Of a DNA stretch of 64,000 nt, positions 1 to 64,000 are shown piece by piece. The position numbers were made by a program, and so were the translations under genes. Source of the DNA: an uncultured Gammaproteobacteria bacterium. Lineage in GTDB: Bacteria; Pseudomonadota; Gammaproteobacteria; Ga0077536. Position 1 is the stretch's first letter. Each line of letters begins with the position of its first letter. Location of the stretch: positions 324 through 64,323 of the forward strand of contig CAZXQY010000003.1 of the NCBI GenBank assembly GCA_964642505.1, in the 5' to 3' direction. The notes under the pieces were generated by a model. It was not told the DNA's origin. It was given only the letters and a program-made list of their open reading frames with translations, and searched no databases.

Positions 1-465
1 TTACCTTACAACCTTGCCACCCCTATGGTTTTGCATCTTTTAAACAGCCGGTCTCTGTTCTCAAAGCTGGTCCTCATGACCCAGCTAGAAGTGGCAGAAA
101 GAATGGTCGCCGCACCCAATACGCCTAACTACGGAAGGCTAAGCATAGCTATTCAGAGAAAAACCCAAGTGCACTTGCGTTACCAGGTAGAGAACACTTG
201 TTTTTATCCTAAACCAAAAGTCACTTCAGCTCTCGTCGAAATCAAACCCACATTCCTAGAAAACCAAGGATATTTAGAAAGCCAACTGGATACAATAACC
301 CGTTCCGCTTTCGGTAATCGACGTAAAACTATAACCAATTCGCTCCGAGAATTTTTCTCTAAAAACGATATTTTATCGTGTGGACTAGATCCGAAGAGCC
401 GTGCGGAAAACCTGTCTATTGAGGATTACGAAAAACTCGCGCGACACAAAAATGAACACCTATAG
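1..465 (+). CDS. rsmA: 16S rRNA (adenine1518/1519-N6)-dimethyltransferase RsmA/KsgA. The 5' end is truncated at the window edge and the open frame runs from nt 1.
   Basis: The translation LPYNLATP...FYPKPKVTSALVEIKP...RRKTITNSLREFF...RAENLSIEDYEKLA matches the C-terminal half of KsgA. The reading frame is open back to nt 1. Confidence 0.85.
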   Translation, partial: LPYNLATPMVLHLLNSRSLFSKLVLMTQLEVAERMVAAPNTPNYGRLSIAIQRKTQVHLRYQVENTCFYPKPKVTSALVEIKPTFLENQGYLESQLDTITRSAFGNRRKTITNSLREFFSKNDILSCGLDPKSRAENLSIEDYEKLARHKNEHL

Positions 466-519
466 AAGACTGGACATAGATGAAAGAAAAAAATAAATAC
501 TAAGCGAGATTTCCATATA

Positions 520-1053
520 ATGATTCTAAAAACGGTCTATGGGTTTCTCAAAGCGATCAAGGAACCCATGGAAACCACCCTTCAGAAATCGGGCTCACTA
601 ATTGGTGGGCTTCTCATTTTGATGGTGTCTTTGACTTTTTACGATGTGGTCATGCGATATGTCTTCAACGCAGGCTCGGTGGGAACGCAAGAACTGGAAT
701 GGCATTTATTTGCGGCCATATTCCTGCTAAGTGGTGCTTATACTTTAAGAGAAGATCAGCACGTGAGAGTAGATGTGTTCTATCGAAGTAAATGGTTTTC
801 AAAACGAGCACAGGTCGGAGTTGATATTTTCGGAACTGTTTTTTTCTTAGTGCCATTCTGTCTAGTAGTAATATGGACATCAATACCTTTCGTTTACGAC
901 GCCTATCTGCATAGCGAGATGTCTCCCGATCCAGGGGGACTAAAGTATCGGTGGATAGTTAAATCTATGATTCCTTTTGGGTTTTTTTTGTTATTACTCC
1001 AAGGGTTAATGAGTATTGCGGACAGGTTACCCGTCTTGTTTAAACAGAAATGA
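520..1053 (+). CDS. TRAP transporter small permease (DctQ-like)
   Basis: 177-aa protein with four TM helices. It overlaps the downstream large-permease gene by 4 nt, the usual DctQ-DctM arrangement. Confidence 0.8.
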   Translation: MILKTVYGFLKAIKEPMETTLQKSGSLIGGLLILMVSLTFYDVVMRYVFNAGSVGTQELEWHLFAAIFLLSGAYTLREDQHVRVDVFYRSKWFSKRAQVGVDIFGTVFFLVPFCLVVIWTSIPFVYDAYLHSEMSPDPGGLKYRWIVKSMIPFGFFLLLLQGLMSIADRLPVLFKQK

Positions 1054-2348
1054 ACGGTTTATTAGCGCTGGGTATGTTTATAACCCTGGTTATCACACTT
1101 TTATTGGGGTATCCGGTGGCTTTTACATTGGGCGCAATTGCTCTTTTCTTCGGCATACCAACACTAGGGCTGGATATATTCTCTCTACTCCCGATGAGAA
1201 TCTTCGGCATTATGACTAATTTCACACTCCTGGCTGTGCCGCTTTTTATTTTTATGGGAGTAATACTGCAAAGATCTGGTCTCGCCGAACGACTACTTGA
1301 AGATATGGCTCAAATATTCGGTCGCCTTAAGGGTGGGCTAGCCATTTCAGTTGTGCTGGTAGGTGTGCTACTTGGAGCGACAACAGGTGTGGTCGGGGCA
1401 ACAGTTGTGACTTTAGGAGTAATAGCTCTTCCCATCATGATTTCAAATAAATATCCAAACGACTTCACTACAGGAACCATAGCAACGGCTGGAACACTTG
1501 GACAAATTATCCCTCCAAGTATTGTTCTAATTTTATTAGCGGATATAATGGGGGTACCCGTCGGCAAACTGTTTATTGGCGCAATTTTACCTAGCGCAAT
1601 CTTAGTTTCTCTTTATTTGTTATACATAACTGTTTATGCAGCGATAAACCTGCAAACATTACCAAGTCCCCTCCTAAATAAACCCTCTAAATGGACGTCA
1701 TTAGCGGCATCTATTACCCCGCCTTTATTATTAATTACGCTAGTTCTCGGCTCTATAATTCTCGGCATCGCATCGCCTACGGAATCTGCCGCTCTGGGTT
1801 GCGTAGGTTCAATTTTCCTGGCCTCTAATTCGGGAAATTTCAAAGTTTCTTCCGTAATAGAATCCGCTACTTATACTGTAAAACTTACTTCAATGGTTTT
1901 CTTGGTTTTAATCGGCGCCACAGCCTTTTCTCTAGTCTTCAAAGGATTGGGAGGAGACGTAGTTATCCGAGACAGTATGGCTTCGTTTGAATCAAGCAAA
2001 GTCATATTCTTGGTTCTAAGTATGTTATTAATTTTCCTTATGGGATTTTTCCTGGACTTCATAGAAATCTGTTTCATAGTGGTACCCATTCTAGTTCCTA
2101 TGTGCCCCTTCCTCGGTATTGATCCACTTTGGTTTGGCCTGATGATTGCGATAAATCTACAAACATCCTTCTTAACACCGCCCTTCGGATTTTCCATATT
2201 TTACCTAAAAGCGGTCTCCCCAGCCGAAATCAAAACAACAGAAATTTACAAAGGAGTATTGCCCTTTATTTTGATACAAATAGTAACTTTGATTATTTTG
2301 GCTCTTTTCCCCGAACTGGTGCTCTGGCTTCCGAAAACAATATCCTGA
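1050..2348 (+). CDS. TRAP transporter large permease (DctM-like)
   Basis: 432-aa polytopic membrane protein with DctM-family sequence features, translationally coupled to the upstream small permease. Confidence 0.85.
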   Translation: MNGLLALGMFITLVITLLLGYPVAFTLGAIALFFGIPTLGLDIFSLLPMRIFGIMTNFTLLAVPLFIFMGVILQRSGLAERLLEDMAQIFGRLKGGLAISVVLVGVLLGATTGVVGATVVTLGVIALPIMISNKYPNDFTTGTIATAGTLGQIIPPSIVLILLADIMGVPVGKLFIGAILPSAILVSLYLLYITVYAAINLQTLPSPLLNKPSKWTSLAASITPPLLLITLVLGSIILGIASPTESAALGCVGSIFLASNSGNFKVSSVIESATYTVKLTSMVFLVLIGATAFSLVFKGLGGDVVIRDSMASFESSKVIFLVLSMLLIFLMGFFLDFIEICFIVVPILVPMCPFLGIDPLWFGLMIAINLQTSFLTPPFGFSIFYLKAVSPAEIKTTEIYKGVLPFILIQIVTLIILALFPELVLWLPKTIS

Positions 2349-2363
2349 TTTACCCAGTACAAT

Positions 2364-3188
2364 TTACTTTATATTTTGCCTTAGCCTCCTGATAACCGGT
2401 CCCGTATCCGGAAAATAACCATGCCATGTTCTAAAAGATTCCGCCGCTTGCTCTACTAACATACCAATACCATCTACAGCTAAGGCGGCGCCCATCTCTA
2501 CAGCCCAGTTAACAAAAGATGTTCCACCCGGTCGATAAGCTAAATCATAGCAGATTGTTTTCGGGCCGATCGCATTGCGATCAACCAAGGGAATTTCATC
2601 AGAAAGGCTCAACGAAGTGCAGTTCAATATTAAATCTAGCGGTTTTTGCGGCCTCTCACCCCACTCAAGGATTGTAATATTTCTTGACGCATCTAACTCT
2701 GCAAAGCGTAACGATTTCTCAAAGGTTCTATTCGTGATCGTAAGTGACCATGGCCTCCTATCCAAAATAGGTCCTAATATTCCCCTTGCAGCACCACCGG
2801 CACCGACAATTAGGATTTTTTTGTCCTTCAAAGAAAAACCAATGTTTTGTTCAATATCTTTAATGATGCCAATGCCATCGGTGTTGTCAGCAAAGGTTTT
2901 CCCTTCCGAAAACCATAGAGTGTTAGCCGACTCGGCAGAGATTGCTCTATCAGAAGGCTCGTCTGCCAAATGGAAAGCCTCCCCTTTCAACGGAACAGTT
3001 GCGTTGATCCCAACCACATCTTCGGTTTTCGCCCTGGCTAAGAATTCTGCTAGATCACCACTGCAGATTCTCTTTTTTTGATAGTCTATAGCTAATCGAA
3101 ACTGGGAAGCGAACTCCAGGTGAATAAAGGGTGATTTACTATGATCTATCGGATCCCCAACCACATAAAATTTCTTAACTATAGTCAT
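2364..3188 (-). CDS. aroE: Shikimate dehydrogenase AroE
   Basis: GDPIDHSKSPFIH, NATVPLK, DNTDGIG and a VGAGGAARG Rossmann motif. The ATG at 3188 gives an MTIVKKFYVVGDP N-terminus like other AroE proteins. The longer ORF from a TTG at 3215 is less likely. Confidence 0.85.
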   Translation of the reverse strand: MTIVKKFYVVGDPIDHSKSPFIHLEFASQFRLAIDYQKKRICSGDLAEFLARAKTEDVVGINATVPLKGEAFHLADEPSDRAISAESANTLWFSEGKTFADNTDGIGIIKDIEQNIGFSLKDKKILIVGAGGAARGILGPILDRRPWSLTITNRTFEKSLRFAELDASRNITILEWGERPQKPLDLILNCTSLSLSDEIPLVDRNAIGPKTICYDLAYRPGGTSFVNWAVEMGAALAVDGIGMLVEQAAESFRTWHGYFPDTGPVIRRLRQNIK

Positions 3189-3235
3189 GGGGATGAAATT
3201 GTAACCCTCGAACAAGCTGAGACAGAAAACTAACC

Positions 3236-4282
3236 TTATCCTTTGAGTAGACCACCTTGGATAACATACGTTTTAAACCCTCGCTCACCCAATAGAAAAG
3301 CTGCGGCCGAACTTTTCCTTTCTGTATCACAATAAACTACATACGAAATTTTAGGATCCAACGAATCAACTTCCAGGCGTAACATAAACAGCGGGATATT
3401 AAGGCTACCCTCGATTCCGTTGTTCCGAAATTCCTCCTCTAATCTGACATCCAGGAATTTCGCTCCTCCTTCCACTAACTCTAAAGCCTTTTCCATAGAA
3501 ACCTTACTTAACATAGGCTCTTTTAATAATTCTTCGAAATCTTCGGATGCTAGTCGCATGAGTGAGCCGTTACTTTCCATCACTACGGAAGCATTTCTAG
3601 CAGAACCCGACACCAACGCTTCCTCCCCGAAAGCCATCCCGACACCTAACGTCGCAAGAGTTATATCGCTGCCGCCGCCTTTAGACTCTCTAGTAACTTT
3701 AGCCGAACCCTTTCTAATGATGTAATAGATATCGCCTTCATCCCCTTGATTAACTACAAGCTGTCTAGCACTAACAGAAATTTCTTCCATTTTCATGAAC
3801 ATAGCTTGAATATTAGCCGCTGGAACATTGAAAAAGGCCTTTTCTCTAAGCATTAAAGTCATCCAATCCTGATCAACCTCGTCTTCCGCTGCTTGCCCAA
3901 TTTCACTCACCTCTATACCGCTTACTTGATCCCATGTGGTCAAAATATCCAGCAGATCGCTATCTATTCGGGTTATCTTACATTCGTTATCAGCTTTCGC
4001 GGTATGTTGCCTCGGCTGGAAATTAGCCAAAGGCTTGCGCGCTTTTTCGGTTCCAGATCTTAAAAGAGTCTTTTTTCCGTCGTCACCTACTAGACTGATA
4101 TCACCCTCTAGTAGATATATGGTTTTGCGGTCCACATCACCAGATTGAAAAATCTGCCTTCCAGTAGCAATCTTCTCAACCGTGGCTTTTCCAGCTAATT
4201 CTTGAAAGTTCTCTGCATTAAGTGGATGCGGAAGTGAGAGCTCCCTGAGTACCTTTATATCGATTCTATCGCCGTCATTCAT
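3236..4282 (-). CDS. Protein with tandem cyclic-nucleotide-binding domains and a C-terminal rhodanese (sulfurtransferase) domain
   Basis: Two CAP-family cNMP folds; the second is well conserved (VVNQGDEGDIYYIIRKGSA...FGEEAL...RNASV). The C-terminal rhodanese has a catalytic-loop cysteine (VVYCDTERKS). Confidence 0.7.
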   Translation of the reverse strand: MNDGDRIDIKVLRELSLPHPLNAENFQELAGKATVEKIATGRQIFQSGDVDRKTIYLLEGDISLVGDDGKKTLLRSGTEKARKPLANFQPRQHTAKADNECKITRIDSDLLDILTTWDQVSGIEVSEIGQAAEDEVDQDWMTLMLREKAFFNVPAANIQAMFMKMEEISVSARQLVVNQGDEGDIYYIIRKGSAKVTRESKGGGSDITLATLGVGMAFGEEALVSGSARNASVVMESNGSLMRLASEDFEELLKEPMLSKVSMEKALELVEGGAKFLDVRLEEEFRNNGIEGSLNIPLFMLRLEVDSLDPKISYVVYCDTERKSSAAAFLLGERGFKTYVIQGGLLKG

Positions 4283-4386
4283 AAAAGCATCTTACATCTT
4301 TCGGGGTCCCGAACCTATTACTTTCTCCTTGAAACCAACGATTCTCGATCCGGCTTTAGTATTGACCCAACACACAGATAATTATT

Positions 4387-4411
4387 CTGGAGGCAGCACT
4401 ACTGCCTCCAG
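4387..4411 (-). terminator. Perfect 10-bp stem / 5-nt loop hairpin immediately downstream of the amtB stop. It lacks a clear U-tract and may be a terminator or processing site.
   Basis: ctggaggcag-cacta-ctgcctccag, read directly from the sequence. Confidence 0.45.
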
Positions 4412-4426
4412 ATAATCGCGAATCCC

Positions 4427-5704
4427 CTACAGGATATAACCTCTTTCATTATGTTCAGCTATATCCAGGCCTTTAGACTCATCCTCATCGGAAGCTCGTA
4501 AACCATTTATAGCCTCTACTACTTTTAAAATGACGAAAGTAACAACTGCACACCAAACTATAGTAGCGAATACTCCTATCACTTGAACCTTAAGTTGCGA
4601 GCCCATAGCCATACCATCCCGATAGCCGGCACCACCGTATTCCGCTGCAACAAAAACTCCTGCCAGAATACAACCGAGCATGCCGCCGACACCATGTACA
4701 GGAAAGACATCTAAAGAATCATCTATTTTTAAGGTTCTCTTGATGGATTGTGTAGCAAAATAACAGACGACACCAGCAGCTAATCCTATAATCAGACCTC
4801 CCACCGGACCCACATATCCAGACGCTGGAGTAATAGTACCTAGACCAGCAACCATTCCAGTCACGATGCCTAATACGCTTGGTTTTCCATATCTGAGCCA
4901 CTCTATAGTCATCCATGCCAGAGAAGCTGCAGCCGCAGAAATGTGTGTAACCAGCATCGCCATACCGGCGTCATTATTTGCCGCTACAGCGCTGCCAGCA
5001 TTAAAGCCGAACCACCCAACCCAAAGCATTGATGCGCCCATAACAGTTATTGTTAAGTTGTGAGGCGGCATTGGAGTATCTGGAAACCCTTTTCGATTTC
5101 CCAAAACCATCGCTGCTACTATCGCCGCCACGCCCGCATTAATATGTACGACAGTTCCGCCAGCAAAATCAAGGAAGTTCTTATCCCCTAACCAGCCTCC
5201 GCCCCAAACCCAGTGGCATACGGGCGCATACACCAAAATTAACCAGAACACGCTAAACAGTAGTACCGAAGAAAATTTCATCCTCTCAGCAAACCCACCT
5301 ATGATAAGGGCTGGTGTGATAATCGCAAAGGTCATCTGAAACATCACGAAAACCGTCTCAGGAATTGAGCCGCTCATGCTGTCTTTAGCCACATCAGTGA
5401 GAAATAAATTACCCGACCCTATAAAAGCGTTGTATTTTCCCCCATCGCCAAACGCCAATCCATAACCCACTGCCATCCACACAATTGACATCAAGCAAGC
5501 GAGAGCAAAACATTGCATTAACACCGACAACACATTTTTACTGCGAACCAGTCCGCTATAAAAAAGCGCCAAACCCGGCAAAGTCATGAACAATACTAAA
5601 GCTGTCGACGTCAACAACCAAGCACTGTCACCCGTATCGATGGTATCCCCAAAAGCCGATCCCGACGACAGAAATACAGTTAAACCAAGAATTAAACGAA
5701 ACAT
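4427..5704 (-). CDS. amtB: Ammonium transporter AmtB (with N-terminal signal peptide)
   Basis: Amt/MEP family signatures (DFAGGTVVHINAG, GxxxGNRKG). Start placed at MFRLILGLTVFLSSGSAFG (signal peptide). Directly downstream of glnK. Confidence 0.9.
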   Translation of the reverse strand: MFRLILGLTVFLSSGSAFGDTIDTGDSAWLLTSTALVLFMTLPGLALFYSGLVRSKNVLSVLMQCFALACLMSIVWMAVGYGLAFGDGGKYNAFIGSGNLFLTDVAKDSMSGSIPETVFVMFQMTFAIITPALIIGGFAERMKFSSVLLFSVFWLILVYAPVCHWVWGGGWLGDKNFLDFAGGTVVHINAGVAAIVAAMVLGNRKGFPDTPMPPHNLTITVMGASMLWVGWFGFNAGSAVAANNDAGMAMLVTHISAAAASLAWMTIEWLRYGKPSVLGIVTGMVAGLGTITPASGYVGPVGGLIIGLAAGVVCYFATQSIKRTLKIDDSLDVFPVHGVGGMLGCILAGVFVAAEYGGAGYRDGMAMGSQLKVQVIGVFATIVWCAVVTFVILKVVEAINGLRASDEDESKGLDIAEHNERGYIL

Positions 5705-5791
5705 TTCTATTCCCTCCCTAATAAAAAGAACGCCTTTGTACTCGTATAAAGACGTCCTCTCATACAAATATATTTTCGAACGATTTTTATG

Positions 5792-6214
<423 letters not shown>

Positions 6215-6334
6215 TTATAACAGCCGGCATTTTTGTTTATCCAGACAAAAAAATCCACCTTCCACCAGAGATCTCTATCCTTTCATAGAGACAGTTTACA
6301 AATGTCTATCAAACTATTCTTTTTAAACTAAATA

Positions 6335-7579
6335 TCATTTAGTAAATTCAGGATAAGCCTCTAATCCACAATCCGTAACATCCAACCCATCACTTTCTTC
6401 TTCTTCAGTTACACGAATGCCAATAGTCGACTTTATCGCAGTCCAAAGTATTAAGGAGGTAATGAAAACCCACCCGAATATTACTACGATACCCAATATC
6501 TGGGAGCCCATGCTAGCTTCGCTGTTGCTCAGACAAACGGCCAGCAATCCCCAAATTCCAGCAGTACCGTGAACCGATATCGCGCCTACGGGATCGTCGA
6601 TTTTTCTCTTATCTAAAAATAGAATAGACAAAACAACTAAAATACCACCTATCCCTCCTATTATCGTAGCCAAAAGCGGCGTGGGGGTTAACGGTTCTGC
6701 CGTAATAGAGACCAACCCGGCTAGGGCACCATTTAGAGCCATGGTTAAATCCGCCTTTTTGAACATAAATTGCGACGTAATCAACGCCAAAATGCAACCT
6801 CCCGCAGCAGCAGCGTTTGTATTTACAAAAATTAATGCGACAGCATTAGATTTTGCCACATCCGAAACAACTAGTTCCGACCCACCATTAAAACCGAACC
6901 ACCCAAACCAAAGCAGGAAGGTTCCTAATGTTGCGAGCGGCAAATTGGCTCCAGGAATTGCGTTGACCTGTCCGGCGGGTCCATATTTTCCTTTCCGAGC
7001 ACCCAGCAGCATGACGCCTGCCAAGGCCGCCGTCGCTCCGGCCATATGTACTACTCCCGAACCCGCAAAATCCAAGAAACCTTTTTCGTCAAGGAAACCT
7101 CCACCCCACTTCCAGTAGCCCTCGATCGGATAAATGAAACCAGCCATAAAAACCGCGAACAGTAGAAAAGACCATAATTTCATTCGCTCAGCTACTGCGC
7201 CCGAGACAATCGACATCGCTGCAGCCACAAATACCGCTTGGAAAAAGAAATCGGACAGATTCGAATAATAAATCTGACCTTCACTGGCAATCACAGCGGC
7301 TGCCTCATTGTCTGTACCACCTAAAGTAGAGGGAAGCCCTGGCACCAGGGAGTTTATCGCTTCGGGAGGGTACATTAAGGAATACCCGCATAGGAGATAC
7401 ATTGTACAAGCCACCGAATATAGTACGATGTTCTTTGTCAAGATTTCGGCGGTATTTTTAGATCGTACCAGGCCAGCTTCGAGCATTGCAAAGCCACAGG
7501 CCATCAACATCACAAATGCTCCCATAACCAAGAAATAAAAAGTATCGAGCGCATATTTTAACTCTACGACGGATTCCAC
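6335..7579 (-). CDS. Ammonium transporter (second copy, no obvious signal peptide)
   Basis: Amt family protein of 414 aa (DFAGSGVVHMAG, GARKGKYG), directly downstream of a second PII gene. Confidence 0.9.
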   Translation of the reverse strand: MESVVELKYALDTFYFLVMGAFVMLMACGFAMLEAGLVRSKNTAEILTKNIVLYSVACTMYLLCGYSLMYPPEAINSLVPGLPSTLGGTDNEAAAVIASEGQIYYSNLSDFFFQAVFVAAAMSIVSGAVAERMKLWSFLLFAVFMAGFIYPIEGYWKWGGGFLDEKGFLDFAGSGVVHMAGATAALAGVMLLGARKGKYGPAGQVNAIPGANLPLATLGTFLLWFGWFGFNGGSELVVSDVAKSNAVALIFVNTNAAAAGGCILALITSQFMFKKADLTMALNGALAGLVSITAEPLTPTPLLATIIGGIGGILVVLSILFLDKRKIDDPVGAISVHGTAGIWGLLAVCLSNSEASMGSQILGIVVIFGWVFITSLILWTAIKSTIGIRVTEEEESDGLDVTDCGLEAYPEFTK

Positions 7580-7618
7580 TTTTGATATCCTCCTAATATT
7601 CTTTGTTTTATATTCCAG

Positions 7619-7957
7619 TTAAAGCACGGCAGAGATCGCATCTCCTCTGCGGATCCTTAAGACTTCCAAAAACTTGCTTGCGGAAATTTTTCGGCCACCT
7701 ATTTCACCGGTCTCGCATGTTGCCTTGATAGCTTCGACCACGTTTGGAACCAAATCCTTATCAACTACCACTTCTACTTTCGTTTTCGGTAAAAAATCAA
7801 CTTGATAGTCAGAACCTCTATAGAGCTCAGTAAGTCCTTTCTGATATCCAAAACCTTTCATTTCTGGAACAGCAGGTCCCTTTACGCCTATCTGCGTGAG
7901 AGTTTCTATGAGATCATCTATTTTGAATGATTTGATAACCGCAGTTATGATTTTCAT
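7619..7957 (-). CDS. Divergent P-II (GlnB/GlnK-like) signal-transduction protein
   Basis: PII fold of 112 aa. The T-loop reads GFGYQKGLTELYRGSDY (Arg38 to Tyr, His42 to Leu) and the B-loop reads GEIGGRKISA instead of [10 protein letters not shown]. Confidence 0.8.
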   Translation of the reverse strand: MKIITAVIKSFKIDDLIETLTQIGVKGPAVPEMKGFGYQKGLTELYRGSDYQVDFLPKTKVEVVVDKDLVPNVVEAIKATCETGEIGGRKISASKFLEVLRIRRGDAISAVL

Positions 7958-8069
7958 CTACTTTCCTCTTTTTTAAACCGAAAATCTCATTCAACGTTCA
8001 CTAATCACCTCGCTTGAATCAAATTTTGCATTTTACAAATATTTAATCTGTATATATTCACTAACCCAA

Positions 8070-8085
8070 AGCACATGTCGTGCCA
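8070..8085 (-). promoter_or_regulatory. Candidate sigma-54 (-24/-12) promoter for the upstream glnK-like/amt operon
   Basis: The minus strand reads TGGCACG-ACAT-GTGCT, which is the consensus TGGCACG-N4-TTGCW with one mismatch. It lies about 110 nt upstream of the PII start codon. Confidence 0.45.
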
Positions 8086-8260
8086 ATCTTGCCCGATTAC
8101 TTTTCTAAATTGGTTTCGCACAGATTTTCTGTCAGAATGGCCGGAAAATTTAGTAATGAAAAAAAGATGGTGCACCCTAGAAGCTCAGTTGAACAACCTG
8201 TGCGCACAATAATGGGGCACGCAAACTATCTTTATATATAACCAAAATGGAGAAATACCT

Positions 8261-8506
8261 GTGTTATTAAATTTAAACAGTCTCGAGAAATTAGCCTCTG
8301 CGATAAGCTCTTTTTTACCAGGCCAGAACGAGGAGCTGAGAGAAGAGCTGAAAAAGAATATCAAACCCGTTTTGTCTTCAATGTTAAAAAAAATGGATCT
8401 GGTAACTCGAGAGGACTTTGAACTACAGCGATCTATTCTTAGAAAGACGCGAGAAAAGCTAGAACGACTGGAGCTTAAAATAGCTGATTTGGAGAAACAC
8501 GAATAA
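8261..8506 (+). CDS. ubiK: Ubiquinone biosynthesis accessory factor UbiK (YqiC/BMFP family)
   Basis: 81-aa coiled-coil protein. The segment DLVTREDFELQRSILRKTREKLERLELKIADLE aligns with E. coli YqiC/UbiK. GTG start with a GGAGAAA ribosome-binding site. Confidence 0.7.
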   Translation: MLLNLNSLEKLASAISSFLPGQNEELREELKKNIKPVLSSMLKKMDLVTREDFELQRSILRKTREKLERLELKIADLEKHE

Positions 8507-8686
8507 ATTGTTCCTATCCGATTTCTAAAGTAAAAAGAAGAAAATCTGATTGACATCCAGAAAATCAAAAGGCATAAAACCGTCCGAAATGACTACTTCT
8601 TCTAGTTCTCTGGCACCAGGAAAACCTTGCCCCCTACTAGGAATTAAAATGAGTATAAAAATATTGGCGAAATGTAGTTAGTCCTC

Positions 8687-9523
8687 ATGGCTACCTATGC
8701 TATAGGGGATATCCAAGGCTGCTTCGATGAATTTCTAGAACTTCTAGATGTAATTGACTTTGACAAACGTAAAGACCAGCTATGGTTGACTGGAGATTTG
8801 GTCAATAGAGGTCCTAAATCTTTGTCAGTTTTACGGAAAATAAGAGAATTGGGAGACTCGGTTGTTTCCGTGCTAGGCAATCATGATCTCTACCTAATAG
8901 CTTTGGCCCGTGTGCCTAAGATGTTCTCCGGCTACCAACACACCCTTGAAGAGATTCTTATGGCTCCAGACAAACATGATCTAATAGATTGGTTAAGCTC
9001 CCTGCCTTTTATTCACTATGATAAAGATTTGAATTTTGTGATGGTCCATGCGGGTCTATATCCATCGTGGGATTTAAATGAAGCCAAGGTTTATGCGGGA
9101 GAGATTGAATCCCAACTAAGAGACAACGACTTAATAGACTATTTTCTCGCTAACGTTTATGGAGATGATCCGCGTCGTTGGCGAACTAGCTTATTAGGCA
9201 TAGAACGAATGCGTTTTATCACAAATAGTTTCACTCGTATGCGCTATTGCACAAAAAAAGGAACCTTAGACCTCAAAGAAAAAAAAACGCCCAAACTGGT
9301 TTCTCCGAAATTGATGCCTTGGTTTGCCGTTCCGTCTAGAACTAACATCAACTGTTCCATAGTTTTTGGGCATTGGTCAACACTTATACTTTCTCCAGAA
9401 GAAAAAAAGAATTATAAAGTTTATCCAGTGGATACCGGAGCAGTTTGGAAAGGAACTTTAACGGCAATACGAATAGATGATCTTAAACACTTTACAACAG
9501 TTCCAAAAACGACTGGAAGATAG
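8687..9523 (+). CDS. apaH: Bis(5'-nucleosyl)-tetraphosphatase (symmetrical) ApaH
   Basis: The N-terminal metallophosphatase motifs YAIGDIQGC...GDLVNRG...GNHD are typical of ApaH. Length 278 aa. Confidence 0.85.
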   Translation: MATYAIGDIQGCFDEFLELLDVIDFDKRKDQLWLTGDLVNRGPKSLSVLRKIRELGDSVVSVLGNHDLYLIALARVPKMFSGYQHTLEEILMAPDKHDLIDWLSSLPFIHYDKDLNFVMVHAGLYPSWDLNEAKVYAGEIESQLRDNDLIDYFLANVYGDDPRRWRTSLLGIERMRFITNSFTRMRYCTKKGTLDLKEKKTPKLVSPKLMPWFAVPSRTNINCSIVFGHWSTLILSPEEKKNYKVYPVDTGAVWKGTLTAIRIDDLKHFTTVPKTTGR

Positions 9524-9532
9524 TTCGAGATA

Positions 9533-10021
9533 TTAATAACGTTCTAATATTTTAAAAGAAAATCCATACTCGTGTTTAGAATCCCGAGAATATCGATCAA
9601 CCGTCTTTATTTCCCATTCTGAAAGGTCGAGTTCGGGGAAATAAACATCGCCGTCCCAAATATTTGCTTCAACCTCGGTTAAATAAATTCTTTTCGCCAT
9701 GGGCACGCACTCGCGATAAATCGTTTCACCACCTATGGCTAATACCTCGTCTTCTTCCCTCAAACTATCCAAAGCTTGATTTAGAGTCGCGTACACTAAA
9801 CACCCGGTCTGAACTTGATCAGGCTGACTCGTTATCACTATATTTTTTCGACCAGGGAGGAGACAGCCGATCGAGAGGTGTGTTTTTCTTCCCATAACAA
9901 TAGCCTTGCCCATCGAAAGTTCTCTAAATCTCTGAAGATCCCTAGGTAGTTTCCAAGGGAGCTCTCCCCTTCTACCGATAACTCTGTTCCTGTCACACGC
10001 TACGATAAGGCTCAAAAGCAA
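9533..10021 (-). CDS. folA: Dihydrofolate reductase
   Basis: Type I DHFR of 162 aa (IVACDRNRVIGRRGELPW...GRKT). Adjacent to thyA. Confidence 0.9.
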   Translation of the reverse strand: MLLSLIVACDRNRVIGRRGELPWKLPRDLQRFRELSMGKAIVMGRKTHLSIGCLLPGRKNIVITSQPDQVQTGCLVYATLNQALDSLREEDEVLAIGGETIYRECVPMAKRIYLTEVEANIWDGDVYFPELDLSEWEIKTVDRYSRDSKHEYGFSFKILERY

Positions 10022-10039
10022 CTTATAAAACCTATAGAT

Positions 10040-10834
10040 TCAAACAGCCACTGGGGCGCTTATAGCTGGGTGAGGATCGTAGTCTGTTAGTGTAATATCC
10101 TCAAATTTGAAATCGAAAAGAGAATCCGCAGTCGGTCGGAAAACGATCTGAGGAAGAGTTTTAGGCTTCCTGGAAAGTTGAATGTCCGCCTGTTTCAAGT
10201 GATTCAAATAAAGATGAGCGTCACCTATACAATGAACAAAAAAACCAGGTTTTAATTTGCAAACGCTCGCCATCATTAGGGTCAAAAGAGAATAGGAGGC
10301 GATATTAAACGGTAAACCTAGAAACAAATCAGCACTTCTCTGATATAACTGGCACGACAACTTCCCATTCCCTACGTAAAACTGGAAAAGCACATGGCAG
10401 GGAGCTAATGCCATCCTTGGCACATCCTCCACATTCCAAGCGCTAACAATCATGCGTCTGGAATCTGGGTCTTTCTTTATTTGTTCAACTACATTTTTGA
10501 TCTGATCTGTTTTTCCTATACTGGAACTAGGCCATGCACGCCACTGGACTCCATAAACCGGTCCAAGCTCACCATCTGCGCCTGCCCACTCGTCCCAAAT
10601 CGTAACTCCGTTGTCCTGCAAATATTTTACGTTAGAGCTGCCGCTCAGAAACCAGAGCAATTCATGAACGATCGATCTGAAATGGACTTTTTTGGTGGTG
10701 ACTAAAGGAAGCCCCAGGCTAAGGTCAAAGCGTAACTGATGTCCGAAGCTACTCAGAGTACCGGTCCCGGTCCTATCGCTCTTTCTTATACCATTATTCC
10801 TAACGTGTCGTAAAAGATCTAAATACTCTTTCAT
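10040..10834 (-). CDS. thyA: Thymidylate synthase ThyA
   Basis: RTGTGT, WDEW and catalytic-Cys (LAPCH) motifs. Length 264 aa. Confidence 0.95.
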
Positions 10835-10836
10835 TT

Positions 10837-11655
10837 TTACATCATTTTGTCTCTTGGCTTTACCTTTTCGGAAGCCGTATCACCGCAAATGACCCAAATA
10901 GCCAAGCCAGCAAACACCATGGGCAACGAGAGGATTTGACCCATAGTCGCCCATCCGTCACTAATATATCCCAAATGCGCGTCTGGGACCCTCACAAATT
11001 CCACTAGAAATCGGAGTAGCCCGTATAAAGTTAAAAAAACAGCTGTTATCTTGCCTTTGGTAGGAACCAATCTAACTAAAATGGCTAGAATAACGAAAAG
11101 CAAAAGACCTTCTGAGAATGCTTCATAAATCTGCGAAGGATGCCTAGGCACATACCCCGCACCAGGAGAAGAAAATATTACCGCCCATGGAAGATTTGAA
11201 GGAATTCCCCAAAGTTCCTGATTAACAAAATTCGCAAGCCTTCCAAACCCTAAACCTATTGGGACAGCCGGCACAATGAAATCGCTAATAGTCAGTACCG
11301 ATCGACCGGTACGAAAACCAAGATACAGAATCGCCAGTGTTACACCTATTAGCCCTCCATGAAACGACATGCCACCCTTCCACACTTCAAATATCGAAAT
11401 CGGATCTAATAAAAAATGTGAGAAATCGTAAAACAGCACGTAGCCCACTCTCCCACCCAAAACTGCTCCCAATGAACAACAAAAAACCAGGTCGTCTATG
11501 GAATTTCTAGGCCACCCTCCTAGATATCGCGCAACATACTTGTGCAAATAAATCCATCCTAGCCCAATGCCGGTTATATAAGATAAACCATACCAATGTA
11601 CTTTAAGCGGACCCAACTCAAACGCTACAGGGCTAATCTCAGGAAACTCGATCAT
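10837..11655 (-). CDS. lgt: Prolipoprotein diacylglyceryl transferase Lgt
   Basis: N-terminus [22 protein letters not shown] with the Lgt signature region. Conserved lgt-thyA linkage. Confidence 0.9.
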
Positions 11656-11683
11656 TTTAATTACCTTAGGCGGAACAACCTAC

Positions 11684-12622
11684 TCACCAATCCAAAGGTT
11701 CCCCAAAAGATTCTACGAATATTTTTTCAACCAGTTCTCTGGTCAATTCGTGGTTCTGAGTTCCTTTTGAAGACACTTTAATCGCCCCTAAAATCGAAGA
11801 TAAGCGACCTGTTTGCAACAAATCAAAACCATTACCAAGTCCGTAAAGTATCCCCGCCCGATAAGCATCACCGCACCCGGTAGGATCTCTTACCTTATCA
11901 ACTGTAACAGAAGGTATTTCTAGTTCGCCATGTTCGCTGTGTATTGACGAGCCCCGCGCGCCACGGGTAACAATGTAGGCCTTCACCCGTTTAGCAATAG
12001 CCGCCGAATCCAACCCAGTACGTTGTTCCATTACTTCGGCCTCATACTCATTAACGCTTACCCAATCCGCTAACTCTATAAAATCTTGAAGCTCCCTACC
12101 GTCAAACATCGGCATCCCTTGACCTGGATCAAATACAAACGGAATCGATTTCTCCGACATTTGTTTAGCATGGGCTAACATTCCTTCTTTTCCGTCGGGA
12201 GAAATTATCCCAATCTCCGCTTCCTCGATAGAGGATAAATCATTTACCGTCGAAAATTCCATCGCACCTGGATGAAAGGCTGTTATCTGATTATTGTCAG
12301 TATCGGTAGTTATAAATGCTTGAGCAGTATAGGTAGTGGGAACTTCTGTAACGAAGTCTCTGACTATTCCGAGCTTATCTAACCAATTCCTATAGGGTAC
12401 AAAATCTTCACCGACAGTCCCCACAGCAAGAGGGTTCCCCCCAATCTTTTTAAAATTGTAAGCTATGTTTCCTGCACAACCTCCAAACTCTTTTCTCAGA
12501 TGCGGAACCAAAAAAGACACGTTCAACATATTTATTTTATCGGGCAAGATGTGATTTCCAAACCTATCCCCGAACACCATGATATTGTCGTAAGCAAAAG
12601 AACCACAAATGACCGCCTTCAT
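11684..12622 (-). CDS. PfkB-family carbohydrate/nucleoside kinase (adenosine-kinase-like)
   Basis: Ribokinase fold with a GG dipeptide region and a C-terminal DPTGCGDAYRAG anion-hole motif. Confidence 0.75.
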   Translation of the reverse strand: MKAVICGSFAYDNIMVFGDRFGNHILPDKINMLNVSFLVPHLRKEFGGCAGNIAYNFKKIGGNPLAVGTVGEDFVPYRNWLDKLGIVRDFVTEVPTTYTAQAFITTDTDNNQITAFHPGAMEFSTVNDLSSIEEAEIGIISPDGKEGMLAHAKQMSEKSIPFVFDPGQGMPMFDGRELQDFIELADWVSVNEYEAEVMEQRTGLDSAAIAKRVKAYIVTRGARGSSIHSEHGELEIPSVTVDKVRDPTGCGDAYRAGILYGLGNGFDLLQTGRLSSILGAIKVSSKGTQNHELTRELVEKIFVESFGEPLDW

Positions 12623-12789
12623 CTAAGTACCTCCGTTCTCTACAGTTTAAGTGTCGAATCTCCCGAAAAAATAACCAAAGCTATTGAGACGACCATGTGA
12701 TTTGAAAACCACCACAACCCCTTGCGGTGTAACATTCAAAATTCAAATTGAAGACTATAGCAGACAAACCGACTTCCTAGTGAGAATCG

Positions 12790-15609
12790 TTATTTATAAA
12801 TCAATTTTTTAAGAAACTGACCCGTGTGACAATCGACTGTCGCCAAATCTTCAGGAGTTCCTTCCGCAACAATTCGACCACCATTAGCCCCACCCTCTGG
12901 CCCCAAATCTATTATCCAATCAGCAGTTTTTACCACTTCCAAATTGTGCTCTATCACCACGATCGTATTGCCCATTTTCCTTAAACGTTGAAGTACGGAA
13001 AGCAATTGTTCGATATCAAAAAAATGTAAGCCTGTCGTCGGTTCATCCAAAATGTAAAGGGTTTTCCCTGAACTCTTGCGAGAAAGCTCTTTCGCTAATT
13101 TAATCCTTTGTGCTTCCCCTCCTGAAAGTGTCGTCGCACTTTGGCCTAATTTGAGATATGAAAGACCCACTTCTATCAGAGTAGATATTTTCCGATTAAT
13201 GCTAGGAATTGAAGCAAACACTTCCTTAGCTTGCTCGATTGTCATATCCAAGATGTCACTAATGGAATTTCCCTTATACAAGATATCTAAGGTTTCTCTG
13301 TTATACCTGCTACCTTTGCACGCGTCACACTCCACATACACATCAGGAAGAAAATGCATCTCAACTTTTACCAAGCCGTCTCCCTGGCAAAATTCGCAAC
13401 GTCCACCTTTGACATTGAAACTGAATCGTCCTGCTTGGTAACCCCGGGATCTCGCCTCCGGCGTTGTCGCAAATAAATCGCGGATCGGGCCAAAAAGACC
13501 TGTATAAGTCGCCGGATTAGAGCGAGGAGTCCTCCCTATTGGGCTTTGGTCTATGTTTACTACCTTGTCAAGATGTTGGAATCCTTCGAATCTCTCAAAA
13601 TCCGCCGGTTTAACTGAAGAACCATTTAACTCGCGCGCAGCTATGGCATACAGTGTATCGTTAATTAGAGTCGACTTTCCGGATCCGGATACTCCAGTAA
13701 CACAAGTCAAGACGGTGAGGGGTATCTCCAAATCTACAGAATCAAGGTTATTACCTGTGGCTCCAGTGATTCGAACAAAATGACCTTGATTTATTTTTTG
13801 GCGAGCCTTCGGTTTAACTATTTCCTTTCTGCCCGAAAGATACTGGCCCGTTATGGATTCTTTGGATTTCTCAATATCAACCGGAGATCCGCTAACCACC
13901 ACTTCCCCACCTTTCACTCCCGCACCCAAACCCATATCGATCACATGATCAGCCGAACGAATGGCATCCTCATCATGCTCTACGACGATCACAGTATTGC
14001 CCAGATCCCGCAACCTGAATAACGTGTCCAAGAGTCGGCGATTATCCCGCTGGTGTAATCCGATAGAAGGCTCGTCTAAAACATACATAACACCGACTAA
14101 ACCAGCCCCAATTTGGCTAGCCAGTCGAATTCTTTGCGCTTCTCCACCTGACAAAGTCCCAGCGCTTCGATCTAAAGTAAGGTAATCCAACCCGATATTA
14201 ACCATAAATTCTAAACGATCTAATATCTCTGATATGATCTTGTTAGCCACCTCTCCTATATTTTCTACTCGGCTAGCGGTAAAAAAAAAGTCTAGCGATT
14301 GACTAATAGATAATCCTGACAATTCACTAATAGTGCGGTCCTCGAAAAACACATTTCTAGCCGCCTGGTTTAATCGACTTCCTTCACATTCTCTACAAGA
14401 TTTAGAACTCATAAATTTCGCGAGTTCGTCTTTTACTGGTTGAGAGTCCGATTGTCGAAATCTACGCTGCATATTCGGTATCACTCCCTCGAAGGGATGC
14501 GATTTTGTATATTTCCGACCACCTGACCCCAAATATTCAAATTTTATTTCTTCTTTTCCGCTTCCATACAAAATAGTGTTTTGTATACTTTTTCCTAAAT
14601 CGACAAAAGGAGTATCAAGCGAGAAGTTATAATGCTTGGATAGAGCCTCAATCAATAGAAAATAATAAGAGTTCCGCCTATCCCATCCTCTAATTGCTCC
14701 CGCTGGAAGACTCATCTTTCGGTTTTGAACCACTAGCTCTTCATCGAAATACTGAAGAAACCCTAACCCGTCACAAACTGAGCAAGCTCCACTAGGGTTA
14801 TTAAAAGAAAAAAGTCTGGGTTCAAGATCGGTCAAGCTATAACCACACACAGGGCAGGCGAAAAGAGAAGAGAAAACCTGGTCTTCACCATCTCCTTCAA
14901 CAGGCTTTACGATTACGATCCCTTCTCCCAACTCTAATGCGGTCTCTATAGATTCTGATAATCTAAGTTGGACATCCTGTCGTATACTAAATCGATCTAC
15001 TATAACGTCAATATTATGCTTTTTTCTCAAAGCTAACTTAGGAGGATCATCTAACATACAGATTTCTCCATCCACCACGATCCTCGCAAACCCAAGACTT
15101 CTTAACTTAACTAGCAACTGGTGATGCTCACCTTTTTTTTCTCTAATTATGGGAGCTAACAACATCCACCTACTACCGAGCGGCAGAGATAGAACCCTAT
15201 CCACCATTTCCGTTACTGTTTGCGCCCTTAAAATACGAGAATGATCAGGACAACGTGGCTCGCCCACCCTGGAAAAAAGCAGTCGAAGGTAATCGTAGAC
15301 TTCGGTTACTGTCCCTACTGTGGATCGCGGATTGTGAGATGTCGACTTCTGCTCTATAGATATCGCTGGGGACAACCCCTCTATGTGGTCTACGTCAGGT
15401 TTGTTCATCACAGACAGGAATTGGCGGGCGTAGGAGGAGAGCGATTCAACGTAACGACGTTGCCCCTCCGCATATATAGTATCAAAAGCGAGAGACGACT
15501 TTCCTGAACCCGATAAACCGGTTATTACCGTAAGTTTACCTCTGGGGATATCCACATCAATATTTTTCAGATTGTGGGTTCGTACTCCGCGTAGGCGTAT
15601 ATTTTCCAT
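12790..15609 (-). CDS. uvrA: Excinuclease ABC subunit A UvrA
   Basis: Two ABC ATPase modules ([14 protein letters not shown]; [10 protein letters not shown]) and zinc-finger cysteine clusters. Start taken at [16 protein letters not shown]. Confidence 0.95.
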
Positions 15610-15908
15610 TAAAGATCCCAAAACCCTTTATTATCAAAGGGTAGATTTGAATAACAGGTGGTCAAAAATGGTATTTTAAATTTTTACGAACCCAATGGCG
15701 AACTAAAAATCCTTGGAATCTGCTACTGGAGCTAAAAAAAGGTGAAATCGATTTAGCGCAATAGAGGGAATCGCCTTGTAAGAGTTGCTATTGTCGCGTT
15801 ATGCTGCCCGTTTAAGCTTGTCGAGACATCGAGTATATCTCGCTAAATAAGCTTTGAAGTTTACTTCTAGACCCAATTATGAGGGCCTAAACAAGGGAGG
15901 ATCAGGAA

Positions 15909-16370
15909 ATGGCGCGGGGACTCAACAAAGTGATGCTAATAGGTAACCTTGGAGGTGACCCCGAAATCCGTCATACCAATAGCGGAATGGCCGTGGCGAC
16001 CTTCAGTTTAGCCACTGCTGAATCCTGGAAGGATCGGGATACCGGTGAATCGAAAGACAGAACGGAGTGGCATCGTATTGTTTTTTTTGGAAGAGTCGCA
16101 GAAGTAGTCGAACAGTACCTAAAAAAGGGCGCCCAAATCTACGTCGAAGGCCGCATCCAAACACGTAAATGGCAAGATCGCGACGGGAATGACCGATACA
16201 CAACCGAAATAGTCGGAAGCGACATGCAAATGCTGGGGAGTAAACGAAACGACTTTACAGAGAATAATGACCTAAAGGAAAGTATAGAAGAGCCCATTAA
16301 GCCTATGAACGAAACAACTGCAGAAGATGTTAGCAGCGGTAAATTTATTGAAGACGATATACCATTTTAA
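15909..16370 (+). CDS. ssb: Single-stranded DNA-binding protein
   Basis: OB-fold N-terminus ([23 protein letters not shown]), acidic C-terminal DDIPF tail, and the classical divergent arrangement with uvrA. Confidence 0.95.
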
Positions 16371-16466
16371 AAGCTGGCTAGCAAATGTTTACTACGGAAA
16401 ATGTAAAGGGTCTGTCTACGAATACTCCAAGCCTCTCTCTATAACTGCATCATTAGAAAAATCTCT

Positions 16467-17777
16467 ATGAATCAAATAAGGTTGTTAGCGTCGCGCTGGT
16501 TTGGGCCATTATTTGCAACCCAATTTCTCGGCGCCTTGAACGACAACATTTTCAGATTCGCCATAATCGTTTTTGTAACCTTCCAAATGCCTGAAACAGG
16601 CATACTAGACACGAAGTCTTTAGTAGCAGTAACTGCCGGTACATTCATTTTGCCTTTCTTTCTCCTTTCTGGGATCGCGGGTCAGCTTGCCGATAAATTC
16701 GAAAAATCGGGTATTGTGATAATCTTGAAGAACATTGAAATAATCCTAGCCATTTTAGCTGGGATAAGTCTACACTTTCAAAGCTACCCAGCACTCTTGG
16801 TAGTTTTGTTTCTAATGGGAACGCAGTCTACTTTTTTCGGACCGATAAAATATAGCCTACTCCCACAACATCTAAGAATTGACGACTTAACTGGAGCAAA
16901 CGGAATAATACAGGCCGGCACCTACGCCGCAATTATTGTGGGCGGATTCATTGGTGGAACGATGATGAGCAGAGACGAGAATACGGCTCTAAATCTAATG
17001 ATTGTAATGTCCCTCATAGCTTGCTCCGGTAGAATAGCCGCCAAATTCATCCCACTGGCGGAAGCAAATGCACCTGACCTAAAATTTAAGATCAACCCCA
17101 TTTCGTCAGGATGGCATTTAATAAAGAGCAATTTAAGCCAAAAAGGAACAGCAGTTTTAATCGTCCTAATCTCGCTTTTTTGGTTCATGGGGTCTACCTA
17201 TTTCACTTTAATACCTATTTACGGTAAGGAAATATTAGAAGCCACGGCTTTTAACGTGAGCTTCCTAACCCTAGCCTTGGCTATAGGCGTAGGTATAGGT
17301 TCTTTGATTTGTGAAAAAATTTCTCGGGATGCGATAGATTTGGGATTAGTCAGTATTGCCGTCATTCTGATATCTTTAATATCGATAGAAATATTTTTTA
17401 TCGGAGAAAAAGGCTCTAACAATACGGCGTGTGACGTTATAGGGGTTTTTCCCATGAAGTGCTTTAATCGATTCTTCATTGATATGATCGGTCTTGGCAT
17501 AGCAGGCGCACTGTATGTCATCCCGCTTTACGCTGCTCTCCAAAGCAGAATAGAACGAACACATAGGGCAAGAACGATGGCCGCGCTGAACATGACAAAC
17601 GCGCTGTTTATGGTCGTATCGTCTGTGTTTACACTAATCCTATTTCAACTTAACGTTGTAACCCATTACATTTTTACCGCTGTAGGATTATTGAACGTCG
17701 GTGTCACCGTTTTTGCGTCACTTTTTGTCCCAGAAATCTTATGGTGGCATCGAAAAAATACTACAAAAAGTAATTAG
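16467..17777 (+). CDS. MFS transporter (lysophospholipid transporter LplT-like)
   Basis: 12-TM MFS protein. The N-terminus FLGALNDNIFRFAI resembles LplT (FLSAFGDNALLFA). Confidence 0.6.
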   Translation: MNQIRLLASRWFGPLFATQFLGALNDNIFRFAIIVFVTFQMPETGILDTKSLVAVTAGTFILPFFLLSGIAGQLADKFEKSGIVIILKNIEIILAILAGISLHFQSYPALLVVLFLMGTQSTFFGPIKYSLLPQHLRIDDLTGANGIIQAGTYAAIIVGGFIGGTMMSRDENTALNLMIVMSLIACSGRIAAKFIPLAEANAPDLKFKINPISSGWHLIKSNLSQKGTAVLIVLISLFWFMGSTYFTLIPIYGKEILEATAFNVSFLTLALAIGVGIGSLICEKISRDAIDLGLVSIAVILISLISIEIFFIGEKGSNNTACDVIGVFPMKCFNRFFIDMIGLGIAGALYVIPLYAALQSRIERTHRARTMAALNMTNALFMVVSSVFTLILFQLNVVTHYIFTAVGLLNVGVTVFASLFVPEILWWHRKNTTKSN

Positions 17778-18899
17778 TTATGCCGTTCTGTGAGGCCTAG
17801 ACAAGTACTCCGTACTACGCATTTCAATCAGTCTACTAGCCGTCCGTTCAAATGGCTTCGCTAGTCTGACCCCTGTATAAAGCATCTCCGGCGTGGCTAC
17901 TGAAGAGACAATCAAATTAACTTTTCTATCATACAGTTCGTCGATTAAATTTATGAATCGCCGAGCAGCATCCTCATCTTCGCGTCCGAGAATTGGAATA
18001 TTCTCCAAAAGCATAGTGTGGTAAAGGTTACCTATCTCAATATAATCCCTTGAAGACCTAGGATTCATACATAACTGTTTGAAACTCGCCCAAATTACGC
18101 CATCAGCGGCTCTCCGTACTTTGAAGGCTCTACCCGCAACAATTATCTCTTCGCTCAAAGAGGCGTTACCCCCTGTCATAACCAAGAAAATCTCCATAAA
18201 ACTATCTGTAAATTCATTTACCTCACCTAAATAGAATACGGGCGCGCTTTCCAAAGCACGGAGCCGATAATCTGTATCTCCTTTAATTTCAACAACCGTA
18301 GTGAATTTTTTAAGAAGGTCGATTGCGGGGACAAAATGTTCTCTCTGCAGCCCATCACTATAGAGCAAATCTGGCTCTTCGTTTGATGTAGCTATCAAAG
18401 TAACTCCTCGCTCAAAAAGATTAGCGAGCAACCGACCTAGCAACATAGCATCAGTAATATCGGTTACTTGAAACTCATCCAGGCAAACCACTCGGATCGA
18501 GCTGGCCCAAGCATCTGCCACCGCGGCTAGCGGGTCTACCAGGAGCGACTTTTCTCTTAACTCATCATGAATACCTTGCATAAAGGAATGAAAATGCAGC
18601 CGTCTCTTAGGAGTACCACTTAACGAATCGTAGAATAAATCCATCAGGTAAGTTTTACCTCTTCCTACATCTCCCCAAAGATAAACACCTGGAACTAAGT
18701 GCCAAGATCTGTAACCAGAAAAGGAAAAAAGTGACCGGAGGCTTTTGAAGTCCTTCTTTCGATCAGCCTCTAAACTTTTGCAAACGAAATCGAGTTGGAT
18801 AGCGACGTCAAGCTGTCTTGAGTTATGGGTAATGAGCCCTCCGAGGCAATCAGAGTAGTACTTTTCACTAGGTAGTACGATATTATTAGAGTTTGCCAT
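17778..18899 (-). CDS. zapE: Cell division protein ZapE (AFG1-family ATPase)
   Basis: YLWGDVGRGKTYLMD Walker A. The arrangement of VVCLDEFQVTD plus TSNEEPDLLY is typical of ZapE/YhcM. Confidence 0.85.
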   Translation of the reverse strand: MANSNNIVLPSEKYYSDCLGGLITHNSRQLDVAIQLDFVCKSLEADRKKDFKSLRSLFSFSGYRSWHLVPGVYLWGDVGRGKTYLMDLFYDSLSGTPKRRLHFHSFMQGIHDELREKSLLVDPLAAVADAWASSIRVVCLDEFQVTDITDAMLLGRLLANLFERGVTLIATSNEEPDLLYSDGLQREHFVPAIDLLKKFTTVVEIKGDTDYRLRALESAPVFYLGEVNEFTDSFMEIFLVMTGGNASLSEEIIVAGRAFKVRRAADGVIWASFKQLCMNPRSSRDYIEIGNLYHTMLLENIPILGREDEDAARRFINLIDELYDRKVNLIVSSVATPEMLYTGVRLAKPFERTASRLIEMRSTEYLSRPHRTA

Positions 18900-19003
18900 G
18901 ATGTGATGACGGGTAAATAAAATAAAAAAACTTAGATTGTTAATAGTTCTTCAAGGTCATTTTTATATACACTATAGGATAGTGTACTAATTTCCGAACA
19001 TTA

Positions 19004-19690
19004 ATGCTTATGACGATCATAATTGTTATTGTTTTTATACTTTTGTTTCTGCCCCAGATTTGGGCCAAAAGGACGATGGCGAAATATGATTTCGAGCGAT
19101 CCGACATACCTGGGACAGGAAGTCAATTTGCGAATCATCTGATAAAAAAACTTAACCTTAACAACTGCCAAGTTGTTAAGGACGAATCTGGACTGGGGGA
19201 TCACTACGATCCTAGAAGCAAAACCGTTAGTCTGTCAGGGCAGTATTTTAGTAATAAATCTTTGACCGCGCTAGTAGTCGCGAGCCACGAAATAGGACAT
19301 GCCTACCAACACCATATAGGTTATAAGCCCCTTCAAATAAGAACCCAGTTAGTTACTATCGCAAACCTAGCTGAGAGAATAGCTTCCTTGGTCTTGATAG
19401 CTAGCCCCATAATCACATTCGTTACAAAAATGCCTATTATCGGAGCCATAGTATTTATGTCTGCGTTTTGCATCATGGCTCTCCCTGTTTTAATTCATCT
19501 CGTAACCCTGCCAACCGAGTTCGACGCTAGCTTCAAAAGAGCACTGCCCATCTTAGCCTCAGGCTACCTAAACGAAGAGGAATTAAAAATTGCCCGAAAA
19601 ATCTTGTTAGCCTGTTCGCTAACCTATGTGGCAGCTTCCCTGGCAGGATTGCTTAATCTATGGAGGTGGATTAGACTCCTCCGGCGTTGA
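19004..19690 (+). CDS. Membrane-anchored zinc metallopeptidase (YugP/PF04298-like)
   Basis: N-terminal TM helix, a HEIGH zinc-binding motif and C-terminal TM helices. Confidence 0.65.
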   Translation: MLMTIIIVIVFILLFLPQIWAKRTMAKYDFERSDIPGTGSQFANHLIKKLNLNNCQVVKDESGLGDHYDPRSKTVSLSGQYFSNKSLTALVVASHEIGHAYQHHIGYKPLQIRTQLVTIANLAERIASLVLIASPIITFVTKMPIIGAIVFMSAFCIMALPVLIHLVTLPTEFDASFKRALPILASGYLNEEELKIARKILLACSLTYVAASLAGLLNLWRWIRLLRR

Positions 19691-19738
19691 AATTATTAGT
19701 CAGTCTACATTAGCGAAAATATACGATTATCAAAACCT

Positions 19739-20518
19739 ATGAGAAAATTCAGGTTGCATAAATTAGAAGGAATAATTTTTGATGTTGATGGCACCTTAGC
19801 TGACACTGAGAATGCACATCGTCAGGCGTTTAATCAGGCCTTCAGGGAATTAGATCTGGATTGGTACTGGTCAATCGAAAGATATACTAAACTACTTTCA
19901 ATTTCCGGCGGAAAAGAAAGGATCACCGTTTTTGGAAAGGAACTTCGGCAAAGATTCCCTAGCGACTCAAAGTTTTTTGACTTTGTAGCTGAGTTGCACG
20001 ATCGGAAAGGTGAAAACTATAGACATTTATTATCTGAAGAGAGAATTAAATTACGACCGGGGGTGAAACGATTGATAGAAGAAGGACATCATAATCTAAT
20101 CAGCCTTAATATCGCGACGAGCTCATCATTTGCGAACGTAGACACGTTGATGCGTGCCAATTTTGGAAACAATTGGGAAGGCCTTTTTAAGGTCATCGAA
20201 ACCAGCGACACCACGAAAGAAAAGAAACCGAACCCGGCCGTTTATAAAAATGTTCTTACGAAAAGTAAATTGAAAGCTGAAAACGTAATTGCTATAGAAG
20301 ACACACCCAACGGTTTAGAGGCCGCTCTCGGGGCCTCTTTAAAAACCGTAGTAACGGTACATCCGATGACGGCCAAAAGCATTTTTCATGATTCTTCCTT
20401 AGTACTTGACGGTATGGGAGAACCCGACCAACCATTTACCGTACTTTTAGGCGATACCTTTGGCCATAGCTTTTTAAACGTAGCTCTTCTAGACAAGATT
20501 TTAGGGCATGCCAGGTAA
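19739..20518 (+). CDS. HAD-IA family hydrolase (CbbY/phosphatase-like)
   Basis: DVDGTLADTE motif I and a C-terminal ED..NG motif region. Confidence 0.7.
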   Translation: MRKFRLHKLEGIIFDVDGTLADTENAHRQAFNQAFRELDLDWYWSIERYTKLLSISGGKERITVFGKELRQRFPSDSKFFDFVAELHDRKGENYRHLLSEERIKLRPGVKRLIEEGHHNLISLNIATSSSFANVDTLMRANFGNNWEGLFKVIETSDTTKEKKPNPAVYKNVLTKSKLKAENVIAIEDTPNGLEAALGASLKTVVTVHPMTAKSIFHDSSLVLDGMGEPDQPFTVLLGDTFGHSFLNVALLDKILGHAR

Positions 20519-20521
20519 AGT

Positions 20522-21874
20522 CTATTCTACCAGAACATACGCATTACCACCTCCTCTATGGACTCGTAAAAGGATTTTACTCCCCGAATCTTTCGCTATA
20601 TCCAGAAACTCTTCTACTGTTTTTATTTTCTGCCTATTGATCGAACTTACGACGTCCCTTTCCCGTAATCCTGCTAACCACCCCTTGCTGCCCTTTTTTA
20701 CCTTATAGAACATAACTCCTTCTATTCTTCCAAAATTTTCGGAAGTTTCCGGAATAGGCCCAACAGATAGTCCTGAAAGCGCACTTTCTTTGAACTGACT
20801 TGTTCCGAGGGCATCTTTATAATCTCCTACAACAAGTTCTACAGTCACACTTTTTCCATTTCTTAAACAGTCCAAGCTAAGCTGTTGACCTGCACGCGCC
20901 AAACCTAGTCGATTCCTCGCATCGGAGGCGCTACTTATCGGACGTCCGTCAATCTCTATTACGACATCGCCGAGCTCAAGCCCTGAAGTATCCGCTGGAG
21001 AACCACCCAAAACGCTGACAATCACTGCGCCTTTTTTAACCGACAATCCAAATGCTTCTATTAAAGACGGATCTAAATCTTGAAACTTAGCACCGACAAA
21101 CCCTCGTCTCACTTCCCCATATTGCACTATCTGGTTAAGCACATCTCTCGCCATATTTACCGGGATAGCGAAGCCTATACCAATATTCCCCCCGTGTTGC
21201 GAATAGATCGCCGTATTGATTCCTATCAATCCCCCTTCTAGGTTCACCAAAGCACCTCCTGAATTTCCGGGATTAATCGAAGCATCGGTCTGAATCAAAT
21301 CCTCGTAGTCGAGAATTCCCAACCCAGAGCGGGCCAGAGCACTTACAATTCCTGAAGTAACAGTTTGGCCTAAACCAAATGGGTTCCCAATTGCCACCAC
21401 AAAATCTCCTACTTTCAAGGAATCTGAATCAGATAGCTCGATTGAAACTAACTTTCCTCCTCCAATCTTCAGAACCGCAATATCTGTTTCCGGATCAAAG
21501 CCGACTAAATCGGCTTTAAAAGTTCCTCCGTCCAACAATTTTACTCTGATCTCATCTGCGCTCTTTATTACGTGATAGTTCGTCAATATCAGGCCTTTTT
21601 TTGAGTCCACGATCACCCCGGAACCCAAGCTTTGTGTTCTCTTCTGCAATGAACGTTCCGGTACATTAAAAAACCGCCTAAAAAAAGGATCGTTAAATAG
21701 TGGATTCAAGCGTAATTCGACACTCCCTTCGGTTGATATATTGACTACGGCAGGCGTGACCGTATTTAACATTGGAGCCAAGCTATATTGTTGGTTTGCG
21801 GGCAATGCACAAAACGGCTCACCCACCCATAGCGTCAGTATTGTGACCCAACCAACTATATTTAATCTTCGCAT
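20522..21874 (-). CDS. Periplasmic serine endoprotease DegP/DegQ (HtrA family)
   Basis: Signal peptide, trypsin-like catalytic triad regions (TNYHVI; DIAVLKI; GNSGGAL) and two PDZ domains. Confidence 0.9.
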   Translation of the reverse strand: MRRLNIVGWVTILTLWVGEPFCALPANQQYSLAPMLNTVTPAVVNISTEGSVELRLNPLFNDPFFRRFFNVPERSLQKRTQSLGSGVIVDSKKGLILTNYHVIKSADEIRVKLLDGGTFKADLVGFDPETDIAVLKIGGGKLVSIELSDSDSLKVGDFVVAIGNPFGLGQTVTSGIVSALARSGLGILDYEDLIQTDASINPGNSGGALVNLEGGLIGINTAIYSQHGGNIGIGFAIPVNMARDVLNQIVQYGEVRRGFVGAKFQDLDPSLIEAFGLSVKKGAVIVSVLGGSPADTSGLELGDVVIEIDGRPISSASDARNRLGLARAGQQLSLDCLRNGKSVTVELVVGDYKDALGTSQFKESALSGLSVGPIPETSENFGRIEGVMFYKVKKGSKGWLAGLRERDVVSSINRQKIKTVEEFLDIAKDSGSKILLRVHRGGGNAYVLVE

Positions 21875-21918
21875 AACACCGTAAATTCTTATGTGATAAA
21901 TGTTGGACAATGTTCCGT

Positions 21919-22578
21919 CTATAACTTAGACGCAACTTCCTTCATGACGAGGGCGGCGGCACCCATCATTTGTTTCACAAAATAGGGTGGTTCAAGAGCA
22001 CCCAAAGACTGAGCTCTCGATCCATGTTCTAACTCGTCTTCTCGCATTTGCTGAAGTATTTGACGAGTCCGGTGATCATCTAAGGGTGTTCTCGATAGGT
22101 GCGCTTCCAGGTGTCGCGATACCTGTTTCTCGGTCTCCTCCACAAAGCCCAGGTTTTTTTGGTCTCCCACCAGCGAAATAAGAGCCCCCATAAAAAAAGA
22201 ACCAAAAAACCAAAATTGTGTGAAAAGACTAATTGAACCACTCAATTCTTCAAGTCGACGAGAACACCACACTAAGTGTCTTCGCTCTTCGGAAGCAGCT
22301 TCTTTCATAAAAGCAAACGTGGTGTGGTCTCTGGCAAATAAAGCCTGCCCCAAATAAAGCCCTTGCGCGGAAACCTCTCCAGCATGATTAACACGCATTA
22401 AGGCGACTACATTACATTTCTCAGATTCACTTATCCATCTTTTTCTCTCTGGCGCCCGGGGGTAATCCTCTAAATAATTCGTCGCATTGGAGGATTCAAT
22501 ATCTATCCGAAATATGCTATCAAAGCGTTCAATCAGAACATCTAGTCCAGAGGGGCACCTCACATTAGAATTTAGCAT
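21919..22578 (-). CDS. coq7: Demethoxyubiquinone hydroxylase Coq7 (di-iron carboxylate)
   Basis: Repeated E...EExH ferritin-like motifs (RVNHAGEVSAQGLY...; EDELEH). Confidence 0.8.
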   Translation of the reverse strand: MLNSNVRCPSGLDVLIERFDSIFRIDIESSNATNYLEDYPRAPERKRWISESEKCNVVALMRVNHAGEVSAQGLYLGQALFARDHTTFAFMKEAASEERRHLVWCSRRLEELSGSISLFTQFWFFGSFFMGALISLVGDQKNLGFVEETEKQVSRHLEAHLSRTPLDDHRTRQILQQMREDELEHGSRAQSLGALEPPYFVKQMMGAAALVMKEVASKL

Positions 22579-22712
22579 CTCGGAATCCTAAAAATTATAC
22601 CTATCATGGTATAATACCATTTATATATCATTGACAGTTATCTGCGTTACTCGTAATATCCACCGTTTGCACGTTTGTTTTAACCACTAAATATTTTTCG
22701 GCGACTTTTCTG

Positions 22713-23144
22713 ATGAAAACATTTTCGGTCACTCCATCTGATATTAAACGAGACTGGTACCTAGTGGACGCGACTGACAAGATACTGGGCAGACTGGCTA
22801 GTGAAATTGCAAAAAGATTGCGAGGGAAACATAAGCCCGAATACACACCGCATGCCGACACGGGCGACTACATAGTTGTGGTAAACGCAGAAAATATAAA
22901 AGTCTCAGGGAACAAGTTGGAAGATAAAGTATATTATCGCCATTCCGGATACCCTGGAGGACTAAAAAGTACAAATTTAGAAGATTTGTTAGCTAAATCC
23001 CCAACGGCTGCCATCGAATATGCTGTAAAAGGCATGCTCCCGAAAGGCCCTCTCGGGAGAGCTATGTTCAAAAAGCTCAAAGTCTACAGTGGACCAAATC
23101 ACAAACATTCCGCTCAGCAACCAACAACTTTGGAACTATCCTAA
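22713..23144 (+). CDS. rplM: 50S ribosomal protein L13
   Basis: [19 protein letters not shown] signature. rplM-rpsI operon. Confidence 0.95.
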
Positions 23145-23147
23145 ATT

Positions 23148-23540
23148 ATGGAAAAATCAGAGCATCTACGCACCGGCCGAAGGAAGACCTCCACTGCCAG
23201 AGTTTTCCTAAAACGAGGGTCAGGACAGATAAATGTAAATGGGAAACCACTTGACGAGTATTTCGGAAGAGTAACCGGTCGGATGTTGGTAAAGCAGCCC
23301 TTAGAGTGCGTTGATATGCTTGATTCACTTGATATCAGAGTAACCGTAAAAGGGGGTGGGAATACCGGGCAAGCTGGAGCAATACAACTGGGAATCACTA
23401 GGGCATTGATAGGATATGATCAAAGTTTTAGAGCTCCTCTTCGGGCCGGAGGATTTGTGACAAGAGATGCCAGAGAAGTAGAACGAAAAAAAATCGGTTT
23501 ACACAAAGCTCGTAAAAAGCCGCAATTCAGTAAACGCTAA
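23148..23540 (+). CDS. rpsI: 30S ribosomal protein S9
   Basis: [13 protein letters not shown]...C-terminal KKPQFSKR. Confidence 0.95.
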
Positions 23541-23641
23541 GAATTCCCCTTCCGTTTAAACGCGCAACCGCGTCCGAGCTCCTCTTCGACGGGGCGGCAG
23601 CTAGTGGTCTTAAGTCCAACAGTAGCTCCTAATTCTGTTTT

Positions 23642-23712
23642 TGGGGGATCGTCTAATGGTAGGACAGCGGACTCTGACTCCGCCAGTCTAGGTTCGAATC
23701 CTAGTCCCCCAG
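23642..23712 (+). tRNA. tRNA-Gln (anticodon CTG)
   Basis: Cloverleaf folded by hand: acceptor TGGGGGA/TCCCCCA, anticodon loop CTCTGAC, T-loop GGTTCGAATCC. Close to E. coli glnV. Confidence 0.85.
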
Positions 23713-23877
23713 GCATTTACAAGTGAGAAGCGGCTCTGGAAGCACACCCAACGAACGCTAATTAATGAATAAATCCACTCTTTCTGGTAATTTCAACTTG
23801 TTAGTTGTAATTTATTTAGTATAAATAATATTTGAAATTAATTATCGCCTTTTGTCACTTTAGCTAAGGGGAAGACT

Positions 23878-25263
23878 ATGCACGTAAAACGATTCGATTT
23901 CGATTACAGTAGACGGTACTTTCTGGAAAAAACTATGGCCGGAGCGGGTGGAGCAGGTGTCCTAACCGCTCTATGGCCCGAAATTTGTCGTTCTTACTCC
24001 GCCGCCAAGTCGTATCCCGACGAACTCTTGGATATAGAAACCTTTACTAAGGGACAAGTAAAGGTTGGAGATGTGATAGATGCAGATAATGTCCTACTTG
24101 TTCAAGATTTAATCGACCCTATCACTTATCAAGAAGTTTTACAGGACGGGAGAAAGTTCTTCATCCAGCCATCTATCCAAGAAGCAGACACTATGTATCC
24201 TCCCTATTTTTTGGATGCGACAATACGCAATCAAGGCCAAGCCACTTTTGATAGTATCGGGAACGTGTATACAAAAGATGGCAAACCATGGATAGGCGGA
24301 CTGCCGTTCCCAGAAGTTTCAAGTGGCGACGAAGCTATCGCGAATATTACCTTGAGCTGGGGACGACACGATAAAGCTATGTACACAATACCGGCAGTGA
24401 CAGTAGACAAGGAAGGAGAACAAAGATTTGAATACGAATGGATTTGGGCTGAACAACAATGCTCCGGCTTGGTTCACCCGAGGGAAAGTAGTCCCTACCT
24501 GGACGGATACGACCATCTTTCCCGAATGCAGGTTATCTGGTTTACGTACACTCTAGACGTTAAGGGTCATGCGTTCTTAAGTTATTGGAAATACGATCAA
24601 AGGGAAATACCTGATCTTTGGGGCTACCTGCCTTCATTGAAAAGAGTACGACGTTTCCCTGCTAACCAAAGATTTGAACCCTATATGCCTGGAATGAACC
24701 TATACCTCTCCGACGCATGGGCATCTGGCGATCCTATGCTCACTTGGGGGAACTGGAAGATAATACACAGAGGTCCATTCTTGGCTTCACCTCACTTTCA
24801 ATGGCAACCGGATAATCCCAATTGGGCCCCCTCACTGATCGGTGGCAATCAAGGACAATCTTACTATTATGTAGGTAAATCTCTAATACCAGAGGTAATT
24901 GTGTTTGAAGGCGAACCAGTAGGTTTCCCAAGCGCACCAGTTAGCAAAAGAAGAATTTTCCTAGACACTAGGAACATGGGAGCTGCAGTGGCCATAACCT
25001 ACGATCGCAATGGTGATGTCTGGAAAGGCTTAGAAGGAGGAGGAGGATTGGCACAAACGGACTCTCAGTCTATATTAACTTCCGACGGAAGACCGGAATG
25101 GAGCTGGTGGTGGGCGATGAGCCATGACGTCCAAAGAAACGACGTGACACGGTTTCACAACGCTCCTACCAGTAGAGGAACCTGGGAATTCGCCTTAGAT
25201 CCTGAAGAAGATTTTGTTGCAAGGTATATGACAAAACAAGCCTTGAGGAGGATGGGAATTTAA
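23878..25263 (+). CDS. Tat-signal periplasmic protein of unknown function (Trp-rich; possibly DUF1329-like)
   Basis: N-terminal SRRYFLEK twin-arginine motif followed by an A/G-rich hydrophobic segment. No recognisable catalytic motif. Tryptophan-rich C-terminus. Confidence 0.5.
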   Translation: MHVKRFDFDYSRRYFLEKTMAGAGGAGVLTALWPEICRSYSAAKSYPDELLDIETFTKGQVKVGDVIDADNVLLVQDLIDPITYQEVLQDGRKFFIQPSIQEADTMYPPYFLDATIRNQGQATFDSIGNVYTKDGKPWIGGLPFPEVSSGDEAIANITLSWGRHDKAMYTIPAVTVDKEGEQRFEYEWIWAEQQCSGLVHPRESSPYLDGYDHLSRMQVIWFTYTLDVKGHAFLSYWKYDQREIPDLWGYLPSLKRVRRFPANQRFEPYMPGMNLYLSDAWASGDPMLTWGNWKIIHRGPFLASPHFQWQPDNPNWAPSLIGGNQGQSYYYVGKSLIPEVIVFEGEPVGFPSAPVSKRRIFLDTRNMGAAVAITYDRNGDVWKGLEGGGGLAQTDSQSILTSDGRPEWSWWWAMSHDVQRNDVTRFHNAPTSRGTWEFALDPEEDFVARYMTKQALRRMGI

Positions 25264-25297
25264 ATTAGTTAGGAACTAACCGTCGATAAATTATTTC

Positions 25298-25981
25298 ATG
25301 TCCAAATACATCCTATCGAAAGACGTTTTTGACATAGGTTATTTCACTGACCATTTGGACAAAACCTTAAGGTTTTGGAAAAACGAACTGGGATCGGATT
25401 GTGAAACTCCTGTACGGTATAACGATGGTTTGACACAATATCGCTACCCTCTTAGAGAAACCATTATTAAGGTAAACACGTCAGATAGAAAACTGGCGAA
25501 ACCGCCAAGTGGATACACTGAACTTTTCATTGCGACGAAAGGTATAAATTCCCCCAAAAGTCTACATAACCCCGATGGCGAACTGGTTACATTTGTCCCG
25601 AAAGGGTATTTGGGAATATCAGAAACTGCCATAAAGGTTTCCGTTAGCAATACTAAGTCACACGGACATTTTTACGAAATTGTGATGGGATTTGAGAAAA
25701 TTGGAGAAAATTCTTTCCGCTCTGGAAATTGTCTCTTGTTTACAGAGAAAAAAGAACAACAAGAGAGAGCCGGCCATTGGGTAAATTTTGGCTTTAGGTA
25801 CTTCACGGTCCACGTGCGTAACTTAGACGACACTTTCAACAGGATGGTTGCTGCGGGCGCGGAAGTGGGAGAAGAGCCGTATGCAATTGGAGACATTGCC
25901 AAAATTTCATTTGTACGCGATCCGGATGGCAATTGGATAGAAGTAGCCCAAAGAGCGTCTTTAGCTGGTCCCTGGACGTAA
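25298..25981 (+). CDS. VOC-family (glyoxalase/bleomycin-resistance/dioxygenase fold) protein
   Basis: Two βαβββ modules and a C-terminal DPDGNWIEV motif. Confidence 0.6.
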   Translation: MSKYILSKDVFDIGYFTDHLDKTLRFWKNELGSDCETPVRYNDGLTQYRYPLRETIIKVNTSDRKLAKPPSGYTELFIATKGINSPKSLHNPDGELVTFVPKGYLGISETAIKVSVSNTKSHGHFYEIVMGFEKIGENSFRSGNCLLFTEKKEQQERAGHWVNFGFRYFTVHVRNLDDTFNRMVAAGAEVGEEPYAIGDIAKISFVRDPDGNWIEVAQRASLAGPWT

Positions 25982-25991
25982 AAGAACAACC

Positions 25992-26762
25992 TTGAAACAT
26001 TACAAGACAATTATTTTCGATTTGTTTAATACAGTCGTTCTTTGGGAACCAAGAAAAATCCCTACCTTTATATACGAAGATAGAAAATTTCGCTCCACCA
26101 ATATGGCTACTTATCAGACCTTAGGAAAGTATAGGGAATTAGTTTCTTTTCCTGAATATCACCGAGCTTGCCAAACAGTAACGGCCCAATTAACAGAAAA
26201 GAAAAAACAGAGTACCAGGGAAATCTCTTCCTTGGACCGATTCAGTTCCATTTTAAAGTCTCTAGATTTTATAGATGCTGAGACGGCAAACGTTTTAGCG
26301 AAGAAAATTGTCTCGACCCACATGGGAATCTTAACTGCCGCTACTTTCATTCCGAAGGCACACATCTTTGAATTAAGGCAACTGCATCTCGAATACCAAA
26401 TCGGCCTGCTATCAAATTTTGATGACAGCCAAACTGTTAAACGGATTTTAGAAAGTGCTGAAATCGACCAATTTTTCGAATCTACCGTAGTTTCTGAAAA
26501 AATTGGTGTGCGAAAGCCTTCTCAGAAAATATTTGCGATTTCTCTTTCTGAACTTAACGCTGACCCGGAGGAGACGTTATTCGTTGGTGATTCCTGGGAA
26601 GAAGATATTGTGGGGGCAATGGATATCGGGATGGACGCCATATGGATAAATGCGGATCGACATAAAATACCTACCCCAAAGGGATCTCTCTGTACTGAAT
26701 CTAGCGTTAGATGTTTACCCTCTATAACAGAACTTTCACATTTCCTACAAAATTTGGCATAG
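25992..26762 (+). CDS. HAD-family hydrolase
   Basis: FDLFNT motif I and GDSWEEDIVGA motif IV. Confidence 0.65.
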   Translation: MKHYKTIIFDLFNTVVLWEPRKIPTFIYEDRKFRSTNMATYQTLGKYRELVSFPEYHRACQTVTAQLTEKKKQSTREISSLDRFSSILKSLDFIDAETANVLAKKIVSTHMGILTAATFIPKAHIFELRQLHLEYQIGLLSNFDDSQTVKRILESAEIDQFFESTVVSEKIGVRKPSQKIFAISLSELNADPEETLFVGDSWEEDIVGAMDIGMDAIWINADRHKIPTPKGSLCTESSVRCLPSITELSHFLQNLA

Positions 26763-28595
26763 ACCTGGATTTAAAACTACTATCAACGCAACCGAAAAAA
26801 TTAAGACTGCAAAAGAAGCAGACCCCAAGAAAATATCCTTGAGAGATAAGTCTTCAGTACTTAATGAAGCTTTTATCGTAAAAACACTTAGACCCAATGG
26901 TGGGGTCAGCAGTCCCACTTCGACTCCTAAAAGGGAAACTATCCCAAACCAGATAAGATCGCCGTTTAAATCAATAATCGTAGGCATGGCGAAGGGCACC
27001 AGTATTAGCAATATAGAAGTGGAATCAATTAGCATTCCTATTAAAACTAGGCAAAAAAGATAAATCAAAGTGAATTCAGTAAGTGTTAATTCGGCTGTGG
27101 TGACGAATTCACCGATTAGGTCTGGAATTCCAGATAACGTTAGCATCATGCCAAACATAGAAGCTCCTAGTATCAAGAACAGAATATTCGCAGAGGTTTC
27201 CGTCGCTGAGAAAAAAGAGTTTTTGAGAACCCGTAGATTAGAACCTCGAACCAGAATAGAAAAAATTATAGCAAACGCCGCTCCAACCGCACCGGCTTCG
27301 GTAGGTGTAAATATACCACTATAGATACCTCCTAAAACAGCTACTAATATTAGCAAAATCAAATAGAAACCTGTGAAAGTTCTCTGATCCGGTTTATCTA
27401 TTAAGAAGTTCTCGGCTTTAGTTCTCCCGATGTTTAAATAAGATAAAATTAAGACCTTGAATACAAGAAGAAATACCAAGATTAAACCCGGAATAATAGC
27501 CGCCAAAAAAAGACGATTGATCGAAACTTCGGCTATCACTCCATAAACAATTAATAAGATACTAGGAGGAATCAGCATTCCCAAAACTGAAGAACCAGCA
27601 ATCAGGCCAACGGAAAACCGAGGGGTATAACCTTCTTCTATCAAGTAAGGATACGCAATCTTACTGAAAATCGCAGCTGAAGCAATCGATACTCCAGTTA
27701 TCGCCGCGAAAAGAGCGTTGGCAAGTACGGTAGCAATCCCCAACCCTCCCCATAACTTAGCGGTCATCCAACGCACAACTCGCAAACCGTCTCTACCAAT
27801 ATCGGCCTCACTAACAACAAGCCCCAACAAAATAAACATAGGAACTGCTGAAAAAACGTAGCTTGAGACAGCCCCTCCGGAGACCATAGCTAACGTATCA
27901 CTAGCTACAACGAAACTTTCCCGCAGCAATCCTATTCCAAGCAATGAGGACATGATAAGCGAGAAGGCCATTGGAATCCCAAGACCCACAAGTACTAAAA
28001 GTAAAGAAATGGCGGCGAAGCCTAAACTAACATTTTCTTCGAATATTGAAACAACCGGAAAGAGTAGCGAGAAAAACAAAAGTGCGAAGAATAATAGAAG
28101 ACCTCTGTTGGTAGCTCTGCCCCACCAAATAAATAGACGTTCAATCGCCACACCAACAAATATACCGCTTCCTAAAACTATCCCTAATTTGCACGGCCAG
28201 ATCATCAGAATAAAGTCTCCTGGGACGCCAAGAAACTCCTGATTTGAAAAAGATCTCCAAAAACTACGAACGTTAGCCATTAACAGGGTCGTGCCCAATA
28301 CTAGAGACACCGCCAACAAAAAAACTTCCGCAAATCGATTAAAATAATGCCCTTTTCTCCCAACAGCATTAGAAAGTAAATCCGCAGAAATCAGATATCC
28401 CTTTGAAAAAATAAAAGGTAACCCTAAGAAAACAAACGCCGGTAAAATCAAGGAAATCAATTCGATTATGCCCAATACGGGTCGTCCCAAAATATTACGG
28501 CCGACAACATCAATATTAATAATAACGAAAAGGACGCCAATTAGAAAAGCCGAGACGGTAAATAAGATGTTAGAAACTTGGCTTGGTTTTTTCAT
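26745..28595 (-). CDS. TRAP transporter fused small/large permease (DctQM)
   Basis: 616-aa polytopic protein with an N-terminal DctQ-like module fused to a DctM module. Confidence 0.8.
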   Translation of the reverse strand: MKKPSQVSNILFTVSAFLIGVLFVIINIDVVGRNILGRPVLGIIELISLILPAFVFLGLPFIFSKGYLISADLLSNAVGRKGHYFNRFAEVFLLAVSLVLGTTLLMANVRSFWRSFSNQEFLGVPGDFILMIWPCKLGIVLGSGIFVGVAIERLFIWWGRATNRGLLLFFALLFFSLLFPVVSIFEENVSLGFAAISLLLVLVGLGIPMAFSLIMSSLLGIGLLRESFVVASDTLAMVSGGAVSSYVFSAVPMFILLGLVVSEADIGRDGLRVVRWMTAKLWGGLGIATVLANALFAAITGVSIASAAIFSKIAYPYLIEEGYTPRFSVGLIAGSSVLGMLIPPSILLIVYGVIAEVSINRLFLAAIIPGLILVFLLVFKVLILSYLNIGRTKAENFLIDKPDQRTFTGFYLILLILVAVLGGIYSGIFTPTEAGAVGAAFAIIFSILVRGSNLRVLKNSFFSATETSANILFLILGASMFGMMLTLSGIPDLIGEFVTTAELTLTEFTLIYLFCLVLIGMLIDSTSILLILVPFAMPTIIDLNGDLIWFGIVSLLGVEVGLLTPPLGLSVFTIKASLSTEDLSLKDIFLGSASFAVLIFSVALIVVLNPGLCQIL

Positions 28596-28627
28596 TTTAA
28601 AGATAAGATCTAGTTCTCAGTAACTCG

Positions 28628-29722
28628 TCACTTCACTTCCGAATCCCATGCTCTCATAGGTTCAATACCCTTAGCCCTTAATCCATTCATAAGACTTACG
28701 ACTACCCGTTTCGCCGGCAGTCCTTTTTCTTCGTTGCGCCTCACCCAATTCTCTCCAAGGGGCGGAAGAGAATTAATCCAAACATCTTTTTCTATCGCGC
28801 TCAATTTTGAAACGATAACACCTTCGCTAATCAGGGCACGGAGCGCTTGTTCAGATTTTTGTAGAGCTAACTCAGCACTTCGTCTCGAATATTCTCTAGC
28901 CAGTTCTTGAAAAAGCGCTCGCCAAGCCATTGGCATTGAATTCCATTTATCTAAATTAACGACTAAACCGCCGACACTCTGAGCTCCTACTCCTACAAGC
29001 GTTAAATAAGGAGCAACTTCGTGCAATCGAAAAGGATAGGCTCCCGTCAAGATAGTTAAGGCACCATCCGCCACACCTGTTTTGATCTGAGTATAATAAG
29101 TTGTTAGAGCACCGTTGACAGCAACGGCTCCAGAACCTTTTAACCAAATCCTCGCTGCCCCCGGCGCGAGAATCTTTTTGTCACGAAGATCGCCAAAACT
29201 CTTCACAGGAAATTTCGTTAAAAGATGATAAGTATCAACACCTGTCGCTCCTAGAAATTTCACGTTACACTTTTCCCAACCCTGTTTCATTTCAGGAATC
29301 TCATCGTGCAACTCATTTACTACTTCCAGTAGAGCGACTAAATCATCTGTTATAAAAGGTAGGCTATAAGTCATATTGGACAATGGCAACCTGGAGGACT
29401 CCCACACGGACCCGACCCAACCAACATCGGAAAGCCCGATCTCTACGCCTGCTAGACTATCATGCCATCTGTAAAGGGTGCCCCAAGCTCTAGTCCATCT
29501 TAAATTAGTACTTGGCTCAAGCTCATAAACTCTTCTGTTGAAACTCGGAATAAATTCGTCCCGCAGCAAGTATACCCAAGGTAACGTCGGCGGATGGGCG
29601 GTAGCGATCACCAGCTCAACATCTTTTGCCGCGGATACGGTAGCTACAAACAGCCCTGTGACGAACAGAACGATCACCTGTACTCGCTTTTTTTTAACCA
29701 AAAGCAGCGAGGCCATACCCAT
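28628..29722 (-). CDS. TRAP transporter substrate-binding protein (DctP-type)
   Basis: Signal peptide plus a periplasmic binding-protein fold. Located directly upstream of the fused TRAP permease. Confidence 0.7.
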   Translation of the reverse strand: MGMASLLLVKKKRVQVIVLFVTGLFVATVSAAKDVELVIATAHPPTLPWVYLLRDEFIPSFNRRVYELEPSTNLRWTRAWGTLYRWHDSLAGVEIGLSDVGWVGSVWESSRLPLSNMTYSLPFITDDLVALLEVVNELHDEIPEMKQGWEKCNVKFLGATGVDTYHLLTKFPVKSFGDLRDKKILAPGAARIWLKGSGAVAVNGALTTYYTQIKTGVADGALTILTGAYPFRLHEVAPYLTLVGVGAQSVGGLVVNLDKWNSMPMAWRALFQELAREYSRRSAELALQKSEQALRALISEGVIVSKLSAIEKDVWINSLPPLGENWVRRNEEKGLPAKRVVVSLMNGLRAKGIEPMRAWDSEVK

Positions 29723-29727
29723 CTCGA

Positions 29728-30504
29728 TTATCCGGCTACTGTCAAACCGCCGTCCACCGGTAACAAGGCTCCTGTTACATATGCTGCGGCCTTAGAGGAT
29801 AAAAATACTGCTACGCCCCCTATATCTTGACTCTCTCCCATTCTCCCCAAAGGAACACCTGATTCGATAGCCTCAGAACCCATTTTTTCTACCATAGGCT
29901 TCATCATATCTGTCAAGAATGGCCCCGGAGCAATGGTGTTAACGGTCAAATGCCTACCCGCTAGCCTCGATGCTAGTATCCTAGTCATATGATGGAGACC
30001 GGCTTTGGAGGTGGAATAAGAGATATTATCGAACAATGAAGTCTGAATGCCGTCTACGGAGCCAATATTAATAATCCGAGCGGGATCGCTATCTTTAGCA
30101 CCCAGCTCAAGCAGCGGCAAAAATTTCTGCACAACAAAAAACGGTGACTTCAGATTAAGTGCCAACACTTTATCCCACCCTTTTTCCGGGAAATCGTCTA
30201 TATTATCTCCCCACGTAGTACCCGAATTATTGATTAAAACATTCAGATGTTTTTCTTTCATGCGAAATTCCGAAACCAGTCTTTCGACCTCTTCTATTTT
30301 AGATAAATCAGCAGGTAGGGCTTCACAATTACCGCCTTTTGACAACCTTTGCGCCAGGTTCATACAATTTTCACCATTTCTAGACGAAATATAGACCTTC
30401 GCGCCAGCCTCTACGAAGGATTTAGTCAACATAAGTCCAATTCCTCGCGCCCCACCCGTAATTAAGACAATTTTTCCAGTGATATCAAATAGTTTTAAAG
30501 GCAA
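29728..30504 (-). CDS. Short-chain dehydrogenase/reductase (SDR)
   Basis: TGGARGIG Rossmann motif, NNSG and a YSTSK catalytic motif. Confidence 0.85.
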   Translation of the reverse strand: MPLKLFDITGKIVLITGGARGIGLMLTKSFVEAGAKVYISSRNGENCMNLAQRLSKGGNCEALPADLSKIEEVERLVSEFRMKEKHLNVLINNSGTTWGDNIDDFPEKGWDKVLALNLKSPFFVVQKFLPLLELGAKDSDPARIINIGSVDGIQTSLFDNISYSTSKAGLHHMTRILASRLAGRHLTVNTIAPGPFLTDMMKPMVEKMGSEAIESGVPLGRMGESQDIGGVAVFLSSKAAAYVTGALLPVDGGLTVAG

Positions 30505-30603
30505 AATGTCCCCCGATCTGAATGGATTTAAGAAGATGACACTGTAATAAGCAAACCTTGAAAATTCAAGGATAACAATAGACTCTTTAGGGGTAACAAG
30601 ATA

Positions 30604-30969
30604 TTGGACTTAGGACAAATTCGTCTCTCAGACGGAAACAAAGTTTTGGTAGACAATTGCTATCGAACGACTAGTTCTTGGGAAAGATTCAGAGGACTTA
30701 TCGGTCGTATGCCGCTCTCCGATTCGACGGCTTTATTCCTAGATCCTAGCGACTGTATCCACACATTTTTTATGCGATACCCAATAGACCTAGTATATCT
30801 GGATGAAAATCTCTGCGTAAAGAAAGCTATTAGTTTAATTAAGCCTTGGAGAATCTCAGCATGCTTCCAGGCTAGTTGCGTTTTAGCCCTGAGCGGCGGA
30901 TCGGTCAAAAGACACGCACTCACCCTTCAGAAACAGCTCGTTTGGTCTCTAAAATACAATCTGTGGTGA
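30604..30969 (+). CDS. DUF192-family protein
   Basis: WERFRGLIGR...IHTFFMRYPIDLVYLD conserved core of the COG1430/DUF192 family. Confidence 0.65.
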   Translation: MDLGQIRLSDGNKVLVDNCYRTTSSWERFRGLIGRMPLSDSTALFLDPSDCIHTFFMRYPIDLVYLDENLCVKKAISLIKPWRISACFQASCVLALSGGSVKRHALTLQKQLVWSLKYNLW

Positions 30970-31072
30970 CTTTTCCTGTCTAATATTGGTAGGAAAATCG
31001 CCAGTTGCCGTCCGATCGAAAAAAATTAATAATCTTGTCTCAGGAACAAGACGTAATTCTAGGAGGAACACA

Positions 31073-31408
31073 ATGGGAAACGTTGGCACTACTAAGGTAT
31101 TCGAAAACGAAAAAATTATCGTATGGGAGTTCTCGCTTAAACCTGGAGAAGAAACCCCCATACATGAGCACCAACATGATTACATTTTTTACATTCTTAA
31201 TGGATCCACCTTGCAAGTCTTTGACGAAGGGGGCGCAGATTTGGGAACACTCGATGCGAGCACTGGATCAGTATTTGCCTTCAAAGTTGAAGACAGCCAC
31301 CTTGTGTCAGTAGACGGAAAAAATCACAGAGTACCAGCTACCCACTCCGCGAAAAATGTAGGATCGGAAGACTATCGTGAAATCTTAGTAGAAACTAAGC
31401 AGGTCTAA
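31073..31408 (+). CDS. Cupin-domain protein
   Basis: HEHQHDYIFYILNG cupin motif. Start placed at an ATG preceded by an AGGAGGAACA ribosome-binding site; the upstream ORF extension is unlikely. Confidence 0.6.
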   Translation: MGNVGTTKVFENEKIIVWEFSLKPGEETPIHEHQHDYIFYILNGSTLQVFDEGGADLGTLDASTGSVFAFKVEDSHLVSVDGKNHRVPATHSAKNVGSEDYREILVETKQV

Positions 31409-31417
31409 ATTGATTCT

Positions 31418-31876
31418 ATGCCTCCCATGGGAGTCCAGTATATGAACGATATCACAAATGAGCCAGACCAATCCGCCCAAAAGGCTGCCTCTGTCATGTA
31501 TGAAAGAGACGTCGCCGCTCAAAAGCTAGGGATTTCCCTCGAAAAAGTAGAAGAGGGCTATGCAATACTCAAAATGACAGTTAAGGATTGGATGATCCAG
31601 GGCCATAACGTATGTCATGGTGGGTTTATATTCTCTTTAGCGGATACCGCGATGGCTTATGCAAGCAACAGCAGGAACAAAGTCAATGTGGCCATGAGCG
31701 CTAACATCGATTTCTTACGACCAGCTGAACTAGAAGAAACTCTGACAGCTGTAGCTAACGAGGGTAATCTAACGAGAAACACAGGTATGTATGACGTTAA
31801 GGTTTACAGTTCTAGTAGACGATTGATCTGCCACTTTCGAGGTCGGACCTTCAATACGCAATCAGATGTTGTATAG
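31418..31876 (+). CDS. PaaI-family hotdog-fold acyl-CoA thioesterase
   Basis: CHGGFIFSLADTA catalytic motif. Start could be at one of the internal Met codons (31427 or 31442). Confidence 0.75.
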   Translation: MPPMGVQYMNDITNEPDQSAQKAASVMYERDVAAQKLGISLEKVEEGYAILKMTVKDWMIQGHNVCHGGFIFSLADTAMAYASNSRNKVNVAMSANIDFLRPAELEETLTAVANEGNLTRNTGMYDVKVYSSSRRLICHFRGRTFNTQSDVV

Positions 31877-31894
31877 GCAAATAAAAATTTAATC

Positions 31895-32104
31895 GTGTCT
31901 CCTCTCTTAATTTTTGATGTTTTAAATTTGGGGCTCGCCATACTGCTGATCGGACTAGGCATCCTGATCCAATTTATACCAAACTTAGATAATTATTTTT
32001 TGAATCTAATCAAAGTCTTACCGTTCCTTAGACCCTTGAGATCCCGACTAATTCAGCTAATAGTTGGTTTTGCCTTCGTCGGCATAGGGATCCGCATGTT
32101 CTGA
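31895..32104 (+). CDS. Small hydrophobic protein (2 TM), hypothetical
   Basis: 69-aa ORF with two predicted TM helices and a GTG start. No strong ribosome-binding site. Confidence 0.3.
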   Translation: MSPLLIFDVLNLGLAILLIGLGILIQFIPNLDNYFLNLIKVLPFLRPLRSRLIQLIVGFAFVGIGIRMF

Positions 32105-32113
32105 CCAGAGAAA

Positions 32114-33166
32114 TTACCTCAAATCGATTATCATTTCTCGTAACTTCTCGCAGTCATCAGCATCAACTGGAATACTGAACTCAACGTCAGTAACGATGTC
32201 CTCATACTTACTTTTCACTACAGACGCAATATCTTTGTGTAAACCCACGCAAGCATACTCATGAAGAATTTCATCATTAATATAAGCGGGCATTTCCTCC
32301 CATCGTCCGCTCTTGGACAAAAATCGAAGGTTTTCCGCCGTTTCTTCTAAACCATTAAATTCAAATGTTTTCCTGTAGCTCCAAGTGGCACCGTAAAACG
32401 CTATACGTGCCCTGACATCCTCAATAACTCTGTCTAGCCTTTCGGGAGTAGAAGCCGTTGCTATCAAGGGTTTTATGGCTATAGAAAAGCGCTTTTCGTC
32501 TCTACCAGATCTGGCTAATCCTTTTCGGATTTCTGGCCACATCACTTCTCTAATAAAAGTTGGGGTACAAACCGGGTGGGGTCTAACTCCCTCCGCAACC
32601 TCTCCGGCCAATCTTGCCATATAAGGATTAACTGCAGCTAAATGAATTGGGATTTTAGGATGATCTATGGGACCAGGATCAAATAAAGGGACCGTCATAC
32701 TGATTTTGTATACGTCACCCGATACATTTGGCTGTCTCCCTTCCTGCCAACTCGCCCATATTTCTCTTAAAGCCAAAACGTATTCACGTATCCATGGGCC
32801 TGGTTTGCGCCACTTTAACCCGTATCGCCTTTCTATATGCCCCTTCACCTGAGTTCCTAAGCCAAGCACAAACCTACCAGATGATAAATGCTGGATATTC
32901 CAGGCTGTCAACGCGGTAATTGCCGGACTACGAGGGAAGGCCATCGCCACCGCCGTTCCTATTTTTACGGAGTGAGTGGCCTCTGCTGCTATTGCACAAG
33001 CAATAAAGGGATCTTGCTTGGTTTCCTCAAACATCAACCCGTCATATCCGAGTGATTCAACCAATTGCGCATTCTGGAAAATACTCCTGAGATCATAAGG
33101 TTTTCGAGGTTTGCGCAAGCCTGGGTCGACTTTTCCCAATGGGAGTAATGTTTCTACTTTCATCAA
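32114..33166 (-). CDS. LLM-class (luciferase-like) flavin-dependent oxidoreductase
   Basis: TIM-barrel LLM signature (GRFVLGLGTQ...). Confidence 0.75.
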   Translation of the reverse strand: MMKVETLLPLGKVDPGLRKPRKPYDLRSIFQNAQLVESLGYDGLMFEETKQDPFIACAIAAEATHSVKIGTAVAMAFPRSPAITALTAWNIQHLSSGRFVLGLGTQVKGHIERRYGLKWRKPGPWIREYVLALREIWASWQEGRQPNVSGDVYKISMTVPLFDPGPIDHPKIPIHLAAVNPYMARLAGEVAEGVRPHPVCTPTFIREVMWPEIRKGLARSGRDEKRFSIAIKPLIATASTPERLDRVIEDVRARIAFYGATWSYRKTFEFNGLEETAENLRFLSKSGRWEEMPAYINDEILHEYACVGLHKDIASVVKSKYEDIVTDVEFSIPVDADDCEKLREMIIDLR

Positions 33167-33292
33167 CTAAGAACTTCTATTGTTTTAATCGGTTAGTTAA
33201 TTCTATACCGAATATAGTATATTTGTTCACTGCCGAATTTAATCGGAAAACTATTACCAATAGTCACCCATAAGTATACCTGAGGCAAACTC

Positions 33293-34255
33293 ATGCGAAT
33301 CATGATTTTCGCAACCTTTATTCTTACAGCCTTCATTACGGGAAAGGCGGACGCCGGCGATATCTATCGTATTTTGAGTAGCTGGCACTCAGAAACAAAA
33401 GAAAGTCAACCACTAGCTCTGTTTCAAAAATCCATGATAAAAGGATTCCCCGACGATCTATTTTTAACATTTGAACCCAATACTGTCCCAACTAATCGTC
33501 AATTTCATGCCGTAGCTCTAGGAATTTTCGACCTCCTTTTTACCCAGGCAAGCTATCATTCCGATTCGGTCCCGGCTAGCCTTCTGTTAGAAACTTTTTC
33601 GGTGTCACCTAACGTACTGCGTCAAACCGGTTTTTGGCAATCTTTAGATAACTATTACCATAAACACGGACTTAAACTGCTCTCCGTTATCAACACTGGC
33701 AATGGTTACCACCTGCTACTACGAGAGACACCAAAATCCTGCAATCTAGAAAGCAATAGAATTTCTGTCGCAAGTCCCTTTAAACAATTCGTTGTTTCTA
33801 TGGACGGCCTGCCAGTAGCACAAACTATACCGAGCAGAGAAAATACTTTTAAAGGACCTGATATCGACGGTGTTTTAGTTCCAATCAAAGATCACTCGAC
33901 TTCATATTGGTCAAAGAGCACGAGATTTCGAACGCAATCTGCATTTGGATCTGTAACATATTTAATCCTGATCAACCTTGATCGGTGGAAAGACATATCA
34001 ACCAACAATCAAGAAAAAATCCTGACCATTGGCGCCTCCTTAGAAACTCAAGTTTACGACACCCGAAAAAAGAGACTTGGGGTTTATGAAGCAGATTTCC
34101 AAAAAAAGAATATAGTACCTATCGATTTCTGTGCCACCGATCCTAACTCCCTACAGAAAACCTTTACTAGAACCATCCTTCAAATATCATCCATCCAAGA
34201 ACCCGGACTAACGGATAAATTCAGACAACTAATTCGATCAATTTCGAATCAATAG
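33293..34255 (+). CDS. Secreted hypothetical protein
   Basis: Signal peptide MRIMIFATFILTAFITGKADA. No recognisable family by eye. Confidence 0.45.
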   Translation: MRIMIFATFILTAFITGKADAGDIYRILSSWHSETKESQPLALFQKSMIKGFPDDLFLTFEPNTVPTNRQFHAVALGIFDLLFTQASYHSDSVPASLLLETFSVSPNVLRQTGFWQSLDNYYHKHGLKLLSVINTGNGYHLLLRETPKSCNLESNRISVASPFKQFVVSMDGLPVAQTIPSRENTFKGPDIDGVLVPIKDHSTSYWSKSTRFRTQSAFGSVTYLILINLDRWKDISTNNQEKILTIGASLETQVYDTRKKRLGVYEADFQKKNIVPIDFCATDPNSLQKTFTRTILQISSIQEPGLTDKFRQLIRSISNQ

Positions 34256-34290
34256 TAGTTAGATTGATTTCCCGCTGGTTAAACTAAAAC

Positions 34291-35598
34291 TTAAGATTGC
34301 GATCCGACGATTTCTTCTTTCAGCAAGATGGCCTCACCAACCTGCTCTGCTGTCCCCTCTTCTAAAATTTCCTCTAGAATGAACCTTGCACTAGGATAGT
34401 ACCCTAACTCGATATATGCTTTTGCCAAGTTTAATTTAACATCGTTCTCTCCACCCTCTGCACTAACAGTCTTTATGACGCTAGATACATTTTCCTCGGT
34501 ATCGCCCTCTTGCCTTTCGTCCTCCTCAATTGAAACAATTGATCCAGCAGCGACTCTAGATTCACTCTCCCAACTTGAATCTTCGGAAGGATCTACATCT
34601 TCATCCTCAGAAAGCCCTTCATTTTGGTCCTTCTCAATTTGTGCGATTTTATCTAAATCTTGACCATGCAATGAGAAACCGTCGTAATTCTTCCCGTCCC
34701 AATTCGTATCCCATCCGACTTCGGCGACCACTTTTGGAGGGCTTTCCACTTCCTCAGGAGGCTGTTGTGACATTTCACCTTTCCTACTGATGTCCGCCAG
34801 TGGTGAATCCACATCGACACTACCTTTAGAGTCTTCCAATCTTTCTACCGACTCAGAAAGCCCTTTGTTCGTTTCTAGCTGGCCAGTGCCCCAAACTCGC
34901 ATCCCGCCCAAGGAGTCGTCTATTTTTCGCTGAATTTCTCGCAGGAAGGACGTCCTTATTTGTCTAAGTTCGTTGGAAGGCCTTCTCGTTAACATAAAAG
35001 CTATCTCTCGAGCCCTGTTAAGCAGATCCTTTCTTCGCATTATCTCTGCCACGATACCACTCTTTCTAGCCTCCTTTACAGACATCGACTTCCCGGTCAA
35101 CAGAAAGTAACGTGCTCGATTCAGACCTAACAAACTACGGAGAGCCAGTCGTCTGACTTCCCTGTCAGCGACAGATTGTGCTAGATTAGACTGCGTTTCC
35201 TGGAATTCCACATTCTCTGACGCGAGGACAACGTCGGAAAACAAAGGGATTTCACAATATTGCCTGACTGGCCCATTTATTGCAGCTATCACCGGGACAG
35301 GTATTTTCATTAAGATTTCCAAAAGGCTGGTTTCTTGCCAGTCTTCCACAGGATAAACTGACCTGGACTCTTCCTCATCAGCTCTCCAAAAGTGGTCGCC
35401 GAATCCAGTTAGAATAACGATTTTATTATCAGGATCTTTCGCTATCTCTCTGAAAACGCTAGCAACTTGCGGCCGTATCTTTGGTGCCCAAATCAGAGTT
35501 TGATCTAATCCAAAAGTGAGTTCTAAAATCCCCCCGTGCCTTTCAAGTTTTATATCTTGATAACTATGGAAATACGTTTCAAAATTACTAACGGTCAT
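34291..35598 (-). CDS. Fusion protein: enoyl-CoA hydratase/isomerase (crotonase) fold, long acidic Ser/Glu/Asp-rich linker, then a FimV-type C-terminal domain
   Basis: Crotonase motifs (VILTGFGDHFWRADEEE; PVIAAINGPV...SENVEFQETQ). The linker covers about residues 250-390. The C-terminal VKLNLAKAYIELGYYPSARFILEEILEEGTAEQVGEAIL matches the conserved FimV C-terminal module. Start at an ATG or at a TTG 12 nt upstream. Confidence 0.65.
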   Translation of the reverse strand: MTVSNFETYFHSYQDIKLERHGGILELTFGLDQTLIWAPKIRPQVASVFREIAKDPDNKIVILTGFGDHFWRADEEESRSVYPVEDWQETSLLEILMKIPVPVIAAINGPVRQYCEIPLFSDVVLASENVEFQETQSNLAQSVADREVRRLALRSLLGLNRARYFLLTGKSMSVKEARKSGIVAEIMRRKDLLNRAREIAFMLTRRPSNELRQIRTSFLREIQRKIDDSLGGMRVWGTGQLETNKGLSESVERLEDSKGSVDVDSPLADISRKGEMSQQPPEEVESPPKVVAEVGWDTNWDGKNYDGFSLHGQDLDKIAQIEKDQNEGLSEDEDVDPSEDSSWESESRVAAGSIVSIEEDERQEGDTEENVSSVIKTVSAEGGENDVKLNLAKAYIELGYYPSARFILEEILEEGTAEQVGEAILLKEEIVGSQS

Positions 35599-35801
35599 AG
35601 AATACCCCAAAAATCTTCCTCAAATGATTACGAAGTGAGTGCACTTGTAAAAATTGTAGCATCGTACTCAGACAATTTTACAAGAATTTTGCTATAAAAA
35701 GCAGAAATTTGTCTCGGAAACAATTTTGATCCACATCTTCAATTAAATAAAAGGGAACGCTAAAATAGTTCTTGCTAACTTCTTATTTTTAGGAACAACC
35801 T

Positions 35802-36569
35802 ATGAGAAAACTTAATGGTAAAGTGGCTGTAATAACCGGAGCCACCGGCGGTATAGGACAAGCATCTGCCAATCTTTTCGTTAAAGAAGGCGCCAAGGTG
35901 ATCCTCATAGACCTCTCTCAAGAAGGTTTGGACGAAATAACTGACAGATTAGGTACAGAAAATGCTCTTGGTATTGCTGGAAATGTGACGAATAGCATGG
36001 ATTTTAAAAATGCCGTCCAAAAAGGCGCAGACGCTTTCGGAAAAATAGACACAGTTTTCTTAAATGCCGGCATCGAGGGCCCGGTCAAAATACTAACCGA
36101 ATACCCGGAAGAGGACTTTGAAAACGTCATGAACGTAAACGTTCGTGGCGTTTTTCTAGGTTTGAAGTATTCTATTCCGCACCTAAAACGTGCTGGCGGC
36201 GGTAGTATCGTTATTACCTCCTCTTTGGGGGGGTTGAGAGGCATGCCGAAAATCTCAGGATATATCGCCTCTAAACACGCTGTGGTTGGTTTGATGAAGT
36301 CTGCCGCCCTAGAACTAGCATCTTCTGGGATCAGAGTTAACACGATAAACCCTGCTCCCATAGCCACTAGAATGATCGAATCTTTAGAAGAAGGGTTTTC
36401 AACAGGTTCTATCGATTCTGTTAAACAAAAAATGGAAAAATCAGTCCCTTTACGTCGCTATGGCAAGCCGGAGGAGGTGGCTCAGCTAGCGTTATTCCTA
36501 TGCTGCGACGACGCTAGTTACATCACTGGTAACAGCTATCCTATAGATGGTGGGAGTTCGGCAAAATGA
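35802..36569 (+). CDS. Short-chain dehydrogenase/reductase (SDR)
   Basis: TGATGGIG, NAG and YIASK motifs. Confidence 0.85.
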   Translation: MRKLNGKVAVITGATGGIGQASANLFVKEGAKVILIDLSQEGLDEITDRLGTENALGIAGNVTNSMDFKNAVQKGADAFGKIDTVFLNAGIEGPVKILTEYPEEDFENVMNVNVRGVFLGLKYSIPHLKRAGGGSIVITSSLGGLRGMPKISGYIASKHAVVGLMKSAALELASSGIRVNTINPAPIATRMIESLEEGFSTGSIDSVKQKMEKSVPLRRYGKPEEVAQLALFLCCDDASYITGNSYPIDGGSSAK

Positions 36570-36600
36570 CCTTTAAACACCTTAGAAAAGACGACACTAT

Positions 36601-37224
36601 ATGATTCAAGCGATTGGAGCCGGCGTGGGCAGGACTGGAACTAGGTCTCTTCAAAGTGCTCTACAATACTTGTTGAATGGCGACTGTTACCACATGTTTG
36701 AAGTCGGAAAACGACCGAAGGACATACCGATTTGGAAGGACGCAGCGAAAGGACGAATGCCAGATTGGAAGGTTTTCTTATCTGAGTGGTCTGCCGTCGT
36801 GGACTGGCCAGCAGCCGCCTACTGGGAAGAGATTTCCGATTCATTTCCCAATGCTGTAATAATCCTATCTCTTCGGGATCCCGAGGATTGGTGGCAAAGC
36901 GCTTCCAGCACAATATTCCAAGCCCTTAGAGAAGCTGAACCGAGTAACTGGCGAGATATGGTTCTAGAAACTTTTGAAAATAGATTTACCGCTGATATAA
37001 ACGATAAAGCCGGATGTATCTCCGAGTATAAAAAACACAACCTTAACGTGAAAAAGAAGGCGGATCCTAAGCGCTTATTGGAGTGGCACCCTGCGGAAGG
37101 GTGGCCCTCGATTTGCCGAGCTCTCAAACTACCTATTCCGCAACGACCTTTTCCTCATTTAAACGATAAGAATTGTTTCACGAAACGAATTCTACGTAAG
37201 GATCGAAATAAAAAAGAAGATTAG
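36601..37224 (+). CDS. Sulfotransferase-family protein
   Basis: N-terminal GVGRTGTRS 5'-PSB-loop-like motif and an RDPEDWWQS region (3'-PB-like). Confidence 0.55.
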   Translation: MIQAIGAGVGRTGTRSLQSALQYLLNGDCYHMFEVGKRPKDIPIWKDAAKGRMPDWKVFLSEWSAVVDWPAAAYWEEISDSFPNAVIILSLRDPEDWWQSASSTIFQALREAEPSNWRDMVLETFENRFTADINDKAGCISEYKKHNLNVKKKADPKRLLEWHPAEGWPSICRALKLPIPQRPFPHLNDKNCFTKRILRKDRNKKED

Positions 37225-37274
37225 AATCAATTTGCTTTTGATAAGCTAGATATTAAACGAAAAAACCAATTAGT

Positions 37275-38474
37275 ATGATACGTAAAAATAAAGAAAAAAT
37301 CTCGGAACCTAAAGTTTTTGAGGGAGTCAACGTTTTGGATTTTTCTGGCGTAATCGCTGGGTCATATTGCACTCGAATGCTTTCAGACTTGGGAGCTGAG
37401 GTTCTAAAAATAGAACATCCCAAGGGAGAAATAATGCGTCGAGTCGCCCCGATGAGGGGCAAGGCTAGCGCGGTTTTTGGTGCACTTAACATGGGAAAGA
37501 AAAATATAGCTTTGGATTTAAAACGAGAAGAAGCTGTCTCAATTTGTAAGCAGTTGCTTAAAAAATACGACGTGATAGTAGAAAACTATAGTCCGGGCGT
37601 TATGTCTCGACTAGGGTTAGGATATGACCAGTTAAAGGAGATAAATCCGCAGTTAATTATGTGCTCAATCTCTGGCTACGGGCAGAATGGACCAAGCAGT
37701 CAAAAACCGGCTTTTGCCCCGATCGTTCAAGCAGCCAGTGGATTTGATCTCACCTACCTACAAACCCAACCTGACCTCGCTAAACCTCTCAATATGGGTC
37801 CGCCTGTGGGGGATACGACGGCTTCACTGCAAGCCTTTGGAGCAATAAGTGCTGCCCTATACTATAGGAGCAAAACTGGAATCGGCCAACATATAGATAT
37901 TGCAATGATGGACTGCCTAATAGCGAGTATGCACCGAGATTTCCAAAGCGCGTTACTAGGAGACGAAGTAGATAGAAGATATGGCCCTATTGCCACTAAA
38001 GACGGTTTTATAGTTGTCATACCACTTACACAGGTTCAATTTACTCGACTCGTAAAATGTATAGGTAGAGCGGAACTCCTGGAGAACGATCGTTTTTCGA
38101 GCGAAAAAGAACGTTTTGAGAACTATAATGAACTAATGGAAATAACCGAAAAATGGTCAAAAAAATTAGATTCAAAGACCGCCATAGAAGCGTTAGAAGA
38201 CGCTAAGATACCATGTGCAGCGTATAGGACCCTTAAGGAGTCTGCGAACGACCCCCAGCTTGATTTTAGAAAATTTATTATTAAGATTGAGGATGAGATT
38301 GGATCCTATGAGGTGACAGATACCCCCATAAGATTTTCTAACACCTCAACTGCAAATAAGCTCTTTGTCGCTGAGATAGGCGAGCACTCGATTTCAACTT
38401 TAGAAAAAGATCTCCGCATGAGAAAAGTTGATATACAGACTTTGATCGACCAAGAAGTTGTTTTTCAGGCGTAA
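37275..38474 (+). CDS. Family III CoA-transferase (CaiB/BaiF family)
   Basis: VLDFSGVIAGSYCTRMLSDLGAEVLKIE N-terminus and conserved Asp region. Confidence 0.85.
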   Translation: MIRKNKEKISEPKVFEGVNVLDFSGVIAGSYCTRMLSDLGAEVLKIEHPKGEIMRRVAPMRGKASAVFGALNMGKKNIALDLKREEAVSICKQLLKKYDVIVENYSPGVMSRLGLGYDQLKEINPQLIMCSISGYGQNGPSSQKPAFAPIVQAASGFDLTYLQTQPDLAKPLNMGPPVGDTTASLQAFGAISAALYYRSKTGIGQHIDIAMMDCLIASMHRDFQSALLGDEVDRRYGPIATKDGFIVVIPLTQVQFTRLVKCIGRAELLENDRFSSEKERFENYNELMEITEKWSKKLDSKTAIEALEDAKIPCAAYRTLKESANDPQLDFRKFIIKIEDEIGSYEVTDTPIRFSNTSTANKLFVAEIGEHSISTLEKDLRMRKVDIQTLIDQEVVFQA

Positions 38475-38512
38475 GTGCGTCTACTTAAAATTTAGGAAGG
38501 CAGTACAATTTA

Positions 38513-38668
38513 ATGATTTCTTGGATAGGTTTATGGGTTTTCGCTTTTTCTATCGGCGGCCTAATAGCCATATTAGCTGACAAAGACAATCTTTCGCAAA
38601 ATAAAACAGTCATCTTTTTTTTCTTTTGTTTGTCAATAGCCTCAGGTCTTGCCGTCTTTTTTCGGTAA
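38513..38668 (+). CDS. Small membrane protein (51 aa, 2 TM), hypothetical
   Basis: AGGAAGG ribosome-binding site 12 nt upstream of the ATG. It fits exactly between the CoA-transferase and the convergent SnoaL gene. Not in the ORF track (<60 aa). Confidence 0.35.
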   Translation: MISWIGLWVFAFSIGGLIAILADKDNLSQNKTVIFFFFCLSIASGLAVFFR

Positions 38669-38678
38669 TTGCTAGAAA

Positions 38679-39116
38679 TCAAACCCAATCTTCTTCCGTA
38701 TGTATCCGAGTAAGGTGAATTTTTTGAATTCTCCACCCATTTGAGTCGTTCAGATACTCCTCATAATAGTGTCCCCAACCTTTAAAGTTACAGGTAGGGA
38801 GCCTAACATAATCAAACATGGCCCAAATAGCCGTAGCCCTATTTTCGTCAACAAACTCGATTTCTGGCATAAACCCTTGATGCATCGACTTTGCTCCAGT
38901 CATTAATTTTTTTACACCCTCGACTAGTTCTTCTCGACCCACAATATGTATGTCTGTCGGTTCGTCTACACTCACCCTGGGAGCACCTTCGTATGTCGCA
39001 GCTATATCGTCTGTAAAACAATCATGCCATGAGTCCCATTTCTGGGTATCCATCAATCTAAAATAACGAGACTTTAACACGCGTATTTGTTCGAAATCTT
39101 CCGCTCTATGTGACAT
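38679..39116 (-). CDS. SnoaL-like / NTF2-fold protein (BaiE-like dehydratase family)
   Basis: 145-aa α+β barrel family with an N-terminal RYFRLMDTQKWD segment. Confidence 0.55.
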   Translation of the reverse strand: MSHRAEDFEQIRVLKSRYFRLMDTQKWDSWHDCFTDDIAATYEGAPRVSVDEPTDIHIVGREELVEGVKKLMTGAKSMHQGFMPEIEFVDENRATAIWAMFDYVRLPTCNFKGWGHYYEEYLNDSNGWRIQKIHLTRIHTEEDWV

Positions 39117-39156
39117 ATGTAACTCCCTTCAATACTCGACTTTATTACCACTAATT

Positions 39157-40314
39157 TTACCACAGCGTCTTACTCGCGAGTCTAGCGCCTTCGGAAAGAG
39201 CTCCTAATTTGGCCCAAACCACGCTCGGAGCAACCATTTCCCACCCTGCGAAAGTACCGAAACCGCAGTCCGCCCCTGCGATCACGCGCTCTTTATCACC
39301 CACAGCCTCCACGGCCTCTAAGATTCTATTGCATACAACCTGAGGATGTTCTACGTAGTTAACCGTGGAGTCTATAACTCCAGGAATCAACAGGAAATTA
39401 TCACGCTTATTGACTTTTTTAAGCGTGTCATATTCATGTTGATGCCGGGGATTCGCGAACTCGACAGAAAACGCTCCGACATTAGCCCCGGATATAATAG
39501 GCCATATGTCGGCGAGGGGCACATCAAAATCGTGCGGACCATCGTAGTTTCCCCAGCACACATGGAGACGAATCCTATCCAGCGGAATACCACTACAAGC
39601 CTGATTTATTGCGTCGATGTGGATAGCTATAGCATCTAAAAATTGACTGGTACTGGAATGTTGAAACATCCCATGTCTCTCCATCGCTAAATCTGGACAA
39701 TCTAGCTGTAACAGGTAGCCACGGCCAGCAATGAGTTCGTATTCTTTCTTCATTTGCTTGGCAACCGCGTATACGTAATCTGAATGAGACTCATAATATT
39801 TGTTTCCAAGCGTAGTACACACTATCCCTGGACTAGCCGCAGTCATAAAAGTTTCGACGTATTCCCCGCTAAAAGAAGAAATGGCTGTCTCAAAAATCTC
39901 ACACTCTTTTGTCGCTGGCCCTAAATCATTGTATTCGACCTCTTCGCTAGCCGCCGGGGCGTCAAAAACCGACGAATAGACCATACCTCTCTTATTCCAG
40001 ACCTCTCCAAAATCTTGATAACGCGCAAAATCCGCAAAAATCATTCTCTCACTCACACCACCAAACCCGCTCAATCTCTGACCTACATAGGTTTGAAATC
40101 CTACTCGCGGTTGCTCACCATCATTAATTACATCTATTCCGGATTCTATCTGTTTCCGAACACAACGATTTACCCCTTCCTCACTAAGAGCTGCCAGACT
40201 TTTTTTGTCGACCTTCTCGCCACGCTCTTCCGCGATAAGAAGATCAGACAAAGCCCTTTGCCGGGGCAAGCTACCTACATGGGTAGTCAGGATCCTATTT
40301 TCGCTATCGCGCAT
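39157..40314 (-). CDS. Cobalamin-independent methionine synthase (MetE) C-terminal-domain-like methyltransferase
   Basis: The segment THVGSLPR...INDGE...HVCWGNY resembles the MetE catalytic-domain zinc ligand region (His, Cys, Glu, Cys). Confidence 0.65.
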   Translation of the reverse strand: MRDSENRILTTHVGSLPRQRALSDLLIAEERGEKVDKKSLAALSEEGVNRCVRKQIESGIDVINDGEQPRVGFQTYVGQRLSGFGGVSERMIFADFARYQDFGEVWNKRGMVYSSVFDAPAASEEVEYNDLGPATKECEIFETAISSFSGEYVETFMTAASPGIVCTTLGNKYYESHSDYVYAVAKQMKKEYELIAGRGYLLQLDCPDLAMERHGMFQHSSTSQFLDAIAIHIDAINQACSGIPLDRIRLHVCWGNYDGPHDFDVPLADIWPIISGANVGAFSVEFANPRHQHEYDTLKKVNKRDNFLLIPGVIDSTVNYVEHPQVVCNRILEAVEAVGDKERVIAGADCGFGTFAGWEMVAPSVVWAKLGALSEGARLASKTLW

Positions 40315-40343
40315 TTAATCTACTCCTCCAAATCAATTATTAA

Positions 40344-41183
40344 TTAGGGCGAATATGCTGTCGGCACTTCCACCGTACAAATCTCTATACGCGAATTCCT
40401 GCCCCCACTCCCAACATCTTCTATTTCCCCTTCAAATGTTAAACCAAAGAAAGTAGTACCGTTCCGACCTCCCAAATTACAGGCCACCGCCCTCTTTCCT
40501 CGCACATGAATCTCTTCTAGAATTTTTCCGCCGCCCTGAACCCTTAGAAAAACCCCAGTAACAAAGCTCGCCACCCAGACAGCTCCTTCAGCGTCCAAGC
40601 AAATGCCGTCGGGGGTATGCTCTCCTAATGCAGCCCAAACGCGTTTGTTGCTTAATCTACCTTCCGAATCCAGATCAAAAGCGGTCAAACAATGACCGAA
40701 TGTCTCTGCACAAATTAGCGTATTACCATCAGAAGTGATGACAGATCCATTCGGAAAATTCAACTGATCAGCTGCTACAGAGCCTTTCCCATTTTCGTTT
40801 ACCTTTACAATAGTTGCTAGTTTAGGCTCTTCGCCAGCCAATAAATCGTAACCGAAATTGCCTACAAATATATTTCCAAGACTATCGACCACCGAATCGT
40901 TTATATCTGAGTCTACAATTTTAGACAGATCGGCATACTCCTTTAGGTCTCCGGCACTAGTAATTTCCAAAAGCTTACGATCTGCCATCGAAACCGCAAT
41001 TAATCTACCGTCAGGTAAGAAATTTAACCCAGAGGGTCGGCCTGGGACATCCGCCAACTTCTGGCAGTCTCCGGTCTCTGACGTAGCATAAACGGCGTGC
41101 CCCCACATATCTGAAAAAAACAGCCGATCCTCTTTCCAGCGCGGCCCTTCTAAAAAAACAAACCCATCAAGTAGCGTTTCCAT
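40344..41183 (-). CDS. SMP-30/gluconolactonase/LRE-family β-propeller hydrolase
   Basis: N-terminus LEGPRW, repeated NG..DG propeller motifs and a terminal DG..L. The ATG at 41183 is preferred over the TTG at 41252. Confidence 0.7.
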   Translation of the reverse strand: METLLDGFVFLEGPRWKEDRLFFSDMWGHAVYATSETGDCQKLADVPGRPSGLNFLPDGRLIAVSMADRKLLEITSAGDLKEYADLSKIVDSDINDSVVDSLGNIFVGNFGYDLLAGEEPKLATIVKVNENGKGSVAADQLNFPNGSVITSDGNTLICAETFGHCLTAFDLDSEGRLSNKRVWAALGEHTPDGICLDAEGAVWVASFVTGVFLRVQGGGKILEEIHVRGKRAVACNLGGRNGTTFFGLTFEGEIEDVGSGGRNSRIEICTVEVPTAYSP

Positions 41184-41405
41184 TTTTTTCACTGAATTTT
41201 CCTTAGTATGATTACCCAACCATAAACTAGGTTCCAAATAGAATTCTGTCAAGAGCTAGCTATTTTTTAGTAGATCATGAATCCGGAAATCCCATTCCGC
41301 CGACGATAAACCGAAAAAATATGAACATAAGGATTTGTTCTAAAAAGATCTGGGATGGTTCGCCGGTCAAATCAGGTTTTTACCAGCGACTCTATGATTT
41401 TTATT

Positions 41406-42665
41406 TCAAAATCTGGATAATCGATAATCTTTCTCTGGTATCGTAGTAGCGCTATTCGATATGATATCGGCAAGTAACTTTCCTGAACCAGGAGCCATGG
41501 TCCAACCAAGATGTCCGTGCCCCGTATTCAAATACAAGCCCTTTAAATCTGTCCTGCTTACCACAGCGACGCCGTCAGGTGTCATTGGTCGGTAACCGAA
41601 CCACGGAGAAGCGTCCACGCAATTATTGGGAATATCCCCGAACGGATAGAGTGCTTGACAAACATCAAATAGATTATTTATTCGGCCGAGGGGCATATCC
41701 GAATTAAAAGCAGCGAACTCGGCAGTTCCGGCTATTCGCAACCTAGAGCCAAGAGGACAAACCGCCGCATGACGGAATTCATCAATTACCGGAATTTTAG
41801 GGTAATTATCCCAACCTTCCATAGCCAGAGTAATCGAGTATCCTTTCACAGGCTCAACAGGCAATTTAATCCCGATAGCTCGGATTAAGTTTTTACTGTG
41901 ACAACCTGCTGCTACAATACAAGCTTCTCCAGCCACGATTTCACCTCTCACCCTGAGTCCACAAAACCGATCGTTTTCGATAACGATTTCGTCCACCTCA
42001 GAATTCCTCAGGATAGTGATTCCCGCCTTACGGCACGCATCAGCCAAAGATTTACAAAACTTATTAGCATCGCCTGATGCGTCATCCGGATAGTATATTC
42101 CCCCTACGAGATTAGACGACGCCGCTTCCAGTGCTGGTTCTAACTCCGCCAATTCCGAACACTCTAGTACCCGCGATATGGTACCCATTACCTTCGCTTC
42201 ATCTGCCACCACGCAGGCGGTGTTAAACGCGCCAAAATCAGAATAGATCTTTAAGGTACCGACCGCCTTGTAATCGAAATCTAGTTGCAAACCAAGAAGT
42301 TCGTCCTTTAGAACATCTAACGAATATTTCGCCAGCCGAGCATTCTTCTCAAGATTGGATCGAAACTCTTTTGAAGACGAATTTCTGAAAAAAGACCAAA
42401 TCCAAGGCAACATCTGAGCAACCGCATACGGCCTAATTAACAGAGCAGAATCTTCTCTACCCAGCATTTTCATCGCTTCCCAGAAAATTCCGGGGTGGTT
42501 CCAAGGATTAGCCTCACTAGCGTGAAGCATTCCCCCATTTCCGTAACTCGTACCTAGCCCAACTTCTTCACCGGCCTCATAAACCGACACCTGGTAGCCC
42601 AACCGTCCGAGAAACCAGGCCGAGGTGAGTCCCAACAACCCAGCGCCGATTACTTGGCAGTGCAT
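41406..42665 (-). CDS. FAD-dependent oxidoreductase (D-amino-acid dehydrogenase DadA-like)
   Basis: N-terminal GAGLLGLTSAWFL dinucleotide-binding motif. DAO-family length and C-terminal motifs. Confidence 0.75.
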   Translation of the reverse strand: MHCQVIGAGLLGLTSAWFLGRLGYQVSVYEAGEEVGLGTSYGNGGMLHASEANPWNHPGIFWEAMKMLGREDSALLIRPYAVAQMLPWIWSFFRNSSSKEFRSNLEKNARLAKYSLDVLKDELLGLQLDFDYKAVGTLKIYSDFGAFNTACVVADEAKVMGTISRVLECSELAELEPALEAASSNLVGGIYYPDDASGDANKFCKSLADACRKAGITILRNSEVDEIVIENDRFCGLRVRGEIVAGEACIVAAGCHSKNLIRAIGIKLPVEPVKGYSITLAMEGWDNYPKIPVIDEFRHAAVCPLGSRLRIAGTAEFAAFNSDMPLGRINNLFDVCQALYPFGDIPNNCVDASPWFGYRPMTPDGVAVVSRTDLKGLYLNTGHGHLGWTMAPGSGKLLADIISNSATTIPEKDYRLSRF

Positions 42666-42732
42666 GACGCCTCCCTACTAAAAAAATTAGACTCTAACTA
42701 TCCGCGCTCAAGGTATAAACAACCTTCTTACA

Positions 42733-42762
42733 AAAAAGCCGGCTTTTAACCGGCTTTTTTAA
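42733..42762. terminator. Bidirectional rho-independent terminator
   Basis: AAAAAAGCCGG-CTTTTAA-CCGGCTTTTTT: a GC stem flanked by A- and T-tracts, between the convergent 3' ends. Confidence 0.7.
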
Positions 42763-42784
42763 AACAAGCTATCCAAGCAGAAAA

Positions 42785-43108
42785 TTAAAGGACAACGTCC
42801 TTTATTGCTTTCATAGCAGTCGCCCTAACCGATAGACTAGCGGGCCTAGCTTCTACATCGACCATTTCACCGGTAAACGGATTCCTTGCTTTACCTGCTG
42901 GCCTGGCTGGCTTATCGACTCGTCTCAGTTTCACACCTATCTCAGGGACTGTGAACTCGCCTGATCCATTATTTATCAAGTGACCTGCGGCAAGTCCTTT
43001 AACAGCCAGTAGTACCGCTTGAACGTACTTTTTAATCAGGTTGACTTCGTCTGCTACCGCAGAAATAATTTGAGACTTGGTTTGTTTCTGTGTTATCGCG
43101 CTGCTCAT
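42785..43108 (-). CDS. HU/IHF-family nucleoid-associated DNA-binding protein with an N-terminal extension
   Basis: The segment GEFTVPEIGVKLRRVDKPARPAGKARNPFTGEMVDVEARP corresponds to the HU β-arm RNPxTGE motif. Confidence 0.75.
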   Translation of the reverse strand: MSSAITQKQTKSQIISAVADEVNLIKKYVQAVLLAVKGLAAGHLINNGSGEFTVPEIGVKLRRVDKPARPAGKARNPFTGEMVDVEARPASLSVRATAMKAIKDVVL

Positions 43109-43476
43109 ATTTCCTCCCATGGCAGTGGCACTATATACTTAGGAATTGACCTATCTTAATCAAAAACAACTGGAGGTCTACTCGGATCGCTTTTCATAGA
43201 CCTGAGCGCCTTCGGCAAAAATCCGAGTCGCCTATTACAATGTCTCAATTCCCGATTCTTCTTGTAAAATGCTATCTCTTTAACAGAACTCGATTCAAGT
43301 TAAAAATCCAGCATTTGTTATTTAGCTCGATCTTCCCTAGATTAGCCCTTAGGTTTTGATCGTTGCTTCACTTTGTCCGGCGCCCACAAGTTTAATCTTA
43401 ATTCGTCCGGCAAATCAATCCATAAGGGAAAAAAAGCCATAATTTATGGATAAAACACTTCTATCCCGCGGAACTT

Positions 43477-43893
43477 TCAGGTACTTTCCTTGACGGCAGG
43501 CGCTAATTCCTCAGTTACATTACCTTTATCTACTTGCTTATGTTCAAGTTCACCTTCGAACACTGCCCCCGGTTCTAACTTAAGAAGCGAGTACGCAAGC
43601 CTACCTTTTACGCTAGCAGTGCTGCCTATTTCTAGCTGATGGAGCGCTAGTATGTCTCCCTCAACGGTGCCATAGATTAGAACATAATCGCCCTTTACTT
43701 GCCCCTTTACACTGCCCGTCTCTCCGATCTCAACAACAGCCTTTCCCGTAGCAATAATATCCCCTTCTACTTGTCCCGCAACGAAAACATTATTATCACA
43801 CCTCAGATTGCCTTGGAAAATCGTCCCAAACCCCACTATCGATGTGTCTTTTGATAACTTTTTGAGAGTATTTTTGTAGCGATTTAGAATCAT
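43477..43893 (-). CDS. Bactofilin (DUF583) cytoskeletal protein
   Basis: Repetitive β-helical G/V-rich core (VFVAGQVEGDIIATGKAVVEIGETGSVKGQVKGD...). Confidence 0.8.
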   Translation of the reverse strand: MILNRYKNTLKKLSKDTSIVGFGTIFQGNLRCDNNVFVAGQVEGDIIATGKAVVEIGETGSVKGQVKGDYVLIYGTVEGDILALHQLEIGSTASVKGRLAYSLLKLEPGAVFEGELEHKQVDKGNVTEELAPAVKEST

Positions 43894-43907
43894 TTCACCC
43901 CCCACTC

Positions 43908-44816
43908 TTAAATTTGCCGTAGACTACTTGGTCTAATCGAGGTAAGGCCATCGTCATTAATTATTTTGACCACCCATCCACCAAATTCTTTTGTCGTCTG
44001 CATTAATTTAACGACATTATGGTCACTTATCCCGTAACTAAAAGTACTTCTAAAGACCTTTGAATAAAATATAGGTTGCCCTAAGTAACAGGGAAACTCT
44101 TTAAGAGTTCGGTATATTTGTAAGATTTCGCTCCTGTCATCCAATAAATTAGGGATCACCACCACTGTTGGCAGAAATTCAATCTTTCCACCACTGTTTA
44201 TTTGCGGATTTGGATCAAATAACCTCGATAGAAATTTTTTAGTCGCCGTCAAATCAGCATCCGACGCAGACGTTGGAACGAAGAGATAATTAGCATCTAA
44301 CATGAAAGAATACTCAGCAGGAGTGGTACCAGCCGGAGTATCAAAGAAAACGAAACGACGTTCGCTTTCAGAGGACCGCACATAATCAGTCCTCAAATGT
44401 TGGTAAATTCTAGCATTATTTGGTCCACCCGAAGCCAGTATAAATTCGGGATCCGACACCAAACTAAACTTAGCGTTAACAAATCTGTGCAAAGACTCGC
44501 TAGTTGTAGCCTGTCTATCTAGATCAATAAATTCTATCCGGGAATCAGGTTCTTCGATCGCAAGATTTAGACATGTCATGAACGCAACGGTACTCTTCCC
44601 AACTCCTCCCTTGGAATTAGCAAAAACCACCGAGGTCGCGCCTTTTAACTCATGGCGCCGAAGCTCCTCGCTCCCAACAGAGCCTTGTTCTTCACCGCTT
44701 CCAGATCCGCCACCCGGCTGAACTGGAATCTCGGATACCTCCCTGGTAGCCAGAGAATCAGCGCCGCCCTTACTCTCATTTTGCCGCCCTAACTGTTTAA
44801 GAAATCTATCTAGCAC
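43908..44816 (-). CDS. ParA/MinD-family P-loop ATPase with a Gly/Ser-rich N-terminal extension
   Basis: Deviant Walker A NSKGGVGKST, IDLDRQ, and Walker B VFFDTPAG. Confidence 0.8.
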   Translation of the reverse strand: MLDRFLKQLGRQNESKGGADSLATREVSEIPVQPGGGSGSGEEQGSVGSEELRRHELKGATSVVFANSKGGVGKSTVAFMTCLNLAIEEPDSRIEFIDLDRQATTSESLHRFVNAKFSLVSDPEFILASGGPNNARIYQHLRTDYVRSSESERRFVFFDTPAGTTPAEYSFMLDANYLFVPTSASDADLTATKKFLSRLFDPNPQINSGGKIEFLPTVVVIPNLLDDRSEILQIYRTLKEFPCYLGQPIFYSKVFRSTFSYGISDHNVVKLMQTTKEFGGWVVKIINDDGLTSIRPSSLRQI

Positions 44817-44851
44817 AGCTTTGAACCGGATATTCTGGCGCAGTAATGTCC

Positions 44852-45289
44852 CTATTTGTCACCGTCTGCAGGTTTAGGAGGGCCGCCAGTAGGTTTCATA
44901 TCTACCTTCTGAGCCAGGCGGTTGAGTCTGTCCTCGGAGCTCGCAGCTGATGGAGCATCCCAATCAGTGGATATTTCCCCAACAAGCTTGGCCCCTTCAT
45001 GTGCCTCTATCGAGCCATATGATATTTTTCCTCTAATTTTACCTGTAGACGCAACCGTCAGTTTGCCGGACAGATTTAGACTTTCGTCCACTACGCCCTC
45101 AATCCAAGCAGTCTCACCAGATATATCGCCCGAAACATTACCGCTCTTTCCAACAATGAGGTGCTTTACCTGCACTTTCCCGACCAGACGACCGTCTATC
45201 CTCGCAGTACCTTGTATCGCTAAGGAAGCACCTTCTAATTCCGTCGACTCCCCAACGAAAAACTCATAGTTTTTTTGCTCATCTTTCAT
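44852..45289 (-). CDS. Bactofilin (DUF583) cytoskeletal protein
   Basis: β-helical repeat core (IDGRLVGKVQVKHLIVGKSGNVSGDISGE...) and a Pro-rich C-terminal tail. Confidence 0.8.
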   Translation of the reverse strand: MKDEQKNYEFFVGESTELEGASLAIQGTARIDGRLVGKVQVKHLIVGKSGNVSGDISGETAWIEGVVDESLNLSGKLTVASTGKIRGKISYGSIEAHEGAKLVGEISTDWDAPSAASSEDRLNRLAQKVDMKPTGGPPKPADGDK

Positions 45290-45418
45290 CTGTCTACTTC
45301 TCTCTTAAATAACGGATTCGCGTCCCCGTTTAGCCGATTTTCTTGGCCAATTCTTGGACTATTTAACCTTAACGTAGTCCATTATACACAAAAAACATTT
45401 TATCGAACCTTTCTTTGA

Positions 45419-45505
45419 CGGAGAGGGAGGGATTCGAACCCCCGGTCCGGTTACCCGGACAACTGATTTCGAGTCAGCCCCATTCGACCGCTCTGGCACC
45501 TCTCC
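45419..45505 (-). tRNA. tRNA-Ser (anticodon CGA)
   Basis: The reverse complement folds as a class II tRNA. Acceptor GGAGAGG, anticodon loop CUCGAAA, long variable arm GTCCGGGTAACCGGAC, T-loop GGTTCGAATCC. Close to E. coli serU. Confidence 0.85.
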
Positions 45506-45650
45506 TGAAAACTACTTGAACCGTCGGTTAGTAAAAATCCTAAGAAATTCTTCAAAAGTTAGCTATTTACTTGATTTTCTTAGGAATAATTAGCTTAATC
45601 CAGCGATACCTTAGAATTAGAAATTTGACTAGTTTTGGCATAATCCCTAG

Positions 45651-47420
45651 CTAACTGCAATCATCTTCAAATTCTCTTTTTTTAACATAATGCCCGGGCG
45701 CCCGTTCCAAAATCAAGCCCCGGTCAACAGGAGTTGCCCGAATCTTTCTTCCACTGTGCGGTTTCACCCACTCTAGCCAACTAATCCACCAACTGAATTG
45801 GTGTTTTTCTTCGTCACAACCATTATCCAAAAACTGTCCTGACGACTCATCTACTTTCAGAATTCGATGGCAATATGCCTTTTCCCCTGGTGGATTAACT
45901 ATCCCTGCAACATGTCCTCCTTCTGTGAGAATAAATTGTGGCGCAACGCCCATCAACTTCGCACCGGCTAAAGTCGACTGCCATGGAGCAATATGGTCTT
46001 CGATTGCAGAAACAAAGCACGTGGGTAGCAACACCTCGTCTAAATCCACCTCGACCCCCCCGACGGATAGGGAATTAGGCGTCACTAGACGATTTTCCAG
46101 GTACATATTCCTTAAATAGGTGCTATGCATTTTAACCGGTAGTCGGGTGGTATCCGAGTTCCAAAACAGAATATCAAAGGCAACAGGATCTTTACCTAAA
46201 AGGTAGTTTTGAACAAAAAAATACCAAATCAAATCCGCAGCCCTTATTAAATCAAAAACGACAGCTAAATCTTTGCCTGCCAAATAGCCTCTCTCCTCCA
46301 TACGATCTTCAATTAGCTCTATATTCTCATCGTCGACGAAGACGCCCAAATCCCCGGGCTCACTAAAATCCAACATAGTCGTGAGGAAAGTAGCGGAATT
46401 CACACGCGGATCACCCTTAGATTGCATGACCGCTAACATGGTGCCGAGTAAGGTACCTCCCAGACAGTAACCCAAAACGTTTATCGACGAAACTGCCGAA
46501 TTTTTTACCACTACCTCGACGGCTTCGAGAAAGCCCTCTTTCCCATAATCGTCAAAGTCGACACTTGACAATTTATCGTCCGGATTTACCCATGAAATAA
46601 CATAAACCGTCAAACCCTGGTTTGTCGCCCACTTTATAAAGGAATTTTCTGGGCTCAAATCCAGGATATAGAATTTATTTATCCAGGGAGGAACAATGAG
46701 AAGTGGTTTTTCATAAACTTCCGAGACTACAGGTTCATATTGAATCAATTGCATCAACCGATTTTGAAAAATAACGGCTCCTTTAGAGGTCGCTATATTT
46801 CTCCCAAGCTCAAAGGCACACTCGTCAACCTTTTTCGGTTTTAAAAACCCTTCTCCAGAACTAAAGTCGCTCAGAAAATTAGTTGCACCCTTTATAAGAT
46901 TCTGCCCTCCACTTTCAAAAGTGGCCCTTAATACCTCTGGATTGGTCAATATGAAATTAGAAGGCGACATCGTTTCAAAATACCTCGCTGAATAAAACTC
47001 TACCTTTCGACGCATCTGATCGTCCAGACCGTCGATTTTGCCAATGGAATCTAGTAGAACCTCAACAATTTGAAGGTAGGTATCACGTATGTATTTGAAG
47101 AAAGGGTTTTCCTCCCAGTCACCGGATTTAAAACGGTTATCCTTTACTACGGATCCCGGCAAGCCCGGCACATTGTCTGTCATAAATCGAAAACCGTCGT
47201 TTCCGTCCGTCAACAATTGAAGGATGGTACGTTGAACAGTCAAACTTTGATCAGGATTTTTCGCCAATAAATCAAAATATTGTCGAAAAGCCGACTTTAT
47301 TCCTAAGATGTCTTCTTCTGACGAAAACCACATATCCGACGATCTTCCTCGTGGTCCCAGAGTTTGATCTGGTTGAAGACTACCCACCTCTGGTTCTTTT
47401 GGTCGCTTATCCGTTCCCAT
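45651..47420 (-). CDS. phaC: Class I poly(3-hydroxyalkanoate) synthase PhaC
   Basis: 589 aa with an α/β-hydrolase lipase box GYCLGG. N-terminal region typical of class I PhaC. Confidence 0.85.
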   Translation of the reverse strand: MGTDKRPKEPEVGSLQPDQTLGPRGRSSDMWFSSEEDILGIKSAFRQYFDLLAKNPDQSLTVQRTILQLLTDGNDGFRFMTDNVPGLPGSVVKDNRFKSGDWEENPFFKYIRDTYLQIVEVLLDSIGKIDGLDDQMRRKVEFYSARYFETMSPSNFILTNPEVLRATFESGGQNLIKGATNFLSDFSSGEGFLKPKKVDECAFELGRNIATSKGAVIFQNRLMQLIQYEPVVSEVYEKPLLIVPPWINKFYILDLSPENSFIKWATNQGLTVYVISWVNPDDKLSSVDFDDYGKEGFLEAVEVVVKNSAVSSINVLGYCLGGTLLGTMLAVMQSKGDPRVNSATFLTTMLDFSEPGDLGVFVDDENIELIEDRMEERGYLAGKDLAVVFDLIRAADLIWYFFVQNYLLGKDPVAFDILFWNSDTTRLPVKMHSTYLRNMYLENRLVTPNSLSVGGVEVDLDEVLLPTCFVSAIEDHIAPWQSTLAGAKLMGVAPQFILTEGGHVAGIVNPPGEKAYCHRILKVDESSGQFLDNGCDEEKHQFSWWISWLEWVKPHSGRKIRATPVDRGLILERAPGHYVKKREFEDDCS

Positions 47421-47531
47421 TGCTGTCTGAACGCTTTAGCTTGATTTCTATTTGATGATCTTGCTTTATCACGACACAGTAAAAACCGCACTATTTTGCA
47501 GGGCGATCCGAAACCAGAAAGCAAATACCAT

Positions 47532-48935
47532 TTATTTTTTTCCACCTAAATAAAGGTCGGTTATTGTTCCGGAAGCAACCTCGGCAGCTAAGCCTATGGT
47601 TTCTACAAGCGTAGGATGAGGATGAATAGTCAATCCGAGATCCTCGAAATCACTTCCCATTTCTAAAGCCAGAGCAATTTCACCGATCAATTCACCGGCA
47701 TTTGCACCCACGATCCCACCACCTATGAGTCGTCCGCCATTTTTTTCAAATAATAACTTCGTAATACCTTCCTGACGTCCCATGGACAAGGAACGTCCAC
47801 TGGCCCCCCACGGAAATACTCCTTTTTTAAATTCTAAATCTGCCCGAAGAGCTTGGTCCTCAGTAAGACCCACCCATGCCAATTCCGGATCGGTGTAGGC
47901 TACCGAAGGAATTGACCGGGGTTCGAATACACTTTTTAATCCGACAGCCGATTCTGCCGCGACTTTCCCTTGACGAGACGCCTTATGGGCCAGCATAGGC
48001 TCACCCAAAACATCTCCAATAGCATAAATGTTAGGCATTGAAGTTTTCAGGCAATTATCCACGGAAATAAAGCCATTTTCAGATAAATTTACCCCCAAAG
48101 TCTCGAGCCCGATTGAATCCGTGTTTGGCACTCGCCCTATCGCCATCAGAATTTTGTCAAAAGCCGCTTTCGCCGGCGCTCCCTGCCCATCGAAAGTTAC
48201 GACGAGAGAATCCGGGTTAGGTTCCACTCCTACTACCCTGACTTCTTTGTAAATGGATTCTACTCTTTTTATAATCGACTTTTCTAAGGGAGCGACCAAA
48301 TCTATATCCGCACCGGACATAAGGTTAGGGGCAATCTCAACTATGGTTACTCGGCTTCCAAGTTCCGCGTATACCGAAGCCATCTCCAAGCCAATGATAC
48401 CCCCTCCTACAATTAATAGCCTTTCGGGAATATCCTTCAAACTTAAAGCTCCTGTCGAATCCATTATCCTAGGATCGTCGGCAGTCCCAGCCAATTTAGT
48501 AGGAAGAGAACCTGTAGCTATTATAGCCTTCTCAAAATTCAATTGAGTAGAGCCACCCATAGACTTGACTGTCAACTGATCAGTACCCGTAAAAAAGCCT
48601 ACTCCAGTCACGACATCAACTTGCCGCTTCTTAGCAAGGGCTCCCAAGCCTTTTGATAGCAGAGAGATCACCGAGTCCTTTTTGCTATTTAATTTATCCA
48701 AATCCAGATTTTTTTCTTCATAATAGACGCCGTAGTCGGCTATATCCCGTACGTCACTAATAACCTTAGCAACATGCAGAAGAGTTTTTGATGGGATACA
48801 ACCTACATTAAGACAAACACCTCCCAATTTGGGGTGCTTTTCCACCAAAGCCACTTTCAGACCAAGATCAGCAGCTCGAAAAGCCGCAGTATATCCTCCG
48901 GGGCCGGAGCCCAAAACCACTAAATCATAATTCAT
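47532..48935 (-). CDS. lpdA: Dihydrolipoyl dehydrogenase (E3)
   Basis: GSGPGGY...GGVCLNVGCIPSK redox-active disulfide motif, NAD-binding GGGIIG, and a C-terminal HPT dimerisation motif. Confidence 0.95.
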   Translation of the reverse strand: MNYDLVVLGSGPGGYTAAFRAADLGLKVALVEKHPKLGGVCLNVGCIPSKTLLHVAKVISDVRDIADYGVYYEEKNLDLDKLNSKKDSVISLLSKGLGALAKKRQVDVVTGVGFFTGTDQLTVKSMGGSTQLNFEKAIIATGSLPTKLAGTADDPRIMDSTGALSLKDIPERLLIVGGGIIGLEMASVYAELGSRVTIVEIAPNLMSGADIDLVAPLEKSIIKRVESIYKEVRVVGVEPNPDSLVVTFDGQGAPAKAAFDKILMAIGRVPNTDSIGLETLGVNLSENGFISVDNCLKTSMPNIYAIGDVLGEPMLAHKASRQGKVAAESAVGLKSVFEPRSIPSVAYTDPELAWVGLTEDQALRADLEFKKGVFPWGASGRSLSMGRQEGITKLLFEKNGGRLIGGGIVGANAGELIGEIALALEMGSDFEDLGLTIHPHPTLVETIGLAAEVASGTITDLYLGGKK

Positions 48936-49113
48936 AAGTCAGCCCATTAATTATTTTGAACACAGAATTGAACATCCAGTAAAGTCTTGTAAGATAACTA
49001 TAGGTTTCCATATCTTAATATCTTTATAGCTAGAAAAATTCGTTAGCACAATTTAATCCCTTGGGGTAACCTTATTAAGAGTGTAAAATTTTTCAACGCC
49101 AGGGATTGTAACC

Positions 49114-49299
49114 GTGAACACCCGAGAAATAAAAATCTTGCCAGAAAACGAAGAAGCCTGCCACTGCGACGGCGGCCAGCTGGGGCACCCTAGGATTAGG
49201 CTCCTTTTCGGGAGTAACAGATACGTAGATTGCTACTATTGCGGACAGAGATTCGCGAAGGCCGGATACTCCGAAAAGACCCAGGAATTACTCTCCTGA
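49114..49299 (+). CDS. Small zf-CHCC-type zinc-finger protein (NDUFS6-like fold)
   Basis: 61-aa protein with a C-H-C...H...C-x2-C pattern (CHCDGG..GHPRI...CYYCGQRF). Confidence 0.5.
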   Translation: MNTREIKILPENEEACHCDGGQLGHPRIRLLFGSNRYVDCYYCGQRFAKAGYSEKTQELLS

Positions 49300-49815
49300 A
49301 TTTGCGACTCCGATATCAACGAGCGGTTTATCCTGACCTCTCGTTTTGAGCCAATCCCTAAGCGCCATCCCGGTTCCAGCATCCCAAGGTTCTACTTTTT
49401 CCACACCCACCCATTTTGCGTCTGCGACTTCGTTTCGATCCAAAGAATAATTATCGCTATCCACCGATACATGGTAGGCAATGATCAGTTCATTCTTTCT
49501 ATAAAATTCGTACATTCCAATATAAGATTCCAGGCGAGCGTCCAGTCCTATTTCTTCTTTAACCTCTCTCAATACAGCTTGCACCGGCATCTCGCCTGAC
49601 TCAACGAACCCAGTAACTAAGCCGTACCAGCTCTCGGGCCAACCCACATTACGCACCAAAAGGATTGATTCTTTGCATTCAACGATAGCGGCCACCACTG
49701 GTATAGGATTACGCCAATTTACGAAACCGCACTTTACATCGGGACATACCATGCGCTCTCGTTCAGACAAGAACATTTCCTCAAGTGCTTTTCCGCAGTA
49801 AGGACAAAAATTCAT
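49288..49815 (-). CDS. NUDIX hydrolase with an N-terminal zinc-ribbon (NudC-like)
   Basis: CPYCG...CPDVKCGF zinc ribbon followed by the Nudix box GFVESGEMPVQAVLREVKEEIGL. Confidence 0.8.
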   Translation of the reverse strand: MNFCPYCGKALEEMFLSERERMVCPDVKCGFVNWRNPIPVVAAIVECKESILLVRNVGWPESWYGLVTGFVESGEMPVQAVLREVKEEIGLDARLESYIGMYEFYRKNELIIAYHVSVDSDNYSLDRNEVADAKWVGVEKVEPWDAGTGMALRDWLKTRGQDKPLVDIGVANSGE

Positions 49816-49880
49816 AATCCCCCAACAATTTGTTTTACTTTTCTAGATATAAATCCATGATAGCATTAATCTTTTTACGG

Positions 49881-52800
49881 TTACCAGACATCAGGATACC
49901 TGGACAGTCGTCTCTTTTTACGTGAGAGTTTGCTCGACCACAAACCCATCAAAAGCCAATCACCCGTATCTCTACGATCAATCACGGCGTCAACATCAAA
50001 GGCGGAGGCGACCGAAACACCCTTCCCCTTCGCATACATGCTTTCAAGTAGACTATCAAAAATCGATTTTCTTTCCCTTTCATTCATCGCACCATCTAGC
50101 TCCTTGCGAAAACCCAATTCCACCGCACCTTCTAAACCCATCGGGCCCATTTCTGAAGTAGGCCACCCTATCGTAAAAAAAGGCTGATGGAAACTACCAC
50201 CTGCCATAGCTTGTGCACCTAGACCATAGCCTTTACGCAAAACAATTGTAAAAAGAGGAACGGATAAATTGGCACTAGCCGTTATCAACCGGGAGCCTCT
50301 ACGCACGGAAGCCGTCTCCTCGCTGGCAGGGCCTACCATGAAGCCTGGAGTATCACATAACGAGATAACCGGCAGGCCAAAGCAATCGCATAATTGAAGA
50401 AACCTCGCCCCCTTCTCTCCCCCTTCGCCGTCGATGGCGCCTCCAAGGTGGGTAGGGTCATTCGCAATCAGCCCAAAAGAATGACCCTCTATTCGCAGTA
50501 GGATAGTAAGCAAACCGATTCCATAATCTCTTCGTAACTCAATAACCGAGCCCTCGTCGGCCAAATTTCTTATTAGCTTTCTGATGTCATATACCCGTAA
50601 TCGGTCCTCAGGGATTATGTGCCTGAGGATTCTTTGATCCGAAAAATCATAATGCTCTAATTTCCCTTGAAAATATCCGAGTATTTTTTTGGCCTTATCG
50701 GTAGCATCTGATTCATCTTTGCATAGCAAGTCGATAACACCATTCTTACTTTGCGTGTCGGACGGTCCGATATCTTCGGATTTGAATTTCCCCAACCCCC
50801 CGCTTTTATCTATCATCGCAGGTCCGGCCAGACCAATATTGGAGTTTTTAGTCGCTATCGTGATATCCGCACACCCGAAAATAACAGCGTTACCAGCGAA
50901 GCACCTACCTGAATTGATCGCTATCCTAGGCGCAATCCCCCCAAGTTGAGGCCAAGTGGCGAACGTCTTTATATCCAACCAACTCATGATTAGATCGTCA
51001 GTATCCACGTCACCGGGTCGACCTCCTCCTCCTTCCGTAAAAAAGACCACAGGAGTCTCCCAGTCACGCGCTAATTCGAAAATTCTATCCTTTTTTTTGT
51101 GGCTATTATGCCCCTGCGTACCGGCCAATACTGTGTAGTCATACGCCAACACGGCACACTTGGCCCTGTCCTCACCAAAATGTGTACTGTTCACGGTTCC
51201 AAAGCCAGCTACCAAGCCATCAGCAGGCGTCGCGATCTGCAGTTCGTCTACACTCCTTCTACGTCTTTGAGCTGCTATCGCCAAAGCTCCGTATTCCAAG
51301 AAACTATCCTCGTCACATAAGTCGTCGACATTCTCGCGCGCAGTCCTCGATCCGATTTTCCTTCGCTTAGCAACCGCCTCACCTCTCTGCTCGTCCATAA
51401 CCAAAGAGTGGCGAAAAATAACTTCCTTCAAATCAGCGCGAATATCGTCCAGATCGATTTTATCGTCACTGTGTATACTTTCGTTCATCCGGCTATCGAC
51501 TGCTAACTCGATGACTGGTTGACCTGTATCTATTACCTCACCCTCGTGTACCTTTATCCGCTTGATTAACCCGGACGCAGGCGCTTTTATTTCGTGATGC
51601 ATTTTCATCGCCTCGACAATTAAAAGCGTCTGTCCTTCCGAAACCACTTGATCTTCTTCTGATGGAATCTTTACTACGTTCCCCCTCAGCTGAGCTTCTA
51701 TCGTAACTAGCCCTGAGCCAGCGATTTTTGAATTTCTAACATCCGACCCGATTCTCTCTTGCTCGCTACCCTTCTTCCGTGAATCTTTTACAATTTCGTC
51801 TATATAAGAGGTCGTGAACTCCGCATTTACCACACCTTGCCGCTTCATAAGCTCCATTAGAAAATCAATATTTGTGTCTACTCCACGGACTTCGAATTCG
51901 GACAGCGCTCTAATGCCTTTACGGAGTAAAGACGACAAATCGCTTTCCAAGTTATGGACGATTAACTTGGCTAAAAGGGAATCAAATTCCCCACTTACTT
52001 CAAAACCCTCACGAACACCTGGGTCTACTCTGATTCCGATACCAAGCGGCGCTCGAAATTTAGACACCACCCCGGTCGACGGAAGAAAACTTCCTGCGGA
52101 ACTAAGTTTTTCCGCATTTATACGCATTTGGACGGCGCTGCCCGCAGGTTTGTCGCGCTTAGTTATCAGAACATCATCTAGCTTTTCACCTAATGCCAAT
52201 TGCAACTGAACTCGCGCCAAATCTATGCCATAAAGCATCTCCGTAATGGTATGTTCGACCTGCAATCTGGCATTTACTTCGATAAAATAGAATCTGCCTG
52301 ATCTTGGATCTACCATGAATTCCACCGTCCCGACACCCCTATATCCAACCGATCGTGCAAGACTCAAAGCGCCATCGAAAAGCTGACTTCTCATCTCTTC
52401 AGGTAGAGAAGGAGCCGGAGCTAACTCGACAATTTTTTGACGATTCCGTTGCAAACTACAGTCTCGCTCGCCTAAATGTTCCACTTGACCATTCCCGTCG
52501 CCTACCACTTGAACCTCAATGTGACGGGCACCTTCAAAAAACTCCTCGATATAAACGTCTCCTGAGCCAAAAGCATGTTTAGCTTCTTCACAAGCCAATA
52601 AAAACGCGGCTTCCAAATCGGTTTCGGCATCGATCACTCGAATACCTCTGCCTCCTCCTCCAGCAACCGCCTTGAGCACAAAAGATTTATTGGAGGGACA
52701 CTTCCGAATATAACTTTCCAAATCACCGGGATTTCGGAGCACGGCTGAACCATCTAATATTGGAAGCCCAACCTTCACGGCCTGAGATCGAGCCGATAAC

Positions 52801-53150
52801 TTATTTCCGAACAGCCTGAGCTGAGAAACGGTCGGGCCCACCCATGTGATACCAGCGTTCTCCATTTGCTCGGCAAAATCGGCACTCTCTGACAAAAATC
52901 CATAACCGGGATGAATAAGATTACAATCGAATTTCTGCGCCGCAGAAAGTATCGCTGACGTATTTAAATAGGCTGCCGCTCCTTGGCCAGAAATTTCCAC
53001 TGAATTTCCCTGCGAGAAAAGCACATGGGATGCAAACCTGTCCGACTCACAATGTACCGCAATAGCTTTCAGATTCAGATCATGTGCCGACTGCAAAACT
53101 CGCAACGCAATTTCGCCTCTATTAGCTACTAGGACCCGAGCATCAGACAT
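49881..53150 (-). CDS. Single-chain multi-domain biotin-dependent carboxylase (biotin carboxylase, then biotinyl/BCCP domain, then carboxyltransferase)
   Basis: N-terminal ATP-grasp BC domain (VLVANRGEIA...), a central biotinylation motif (LLIVEAMKMHHEIKAPASG), and a C-terminal crotonase-superfamily CT domain (acyl-CoA carboxylase β-like). Total length 1096 aa. Confidence 0.85.
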   Translation of the reverse strand: MSDARVLVANRGEIALRVLQSAHDLNLKAIAVHCESDRFASHVLFSQGNSVEISGQGAAAYLNTSAILSAAQKFDCNLIHPGYGFLSESADFAEQMENAGITWVGPTVSQLRLFGNKLSARSQAVKVGLPILDGSAVLRNPGDLESYIRKCPSNKSFVLKAVAGGGGRGIRVIDAETDLEAAFLLACEEAKHAFGSGDVYIEEFFEGARHIEVQVVGDGNGQVEHLGERDCSLQRNRQKIVELAPAPSLPEEMRSQLFDGALSLARSVGYRGVGTVEFMVDPRSGRFYFIEVNARLQVEHTITEMLYGIDLARVQLQLALGEKLDDVLITKRDKPAGSAVQMRINAEKLSSAGSFLPSTGVVSKFRAPLGIGIRVDPGVREGFEVSGEFDSLLAKLIVHNLESDLSSLLRKGIRALSEFEVRGVDTNIDFLMELMKRQGVVNAEFTTSYIDEIVKDSRKKGSEQERIGSDVRNSKIAGSGLVTIEAQLRGNVVKIPSEEDQVVSEGQTLLIVEAMKMHHEIKAPASGLIKRIKVHEGEVIDTGQPVIELAVDSRMNESIHSDDKIDLDDIRADLKEVIFRHSLVMDEQRGEAVAKRRKIGSRTARENVDDLCDEDSFLEYGALAIAAQRRRRSVDELQIATPADGLVAGFGTVNSTHFGEDRAKCAVLAYDYTVLAGTQGHNSHKKKDRIFELARDWETPVVFFTEGGGGRPGDVDTDDLIMSWLDIKTFATWPQLGGIAPRIAINSGRCFAGNAVIFGCADITIATKNSNIGLAGPAMIDKSGGLGKFKSEDIGPSDTQSKNGVIDLLCKDESDATDKAKKILGYFQGKLEHYDFSDQRILRHIIPEDRLRVYDIRKLIRNLADEGSVIELRRDYGIGLLTILLRIEGHSFGLIANDPTHLGGAIDGEGGEKGARFLQLCDCFGLPVISLCDTPGFMVGPASEETASVRRGSRLITASANLSVPLFTIVLRKGYGLGAQAMAGGSFHQPFFTIGWPTSEMGPMGLEGAVELGFRKELDGAMNERERKSIFDSLLESMYAKGKGVSVASAFDVDAVIDRRDTGDWLLMGLWSSKLSRKKRRLSRYPDVW

Positions 53151-53259
53151 ACAATCTTCCTTTAATATCAAGTGGTATAGACTAAGCTAGCTTATCTTCA
53201 CTCGACTTTCAAAATTTCGGGTTATTATAGCCGCCCTCATAACGGACTTAATAATGCGG

Positions 53260-53336
53260 TGGCGCGCCCGGAGAGATTCGAACTCCCGACCACCTGGTTC
53301 GAAGCCAGGTACTCTATCCAGCTGAGCTACGGGCGC
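53260..53336 (-). tRNA. tRNA-Arg (anticodon TCG), CCA encoded
   Basis: The reverse complement folds as GCGCCCG...anticodon loop CUUCGAA...CGGGCGC-G-CCA. The backbone is almost identical to E. coli argV. Confidence 0.85.
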
Positions 53337-53364
53337 GCAGAAGATAAATCATCTATTCACTATT

Positions 53365-53441
53365 TGGCGCGCCCGGAGAGATTCGAACTCCCGACCGCCT
53401 GGTTCGTAGCCAGGTACTCTATCCAGCTGAGCTACGGGCGC
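53365..53441 (-). tRNA. tRNA-Arg (anticodon ACG), CCA encoded
   Basis: Same scaffold as the neighbouring copy, but the anticodon loop reads CUACGAA and there is one variable-loop difference. Confidence 0.85.
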
Positions 53442-53639
53442 TTATTCTAAAATGTGCCATTACTCTCGGTTGCCTGAGATTATCATCGCCATAAAACCCG
53501 CTGTCAAATACTCTAAAAGCAAAGCCAAGAAAAATAAACTTAAGTTCCCGAAGCAACTAATTTTACTACCTAATAACTAGCATCATTGGTCTAGCGGAGC
53601 TACACTCTGCATTATAGAGACAAAGCAAGGGGTAGTTTT

Positions 53640-54398
53640 GTGAGGAAAAACATAGACATTAACTGCGATATGGGTGAAAGCTTTGGCAATTGGATTATGG
53701 GTGACGACGAAGGCATGATGTCTAGGATAACCACTGCGAACGTAGCGTGCGGCTTCCACGCGAGCGATCCGGTAACCATGGTCAAAACTGTGGCACTGGC
53801 TAAAAAACATGATGTTGTCGTGGGCTCACACCCTGGCCTGCCTGATCTTCTCGGGTTCGGTCGCCGGGCTATGAATATTACACCGGAAGATGCTTACGCC
53901 TATATGGTGTATCAAACCGGAGCTCTGGAGGCGACTCTTAAAACGCAAGGGATGAACCTCCATCATGTCAAACCTCATGGGGCTTTTTATTCGATCTTGA
54001 GAGACAACGAAGAAGTAGCATCTGCCGTTGCTGAAGCGATAGCTTCTTTGTCGACCGCACCCATCCTTTATTGGCCCGCTCCGACTTCTGCAGCGCTGCC
54101 CGCTGCGGCAAATAAGTTGGGAGTGAAAGTGGTAGGAGAAATCTATCCCGATCTACAGTACGCGTCTGACGGCTCCTTGATAATTCAACGAGAAAAACAT
54201 TTAACAGACACAGTTTTCGCTTCAAAACAAGTTGAGCGGTACGTTGAAACAGGAAAAGTGGAAGCCACAGATGGAAGCTTGTTGCAGCTGGATGCTGAAA
54301 GCATCTGCATCCATGGGGACGGGCCTAATGCGACCGAAGTGGCCGATGCCATACGAAAAAGGCTACACGATTTGGGCTGTGAAATTAACGCCGCGTGA
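53640..54398 (+). CDS. pxpA: 5-oxoprolinase subunit A (LamB/YcsF family)
   Basis: DINCDMGES...ACGFHASDP...HVKPHGA motifs. GTG start. Confidence 0.85.
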   Translation: MRKNIDINCDMGESFGNWIMGDDEGMMSRITTANVACGFHASDPVTMVKTVALAKKHDVVVGSHPGLPDLLGFGRRAMNITPEDAYAYMVYQTGALEATLKTQGMNLHHVKPHGAFYSILRDNEEVASAVAEAIASLSTAPILYWPAPTSAALPAAANKLGVKVVGEIYPDLQYASDGSLIIQREKHLTDTVFASKQVERYVETGKVEATDGSLLQLDAESICIHGDGPNATEVADAIRKRLHDLGCEINAA

Positions 54399-54430
54399 CG
54401 CTAGGATTCTAATTAAAAAGGCGGATTATT

Positions 54431-55462
54431 ATGAAATTTGGTTTATTGTTTTCACACCAAGTCCCTCCTACCTCTGGGGGGTCTTGGTCAACCCCGTATA
54501 AGGATATGCTTGAATGCCTCCCTTATGCAGAGGAATTGGGATATCAATCCGCTTTTCACGCCACCCACCATGCCCAGAAAGACGGACTCTGCCCGGCACC
54601 TATGGTGGCCTGTGCGGCGGCGGCGGCTGTCACTAAAACCATGAGAATAGGGACCGGTGTATTACTCGTTCCACTCTACGCACCACTAAAATTGGCAGAA
54701 GATATAGCGGTACTAGATAACGTCTCTAATGGCCGGTTCGTGTTTGGCGTCGCTCCGGGCTACGTGGCCAAAGAGTTTGAAGCACACCAGATTCCCAGAT
54801 CAGAAAGAGTGGGCCGATTTGAAGAGGCGCTGGACCTGATGACAATGGCTTGGACGTCAGAGAACTTTGAGTTCAATGGTAAATACTATAAAGTTCCGGA
54901 AACGCAACTAACCCCAAAACCGCAACAGTCTCCCCACCCACCCATTTGGTATGGTGTCTCCGCCACTAATTCCTTGAAAAGAGCCGCTCGTCGCAAGGCG
55001 GTACAAATTATGTCTCCACGACATGGCCCAGAAGAATTGGTCCAGCATTTTAAACCCTACGAAGAAGAGGCCGCCAAAATTGGATGGAAAATTCCTGAAA
55101 GACCAATAATCCGCAACGTATTTGTGGCCGAAACGCATACCAAAGCAGAGGAAATTGCCGGGCCTGCTCTTAAGTACTTGTACACGGAGTTATACGGAGC
55201 GGCCTCCGCAGCAGGGGAAAGGGTCCTCAAAGCTGCGGACGGCTCTATTATCACGGATAAAGATTCAGTCACTTTTGATACCTTCAAAAATCGGTATATT
55301 GTTGGAGACCCCAATTTCGCGATAGAACAACTATCCTTGTATCGCGATGCTGTAGATCCTAGTGAAGTCGTCTGCTGGATGCATTTACCTGGAATAAGCG
55401 GAGCCAACGCAAGAAAATCGATGGAGTTATTCGCGAAAGAAGTGATGCCTCACTTCAGTTGA
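54431..55462 (+). CDS. LLM-class flavin-dependent oxidoreductase
   Basis: Luciferase-like TIM-barrel signature (GRFVFGVAPG...). Confidence 0.75.
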   Translation: MKFGLLFSHQVPPTSGGSWSTPYKDMLECLPYAEELGYQSAFHATHHAQKDGLCPAPMVACAAAAAVTKTMRIGTGVLLVPLYAPLKLAEDIAVLDNVSNGRFVFGVAPGYVAKEFEAHQIPRSERVGRFEEALDLMTMAWTSENFEFNGKYYKVPETQLTPKPQQSPHPPIWYGVSATNSLKRAARRKAVQIMSPRHGPEELVQHFKPYEEEAAKIGWKIPERPIIRNVFVAETHTKAEEIAGPALKYLYTELYGAASAAGERVLKAADGSIITDKDSVTFDTFKNRYIVGDPNFAIEQLSLYRDAVDPSEVVCWMHLPGISGANARKSMELFAKEVMPHFS

Positions 55463-55479
55463 GAGCTCTGGAACACGAG

Positions 55480-56448
55480 TTAAAAAAGGTCACGAATGCG
55501 TTCCAGTCGACCCTCTTCATCAAGCCTCGCCTGAAGAGCCTCTTCCATTGAAACTTTTACAAATTTTACAGGGGTATTTGGTTGTAGTTGTCCAAGAATA
55601 TCCATGTCTGCAGAAATAACCGCTCCGATCTGAAAATAGCCGCCGGCAGACACCGCGTCCCTATGTAATACGATAGGTTCAAGCCCCGAAGGAATTTGAA
55701 CAGAACCATACGGATATGGACTATCAACTATGTTGGAAGGATCTGAACCAGCGCCAAAGGGTTGATCTCTAGGCTCAAACTCCATTGGGCGACCTCCTGA
55801 AAATCGAACTCCCATCCGATCTGCCTCGGTAGAAACTACCCAACGATCTTCAAAAAAGCCCTCCCCCGAGGTTTTTGTCAAACGGTGCCAGAATAAACCT
55901 GGCATAACTCTCAAATTAGCGGCCTCTCCCATGGTGCGTCTTAGCTCTTCTGGAATATATCGGCATTTACTTTTTAGATCACCCTGACCACAATGCAGGA
56001 CATCTTCAGCTACCAGTATTCTACCGTGAAAGCCTCCCAGCTGCCCTACCAAATATGTCGACCGACTGCCCAGCACCAAAGGTACATCTACCCCACCCGA
56101 CACAGCTATATAGATCCGCGCTCCACCCTTGAGGTAGCCAAATTCCAAAACTTGTCCTGCCTTAACTTCGATAGCAGTCCAAGTCTGATGCTCCTTTCCA
56201 TCCAAGCACACGGGAAGGTCAGCCCCAGTGACAGACACGAGGGTATCTGTATCAAACAGTAATCTAGGACCGATGTAGGGGCTCTCTATACAGGCCGCCG
56301 ACTCGTCGTTGCCAACCAAGAGATTAGCCACACGCAACGCGAAGCGATCCATTGCCCCTCCGATAGGAATCCCCAACTGATAATATCCAGGTCTCCCTAG
56401 ATCCTGAATCGTTGCTGCCAATCCTGCTTCCAAAATTTTAATTGCCAT
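55480..56448 (-). CDS. pxpC: 5-oxoprolinase subunit C (KipA/allophanate-hydrolase-subunit-2 family)
   Basis: MAIKILEAGLAATIQDLGRPGYYQLGIPIGGAMD N-terminus and cyclophilin-like fold family. Confidence 0.8.
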   Translation of the reverse strand: MAIKILEAGLAATIQDLGRPGYYQLGIPIGGAMDRFALRVANLLVGNDESAACIESPYIGPRLLFDTDTLVSVTGADLPVCLDGKEHQTWTAIEVKAGQVLEFGYLKGGARIYIAVSGGVDVPLVLGSRSTYLVGQLGGFHGRILVAEDVLHCGQGDLKSKCRYIPEELRRTMGEAANLRVMPGLFWHRLTKTSGEGFFEDRWVVSTEADRMGVRFSGGRPMEFEPRDQPFGAGSDPSNIVDSPYPYGSVQIPSGLEPIVLHRDAVSAGGYFQIGAVISADMDILGQLQPNTPVKFVKVSMEEALQARLDEEGRLERIRDLF

Positions 56449-57313
56449 ATAGGGCACCTATGAGACCAGCATTATATCCATCCCTATCAGCCAAAAAAGC
56501 AGACAAATCAAAACGTATCTCCACTCGGGGTGGCTCGAACAAATTGTTCCGAACCAGATCCACTATATGCTCATATTCTTCCACATCTATAGCACGAAAC
56601 TTTACAATGTCTCCGGTACGGAAAAATACCATCGAACCTTCCAGATAAGATTGATGACAATCGGGATTGAAAATTTGCATAGGGGTTATTCCAAACATTT
56701 GATACCCCCCAGCACCTCGCACGGCATAGATAGCTGTAAAACAACCACCATGCCCAATTGTATGCCTGGGAGTATCAGTTCTTGGCCGGACATATTTGGG
56801 TACTTCAATCTGTCTAGAGCGTTCCACCATTTGGTACAATCCCGGGACGCCGCAAACAAACCCAAGAAGTGAAACAAACCAAGGGGAACCGTGATGGCTT
56901 TCTATAAACTCCGTTACAGATGAAAAACCATTGAGCCTAGCAGCATATTCTAGGTCTGTTGAATCAGGATCTTGATGTCGATCTCTAAAACTATTCATCG
57001 TTTCTCTCGTCCAAGGATCTTCGTAAAAAACTGGCACCTCAACAATCCTCGTGTCTATTGAATTACCAGTTAACCCAGATTCATTATCGATTCTCTTTAT
57101 TTCTTTTAATAATTCTTCCGGGCTAATAAGACCCGGATCAAATCGGACCATATACGTGGTGTTTACCGCGCAAATCTCTGATACTCCCGTAATCTTGTGC
57201 TTTCGTATCAACTCGGCAGCATTCATGCTTTTAAAAAATGCCTCTAAAGACATTTCCTCGGAACACTCCCCTAAAAGGTGTTCATCTGCTCCGAAAGTAA
57301 AACGCGTCTCCAT
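56438..57313 (-). CDS. pxpB: 5-oxoprolinase subunit B (KipI/allophanate-hydrolase-subunit-1 family)
   Basis: AHS1/KipI family. Its 3' end overlaps the pxpC start, consistent with translational coupling. Confidence 0.75.
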   Translation of the reverse strand: METRFTFGADEHLLGECSEEMSLEAFFKSMNAAELIRKHKITGVSEICAVNTTYMVRFDPGLISPEELLKEIKRIDNESGLTGNSIDTRIVEVPVFYEDPWTRETMNSFRDRHQDPDSTDLEYAARLNGFSSVTEFIESHHGSPWFVSLLGFVCGVPGLYQMVERSRQIEVPKYVRPRTDTPRHTIGHGGCFTAIYAVRGAGGYQMFGITPMQIFNPDCHQSYLEGSMVFFRTGDIVKFRAIDVEEYEHIVDLVRNNLFEPPRVEIRFDLSAFLADRDGYNAGLIGALYGN

Positions 57314-57410
57314 CCTGTTATCTCCTACTTCAGTAACTTAGTAAGACTATAATATTAGAGTTCCTCTTTATAGGATTTAATAGAAGCCAGGGATTGTCAA
57401 TCTGGCGCAA

Positions 57411-59300
57411 TTGAAAGAAAATTTGCCATCGCTTCAGTTATTTAATATCTTATTGGACAAAATCACCGAGCGCCATCCCCGTTGTGTAGGAAATGGAGGG
57501 CGCCAGCAAAGGACACCGCAAGGGGGACTGTCGAGCGTGAAGCCGACAAATGTACGTGATCCAGATTACTTCCACAAGGTAGTAGATTGCCAGTGGGCTT
57601 GCCCTGCTCATACTCCCGTGCCGGAATATATCCGTCTGATCGCTGAAGAACGGTACGCAGACGCTTATATGGTTAACTGGGAATCGAATGTTTTCCCAGG
57701 AATACTTGGTAGGACTTGCGACAGACCCTGTGAGCCCGCCTGCCGGCGAGGGAGAGTTGAAGAAAAACCCGTAGCAATATGCAGACTGAAAAGGGTCGCT
57801 GCGGATTTCAAAGGGGATATTTCAGAGCGACTTCCTAGAGAGCCGAATACAAAAAACAATCATAAAATAGCTTGTGTGGGCGGCGGCCCCGCCTCACTCA
57901 CCGTCGCTCGAGACCTCTCTAGAATAGGTTATAGAGTTACAATCCTCGACTCTGAAAGGCAACTGGGAGGTATGATAAGAAGCCAGATTCCCAAGTTCCG
58001 TCTGCCGGAAGAAATTATAGACGAAGAGATAAACTACGTCTTGAAACTGGGTATAAATTTCGAAAGCCGTTGGGTGGAATCTCTGCAGCACTTGCTGGAA
58101 GAAGATTATGACGCGATTTTCGTGGGTACAGGCGCTCCACGTGGTAAAGACCTTGAGATACCTGGACATGTGGAGGCCGCGGACAATATACATATAGGCA
58201 TTGACTGGTTATCTTCTGTCGCGTTTGGTCATATCTCTCGGATTGGAAAAAGAGTCATCGTTCTCGGTGGCGGCAACACGGCTATGGACTGTTGCCGCTC
58301 CTCAATGCGCTTAGGGGGGGAATCCGTAACGGTAGTTGTTAGATCAGGTTTTGAAGAAATGAAAGCCTCCGAGTGGGAGAAAGAAGATGCCATGCATGAG
58401 GGAATCCCGATTCGGAACTACCTAGTTCCTAAAGCCTTCTTAATCGACCAGGGCACTCTCTCTGGCATGCAATTTGAGAAAGTTAGAGCCGAGTATATCG
58501 GCAAAAAAAGAAAGCTTATACCCACTGGAGAACCAGACGAAATCATTGCGTGCGATGACGTGTTAATTGCCATCGGTCAGGAAAATGCTTTCCCTTGGAT
58601 AGAGAGAGATATTGGAATCGAATTCGACGATTGGGGACTACCAAAACTGGACCCGAACTCTCTACAATCCACTCGTCCAGAAATCTTCTTCGGTGGAGAT
58701 GCCGCGTTCGGCCCCGAGAATATAATTTGGGCTGTAGCTCATGGACATGAGGCGGCTATTTCTATCGATAAATTTCTGACTAATAAGTCAGTTAAGAAAC
58801 GTCCAAAACCAAATGTTCAGATAGAACCCCAGAAAATGGGAATTCATGAATGGAGCTATGATAACGACATTTCCAGTGGTCCGAGACAAAAAGTGCCCCT
58901 GGAGCGACTAAAAAAAGCTCTCTCAAACATAAAAGTCGAAGTGGAAAAAGGTTTTCCCACTTCGACTGCGTGGACAGAAGCGCAAAGATGCTTAAATTGC
59001 GATGTGCAAACCGTTTTCTCTGACAATCTTTGTATAGAATGTGATGCTTGTACAGATATTTGCCCTACCGATTGTATCAACTTCACTGATAACGCTGCAG
59101 AAAATAATCTCCGGAAACAGTTGCGAGCACCTGCCGATGACTTAGATCAAGATCTATATGTATCAGGTAAACTTCCAACCGGATTAGTAATGGTGAAAGA
59201 CGAAAACGTTTGCCTCCATTGTGGCCTATGCGCCGAACGATGCCCCACGGGAGCTTGGGATATGAAAAAATATCTGATCAACATCGAACAGGTGCGCTAA
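57411..59300 (+). CDS. GltD/SudA-family FAD/NAD(P)H oxidoreductase fused to a C-terminal 2x[4Fe-4S] ferredoxin domain (candidate electron-transfer partner of KorAB)
   Basis: N-terminal Cys cluster like the glutamate synthase small subunit (NVFPGILGRTCDRPCEPAC), a dinucleotide fold (KIACVGGGPASL), a second GGGNTAMD motif, and two CxxCxxCxxxCP ferredoxin motifs at the C-terminus. TTG start. Confidence 0.75.
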   Translation: MKENLPSLQLFNILLDKITERHPRCVGNGGRQQRTPQGGLSSVKPTNVRDPDYFHKVVDCQWACPAHTPVPEYIRLIAEERYADAYMVNWESNVFPGILGRTCDRPCEPACRRGRVEEKPVAICRLKRVAADFKGDISERLPREPNTKNNHKIACVGGGPASLTVARDLSRIGYRVTILDSERQLGGMIRSQIPKFRLPEEIIDEEINYVLKLGINFESRWVESLQHLLEEDYDAIFVGTGAPRGKDLEIPGHVEAADNIHIGIDWLSSVAFGHISRIGKRVIVLGGGNTAMDCCRSSMRLGGESVTVVVRSGFEEMKASEWEKEDAMHEGIPIRNYLVPKAFLIDQGTLSGMQFEKVRAEYIGKKRKLIPTGEPDEIIACDDVLIAIGQENAFPWIERDIGIEFDDWGLPKLDPNSLQSTRPEIFFGGDAAFGPENIIWAVAHGHEAAISIDKFLTNKSVKKRPKPNVQIEPQKMGIHEWSYDNDISSGPRQKVPLERLKKALSNIKVEVEKGFPTSTAWTEAQRCLNCDVQTVFSDNLCIECDACTDICPTDCINFTDNAAENNLRKQLRAPADDLDQDLYVSGKLPTGLVMVKDENVCLHCGLCAERCPTGAWDMKKYLINIEQVR

Positions 59301-59310
59301 TTAAATAATA

Positions 59311-61116
59311 ATGGGACTAATTAACGATTTCGTCATAAAGTTCGCAAACGTCAACGGCTCGGGCTCGGCTTCTGCCAACACTTTGTTTACCAAAGCGATA
59401 CTCAGAATGGGAATCCCGGCCACACCGCGAAATATCTTCCCCTCAAACATACAAGGGTTGCCTACATGGTACGAAGTAAGAGTGTCGGCAGAAGGTTGGC
59501 TAGGAAGGAAAGAAGGAATCGATTTCCTCGTAGCCATGAATCCGGAGACAATAGAACAAGATATCAGTGAATTAAAAGCAGGAGGGAACCTCCTTTACGA
59601 CTCGACTAAATCGTTGCCTGTGAAATACCGTCGGGAGGATATAAACTCATATGGACTACCATTCATGTCTTTATGCAACGAAAAATACGACGATCCTCGT
59701 CAACGCCAGCTTTTCAAAAATATAATGTATATTGGTTCTCTTTCCGCTTTAGTAGGGATGAAAAAGGAAATTCTAGTTCGATTGATTACAGAACTCTATG
59801 GAGATAAAAAACCACTTATAGAATCAAATCTAGAGGCTTTATCGACAGGGTTCGAGGCGGCGGAATCAAATTTCACCACTCCTTCCACAATTTCTATTCC
59901 TGCCGGCAATAAAATTGGAGAGAAAATTTTCATTGAAGGAAATGAGGCCGCGGCGTTAGGCGCCCTATACGCAGGAGCCACGGTAGCCGCTTGGTACCCA
60001 ATCACTCCATCATCCTCTTTGGCCGAAGCATTCGAAAGATACTGTAAAAAATATCGTAAAGATCCCAAAACTAAAAAAGACCGCTATGCAATTCTACAAG
60101 CCGAAGACGAACTCGCTTCCATCGGGATGGTTTTGGGAGCTAGTTGGAATGGGGCAAGAGCTTTTACCTGCACATCTGGGCCTGGCATCTCCTTGATGCA
60201 AGAATTTCTAGGTTTCGGCTATTTCGCTGAAATACCTGCCGTCGTCTTTAACGTGCAACGCGGCGGCCCATCGACAGGCATGCCTACGAGAACGCAGCAA
60301 TCTGATTTATTGTCTTGCGCCTATGCCTCACATGGTGATACAAAGCACGTCATGCTTTTCCCTGAAGATCCAAAAGAATCATTTGATATGAGTGCACTAG
60401 CTTTCGATATCGCCGACCGCCTTCAAACACCGGTATTCGTAATGCTTGATCTTGATATCGGAATGAATGAAAGATTATGCGAACCTTTAGCTTGGCACGA
60501 CAAACGTTGTTACGACCGAGGCAAAGTATTGACCGACGACGCCATCCAAGATTTAGAGACGTTCGGCAGATATCTCGATATAGATAGGGATGGTATCTCC
60601 TATCGAACCTACCCAGGTACACATACCAACCTCGGATCCTATTTTACCAGGGGGACGACAAAGGATCAGTACGCAAACTATAGTGAGTCTCCTCAGGACT
60701 ATACTGAAAACATGGAGAGACTAACTAAGAAACACCAAACCGCGGTACGTTTTGTTCCAACACCTGTGGTGCGGTACCAGCATGGTCAAAGGGAAATCGG
60801 AGCAGTTTATTTTGGCTCTACATCTCCCGCCATGAAAGAAGCATTAGCTTTGCTATCGGCCGAAAACTTTACCCTAAATGATTTGAGAATCAGGTCCTAC
60901 CCTTTTTCACAGGAAATCCAAGAATTCATTGAGAGCCACCGAATTATTTTTATAATAGAGCAAAATAGAGACCATCAAATACGCACGCTGTTGGTCAACG
61001 AATTAAATCTCTCACAGAATAACTTGGTGTCAGTACTACACTACGATGGAACCCCAATCACAGCCCAAATAATAAAAGAAAAAATCATGGCGCACCTAAA
61101 AGAACAAGCAACTTAA
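59311..61116 (+). CDS. korA: 2-oxoacid:ferredoxin oxidoreductase alpha subunit (fused γ/α, KorA)
   Basis: FVIKFANVNGSGSASAN N-terminus (γ-domain) followed by a pyrimidine-binding α-domain. Length 601 aa. Confidence 0.85.
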   Translation: MGLINDFVIKFANVNGSGSASANTLFTKAILRMGIPATPRNIFPSNIQGLPTWYEVRVSAEGWLGRKEGIDFLVAMNPETIEQDISELKAGGNLLYDSTKSLPVKYRREDINSYGLPFMSLCNEKYDDPRQRQLFKNIMYIGSLSALVGMKKEILVRLITELYGDKKPLIESNLEALSTGFEAAESNFTTPSTISIPAGNKIGEKIFIEGNEAAALGALYAGATVAAWYPITPSSSLAEAFERYCKKYRKDPKTKKDRYAILQAEDELASIGMVLGASWNGARAFTCTSGPGISLMQEFLGFGYFAEIPAVVFNVQRGGPSTGMPTRTQQSDLLSCAYASHGDTKHVMLFPEDPKESFDMSALAFDIADRLQTPVFVMLDLDIGMNERLCEPLAWHDKRCYDRGKVLTDDAIQDLETFGRYLDIDRDGISYRTYPGTHTNLGSYFTRGTTKDQYANYSESPQDYTENMERLTKKHQTAVRFVPTPVVRYQHGQREIGAVYFGSTSPAMKEALALLSAENFTLNDLRIRSYPFSQEIQEFIESHRIIFIIEQNRDHQIRTLLVNELNLSQNNLVSVLHYDGTPITAQIIKEKIMAHLKEQAT

Positions 61117-61124
61117 TCCTAAAA

Positions 61125-62180
61125 ATGACTTACATTAAAAAACCAAAATTCGCCCATCCCAAAACCACCCTTAATGATTTGGGCTTCGCCCGCAGAGATT
61201 ACGAAGGAAAGATTTCCACACTTTGCGCCGGATGCGGGCACGACTCTATCAGTGCCGCAGTAGCTAGCGCTTTTTTTGAACTTTCGGTAGCACCTCACAG
61301 AGTGGCCAAACTATCTGGTATAGGTTGTTCATCGAAAACTCCCGCCTATTTCCTAAATCATTCTCATGGATTAAATAGTGTACACGGCAGAATGCCGTCT
61401 GTATTAACGGGCGCAAATTTGGCAAACAAAGATATGCTTTACCTCGGAATATCCGGCGACGGTGATTCAGCCTCTATAGGACTTGGGCAATTCGCACACG
61501 CCCTTCGCAGAGGCGTAAACATGACCTATGTTGTCGAGAATAACGGGGTTTATGGACTGACGAAGGGCCAATTCTCTGCTACCGCGGACAAAGGTTCTGC
61601 AAGCAAGAGGGGTATTGTCAATGAGAGTAATCACGTAGACCTTGTCGCCTTAGCGCTCCAATTAGGTTCTACCTTTGTGGCCAGAAGCTTTTCTGGAGAT
61701 AAAAAACAACTTATCCCGATCTTGAAGGCCGCGATTGCGCATCGAGGGGCTGCTCTTATCGACGTGATCAGCCCTTGTGTAGCATTTAACAATCATTCTG
61801 GATCTACTAAAAGCTACGATTTCGTTAGAGAACATAATGTAGCTGTAAACAAACTCGATTTCATCACTGCAAAAAAACCAATGGAAGCAGACTATAAAGA
61901 AGGAAGCTCCCATTCTGTCATCGGCCACGACGGAACCACCTTCAAACTACGAAAGATAAAACAAGAACATGACCCGCGTGATAGAATGGCCGCAATCAAT
62001 AATCTTGAATACCATTCGGCTAGGGGAGAAATACTCACTGGACTAATCTTTGAAGATCCTGACAGTCTAGAATTACATCAACATTTAAATACAGTAGATG
62101 TGCCGCTTAACTCCCTAAACGAGGAAGAGTTATGTCCAGGTTCTTCGATCTTGGACGAAATCAATAATAGGTCCCGCTAA
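61125..62180 (+). CDS. korB: 2-oxoacid:ferredoxin oxidoreductase beta subunit (TPP-binding, KorB)
   Basis: CAGCGHD and GDGDSASIG TPP-binding motifs. Confidence 0.85.
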   Translation: MTYIKKPKFAHPKTTLNDLGFARRDYEGKISTLCAGCGHDSISAAVASAFFELSVAPHRVAKLSGIGCSSKTPAYFLNHSHGLNSVHGRMPSVLTGANLANKDMLYLGISGDGDSASIGLGQFAHALRRGVNMTYVVENNGVYGLTKGQFSATADKGSASKRGIVNESNHVDLVALALQLGSTFVARSFSGDKKQLIPILKAAIAHRGAALIDVISPCVAFNNHSGSTKSYDFVREHNVAVNKLDFITAKKPMEADYKEGSSHSVIGHDGTTFKLRKIKQEHDPRDRMAAINNLEYHSARGEILTGLIFEDPDSLELHQHLNTVDVPLNSLNEEELCPGSSILDEINNRSR

Positions 62181-62191
62181 TATTTGAAGCT

Positions 62192-62587
62192 ATGAAAATC
62201 TCTGTGCCAATATCTGTGGGAGAACTTCTAGATAAAATTTCGATCCTGCAAATAAAAAATGAAAAAGTTAAAGACCAAGTTAAATTAGTGAACATTCGTC
62301 ATGAATTAGAATTACTAGAAAGAACAATTACCGAATTCGAAATAGAGGATTTAGTCTGTCCAAAAATCCTTACAAAGCTTCGAACCGAATTAATAAATGT
62401 AAATCAGGAGTTATGGTCGATAGAGGACAAATTGCGGGTTTTGGAGACCAAAAGAGAATTCGGCGTTGATTTCATAACTGCGGCACGAAAGGTATACGAA
62501 TACAACGACCACCGGGCAAAAATAAAACGGAAAATAAACGAATTGACTGGCTCCGAATTGATAGAGGAGAAGTATTATTCGGAGTAA
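62192..62587 (+). CDS. Conserved hypothetical coiled-coil protein
   Basis: 131-aa charged α-helical protein. Its stop is 8 nt before the region encoding the heptosyltransferase N-terminus. Confidence 0.5.
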   Translation: MKISVPISVGELLDKISILQIKNEKVKDQVKLVNIRHELELLERTITEFEIEDLVCPKILTKLRTELINVNQELWSIEDKLRVLETKREFGVDFITAARKVYEYNDHRAKIKRKINELTGSELIEEKYYSE

Positions 62588-62654
62588 TTGTTCTCGAAGT
62601 GTACTAGTTTATGTCACGGGCGATAGGATTGGAGACGGAATACTGAAGTTTCCG

Positions 62655-63590
62655 GTGTTGCGAGCTTTTAAGGCAGTCAACCCGCACACTAAACTAATAT
62701 GGGTCACAGGAAAGAACCCTTCCGTTTTCCTGCGGGGTTTGTCGGCACTTACCCGGAATATATTCGATGAGATTCACGAAAAAACAGGTCTTGCTTCTTT
62801 TTCCAATAGGAACGGATTCCGTTTTAACACTGAAATCGAATCAATACTTTGTACCGAAACAAATTTAATTGATACCCTTCTTTTAAGGCGATTAGGAGCA
62901 GAAACTTTCATATCGCCTGCGGCAAAATTTTCTTTCTCCTCGAAGAAGCCTGAACCAGGGTACGACCAACTGCCGATATACGGAAAATTTTTAGCTTTAA
63001 TGTCTCTAGTCAGTGAAAAACCCTTATCCCCGGATTTAAGCATACCGATCCCAAAAGAATACTTAAATTTTTCCACAAAACTATTTAAAAAAAACCGACA
63101 CTATGTGGGATTGAGCCCCGGAGCTGGTTCCAACGCAAAACAATGGCCTCTCAAATTCTTTGTTAAGATAGCAAAAGTCCTGACTTCTCAAAATGTAACT
63201 CCGACTTTCTTTTTAGGCCCCATGGAAGAACATCTTAAAGAGAAGCTGTGCAAACAAATACCTGCTGCCATATTCCCCGAAAGCCAACTTGAAGTAGGGC
63301 TCCCTAAGTCACCGCTACTGACTATTGCTTTAGCTCGAAATTTAGATTTTTCATTGGTAAACGATTCTGGAGGCGGTCAGCTAGTCGCTGCGGGAGGCAA
63401 GAAAACAATCACTCTGTTCAATGCAAAAAGGGGAGCTAAGTTTAAGTCACCCTTTTGCGAGCAAATAGCTCTCAATGCGACTAGTTACAACGCGACTAAA
63501 GTCAAATCGATTCCGTACCGACCAGTCCTCGAGGCAGTTGAAAAAGCGCTCGGCGAATTGCTAAAAAATCCACTGCAACAACGAGTTTGA
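62655..63590 (+). CDS. Glycosyltransferase family 9 (LPS heptosyltransferase-like). The true start probably lies upstream, near 62600.
   Basis: GT9 C-terminal nucleotide-sugar binding region. The in-frame upstream codons encode the conserved N-terminal VTGDRIGDGILKFPVLRAFK motif, but no ATG/GTG/TTG precedes it. Confidence 0.65.
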   Translation: MLRAFKAVNPHTKLIWVTGKNPSVFLRGLSALTRNIFDEIHEKTGLASFSNRNGFRFNTEIESILCTETNLIDTLLLRRLGAETFISPAAKFSFSSKKPEPGYDQLPIYGKFLALMSLVSEKPLSPDLSIPIPKEYLNFSTKLFKKNRHYVGLSPGAGSNAKQWPLKFFVKIAKVLTSQNVTPTFFLGPMEEHLKEKLCKQIPAAIFPESQLEVGLPKSPLLTIALARNLDFSLVNDSGGGQLVAAGGKKTITLFNAKRGAKFKSPFCEQIALNATSYNATKVKSIPYRPVLEAVEKALGELLKNPLQQRV

Positions 63591-63670
63591 CAGTTACAGA
63601 ATAAATGGTGTTATCATCGTCAGTAGAACCAACTGACGACGTATCCAATTAAAATACCAGGCGAAAGATA

Positions 63671-63913
63671 ATGCAAAAACTTGAGATAATGTCCCCTCTA
63701 CCAGGTACCTTCTACAGGAAACCATCACCGGACGCTGCGCCCTACAAAAGTAACGGTGACTCGGTAGAAAAAGGAGATGTTATCGGGCTAGTTGAAGTTA
63801 TGAAAAATTTCCACGAAATCAAGGCCCAAGATTCTGGGGTAAACATCAAATTCTCGATAGAGGACGCTGACCCAGTGCAACCGGGCCAATCTATAGCTAC
63901 CTTAGAAAAATAA
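63671..63913 (+). CDS. Standalone biotinyl (BCCP C-terminal-like) domain protein
   Basis: 80 aa, aligning with the E. coli AccB C-terminal domain (SPLPGTFYRKPSPDA...GLVEVMKNFHEIKA). The lysine of the A/VMK motif is present but the flanking residue is Asn instead of Met. Confidence 0.7.
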   Translation: MQKLEIMSPLPGTFYRKPSPDAAPYKSNGDSVEKGDVIGLVEVMKNFHEIKAQDSGVNIKFSIEDADPVQPGQSIATLEK

Positions 63914-63928
63914 CGCAGATTAAACTGA

Positions 63929-63955
63929 CTCCCCAAAAATAGTTGGGGAGTCAAC
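63929..63955 (+). terminator. Hairpin downstream of the biotinyl-domain gene (putative terminator)
   Basis: gactcccca-aaaatag-ttggggagtc stem-loop. Confidence 0.4.
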
Positions 63956-64000
63956 ATATTTAAATGCCTGGCAATGTCCTACTTTCACATGGGCGAACCA

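Follow-up and report, generated by a model that had tools for sequence, protein, structure and literature searches.

An old tRNA-Arg(UCG) gene and its probably secondarily similar tRNA-Arg(ACG) neighbour in an uncultured gammaproteobacterium

The best explanation for two adjacent, nearly identical tRNA-Arg genes in the DNA of an uncultured, probably marine, gammaproteobacterium, one that we hold with good confidence, is that they form an ordinary two-gene operon supplying both isoacceptors of the CGN codon box, in which the UCG gene is old and the ACG gene has become UCG-like secondarily, with gene conversion as the likely route. The original prediction, made from the window (the whole 64-kb stretch of DNA analysed here), was that a recent duplication had been followed by a change of A34 to T. 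This is contradicted by the age of the TCG gene and its occurrence in many species, by the unrelated flanks of the two copies, by the synteny of the locus, and by signs that the ACG gene is the copy that changed.

Anatomy, expression and decoding of the gene pair

Both genes lie on the minus strand and are transcribed from right to left, so that the ACG gene comes before the TCG gene (Table 1); the original prediction had left the strand unstated. ARAGORN and Rfam (gathering score of the tRNA model RF00005, 29) agree on two tRNA-Arg genes, each of 77 nt and with an encoded CCA, as had been claimed. A repeat search of the locus gave a single direct repeat of exactly 77 nt with a spacing of 105 nt, and either tRNA half used as a query found 2 matches in the window against about 0.01 or fewer expected by chance. 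In minimum free energy folds the acceptor, anticodon and T arms of both genes fold as expected. Pairwise alignment is free of gaps and gives 75/77 identity, with mismatches at gene positions 35 and 45, which, because of a D-loop nucleotide 20a, are nucleotides 34 and 44 in standard numbering. This bears out the claim that the copies differ only in the first anticodon base and one variable-region base. Nucleotide 34 is the wobble base, A in the ACG gene and T in the TCG gene; nucleotide 44 (C and T, respectively) is the first base of the variable region and the partner of nucleotide 26, giving A26-U44 in the TCG gene and A26/C44 in the ACG gene.

Table 1. Coordinates of features at the tRNA-Arg locus of the window
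Feature	Coordinates	Strand	Remarks
Fused biotin carboxylase/biotin carrier/carboxyltransferase	49881..53150	(-)	1089 aa from the ATG at 53150; start 109 nt downstream of the TCG gene
tRNA-Arg(TCG)	53260..53336	(-)	second in transcription order; ARAGORN; Rfam RF00005, 68.2 bits
Inter-tRNA spacer, AT-rich	53337..53364	(-)	28 bp; no relation to the outer flanks
tRNA-Arg(ACG)	53365..53441	(-)	first in transcription order; ARAGORN; Rfam RF00005, 64.3 bits
Sigma-70-like promoter, TTGACA-17 nt-GATAAT	53479..53507	(-)	11/12 matches; ends 37 nt upstream of the ACG gene; putative function
pxpA (5-oxoprolinase subunit A)	53640..54398	(+)	NCBIfam NF003814, 289 bits; divergent from the tRNA pair

The arginyl-tRNA synthetase (ArgRS) identity set of E. 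coli comprises A20, C35, G36 (or U36) and A or G at position 73. Reading of the two sequences places A20 (in the D-loop AGCUGGAUA), C35, G36 and G73 in both genes. By cloverleaf models and identity elements both class as bacterial tRNA-Arg, and charging with arginine is predicted. ARAGORN finds four tRNA genes in the window, which also holds a tRNA-Gln(CTG) at 23641-23714 and a tRNA-Ser(CGA) at 45419-45505. Both are C34 'auxiliary' isoacceptors, indicating a fairly rich tRNA set despite a G+C content of the source DNA of about 44%. Non-self matches to UvrA begin at 79% identity and continue at about 70%; those that carry a name are all metagenome-assembled Gammaproteobacteria, several of them from marine data.

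That the T at position 34 is a sequencing or assembly error, or that the TCG copy is a decaying pseudogene, is exceedingly improbable. The single-base nature of the difference is all that speaks for an error, and the T is found in three strain-level assemblies and in three other organisms, with identical bases throughout, so that an error was rejected and the T/A difference taken as genuine. Two other metagenome assemblies, L001 (99.78%) and L002 (99.87% identity to the window, in both cases over 6.8 kb), carry the same ACG/TCG pair, and the window-type PxpA protein is encoded on three ENA metagenome contigs from three samples; the pair also occurs in the three other organisms, represented by loci L034, L124 and L125/L136. 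As to a pseudogene, the TCG gene has the better Rfam score of the two (Table 1) and is perfectly conserved across species.

The intergenic region upstream of the pair contains a single promoter-like site (Table 1), and L034 and L125 also have the motif TTGACAG...GATAATC ahead of their ACG genes. Between or after the tRNA genes, within 53100-53700, no terminator-like site is predicted. Judged from the promoter match and the lack of a predicted terminator, the two tRNAs are likely to be co-transcribed; one promoter (at about 53507-53479) would drive tRNA-Arg(ACG) and then tRNA-Arg(UCG).

The anticodon loop of the ACG copy, CUACGAA (C32-U33-A34-C35-G36-A37-A38), is identical to that of E. coli argV. 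The ACG tRNA is presumed to be a substrate of TadA, which would deaminate A34 to I34 and so give an ICG anticodon; the TCG copy has no A34 and so cannot be a TadA substrate. By the wobble rules, ICG reads CGU and CGC and, inefficiently, CGA, and UCG reads CGA and CGG. The UCG tRNA would thus pair directly with CGA and CGG, relieving the weak I-A wobble, and would possibly do the job of tRNA-Arg(CCG) in E. coli. No tRNA-Arg(CCG) gene was found within the 64-kb window, and none of tadA, argS, cmoA/B or mnmE/G was found among its 48 ORFs. In these ORFs CGA is the commonest CGN codon (CGA 179, CGT 122, CGG 96, CGC 77); it makes up 38% of CGN codons, compared with 19-32% for A-ending codons in the other four-fold boxes. 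Such usage fits CGA being read by a cognate UCG tRNA, and the suggestion that this tRNA should read CGA and CGG directly appears likely.

Distribution and age of the tRNA-Arg(UCG) gene

One genome per GTDB species was scanned for the anticodon arm with a non-A wobble base (TAGAGTACCTGGCTBCGAACCAGG), which returned at least 120 loci. All 120 listed have the TCG anticodon; a complete tRNA-Arg(TCG) was called by ARAGORN in 117, and the other 3 are cut by the end of the locus. The window TCG gene is matched at 77/77 positions in at least 13 other GTDB species (13-14 among the matches listed), including genomes of Woeseiaceae, Chromatiaceae and Rariloculaceae. Close variants, most of them 1-6 positions off, occur in at least some 100 more genomes, mostly of uncultured Gammaproteobacteria. 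Among the matches listed, carriers of such variants include Steroidobacteraceae, Granulosicoccaceae, Poriferihabitaceae, Coxiellaceae, Legionellales and others, and more divergent TCG versions are found in Chlamydiae, Bdellovibrionota, Saccharimonadia and others. The anticodon arm was itself the search pattern, so its uniformity reflects the search, which is not true of the identity of the other 53 nt.

The variable region begins with T (U44) in 88 of the 117 complete genes among the matches listed, and with C in 6. The window TCG gene fits this conserved type, with the arm CCUGG-CUUCGAA-CCAGG, U44 and an Arg-type D-arm, as found in many species. An adjacent ACG gene is rare: among the matches listed, 95 TCG loci have 400 nt or more of flank on each side, and only 2 of them (L034 and L080) have such a neighbour. 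In a large set of environmental lineages the TCG gene is the normal UCG isoacceptor and usually stands alone, and in the window it is the canonical tRNA-Arg(UCG) of the lineage, a circumstance that the original prediction had itself named as speaking against a novel isoacceptor.

The isoacceptor had been described as uncommon in gammaproteobacteria. This holds for E. coli-type models (to our knowledge E. coli has no UCG isoacceptor and cultured enterobacteria have no tRNA-Arg(TCG)); it does not hold for environmental lineages, the scan having given at least 120 loci, most of them labelled Gammaproteobacteria. A MAG contig labelled 'uncultured Klebsiella sp.' carries a tRNA-Arg(TCG) (L116, 734-810) and is probably mis-binned or mislabelled.

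Both tRNA-Arg(UCG) and its gain from ACG genes are already in the literature. Among 319 bacteria surveyed by Wald & Margalit (2014, PMC4041420), 239 had ACG and CCG, 24 had ACG and UCG, and 26 had ACG, CCG and UCG; in two cases a UCG gene was described as having arisen from an ACG-type gene by anticodon mutation. In that survey, as in the window, UCG stands alongside ACG for the CGN box, and since such gains are known, the ACG-like body of the window UCG gene is to be expected. The pair also has the near-identical paralogues with different anticodons (75/77) that mark a new isoacceptor in scenario iii of the survey (PMC4041420). The accompanying marks, an anticodon confined to the lineage and a gene closest to its own paralogue, are not seen, given the 77/77 identity across at least 13 species. 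Unlike the gains in the survey, the window TCG gene is no gain at the tip of the tree, being unchanged in many species.

In Mollicutes, tRNA-Arg(UCG) has been proposed to originate from duplication of an ACG gene and an A34-to-U34 change (Yokobori et al. 2013, PMC3711424). There, as in the pair described here, UCG supplements ACG, which makes CGA and CGG easier to read. However, the Mollicutes case is tied to reduced genomes that have lost tRNA-Arg(CCG) and in which TadA has degenerated or disappeared (PMC3711424), whereas the ACG gene of the window organism, a gammaproteobacterium of free-living type, looks normal. A Vibrio cholerae tRNA paper considered as a further precedent was rejected, as 'UCG' there denotes a serine codon and not the arginine anticodon.

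Synteny of the locus in relatives

In the window, L034 (a marine single-cell genome) and L124, the gene order is the same: an LLM oxidoreductase gene and pxpA, then the ACG and TCG genes, then the carboxylase gene. Both tRNA genes of L034 and L124 are identical to those of the window; their 31-bp spacers are alike and share with the window spacer its start (AATAG) and end (TTCTGC). The pxpA-ACG adjacency is found in L034, L125, L141/142 and L145/146, and the TCG-carboxylase adjacency in L034, L124, L069 and L125/L136. The order in L125/L136 is pxpA, then ACG, queC, queE and TCG, then the carboxylase gene, and in L069 it is queC, queE and TCG followed by the carboxylase gene. The genes queC and queE, which are queuosine-precursor genes, thus lie inside the tRNA locus (2366-3763 in L125, 16-1382 in L069), and in this group the ACG and TCG genes stand 1.5 kb apart, with queC-queE between them.

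A neighbour-joining tree of the carboxylase groups the window with L034 and L124, as (window,(L034,L124)), and places ((L125,L136),L069) as the sister clade. Amino-acid identity of the carboxylase to that of the window is approximately 63-64% in L034/L124 and approximately 54% in L125/L136, the latter also being the value between the clades. Since both tRNA genes occur in clades only about 54% identical in their carboxylase, they predate the split between the window clade and its sister clade. No tRNA gene was found at the carboxylase locus of the outgroups L126 and L127. The difference in queC-queE could be a deletion in the window's clade or an insertion in the sister clade, so that the direct adjacency of the tRNA genes arose either by juxtaposition through loss of queC-queE or as an ancestral state later split by insertion. 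Under either polarity the pair is no fresh tandem duplicate.

A recent tandem duplication of tRNA-Arg(ACG) in the window organism, followed by an A34-to-T change that created a new UCG isoacceptor, is therefore very unlikely, even though no more than 2 of 77 positions set the genes apart and just 28 bp lie between them, and although the mechanism is documented elsewhere (two gains in PMC4041420) and has been proposed for Mollicutes (PMC3711424). At least 13 other species have the TCG gene in identical form, U44 included, and it occupies this locus even in relatives with a carboxylase of only 54-64% identity, the two genes are separated by 1.5 kb in the sister clade, and the copy that departs from its orthologues is the ACG gene and not the TCG gene.

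Nor do the flanks resemble those of a segmental duplication, in which the copies share flanking sequence and the second copy is missing from the locus in relatives. The flanks of the two copies have no similarity, diverging at the first base outside the mature tRNA, and the TCG gene is present at the locus in L034, L124, L069 and L125/L136. When the spacers of the window, L034 and L124 were set against the outer flanks, no duplication scars appeared, only the chance resemblance of AT-rich sequence. The lack of flank similarity, together with the greater age of the gene pair, agrees with its not being a fresh tandem duplicate. A search of the 64-kb window for further 5' or 3' fragments of tRNA-Arg, with up to 3 mismatches, found none, so that there is no sign within 64 kb of an island carrying the TCG and carboxylase genes having been inserted at the ACG gene; a genomic-island boundary at that gene was rejected as unsupported. 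Near-identical neighbouring tRNA genes need not be young.

Several other features of the locus and its relatives were observed. The 2.5-kb contig L003, from a third sample, is 99.3% identical over pxpA and the ACG gene. Comparison of its positions 1-1410 with window positions 53260-53441 shows that a hairpin terminator and an enoyl-CoA hydratase gene come after the window-type ACG gene, in place of the TCG and carboxylase genes, and the break falls directly past the tRNA 3' end, not within the repeat. L003 seems to be a structural variant at the strain level, affecting the sequence past the ACG gene. A phage-type integrase gene is found in L145 (3537-4427), immediately downstream of the pxpA-linked tRNA-Arg(ACG) and of its interrupted tRNA-like copies; the integrase gene beside the tRNA suggests that the pxpA-linked tRNA-Arg(ACG) is an integration hotspot in relatives. 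Genes resembling pxpB and pxpC are found near pxpA in the window (55480-56457 and 56438-57313), and the fused carboxylase lies beside them. In L128-L133 the match to the carboxylase is limited to its C-terminal half, and the fusion may accordingly be specific to the clade. A perfect 12-bp palindrome, TAAGCTAGCTTA, lies at 53183-53194, in the interval from the TCG gene to the start of the carboxylase gene; it is kept in L034 and L124, not in L069 or L125, and may be an operator of the carboxylase gene.

Interrupted tRNA-Arg-like copies with an insert in the T-loop occur at L059 (approximately 1727-1945), L081 (approximately 5329-5575) and L083 (approximately 495-700, minus strand), beside tRNA-Arg(ACG) in L139/L140, L141/L142 and L145/L146, and also in L012, L039, L082 and L092. 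The insert consists of one to three modules of 73-83 nt, made up of four short GC-rich hairpins, and begins exactly after GGTTCGA; beyond it the sequence resumes with AATCC and the 3' strand of the T-stem. Upstream interrupted copies have the full tRNA 5' part, a duplicated 5' flank and a degenerate 3' end, and downstream copies have a degenerate 5' part, some of them with a perfect 3' acceptor strand, CCA and a terminator. The first hairpin of the insert, framed by GTTC...GGAC, varies in sequence by lineage with its pairing kept. Inserts accompany ACG as well as TCG genes, in several families of Gammaproteobacteria, and are missing from the window. The module matched no Rfam family, a literature search on the element found nothing relevant, and alignment of the inserts with MAFFT and RNAalifold misaligned the variable hairpins. 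The insert may represent a structured RNA, or else a small mobile or recombination-site element for which the tRNA-Arg T-loop is the target.

Direction of change between the two genes

The window, L034, L124, L069, L125 and L136 all have one and the same TCG gene sequence. The ACG gene of L125/L136 differs from that of the window at 5 positions, namely nucleotide 44 (G) and two T-stem base pairs, the T-stem being GGAGG/CCTTC as against GGGAG/CTCTC in the window. The ancestral state was surveyed at loci of PxpA homologues with 74-76% identity. A tRNA-Arg(ACG) gene is found upstream of pxpA and divergent from it in L141/L142 and L145/L146, and one gene further off in L139/L140; no TCG gene was found near the pxpA-linked ACG gene in any of these loci. 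The ACG genes of L125, L139, L141/142 and L145/146, and also of L047, have GGAGG/CCTTC together with G44. E. coli argV has the similar T-stem GGAGG/CCTCC. The TCG-type T-stem, GGGAG/CTCTC, is found in the ACG genes of the window, L034, L124 and L003. That GGAGG/CCTTC is common to the pxpA-linked ACG genes of relatives marks it as the ancestral ACG type. Since four further lineages with a pxpA-linked ACG gene have this T-stem, it was the ACG gene that changed in the window's clade, towards the TCG sequence, and not the TCG gene.

Clusters of tRNA genes are known to undergo concerted evolution and gene conversion. In E. coli the serV-argV-argY-argZ-argQ array contains closely spaced, near-identical and co-transcribed tRNA-Arg genes, all with the ACG anticodon. 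The window pair resembles this array in its closely spaced, near-identical tRNA-Arg genes and in having the same D-arm and anticodon loop, and the order Ser(GCT)-ACG-TCG in L080 recalls serV-argV; it differs in that its second gene is UCG and no tRNA-Ser lies upstream. In L080 the ACG gene shares the T-stem of its TCG neighbour, independently of the window clade. In the separated pairs of L125 (1.5 kb apart) and L047 (5 kb apart) the T-stems are not shared. Across four independent pairs, therefore, the 2 adjacent ones share a T-stem and the 2 separated ones differ. As in other cases of concerted tRNA evolution, the adjacent paralogues have derived T-stem states in common that are missing from their orthologues elsewhere; unlike those cases, the window genes keep different anticodons, and conversion is deduced here from four genome pairs.

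On this pattern, gene conversion between adjacent copies is most likely the cause of the TCG-like T-arm of the ACG gene. Two observations argue against a single conversion tract: C44 of the ACG gene matches neither the ancestral ACG gene (G) nor the TCG gene (T), and the shared T-stem in L080 is broken by a T-loop difference. This T-loop difference would also suit a process of convergence, in which the ACG T-stem changed by independent compensatory substitutions, for instance under selection on EF-Tu affinity, with no transfer between the genes, and so would the variation of TCG-gene T-stems among lineages (GGGAG/CTCTC in 45, GGGGG/CCCTC in 36 and GGAGG/CCTTC in 18, among the matches listed). 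However, convergence would require four substitutions to land exactly on the neighbour's sequence, and to do so twice, in the window clade and in L080. Both of these cases are directly adjacent genes, and neither of the two separated pairs has a shared T-stem; we consider convergence unlikely.

Alternatively, the pxpA-linked ACG gene could have been replaced by a copy of the TCG gene, which then underwent T34-to-A and T44-to-C changes, making the present ACG gene the derived one. The window-clade ACG gene does carry the TCG-type T-stem at both distinguishing base pairs, and just two point changes from the TCG gene are required. Its promoter and its linkage to pxpA are nonetheless conserved with relatives of the ancestral type, favouring conversion of a resident gene, and the flanks bear no duplication scar, so that a replacement of this kind seems quite unlikely. 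As a broader proposal covering both routes, we tentatively suggest that the 3' half of the window-clade ACG gene was overwritten by TCG sequence, through conversion or through replacement with a U34-to-A34 reversion, with selection keeping the anticodons distinct, and that this may accompany ICG and UCG decoding and the preference for CGA in environmental Gammaproteobacteria. If true, the overwriting of an ACG gene by a UCG gene would be concerted evolution between isoacceptors, in the direction opposite to the usual ACG-to-UCG change.

With conversion as the preferred reading, the near-identity of the two genes would have two sources. Part of it would be ancient, arising from a shared body and the same ArgRS identity set, the UCG gene being an old and very slowly evolving isoacceptor inherited across many environmental Gammaproteobacteria. 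The other part would be secondary, the 3' half (T-arm) of the window-clade ACG gene having taken on the TCG sequence, probably by gene conversion, during which selection would keep the two anticodons apart.

The gene pair is a conserved and ordinary part of the translation apparatus of its lineage, of a kind already described, and in itself matters little; the value of the analysis lies in correcting a plausible story of recent duplication. That the ACG gene is TCG-like only where the two genes are adjacent offers a modest, testable example of isoacceptors evolving in concert. More broadly, tRNA-Arg(UCG), absent from E. coli-type models, is a standard and highly conserved isoacceptor in many uncultured Gammaproteobacteria, which is useful for annotation, for models of codon usage, and for the heterologous expression of genes from lineages that carry it.

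Follow-up and report, generated by a model that had tools for sequence, protein, structure and literature searches.

A conserved flavoprotein-korAB module of an uncultured gammaproteobacterium probably encodes a three-subunit 2-oxoacid:NAD(P)+ oxidoreductase

Introduction

In the 64,000 nucleotides of gammaproteobacterial DNA analysed here (the window), korA and korB, the genes for the two subunits of a 2-oxoacid:acceptor oxidoreductase (OFOR), stand directly behind a gene for a flavoprotein that carries ferredoxin motifs of its own. This arrangement raises the question of whether the three genes encode a single enzyme that hands the electrons of a 2-oxoacid to NAD(P)+, and of which 2-oxoacid that would be. 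OFOR cores that are hard-wired to a flavoprotein module, with a pyridine nucleotide as acceptor and not free ferredoxin, are known from the pyruvate:NADP+ oxidoreductase (PNO) of Euglena and Cryptosporidium, and from the NADH-dependent phenylglyoxylate dehydrogenase PadEFGHI of Aromatoleum evansii. These are functional analogues: their flavin modules (CPR-like in PNO) are unrelated to the flavoprotein found here, and their subunit compositions differ.

A sequence-only reading of the locus had likened it to another enzyme, the three-subunit 2-oxoglutarate:NADP+ oxidoreductase (KGOR) that Ebenau-Jehle, Boll and Fuchs reportedly purified in 2003 from 'Azoarcus' (Aromatoleum) evansii. Its subunits are said to be of 63, 62 and 37 kDa, and the enzyme is said to be specific for 2-oxoglutarate and NADP+ and to contain FAD, TPP and Fe-S. 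In the literature, we found KorC, korABC and KGOR in two passing citations only; the 'korABC(D)' of tubeworm-symbiont papers was rejected as a match, being an unrelated four-subunit OGOR.

Results

The locus and its gene boundaries

The ORF list holds three co-directional ORFs on the + strand, at the positions previously read, with intergenic gaps of 10 nt between the flavoprotein gene and korA and of 8 nt between korA and korB. In their longest forms, korA and korB are as listed in Table 1, and the flavoprotein ORF extends from a TTG at 57411 to 59300. The resulting 629 aa are simply the longest possible form of this gene. The N-termini of homologues ('MKPTD') align with residue 43 of this form, a Shine-Dalgarno sequence (AAGGGGGA) precedes a GTG at 57537, and the ENA copy of this contig, for which genes were called independently, has a flavoprotein of 587 aa. 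On these grounds GTG 57537 appears to be the most likely start, rather than TTG 57411.

The candidate sigma-70 promoter in Table 1 lies 5' of the revised start, and the TTG of the long ORF falls within it. Promoter and terminator scans of the region gave fewer matches than shuffled sequence. No FNR/Anr-like box was found in the upstream region, the count across the window being at or below chance, and Rfam and tRNA scans returned nothing tied to the operon. The 64-kb window contains no ORF of the size of sucA. A stand-alone dihydrolipoyl dehydrogenase is encoded at 47532-48935.

Table 1. Features of the flavoprotein-korAB locus (positions in the window)
Feature	Position	Strand	Remarks
Candidate sigma-70 promoter, TTGTCA-17 nt-GAAAAT	57394..57422	+	9 of 12 consensus positions; weak evidence
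Shine-Dalgarno sequence, AAGGGGGA	57520..57527	+	9 nt 5' of GTG 57537; read from the sequence
Flavoprotein gene, KorC-like Fe-S flavoprotein	57537..59300	+	587 aa, 65.8 kDa; GltD/NfnB-type core and C-terminal ferredoxin domain
N-terminal Fe-S domain (Fer4_20, only profile positions 31-108 matched)	57585..57812	+	invariant C60, C64, C103, C107, C111, C124 (629-aa numbering)
FAD and NAD(P)H dinucleotide-binding domains	57864..58745	+	GGGPAS and GGGNTAMD motifs
RCLNC motif, 3' of the flavin domains	58986..59000	+	invariant in alignments A1, A2 and A3; aligns with RCMSC of NfnA 9n5u
C-terminal 2x[4Fe-4S] ferredoxin domain (CIECDACTDICP ... CLHCGLCAERCP)	59031..59255	+	Fer4_7 at residues 541-615
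korA, alpha subunit with fused gamma (domains III-I-II) of 2-oxoacid:acceptor oxidoreductase	59311..61116	+	601 aa, 67.3 kDa
korB, beta subunit (domain VI)	61125..62180	+	351 aa, 37.9 kDa

KorA and KorB form a single-cluster catalytic core

In KorA, Pfam recognizes a POR (gamma) domain at residues 16-182 and a POR_N (alpha) domain at 217-382, and the protein passes TIGR03710 with 556.6 bits (cut-off 482.75). It carries YPITP at 229-233, the carboxylate-binding Arg as R317, and T322. KorB has a TPP_enzyme_C domain, the TPP motif GDG...NN at 111-140, and the residues K71, L145 and K147. The ligands of its single [4Fe-4S] cluster (C34, C37, C68 and C218) align with Cys12, 15, 46 and 197 of StOFOR, and these four cysteines are conserved in 56-59 of 59 orthologues. 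Pfam finds no Fer4 domain in either subunit. With its one [4Fe-4S] cluster and without an intramolecular ferredoxin domain V, KorAB belongs to the (ab)2 OFORs; a korA with fused gamma and alpha parts is followed by korB at gaps of no more than 10 nt, just as had been read from the sequence.

The domain order (alpha III-I-II, beta VI) is common to StOFOR1/2 (5B46-5B48), 6N2N, the M. tuberculosis KOR (Rv2454c/Rv2455c) and Hydrogenobacter KorAB, as are YPITP, the equivalent of Arg344a, the TPP motif GDG...NN, the four cysteines of the single cluster and the lack of an internal ferredoxin domain. The nearest solved relative of KorA is the 2-oxoglutarate-specific Magnetococcus OGOR (MmOGOR, 6N2N; 1.6e-60), and those of KorB are StOFOR and 6N2N. 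Whereas the StOFOR, MmOGOR, M. tuberculosis and Hydrogenobacter enzymes reduce free ferredoxin, here a dedicated ferredoxin-bearing flavoprotein is encoded directly upstream. The KorAB core as such does not require the flavoprotein, since the two-subunit KorAB of M. tuberculosis functions without one; extracts of that organism gave no NADP+ reduction.

NCBIfam assigns KorA at the subfamily level only, and KorB falls below every curated cut-off, so that the substrate is not fixed by any curated model. Weak NCBIfam matches to PadG (4.5e-15) and PadI (6.4e-4) are far under their cut-offs.

The flavoprotein is a GltD/NfnB-type module with an added ferredoxin domain

Pfam divides the flavoprotein into Fer4_20 (residues 59-134, 6.4e-19), Pyr_redox_2 (152-445, 6.6e-24) and a Fer4_7 dicluster domain (541-615, 2.5e-09), the last with two canonical [4Fe-4S] motifs, CIECDACTDICP and CLHCGLCAERCP. 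The cysteine cluster, the two dinucleotide folds and the two ferredoxin motifs that the sequence-only reading had described are therefore all present; the length of 629 aa that went with them should probably be replaced by 587 aa. Even in homologues at 30% identity, each cysteine of the C-terminal ferredoxin domain is either invariant or conserved to more than 90%. The Fer4_20 match begins only at profile position 31, and the two cysteines missing from the N-terminal Fe-S domain are probably supplied by the RCLNC motif. At the expected 2'-phosphate site of the NAD(P)H domain stands 'VVVRS', which is invariant in the family. As 'VRS' takes the place of the 'YRR' usual in NADPH binders, the nucleotide may be NAD+ instead of NADP+.

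An AlphaFold model built with 45 homologues, all at least 70% identical, had a mean pLDDT of 55.8 and was discarded; the AF2 model from an alignment of diverse representatives, used instead, has a pLDDT of 90.9. Its best fold matches are NfnA of NfnABC, StnC and NfnI-L. The fold of Fe-S, FAD and NADPH domains is common to NfnB/NfnI-L, NfnABC NfnA, StnC, GltD and the N-terminal half of dihydropyrimidine dehydrogenase (DPD) (TMq 0.60-0.73; E 1e-30 to 1e-46), and these proteins are also matched by sequence (1.5e-76 to 1e-42); the DPD match is limited to this half. In contrast to NfnB, StnC, GltD and DPD, the flavoprotein adds a C-terminal dicluster ferredoxin domain, has its 'RCxxC' after the flavin domains where theirs is N-terminal, and is without an NfnA-small, StnAB, GltB or PreA partner; bifurcation is not indicated.

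Several known enzymes were rejected as identities for this protein. It scores far too low for GltD (169.5 bits against a cut-off of 447.7 for TIGR01317, and 202.8 against 482.95 for TIGR01318), and no gltB is adjacent at the locus or in 80 homologous loci. PreT/dihydropyrimidine dehydrogenase was dismissed as well, there being no PreA/DHODH-like FMN domain or neighbour at the locus or in the 80 loci. With the NfnAB/NfnABC transhydrogenases it has the NADPH module alone in common; a gene for their NAD(H)-side subunit (NfnA-small or NuoEF-like) is absent from the operon and is not conserved nearby in the 80 loci. Relatives by design are DsrL and NsoC, GltD-like flavoproteins with extra ferredoxin domains that exchange NAD(P)H electrons with a redox partner, in either direction, although their partners (DsrAB, sulfide dehydrogenase-like) differ from KorAB. 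PMC10134865 puts them in neighbouring clades and assigns the flavoprotein subunit of the A. evansii KGOR to the GltD/NfnB superfamily.

The module is conserved and widespread

By a strict criterion, korA lies directly 3' of the flavoprotein gene in 60 of the 63 informative genome loci, and on re-inspection in all 63; korB is present in 62. The linkage is kept in representatives at 56%, 48% and 46% identity. At 42-37% identity korAB is gone and the same flavoprotein architecture adjoins Rieske/cytochrome b genes, a pattern suggestive of a plug-in NAD(P)H module. The homologous loci have no further conserved neighbours, only out-of-frame shadow ORFs and lineage-specific genes, and the module's own neighbours in the window (pxpB, DUF6165 and GT9) recur in 0 of 80 of them. 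The domain E-values together with this conservation rule out chance for the module. A PreT-like or otherwise unrelated flavoprotein, only loosely associated with korAB, had been named as the outcome that would overturn the sequence-only reading; what we find is a protein far under the GltD cut-offs, with no PreA or GltB nearby and a near-absolute linkage.

The module was traced to at least 592 species (representatives), for the most part aerobic members of the Alpha-, Beta- and Gammaproteobacteria; Bradyrhizobium, Caulobacter, Variovorax and marine MAGs are among the carriers. The protein clusters that score as homologues number more than 8000. Databases name the flavoprotein only 'FAD-dependent oxidoreductase', 'glutamate synthase' or 'formate dehydrogenase beta subunit', beside '2-oxoacid:acceptor oxidoreductase'. 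Given this distribution its presence here is not unusual, which weakens the earlier remark that such a module is noteworthy in an aerobe.

An orthologous module in Aromatoleum

The three genes recur in the same order, with overlapping junctions, on plasmid 2 of Aromatoleum aromaticum EbN1. Over the full length, the flavoprotein, KorA and KorB are 64, 60 and 66% identical to those of the window, and the predicted masses are 65.0/67.8/37.5 kDa in A. aromaticum and 65.8/67.3/37.9 kDa here. The three genes are orthologous by sequence to this module, the comparison being with A. aromaticum, a genus-mate of A. evansii. The masses predicted here also fit those reportedly found for the A. evansii KGOR, which combines a two-subunit-type OFOR core with an Fe-S flavoprotein of about 63 kDa from the GltD/NfnB superfamily, as predicted for the present enzyme. 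Within the reach of sequence comparison, the proposed likeness to the Azoarcus KGOR is borne out. Unlike A. evansii, the organism here, an uncultured MAG of low GC content (about 44%), shows no connection with anaerobic benzoyl-CoA metabolism.

The substrate pocket is compatible with 2-oxoglutarate

For (ab)2 OFORs, the pocket in which ferredoxin docks and the residues that 2-oxoglutarate requires have been described (PMC5020499). We found no residue-level account of 2-oxoglutarate binding in MmOGOR in the literature, and the StOFOR mutagenesis data were therefore used as a guide. StOFOR1 needs Lys49b for 2-oxoglutarate (PMC5020499), and its equivalent is kept as K71 of KorB. The position of the acidic Asp468a of StOFOR is a Thr here, invariant in 59-67 orthologues, and the next residue is a conserved Arg or Lys. 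At S45, K71 and L145 the pocket is identical to that of the broad-specificity Sulfolobus StOFOR1, so pyruvate or other 2-oxoacids might also be accepted. Overall, the cofactor-binding motifs are present, and the invariant pocket is compatible with 2-oxoglutarate.

Discussion

Our results make it probable that the products of the three genes assemble into a single three-subunit 2-oxoacid:NAD(P)+ oxidoreductase, which is most probably a 2-oxoglutarate:NADP+ oxidoreductase like the Aromatoleum/'Azoarcus' evansii KGOR. Its catalytic core would consist of KorA and KorB, which would hold thiamine diphosphate between them. The cofactor would decarboxylate 2-oxoglutarate and, with CoA, yield succinyl-CoA and CO2, and the two electrons would exit by way of the one [4Fe-4S] cluster in KorB. 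Without the internal ferredoxin domain of most OFORs, this core should offer a pocket of the kind that normally receives a dicluster ferredoxin, and in the predicted complex the C-terminal 2x[4Fe-4S] domain of the flavoprotein would fill it. From there the electrons would pass the GltD-type pair of [4Fe-4S] clusters to FAD and on to NADP+. Most likely, then, the ferredoxin domain of the flavoprotein takes the role of the missing OFOR domain and wires TPP to FAD and NADP+. The net result would be an essentially irreversible, lipoate-independent and NADPH-yielding alternative to the 2-oxoglutarate dehydrogenase step, with no need for free ferredoxin.

Two other readings keep the proposed complex and change what it does. 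An enzyme of the same architecture might act on another 2-oxoacid (pyruvate, branched-chain, aromatic or 2-oxoadipate) or be a general 2-oxoacid:NAD(P)+ oxidoreductase of broad specificity, as the subfamily-level NCBIfam assignment and the StOFOR1-like S45, K71 and L145 would allow. We regard this as unlikely, as the best solved KorA relative is the 2-oxoglutarate-specific MmOGOR, the acidic Asp468a has given way to an invariant Thr and a conserved Arg or Lys while Lys49b is kept, and the pocket is invariant across Alpha-, Beta- and Gammaproteobacteria, which implies one central substrate; the Azoarcus enzyme, too, is said by Ebenau-Jehle and colleagues to be 2-oxoglutarate-specific. The complex might also run in reverse, as an NADPH-driven 2-oxoglutarate synthase for CO2 fixation or anaplerosis, perhaps by flavin-based electron bifurcation. 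The best flavoprotein folds are indeed NADPH modules of the bifurcating NfnABC, StnABC and NfnI, and the closest KorA structure, MmOGOR, is a reverse TCA cycle enzyme (PMC11304471). However, bifurcation needs a second, high-potential acceptor branch, and no NfnA-small, NuoEF-like or other partner is encoded or conserved nearby; the hosts, moreover, are mainly aerobic heterotrophs. The E0' of succinyl-CoA + CO2 / 2-oxoglutarate is about -520 mV and that of NADP+/NADPH -320 mV, so that on textbook potentials reverse operation would be uphill by about 39 kJ/mol. With the 2-oxoglutarate couple some 200 mV below NADP+/NADPH, we consider this direction very improbable; of the earlier proposal that the module couples either oxidation or reductive carboxylation to NAD(P)H, the oxidative half is supported at the sequence level and the NADPH-driven carboxylation is not.

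The remaining reading breaks up the complex: the flavoprotein would act on its own, as an NAD(P)H:ferredoxin-type oxidoreductase or a GltD/PreT-like enzyme, and share no more than a transcript with KorAB, which would use free ferredoxin or flavodoxin. The three-subunit complex is a prediction here, and the two-subunit KorAB of Sulfolobus and M. tuberculosis do run on free ferredoxin. Against such independence stand the near-absolute gene order, whose junctions are tight or overlap from class to class and in homologues with as little as 46% identity, the missing GltB, PreA and NfnA partners, the scores far under the GltD equivalog cut-offs, and the sister proteins of the same architecture that are attached to another redox complex (the Rieske/cytochrome b genes). 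A separate flavoprotein is therefore quite improbable, and a three-subunit 2-oxoglutarate:NADP+ oxidoreductase is the reading we prefer.

The module is real but fairly ordinary, and it is no new kind of enzyme. Its interest is that a very large, highly conserved and generically annotated module can be tied to an enzyme reportedly characterised biochemically in 2003. More tentatively, and with rather little confidence, we suggest that it may be a TCA-cycle variant that is widespread and overlooked in aerobic Proteobacteria, rather than an enzyme confined to anaerobic degraders of aromatics. It could then provide an oxygen-tolerant, lipoate-independent and NADPH-yielding oxidation of 2-oxoglutarate alongside or in place of 2-oxoglutarate dehydrogenase (for example when lipoate or oxygen is limiting, or when much NADPH is needed), with the ferredoxin domain of the flavoprotein structurally replacing OFOR domain V. 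If the assignment to the KGOR type is right, many aerobic Alpha-, Beta- and Gammaproteobacteria would be able to convert 2-oxoglutarate to succinyl-CoA by a second route that yields NADPH, one that metabolic reconstructions at present either ignore or misread as a ferredoxin-dependent, 'anaerobic' or reverse-TCA marker.

Organization and conservation of the kor module

The three genes of the kor module are co-directional, with intergenic gaps of 10 nt (flavoprotein/korA) and 8 nt (korA/korB). Pfam searches of the flavoprotein, numbered by its longest ORF, identified an Fe-S domain (Fer4_20, residues 59-134), an FAD/NAD(P)H domain (Pyr_redox_2, 152-445) and a C-terminal dicluster domain (Fer4_7, 541-615) with two canonical motifs, CIECDACTDICP and CLHCGLCAERCP. 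The korA product reached 556.6 bits against TIGR03710 ('2-oxoacid:acceptor oxidoreductase subunit alpha'), versus a curated cut-off of 482.75. ORF calls, Pfam and NCBIfam thus confirm the gene features described in the sequence-only reading, namely a ferredoxin-bearing flavoprotein, a fused korA, korB and gaps of 10 nt or less. The first gene stands with its domains; its proposed length of 629 aa probably does not. Homologues of about 602 aa begin with 'MKPTD', which aligns at residue 43 of the long ORF; AAGGGGGA sits upstream of GTG 57537; and gene calling done independently on a second copy of this contig yields 587 aa. The true gene therefore most likely spans 57537-59300, encoding a 587-aa protein of 65.8 kDa.

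More than 8000 flavoprotein homologues were scored, and the best 120 of these share 69-93% identity with it, under names that are generic or wrong ('FAD-dependent oxidoreductase', 'glutamate synthase', 'formate dehydrogenase (NADP+) beta subunit'). In one-genome-per-species data, relatives are encoded on at least 592 stretches; carriers among the matches listed include Bradyrhizobium, Caulobacter, Phenylobacterium, Roseomonas, Dankookia, Burkholderiales, Lysobacteraceae and Rhodanobacteraceae. Gene linkage was counted in the 63 loci whose sequence continues for at least 3 kb downstream. By a strict criterion, 60 had korA immediately downstream together with korB. In two of the three exceptions the assembly splits korA over several reading-frame pieces; the third has no detectable korB. 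After re-inspection korA follows the flavoprotein gene in 63 of 63 loci and korB is present in 62, so the co-occurrence with korAB is conserved. Clustering of all flanking ORFs found no further conserved neighbour; flavoprotein-korA-korB is a self-contained three-gene module. Two loci from alphaproteobacterial MAGs (L011 and L073) have 1.2-1.8 kb of extra DNA between korA and korB.

To find the boundary of the family, a 50%-identity clustering with 1.84 billion representatives was searched exhaustively. Identity of full-length relatives drops quickly to 56%, 48% and 46%, and then to 42% or less. Directly downstream of each of the 56%, 48% and 46% representatives are POR/POR_N and TPP_enzyme_C genes, but downstream of the 42%, 38% and 37% representatives, which have the same domain architecture, lie genes for Rieske proteins, cytochrome b and cytochrome c. 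Because the partner switches in this way, the korAB-linked flavoproteins are a well-bounded orthologous family, and the Fer4_20, Pyr_redox_2 and Fer4_7 architecture acts like a plug-in NAD(P)H module that serves various redox partners. At the three distant loci (L089-L091) Rieske, cytochrome b and multi-haem cytochrome c genes stand in place of korAB, with EB_dh (haem b) genes nearby and sigma-54 regulators near two of the three; the arrangement is suggestive of an NAD(P)H module joined to a Rieske/cytochrome b complex.

Features of the window and of related loci (L089-L091, distant flavoprotein relatives; L092, plasmid 2 of strain EbN1)
Feature	Location	Strand	Remarks
Flavoprotein ORF, longest form	window 57411-59300	+	ORF call
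korA	window 59311-61116	+	ORF call; POR (gamma) and POR_N (alpha) domains
korB	window 61125-62180	+	ORF call; TPP_enzyme_C domain of OFOR beta subunits
DUF6165 gene (131 aa) and GT9 heptosyltransferase-like gene	window 62192-63590
Biotinyl/lipoyl-domain protein, 80 aa	window 63671-63913
pxpA	window 53640-54398	+	5-oxoprolinase-type gene
pxpC and pxpB	window 55480-57313	opposite to pxpA	5-oxoprolinase-type genes
Luciferase-like (LLM class) oxidoreductase	window 54431-55462		interrupts pxp genes
Two tandem tRNA-Arg genes (anticodons TCG, ACG)	window 53260-53441	-	between fused carboxylase and pxpA
Single-chain fused carboxylase, 1096 aa	window 49881-53171	-
Stand-alone dihydrolipoyl dehydrogenase	window 47532-48935	-	TIGR01350, 479.5 bits, above cut-off
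EbN1 module	L092 105-4853		Aromatoleum aromaticum EbN1 plasmid 2
Flavoprotein relatives, 37-42% identical	L089 5001-6851; L090 5001-6848; L091 3071-5032		Fer4_20 + Pyr_redox_2 + Fer4_7

Genomic surroundings

None of the neighbours in the window (pxpABC, the LLM oxidoreductase, the fused biotin carboxylase, DUF6165 and GT9) is conserved with the module across 80 genome loci, and promoter, terminator and FNR-box scans gave no signal above chance. The DUF6165 gene begins 11 nt past the korB stop, with the GT9 gene 67 nt further on. This arrangement is retained in near-identical metagenome contigs (L081-L084) and absent from the 80 genome loci; at the locus of the 46% relative (L087) a GT9 gene lies about 3 kb upstream. 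The pxp group (53640-57313) diverges in transcription from the kor operon. In the 1096-aa protein, a biotin carboxylase (12-460) and an mmdA-like carboxyltransferase (597-1079) are joined with a biotinyl carrier motif (EAMKM); the protein looks like a putative single-chain acyl-CoA carboxylase-type enzyme. No E1 or E2 gene lies beside the dihydrolipoyl dehydrogenase gene, whose neighbour (45651-47420) resembles class I PHA synthase genes; the presence of this dehydrogenase suggests lipoate-dependent complexes in the organism as well.

Resemblance to the KGOR of Aromatoleum

Searching annotated plasmids by tblastn located an orthologous module in Aromatoleum aromaticum EbN1, whose genus now includes 'A. 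evansii'. It comprises an FAD-dependent oxidoreductase (595 aa) and alpha (622 aa) and beta (351 aa) subunits of a 2-oxoacid:acceptor oxidoreductase, with overlapping junctions. Full-length identities to the window proteins are 64%, 60% and 66%, respectively, and every motif is common to both sets. Predicted subunit masses (65.0/67.8/37.5 kDa for EbN1, 65.8/67.3/37.9 kDa for the window) fit those of the A. evansii enzyme, reportedly 63/62/37 kDa in the 2003 KGOR paper. Another paper, which cites that one, places the A. evansii flavoprotein subunit in the GltD/NfnB superfamily, beside NsoC and DsrL (PMC10134865). This placement and the EbN1 orthologues support the resemblance, proposed in the sequence-only reading, to the three-subunit, NADP-dependent KGOR of Azoarcus.

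The EbN1 module lies on a conjugative plasmid. Encoded directly upstream of it are a further FAD-dependent oxidoreductase (590 aa), two members of the acyl-CoA dehydrogenase family and a protein with a CBS domain. This setting points to a mobile module that particular catabolic pathways may recruit.

Catalytic core and flavoprotein

KorA is nearest to the 2-oxoglutarate-specific Magnetococcus marinus OGOR (6N2N; 1.6e-60), followed by the Sulfolobus tokodaii OFORs, and KorB to StOFOR1 and 6N2N. Enzymes of this (ab)2 type have one [4Fe-4S] cluster and no internal ferredoxin domain V, the absence of which leaves a large pocket between domains III/VI where an external dicluster ferredoxin docks (PMC5020499). 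KorB retains the four cluster cysteines (C34, C37, C68, C218) and the lysine that contacts CoA (K147), as well as GDG...NN, the motif for thiamine diphosphate; KorA retains YPITP (T232) and the carboxylate-binding arginine R317. Side-chain specificity residues of StOFOR1 include Lys49b, required for 2-oxoglutarate, and Asp468a (PMC5020499). The former has its equivalent in K71 of KorB; the latter position is Thr, followed by Ser/Thr and then Arg/Lys. The 2-oxoglutarate-specific enzymes have Leu there. Among 59-67 orthologues from three classes of Proteobacteria, all these core and specificity positions vary little or not at all, which points to one conserved substrate for the module; the pocket is compatible with 2-oxoglutarate, which is not proof of it.

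An AlphaFold model of the flavoprotein, built from an alignment at 30-74% identity (pLDDT 90.9, pTM 0.91), best matched the NADP(H)-binding GltD-like modules of NfnABC (9BOV, 9N5U) and StnABC (8OH5), with TMq of about 0.72; NfnI-L, Xfn, NfnB, DPD and GltD ranked lower, and sequence searches agreed. The Pfam match to Fer4_20 lacks the first 30 profile positions, and the usual 'EA.RC..C' element is located after the flavin domains instead, as RCLNC (C527/C530). This motif does not vary even among relatives at 30% identity, and it aligns with its counterpart in NfnA (9N5U). Together with C60, C64, C103, C107, C111 and C124 these make eight cysteines, which would be enough for two [4Fe-4S] clusters. 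Adding two in the C-terminal domain and one in KorB, five clusters per protomer would be predicted. At the nucleotide site NfnB and GltD have 'YRR', whereas the window flavoprotein has 'VVVRS', invariant in the family including Aromatoleum. Because of this replacement, the presumed NADP+ preference is carried over from the literature and is not readable from the sequence.

Proposed electron path and direction

We propose that 2-oxoglutarate and CoA would react at the TPP site, with electrons passing to the KorB [4Fe-4S] cluster and then to the ferredoxin domain of the flavoprotein, which would sit in the pocket between domains III and VI; from there they would reach the GltD-type cluster pair, FAD and finally NADP+. 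Textbook potentials put the 2-oxoglutarate couple at about -520 mV and NADP+ at -320 mV, a difference that favours oxidation by roughly 39 kJ/mol. Driving reductive carboxylation with NADPH would therefore call for bifurcation to a second acceptor. No gene for such an acceptor was found in the window or conserved among the flanking genes of the loci. The reductive direction, which the sequence-only reading had entertained, is thus disfavoured. The aerotolerant two-subunit mycobacterial KOR did not reduce NADP+ in extracts (PMC2773412), which fits a role of the flavoprotein as the element that would confer pyridine-nucleotide coupling.

Comparative genomics supports the overall interpretation of the locus as an NAD(P)H-coupled korAB system. 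The module is not a new type of system but a further member of a known one, poorly annotated and widespread in aerobic Proteobacteria.
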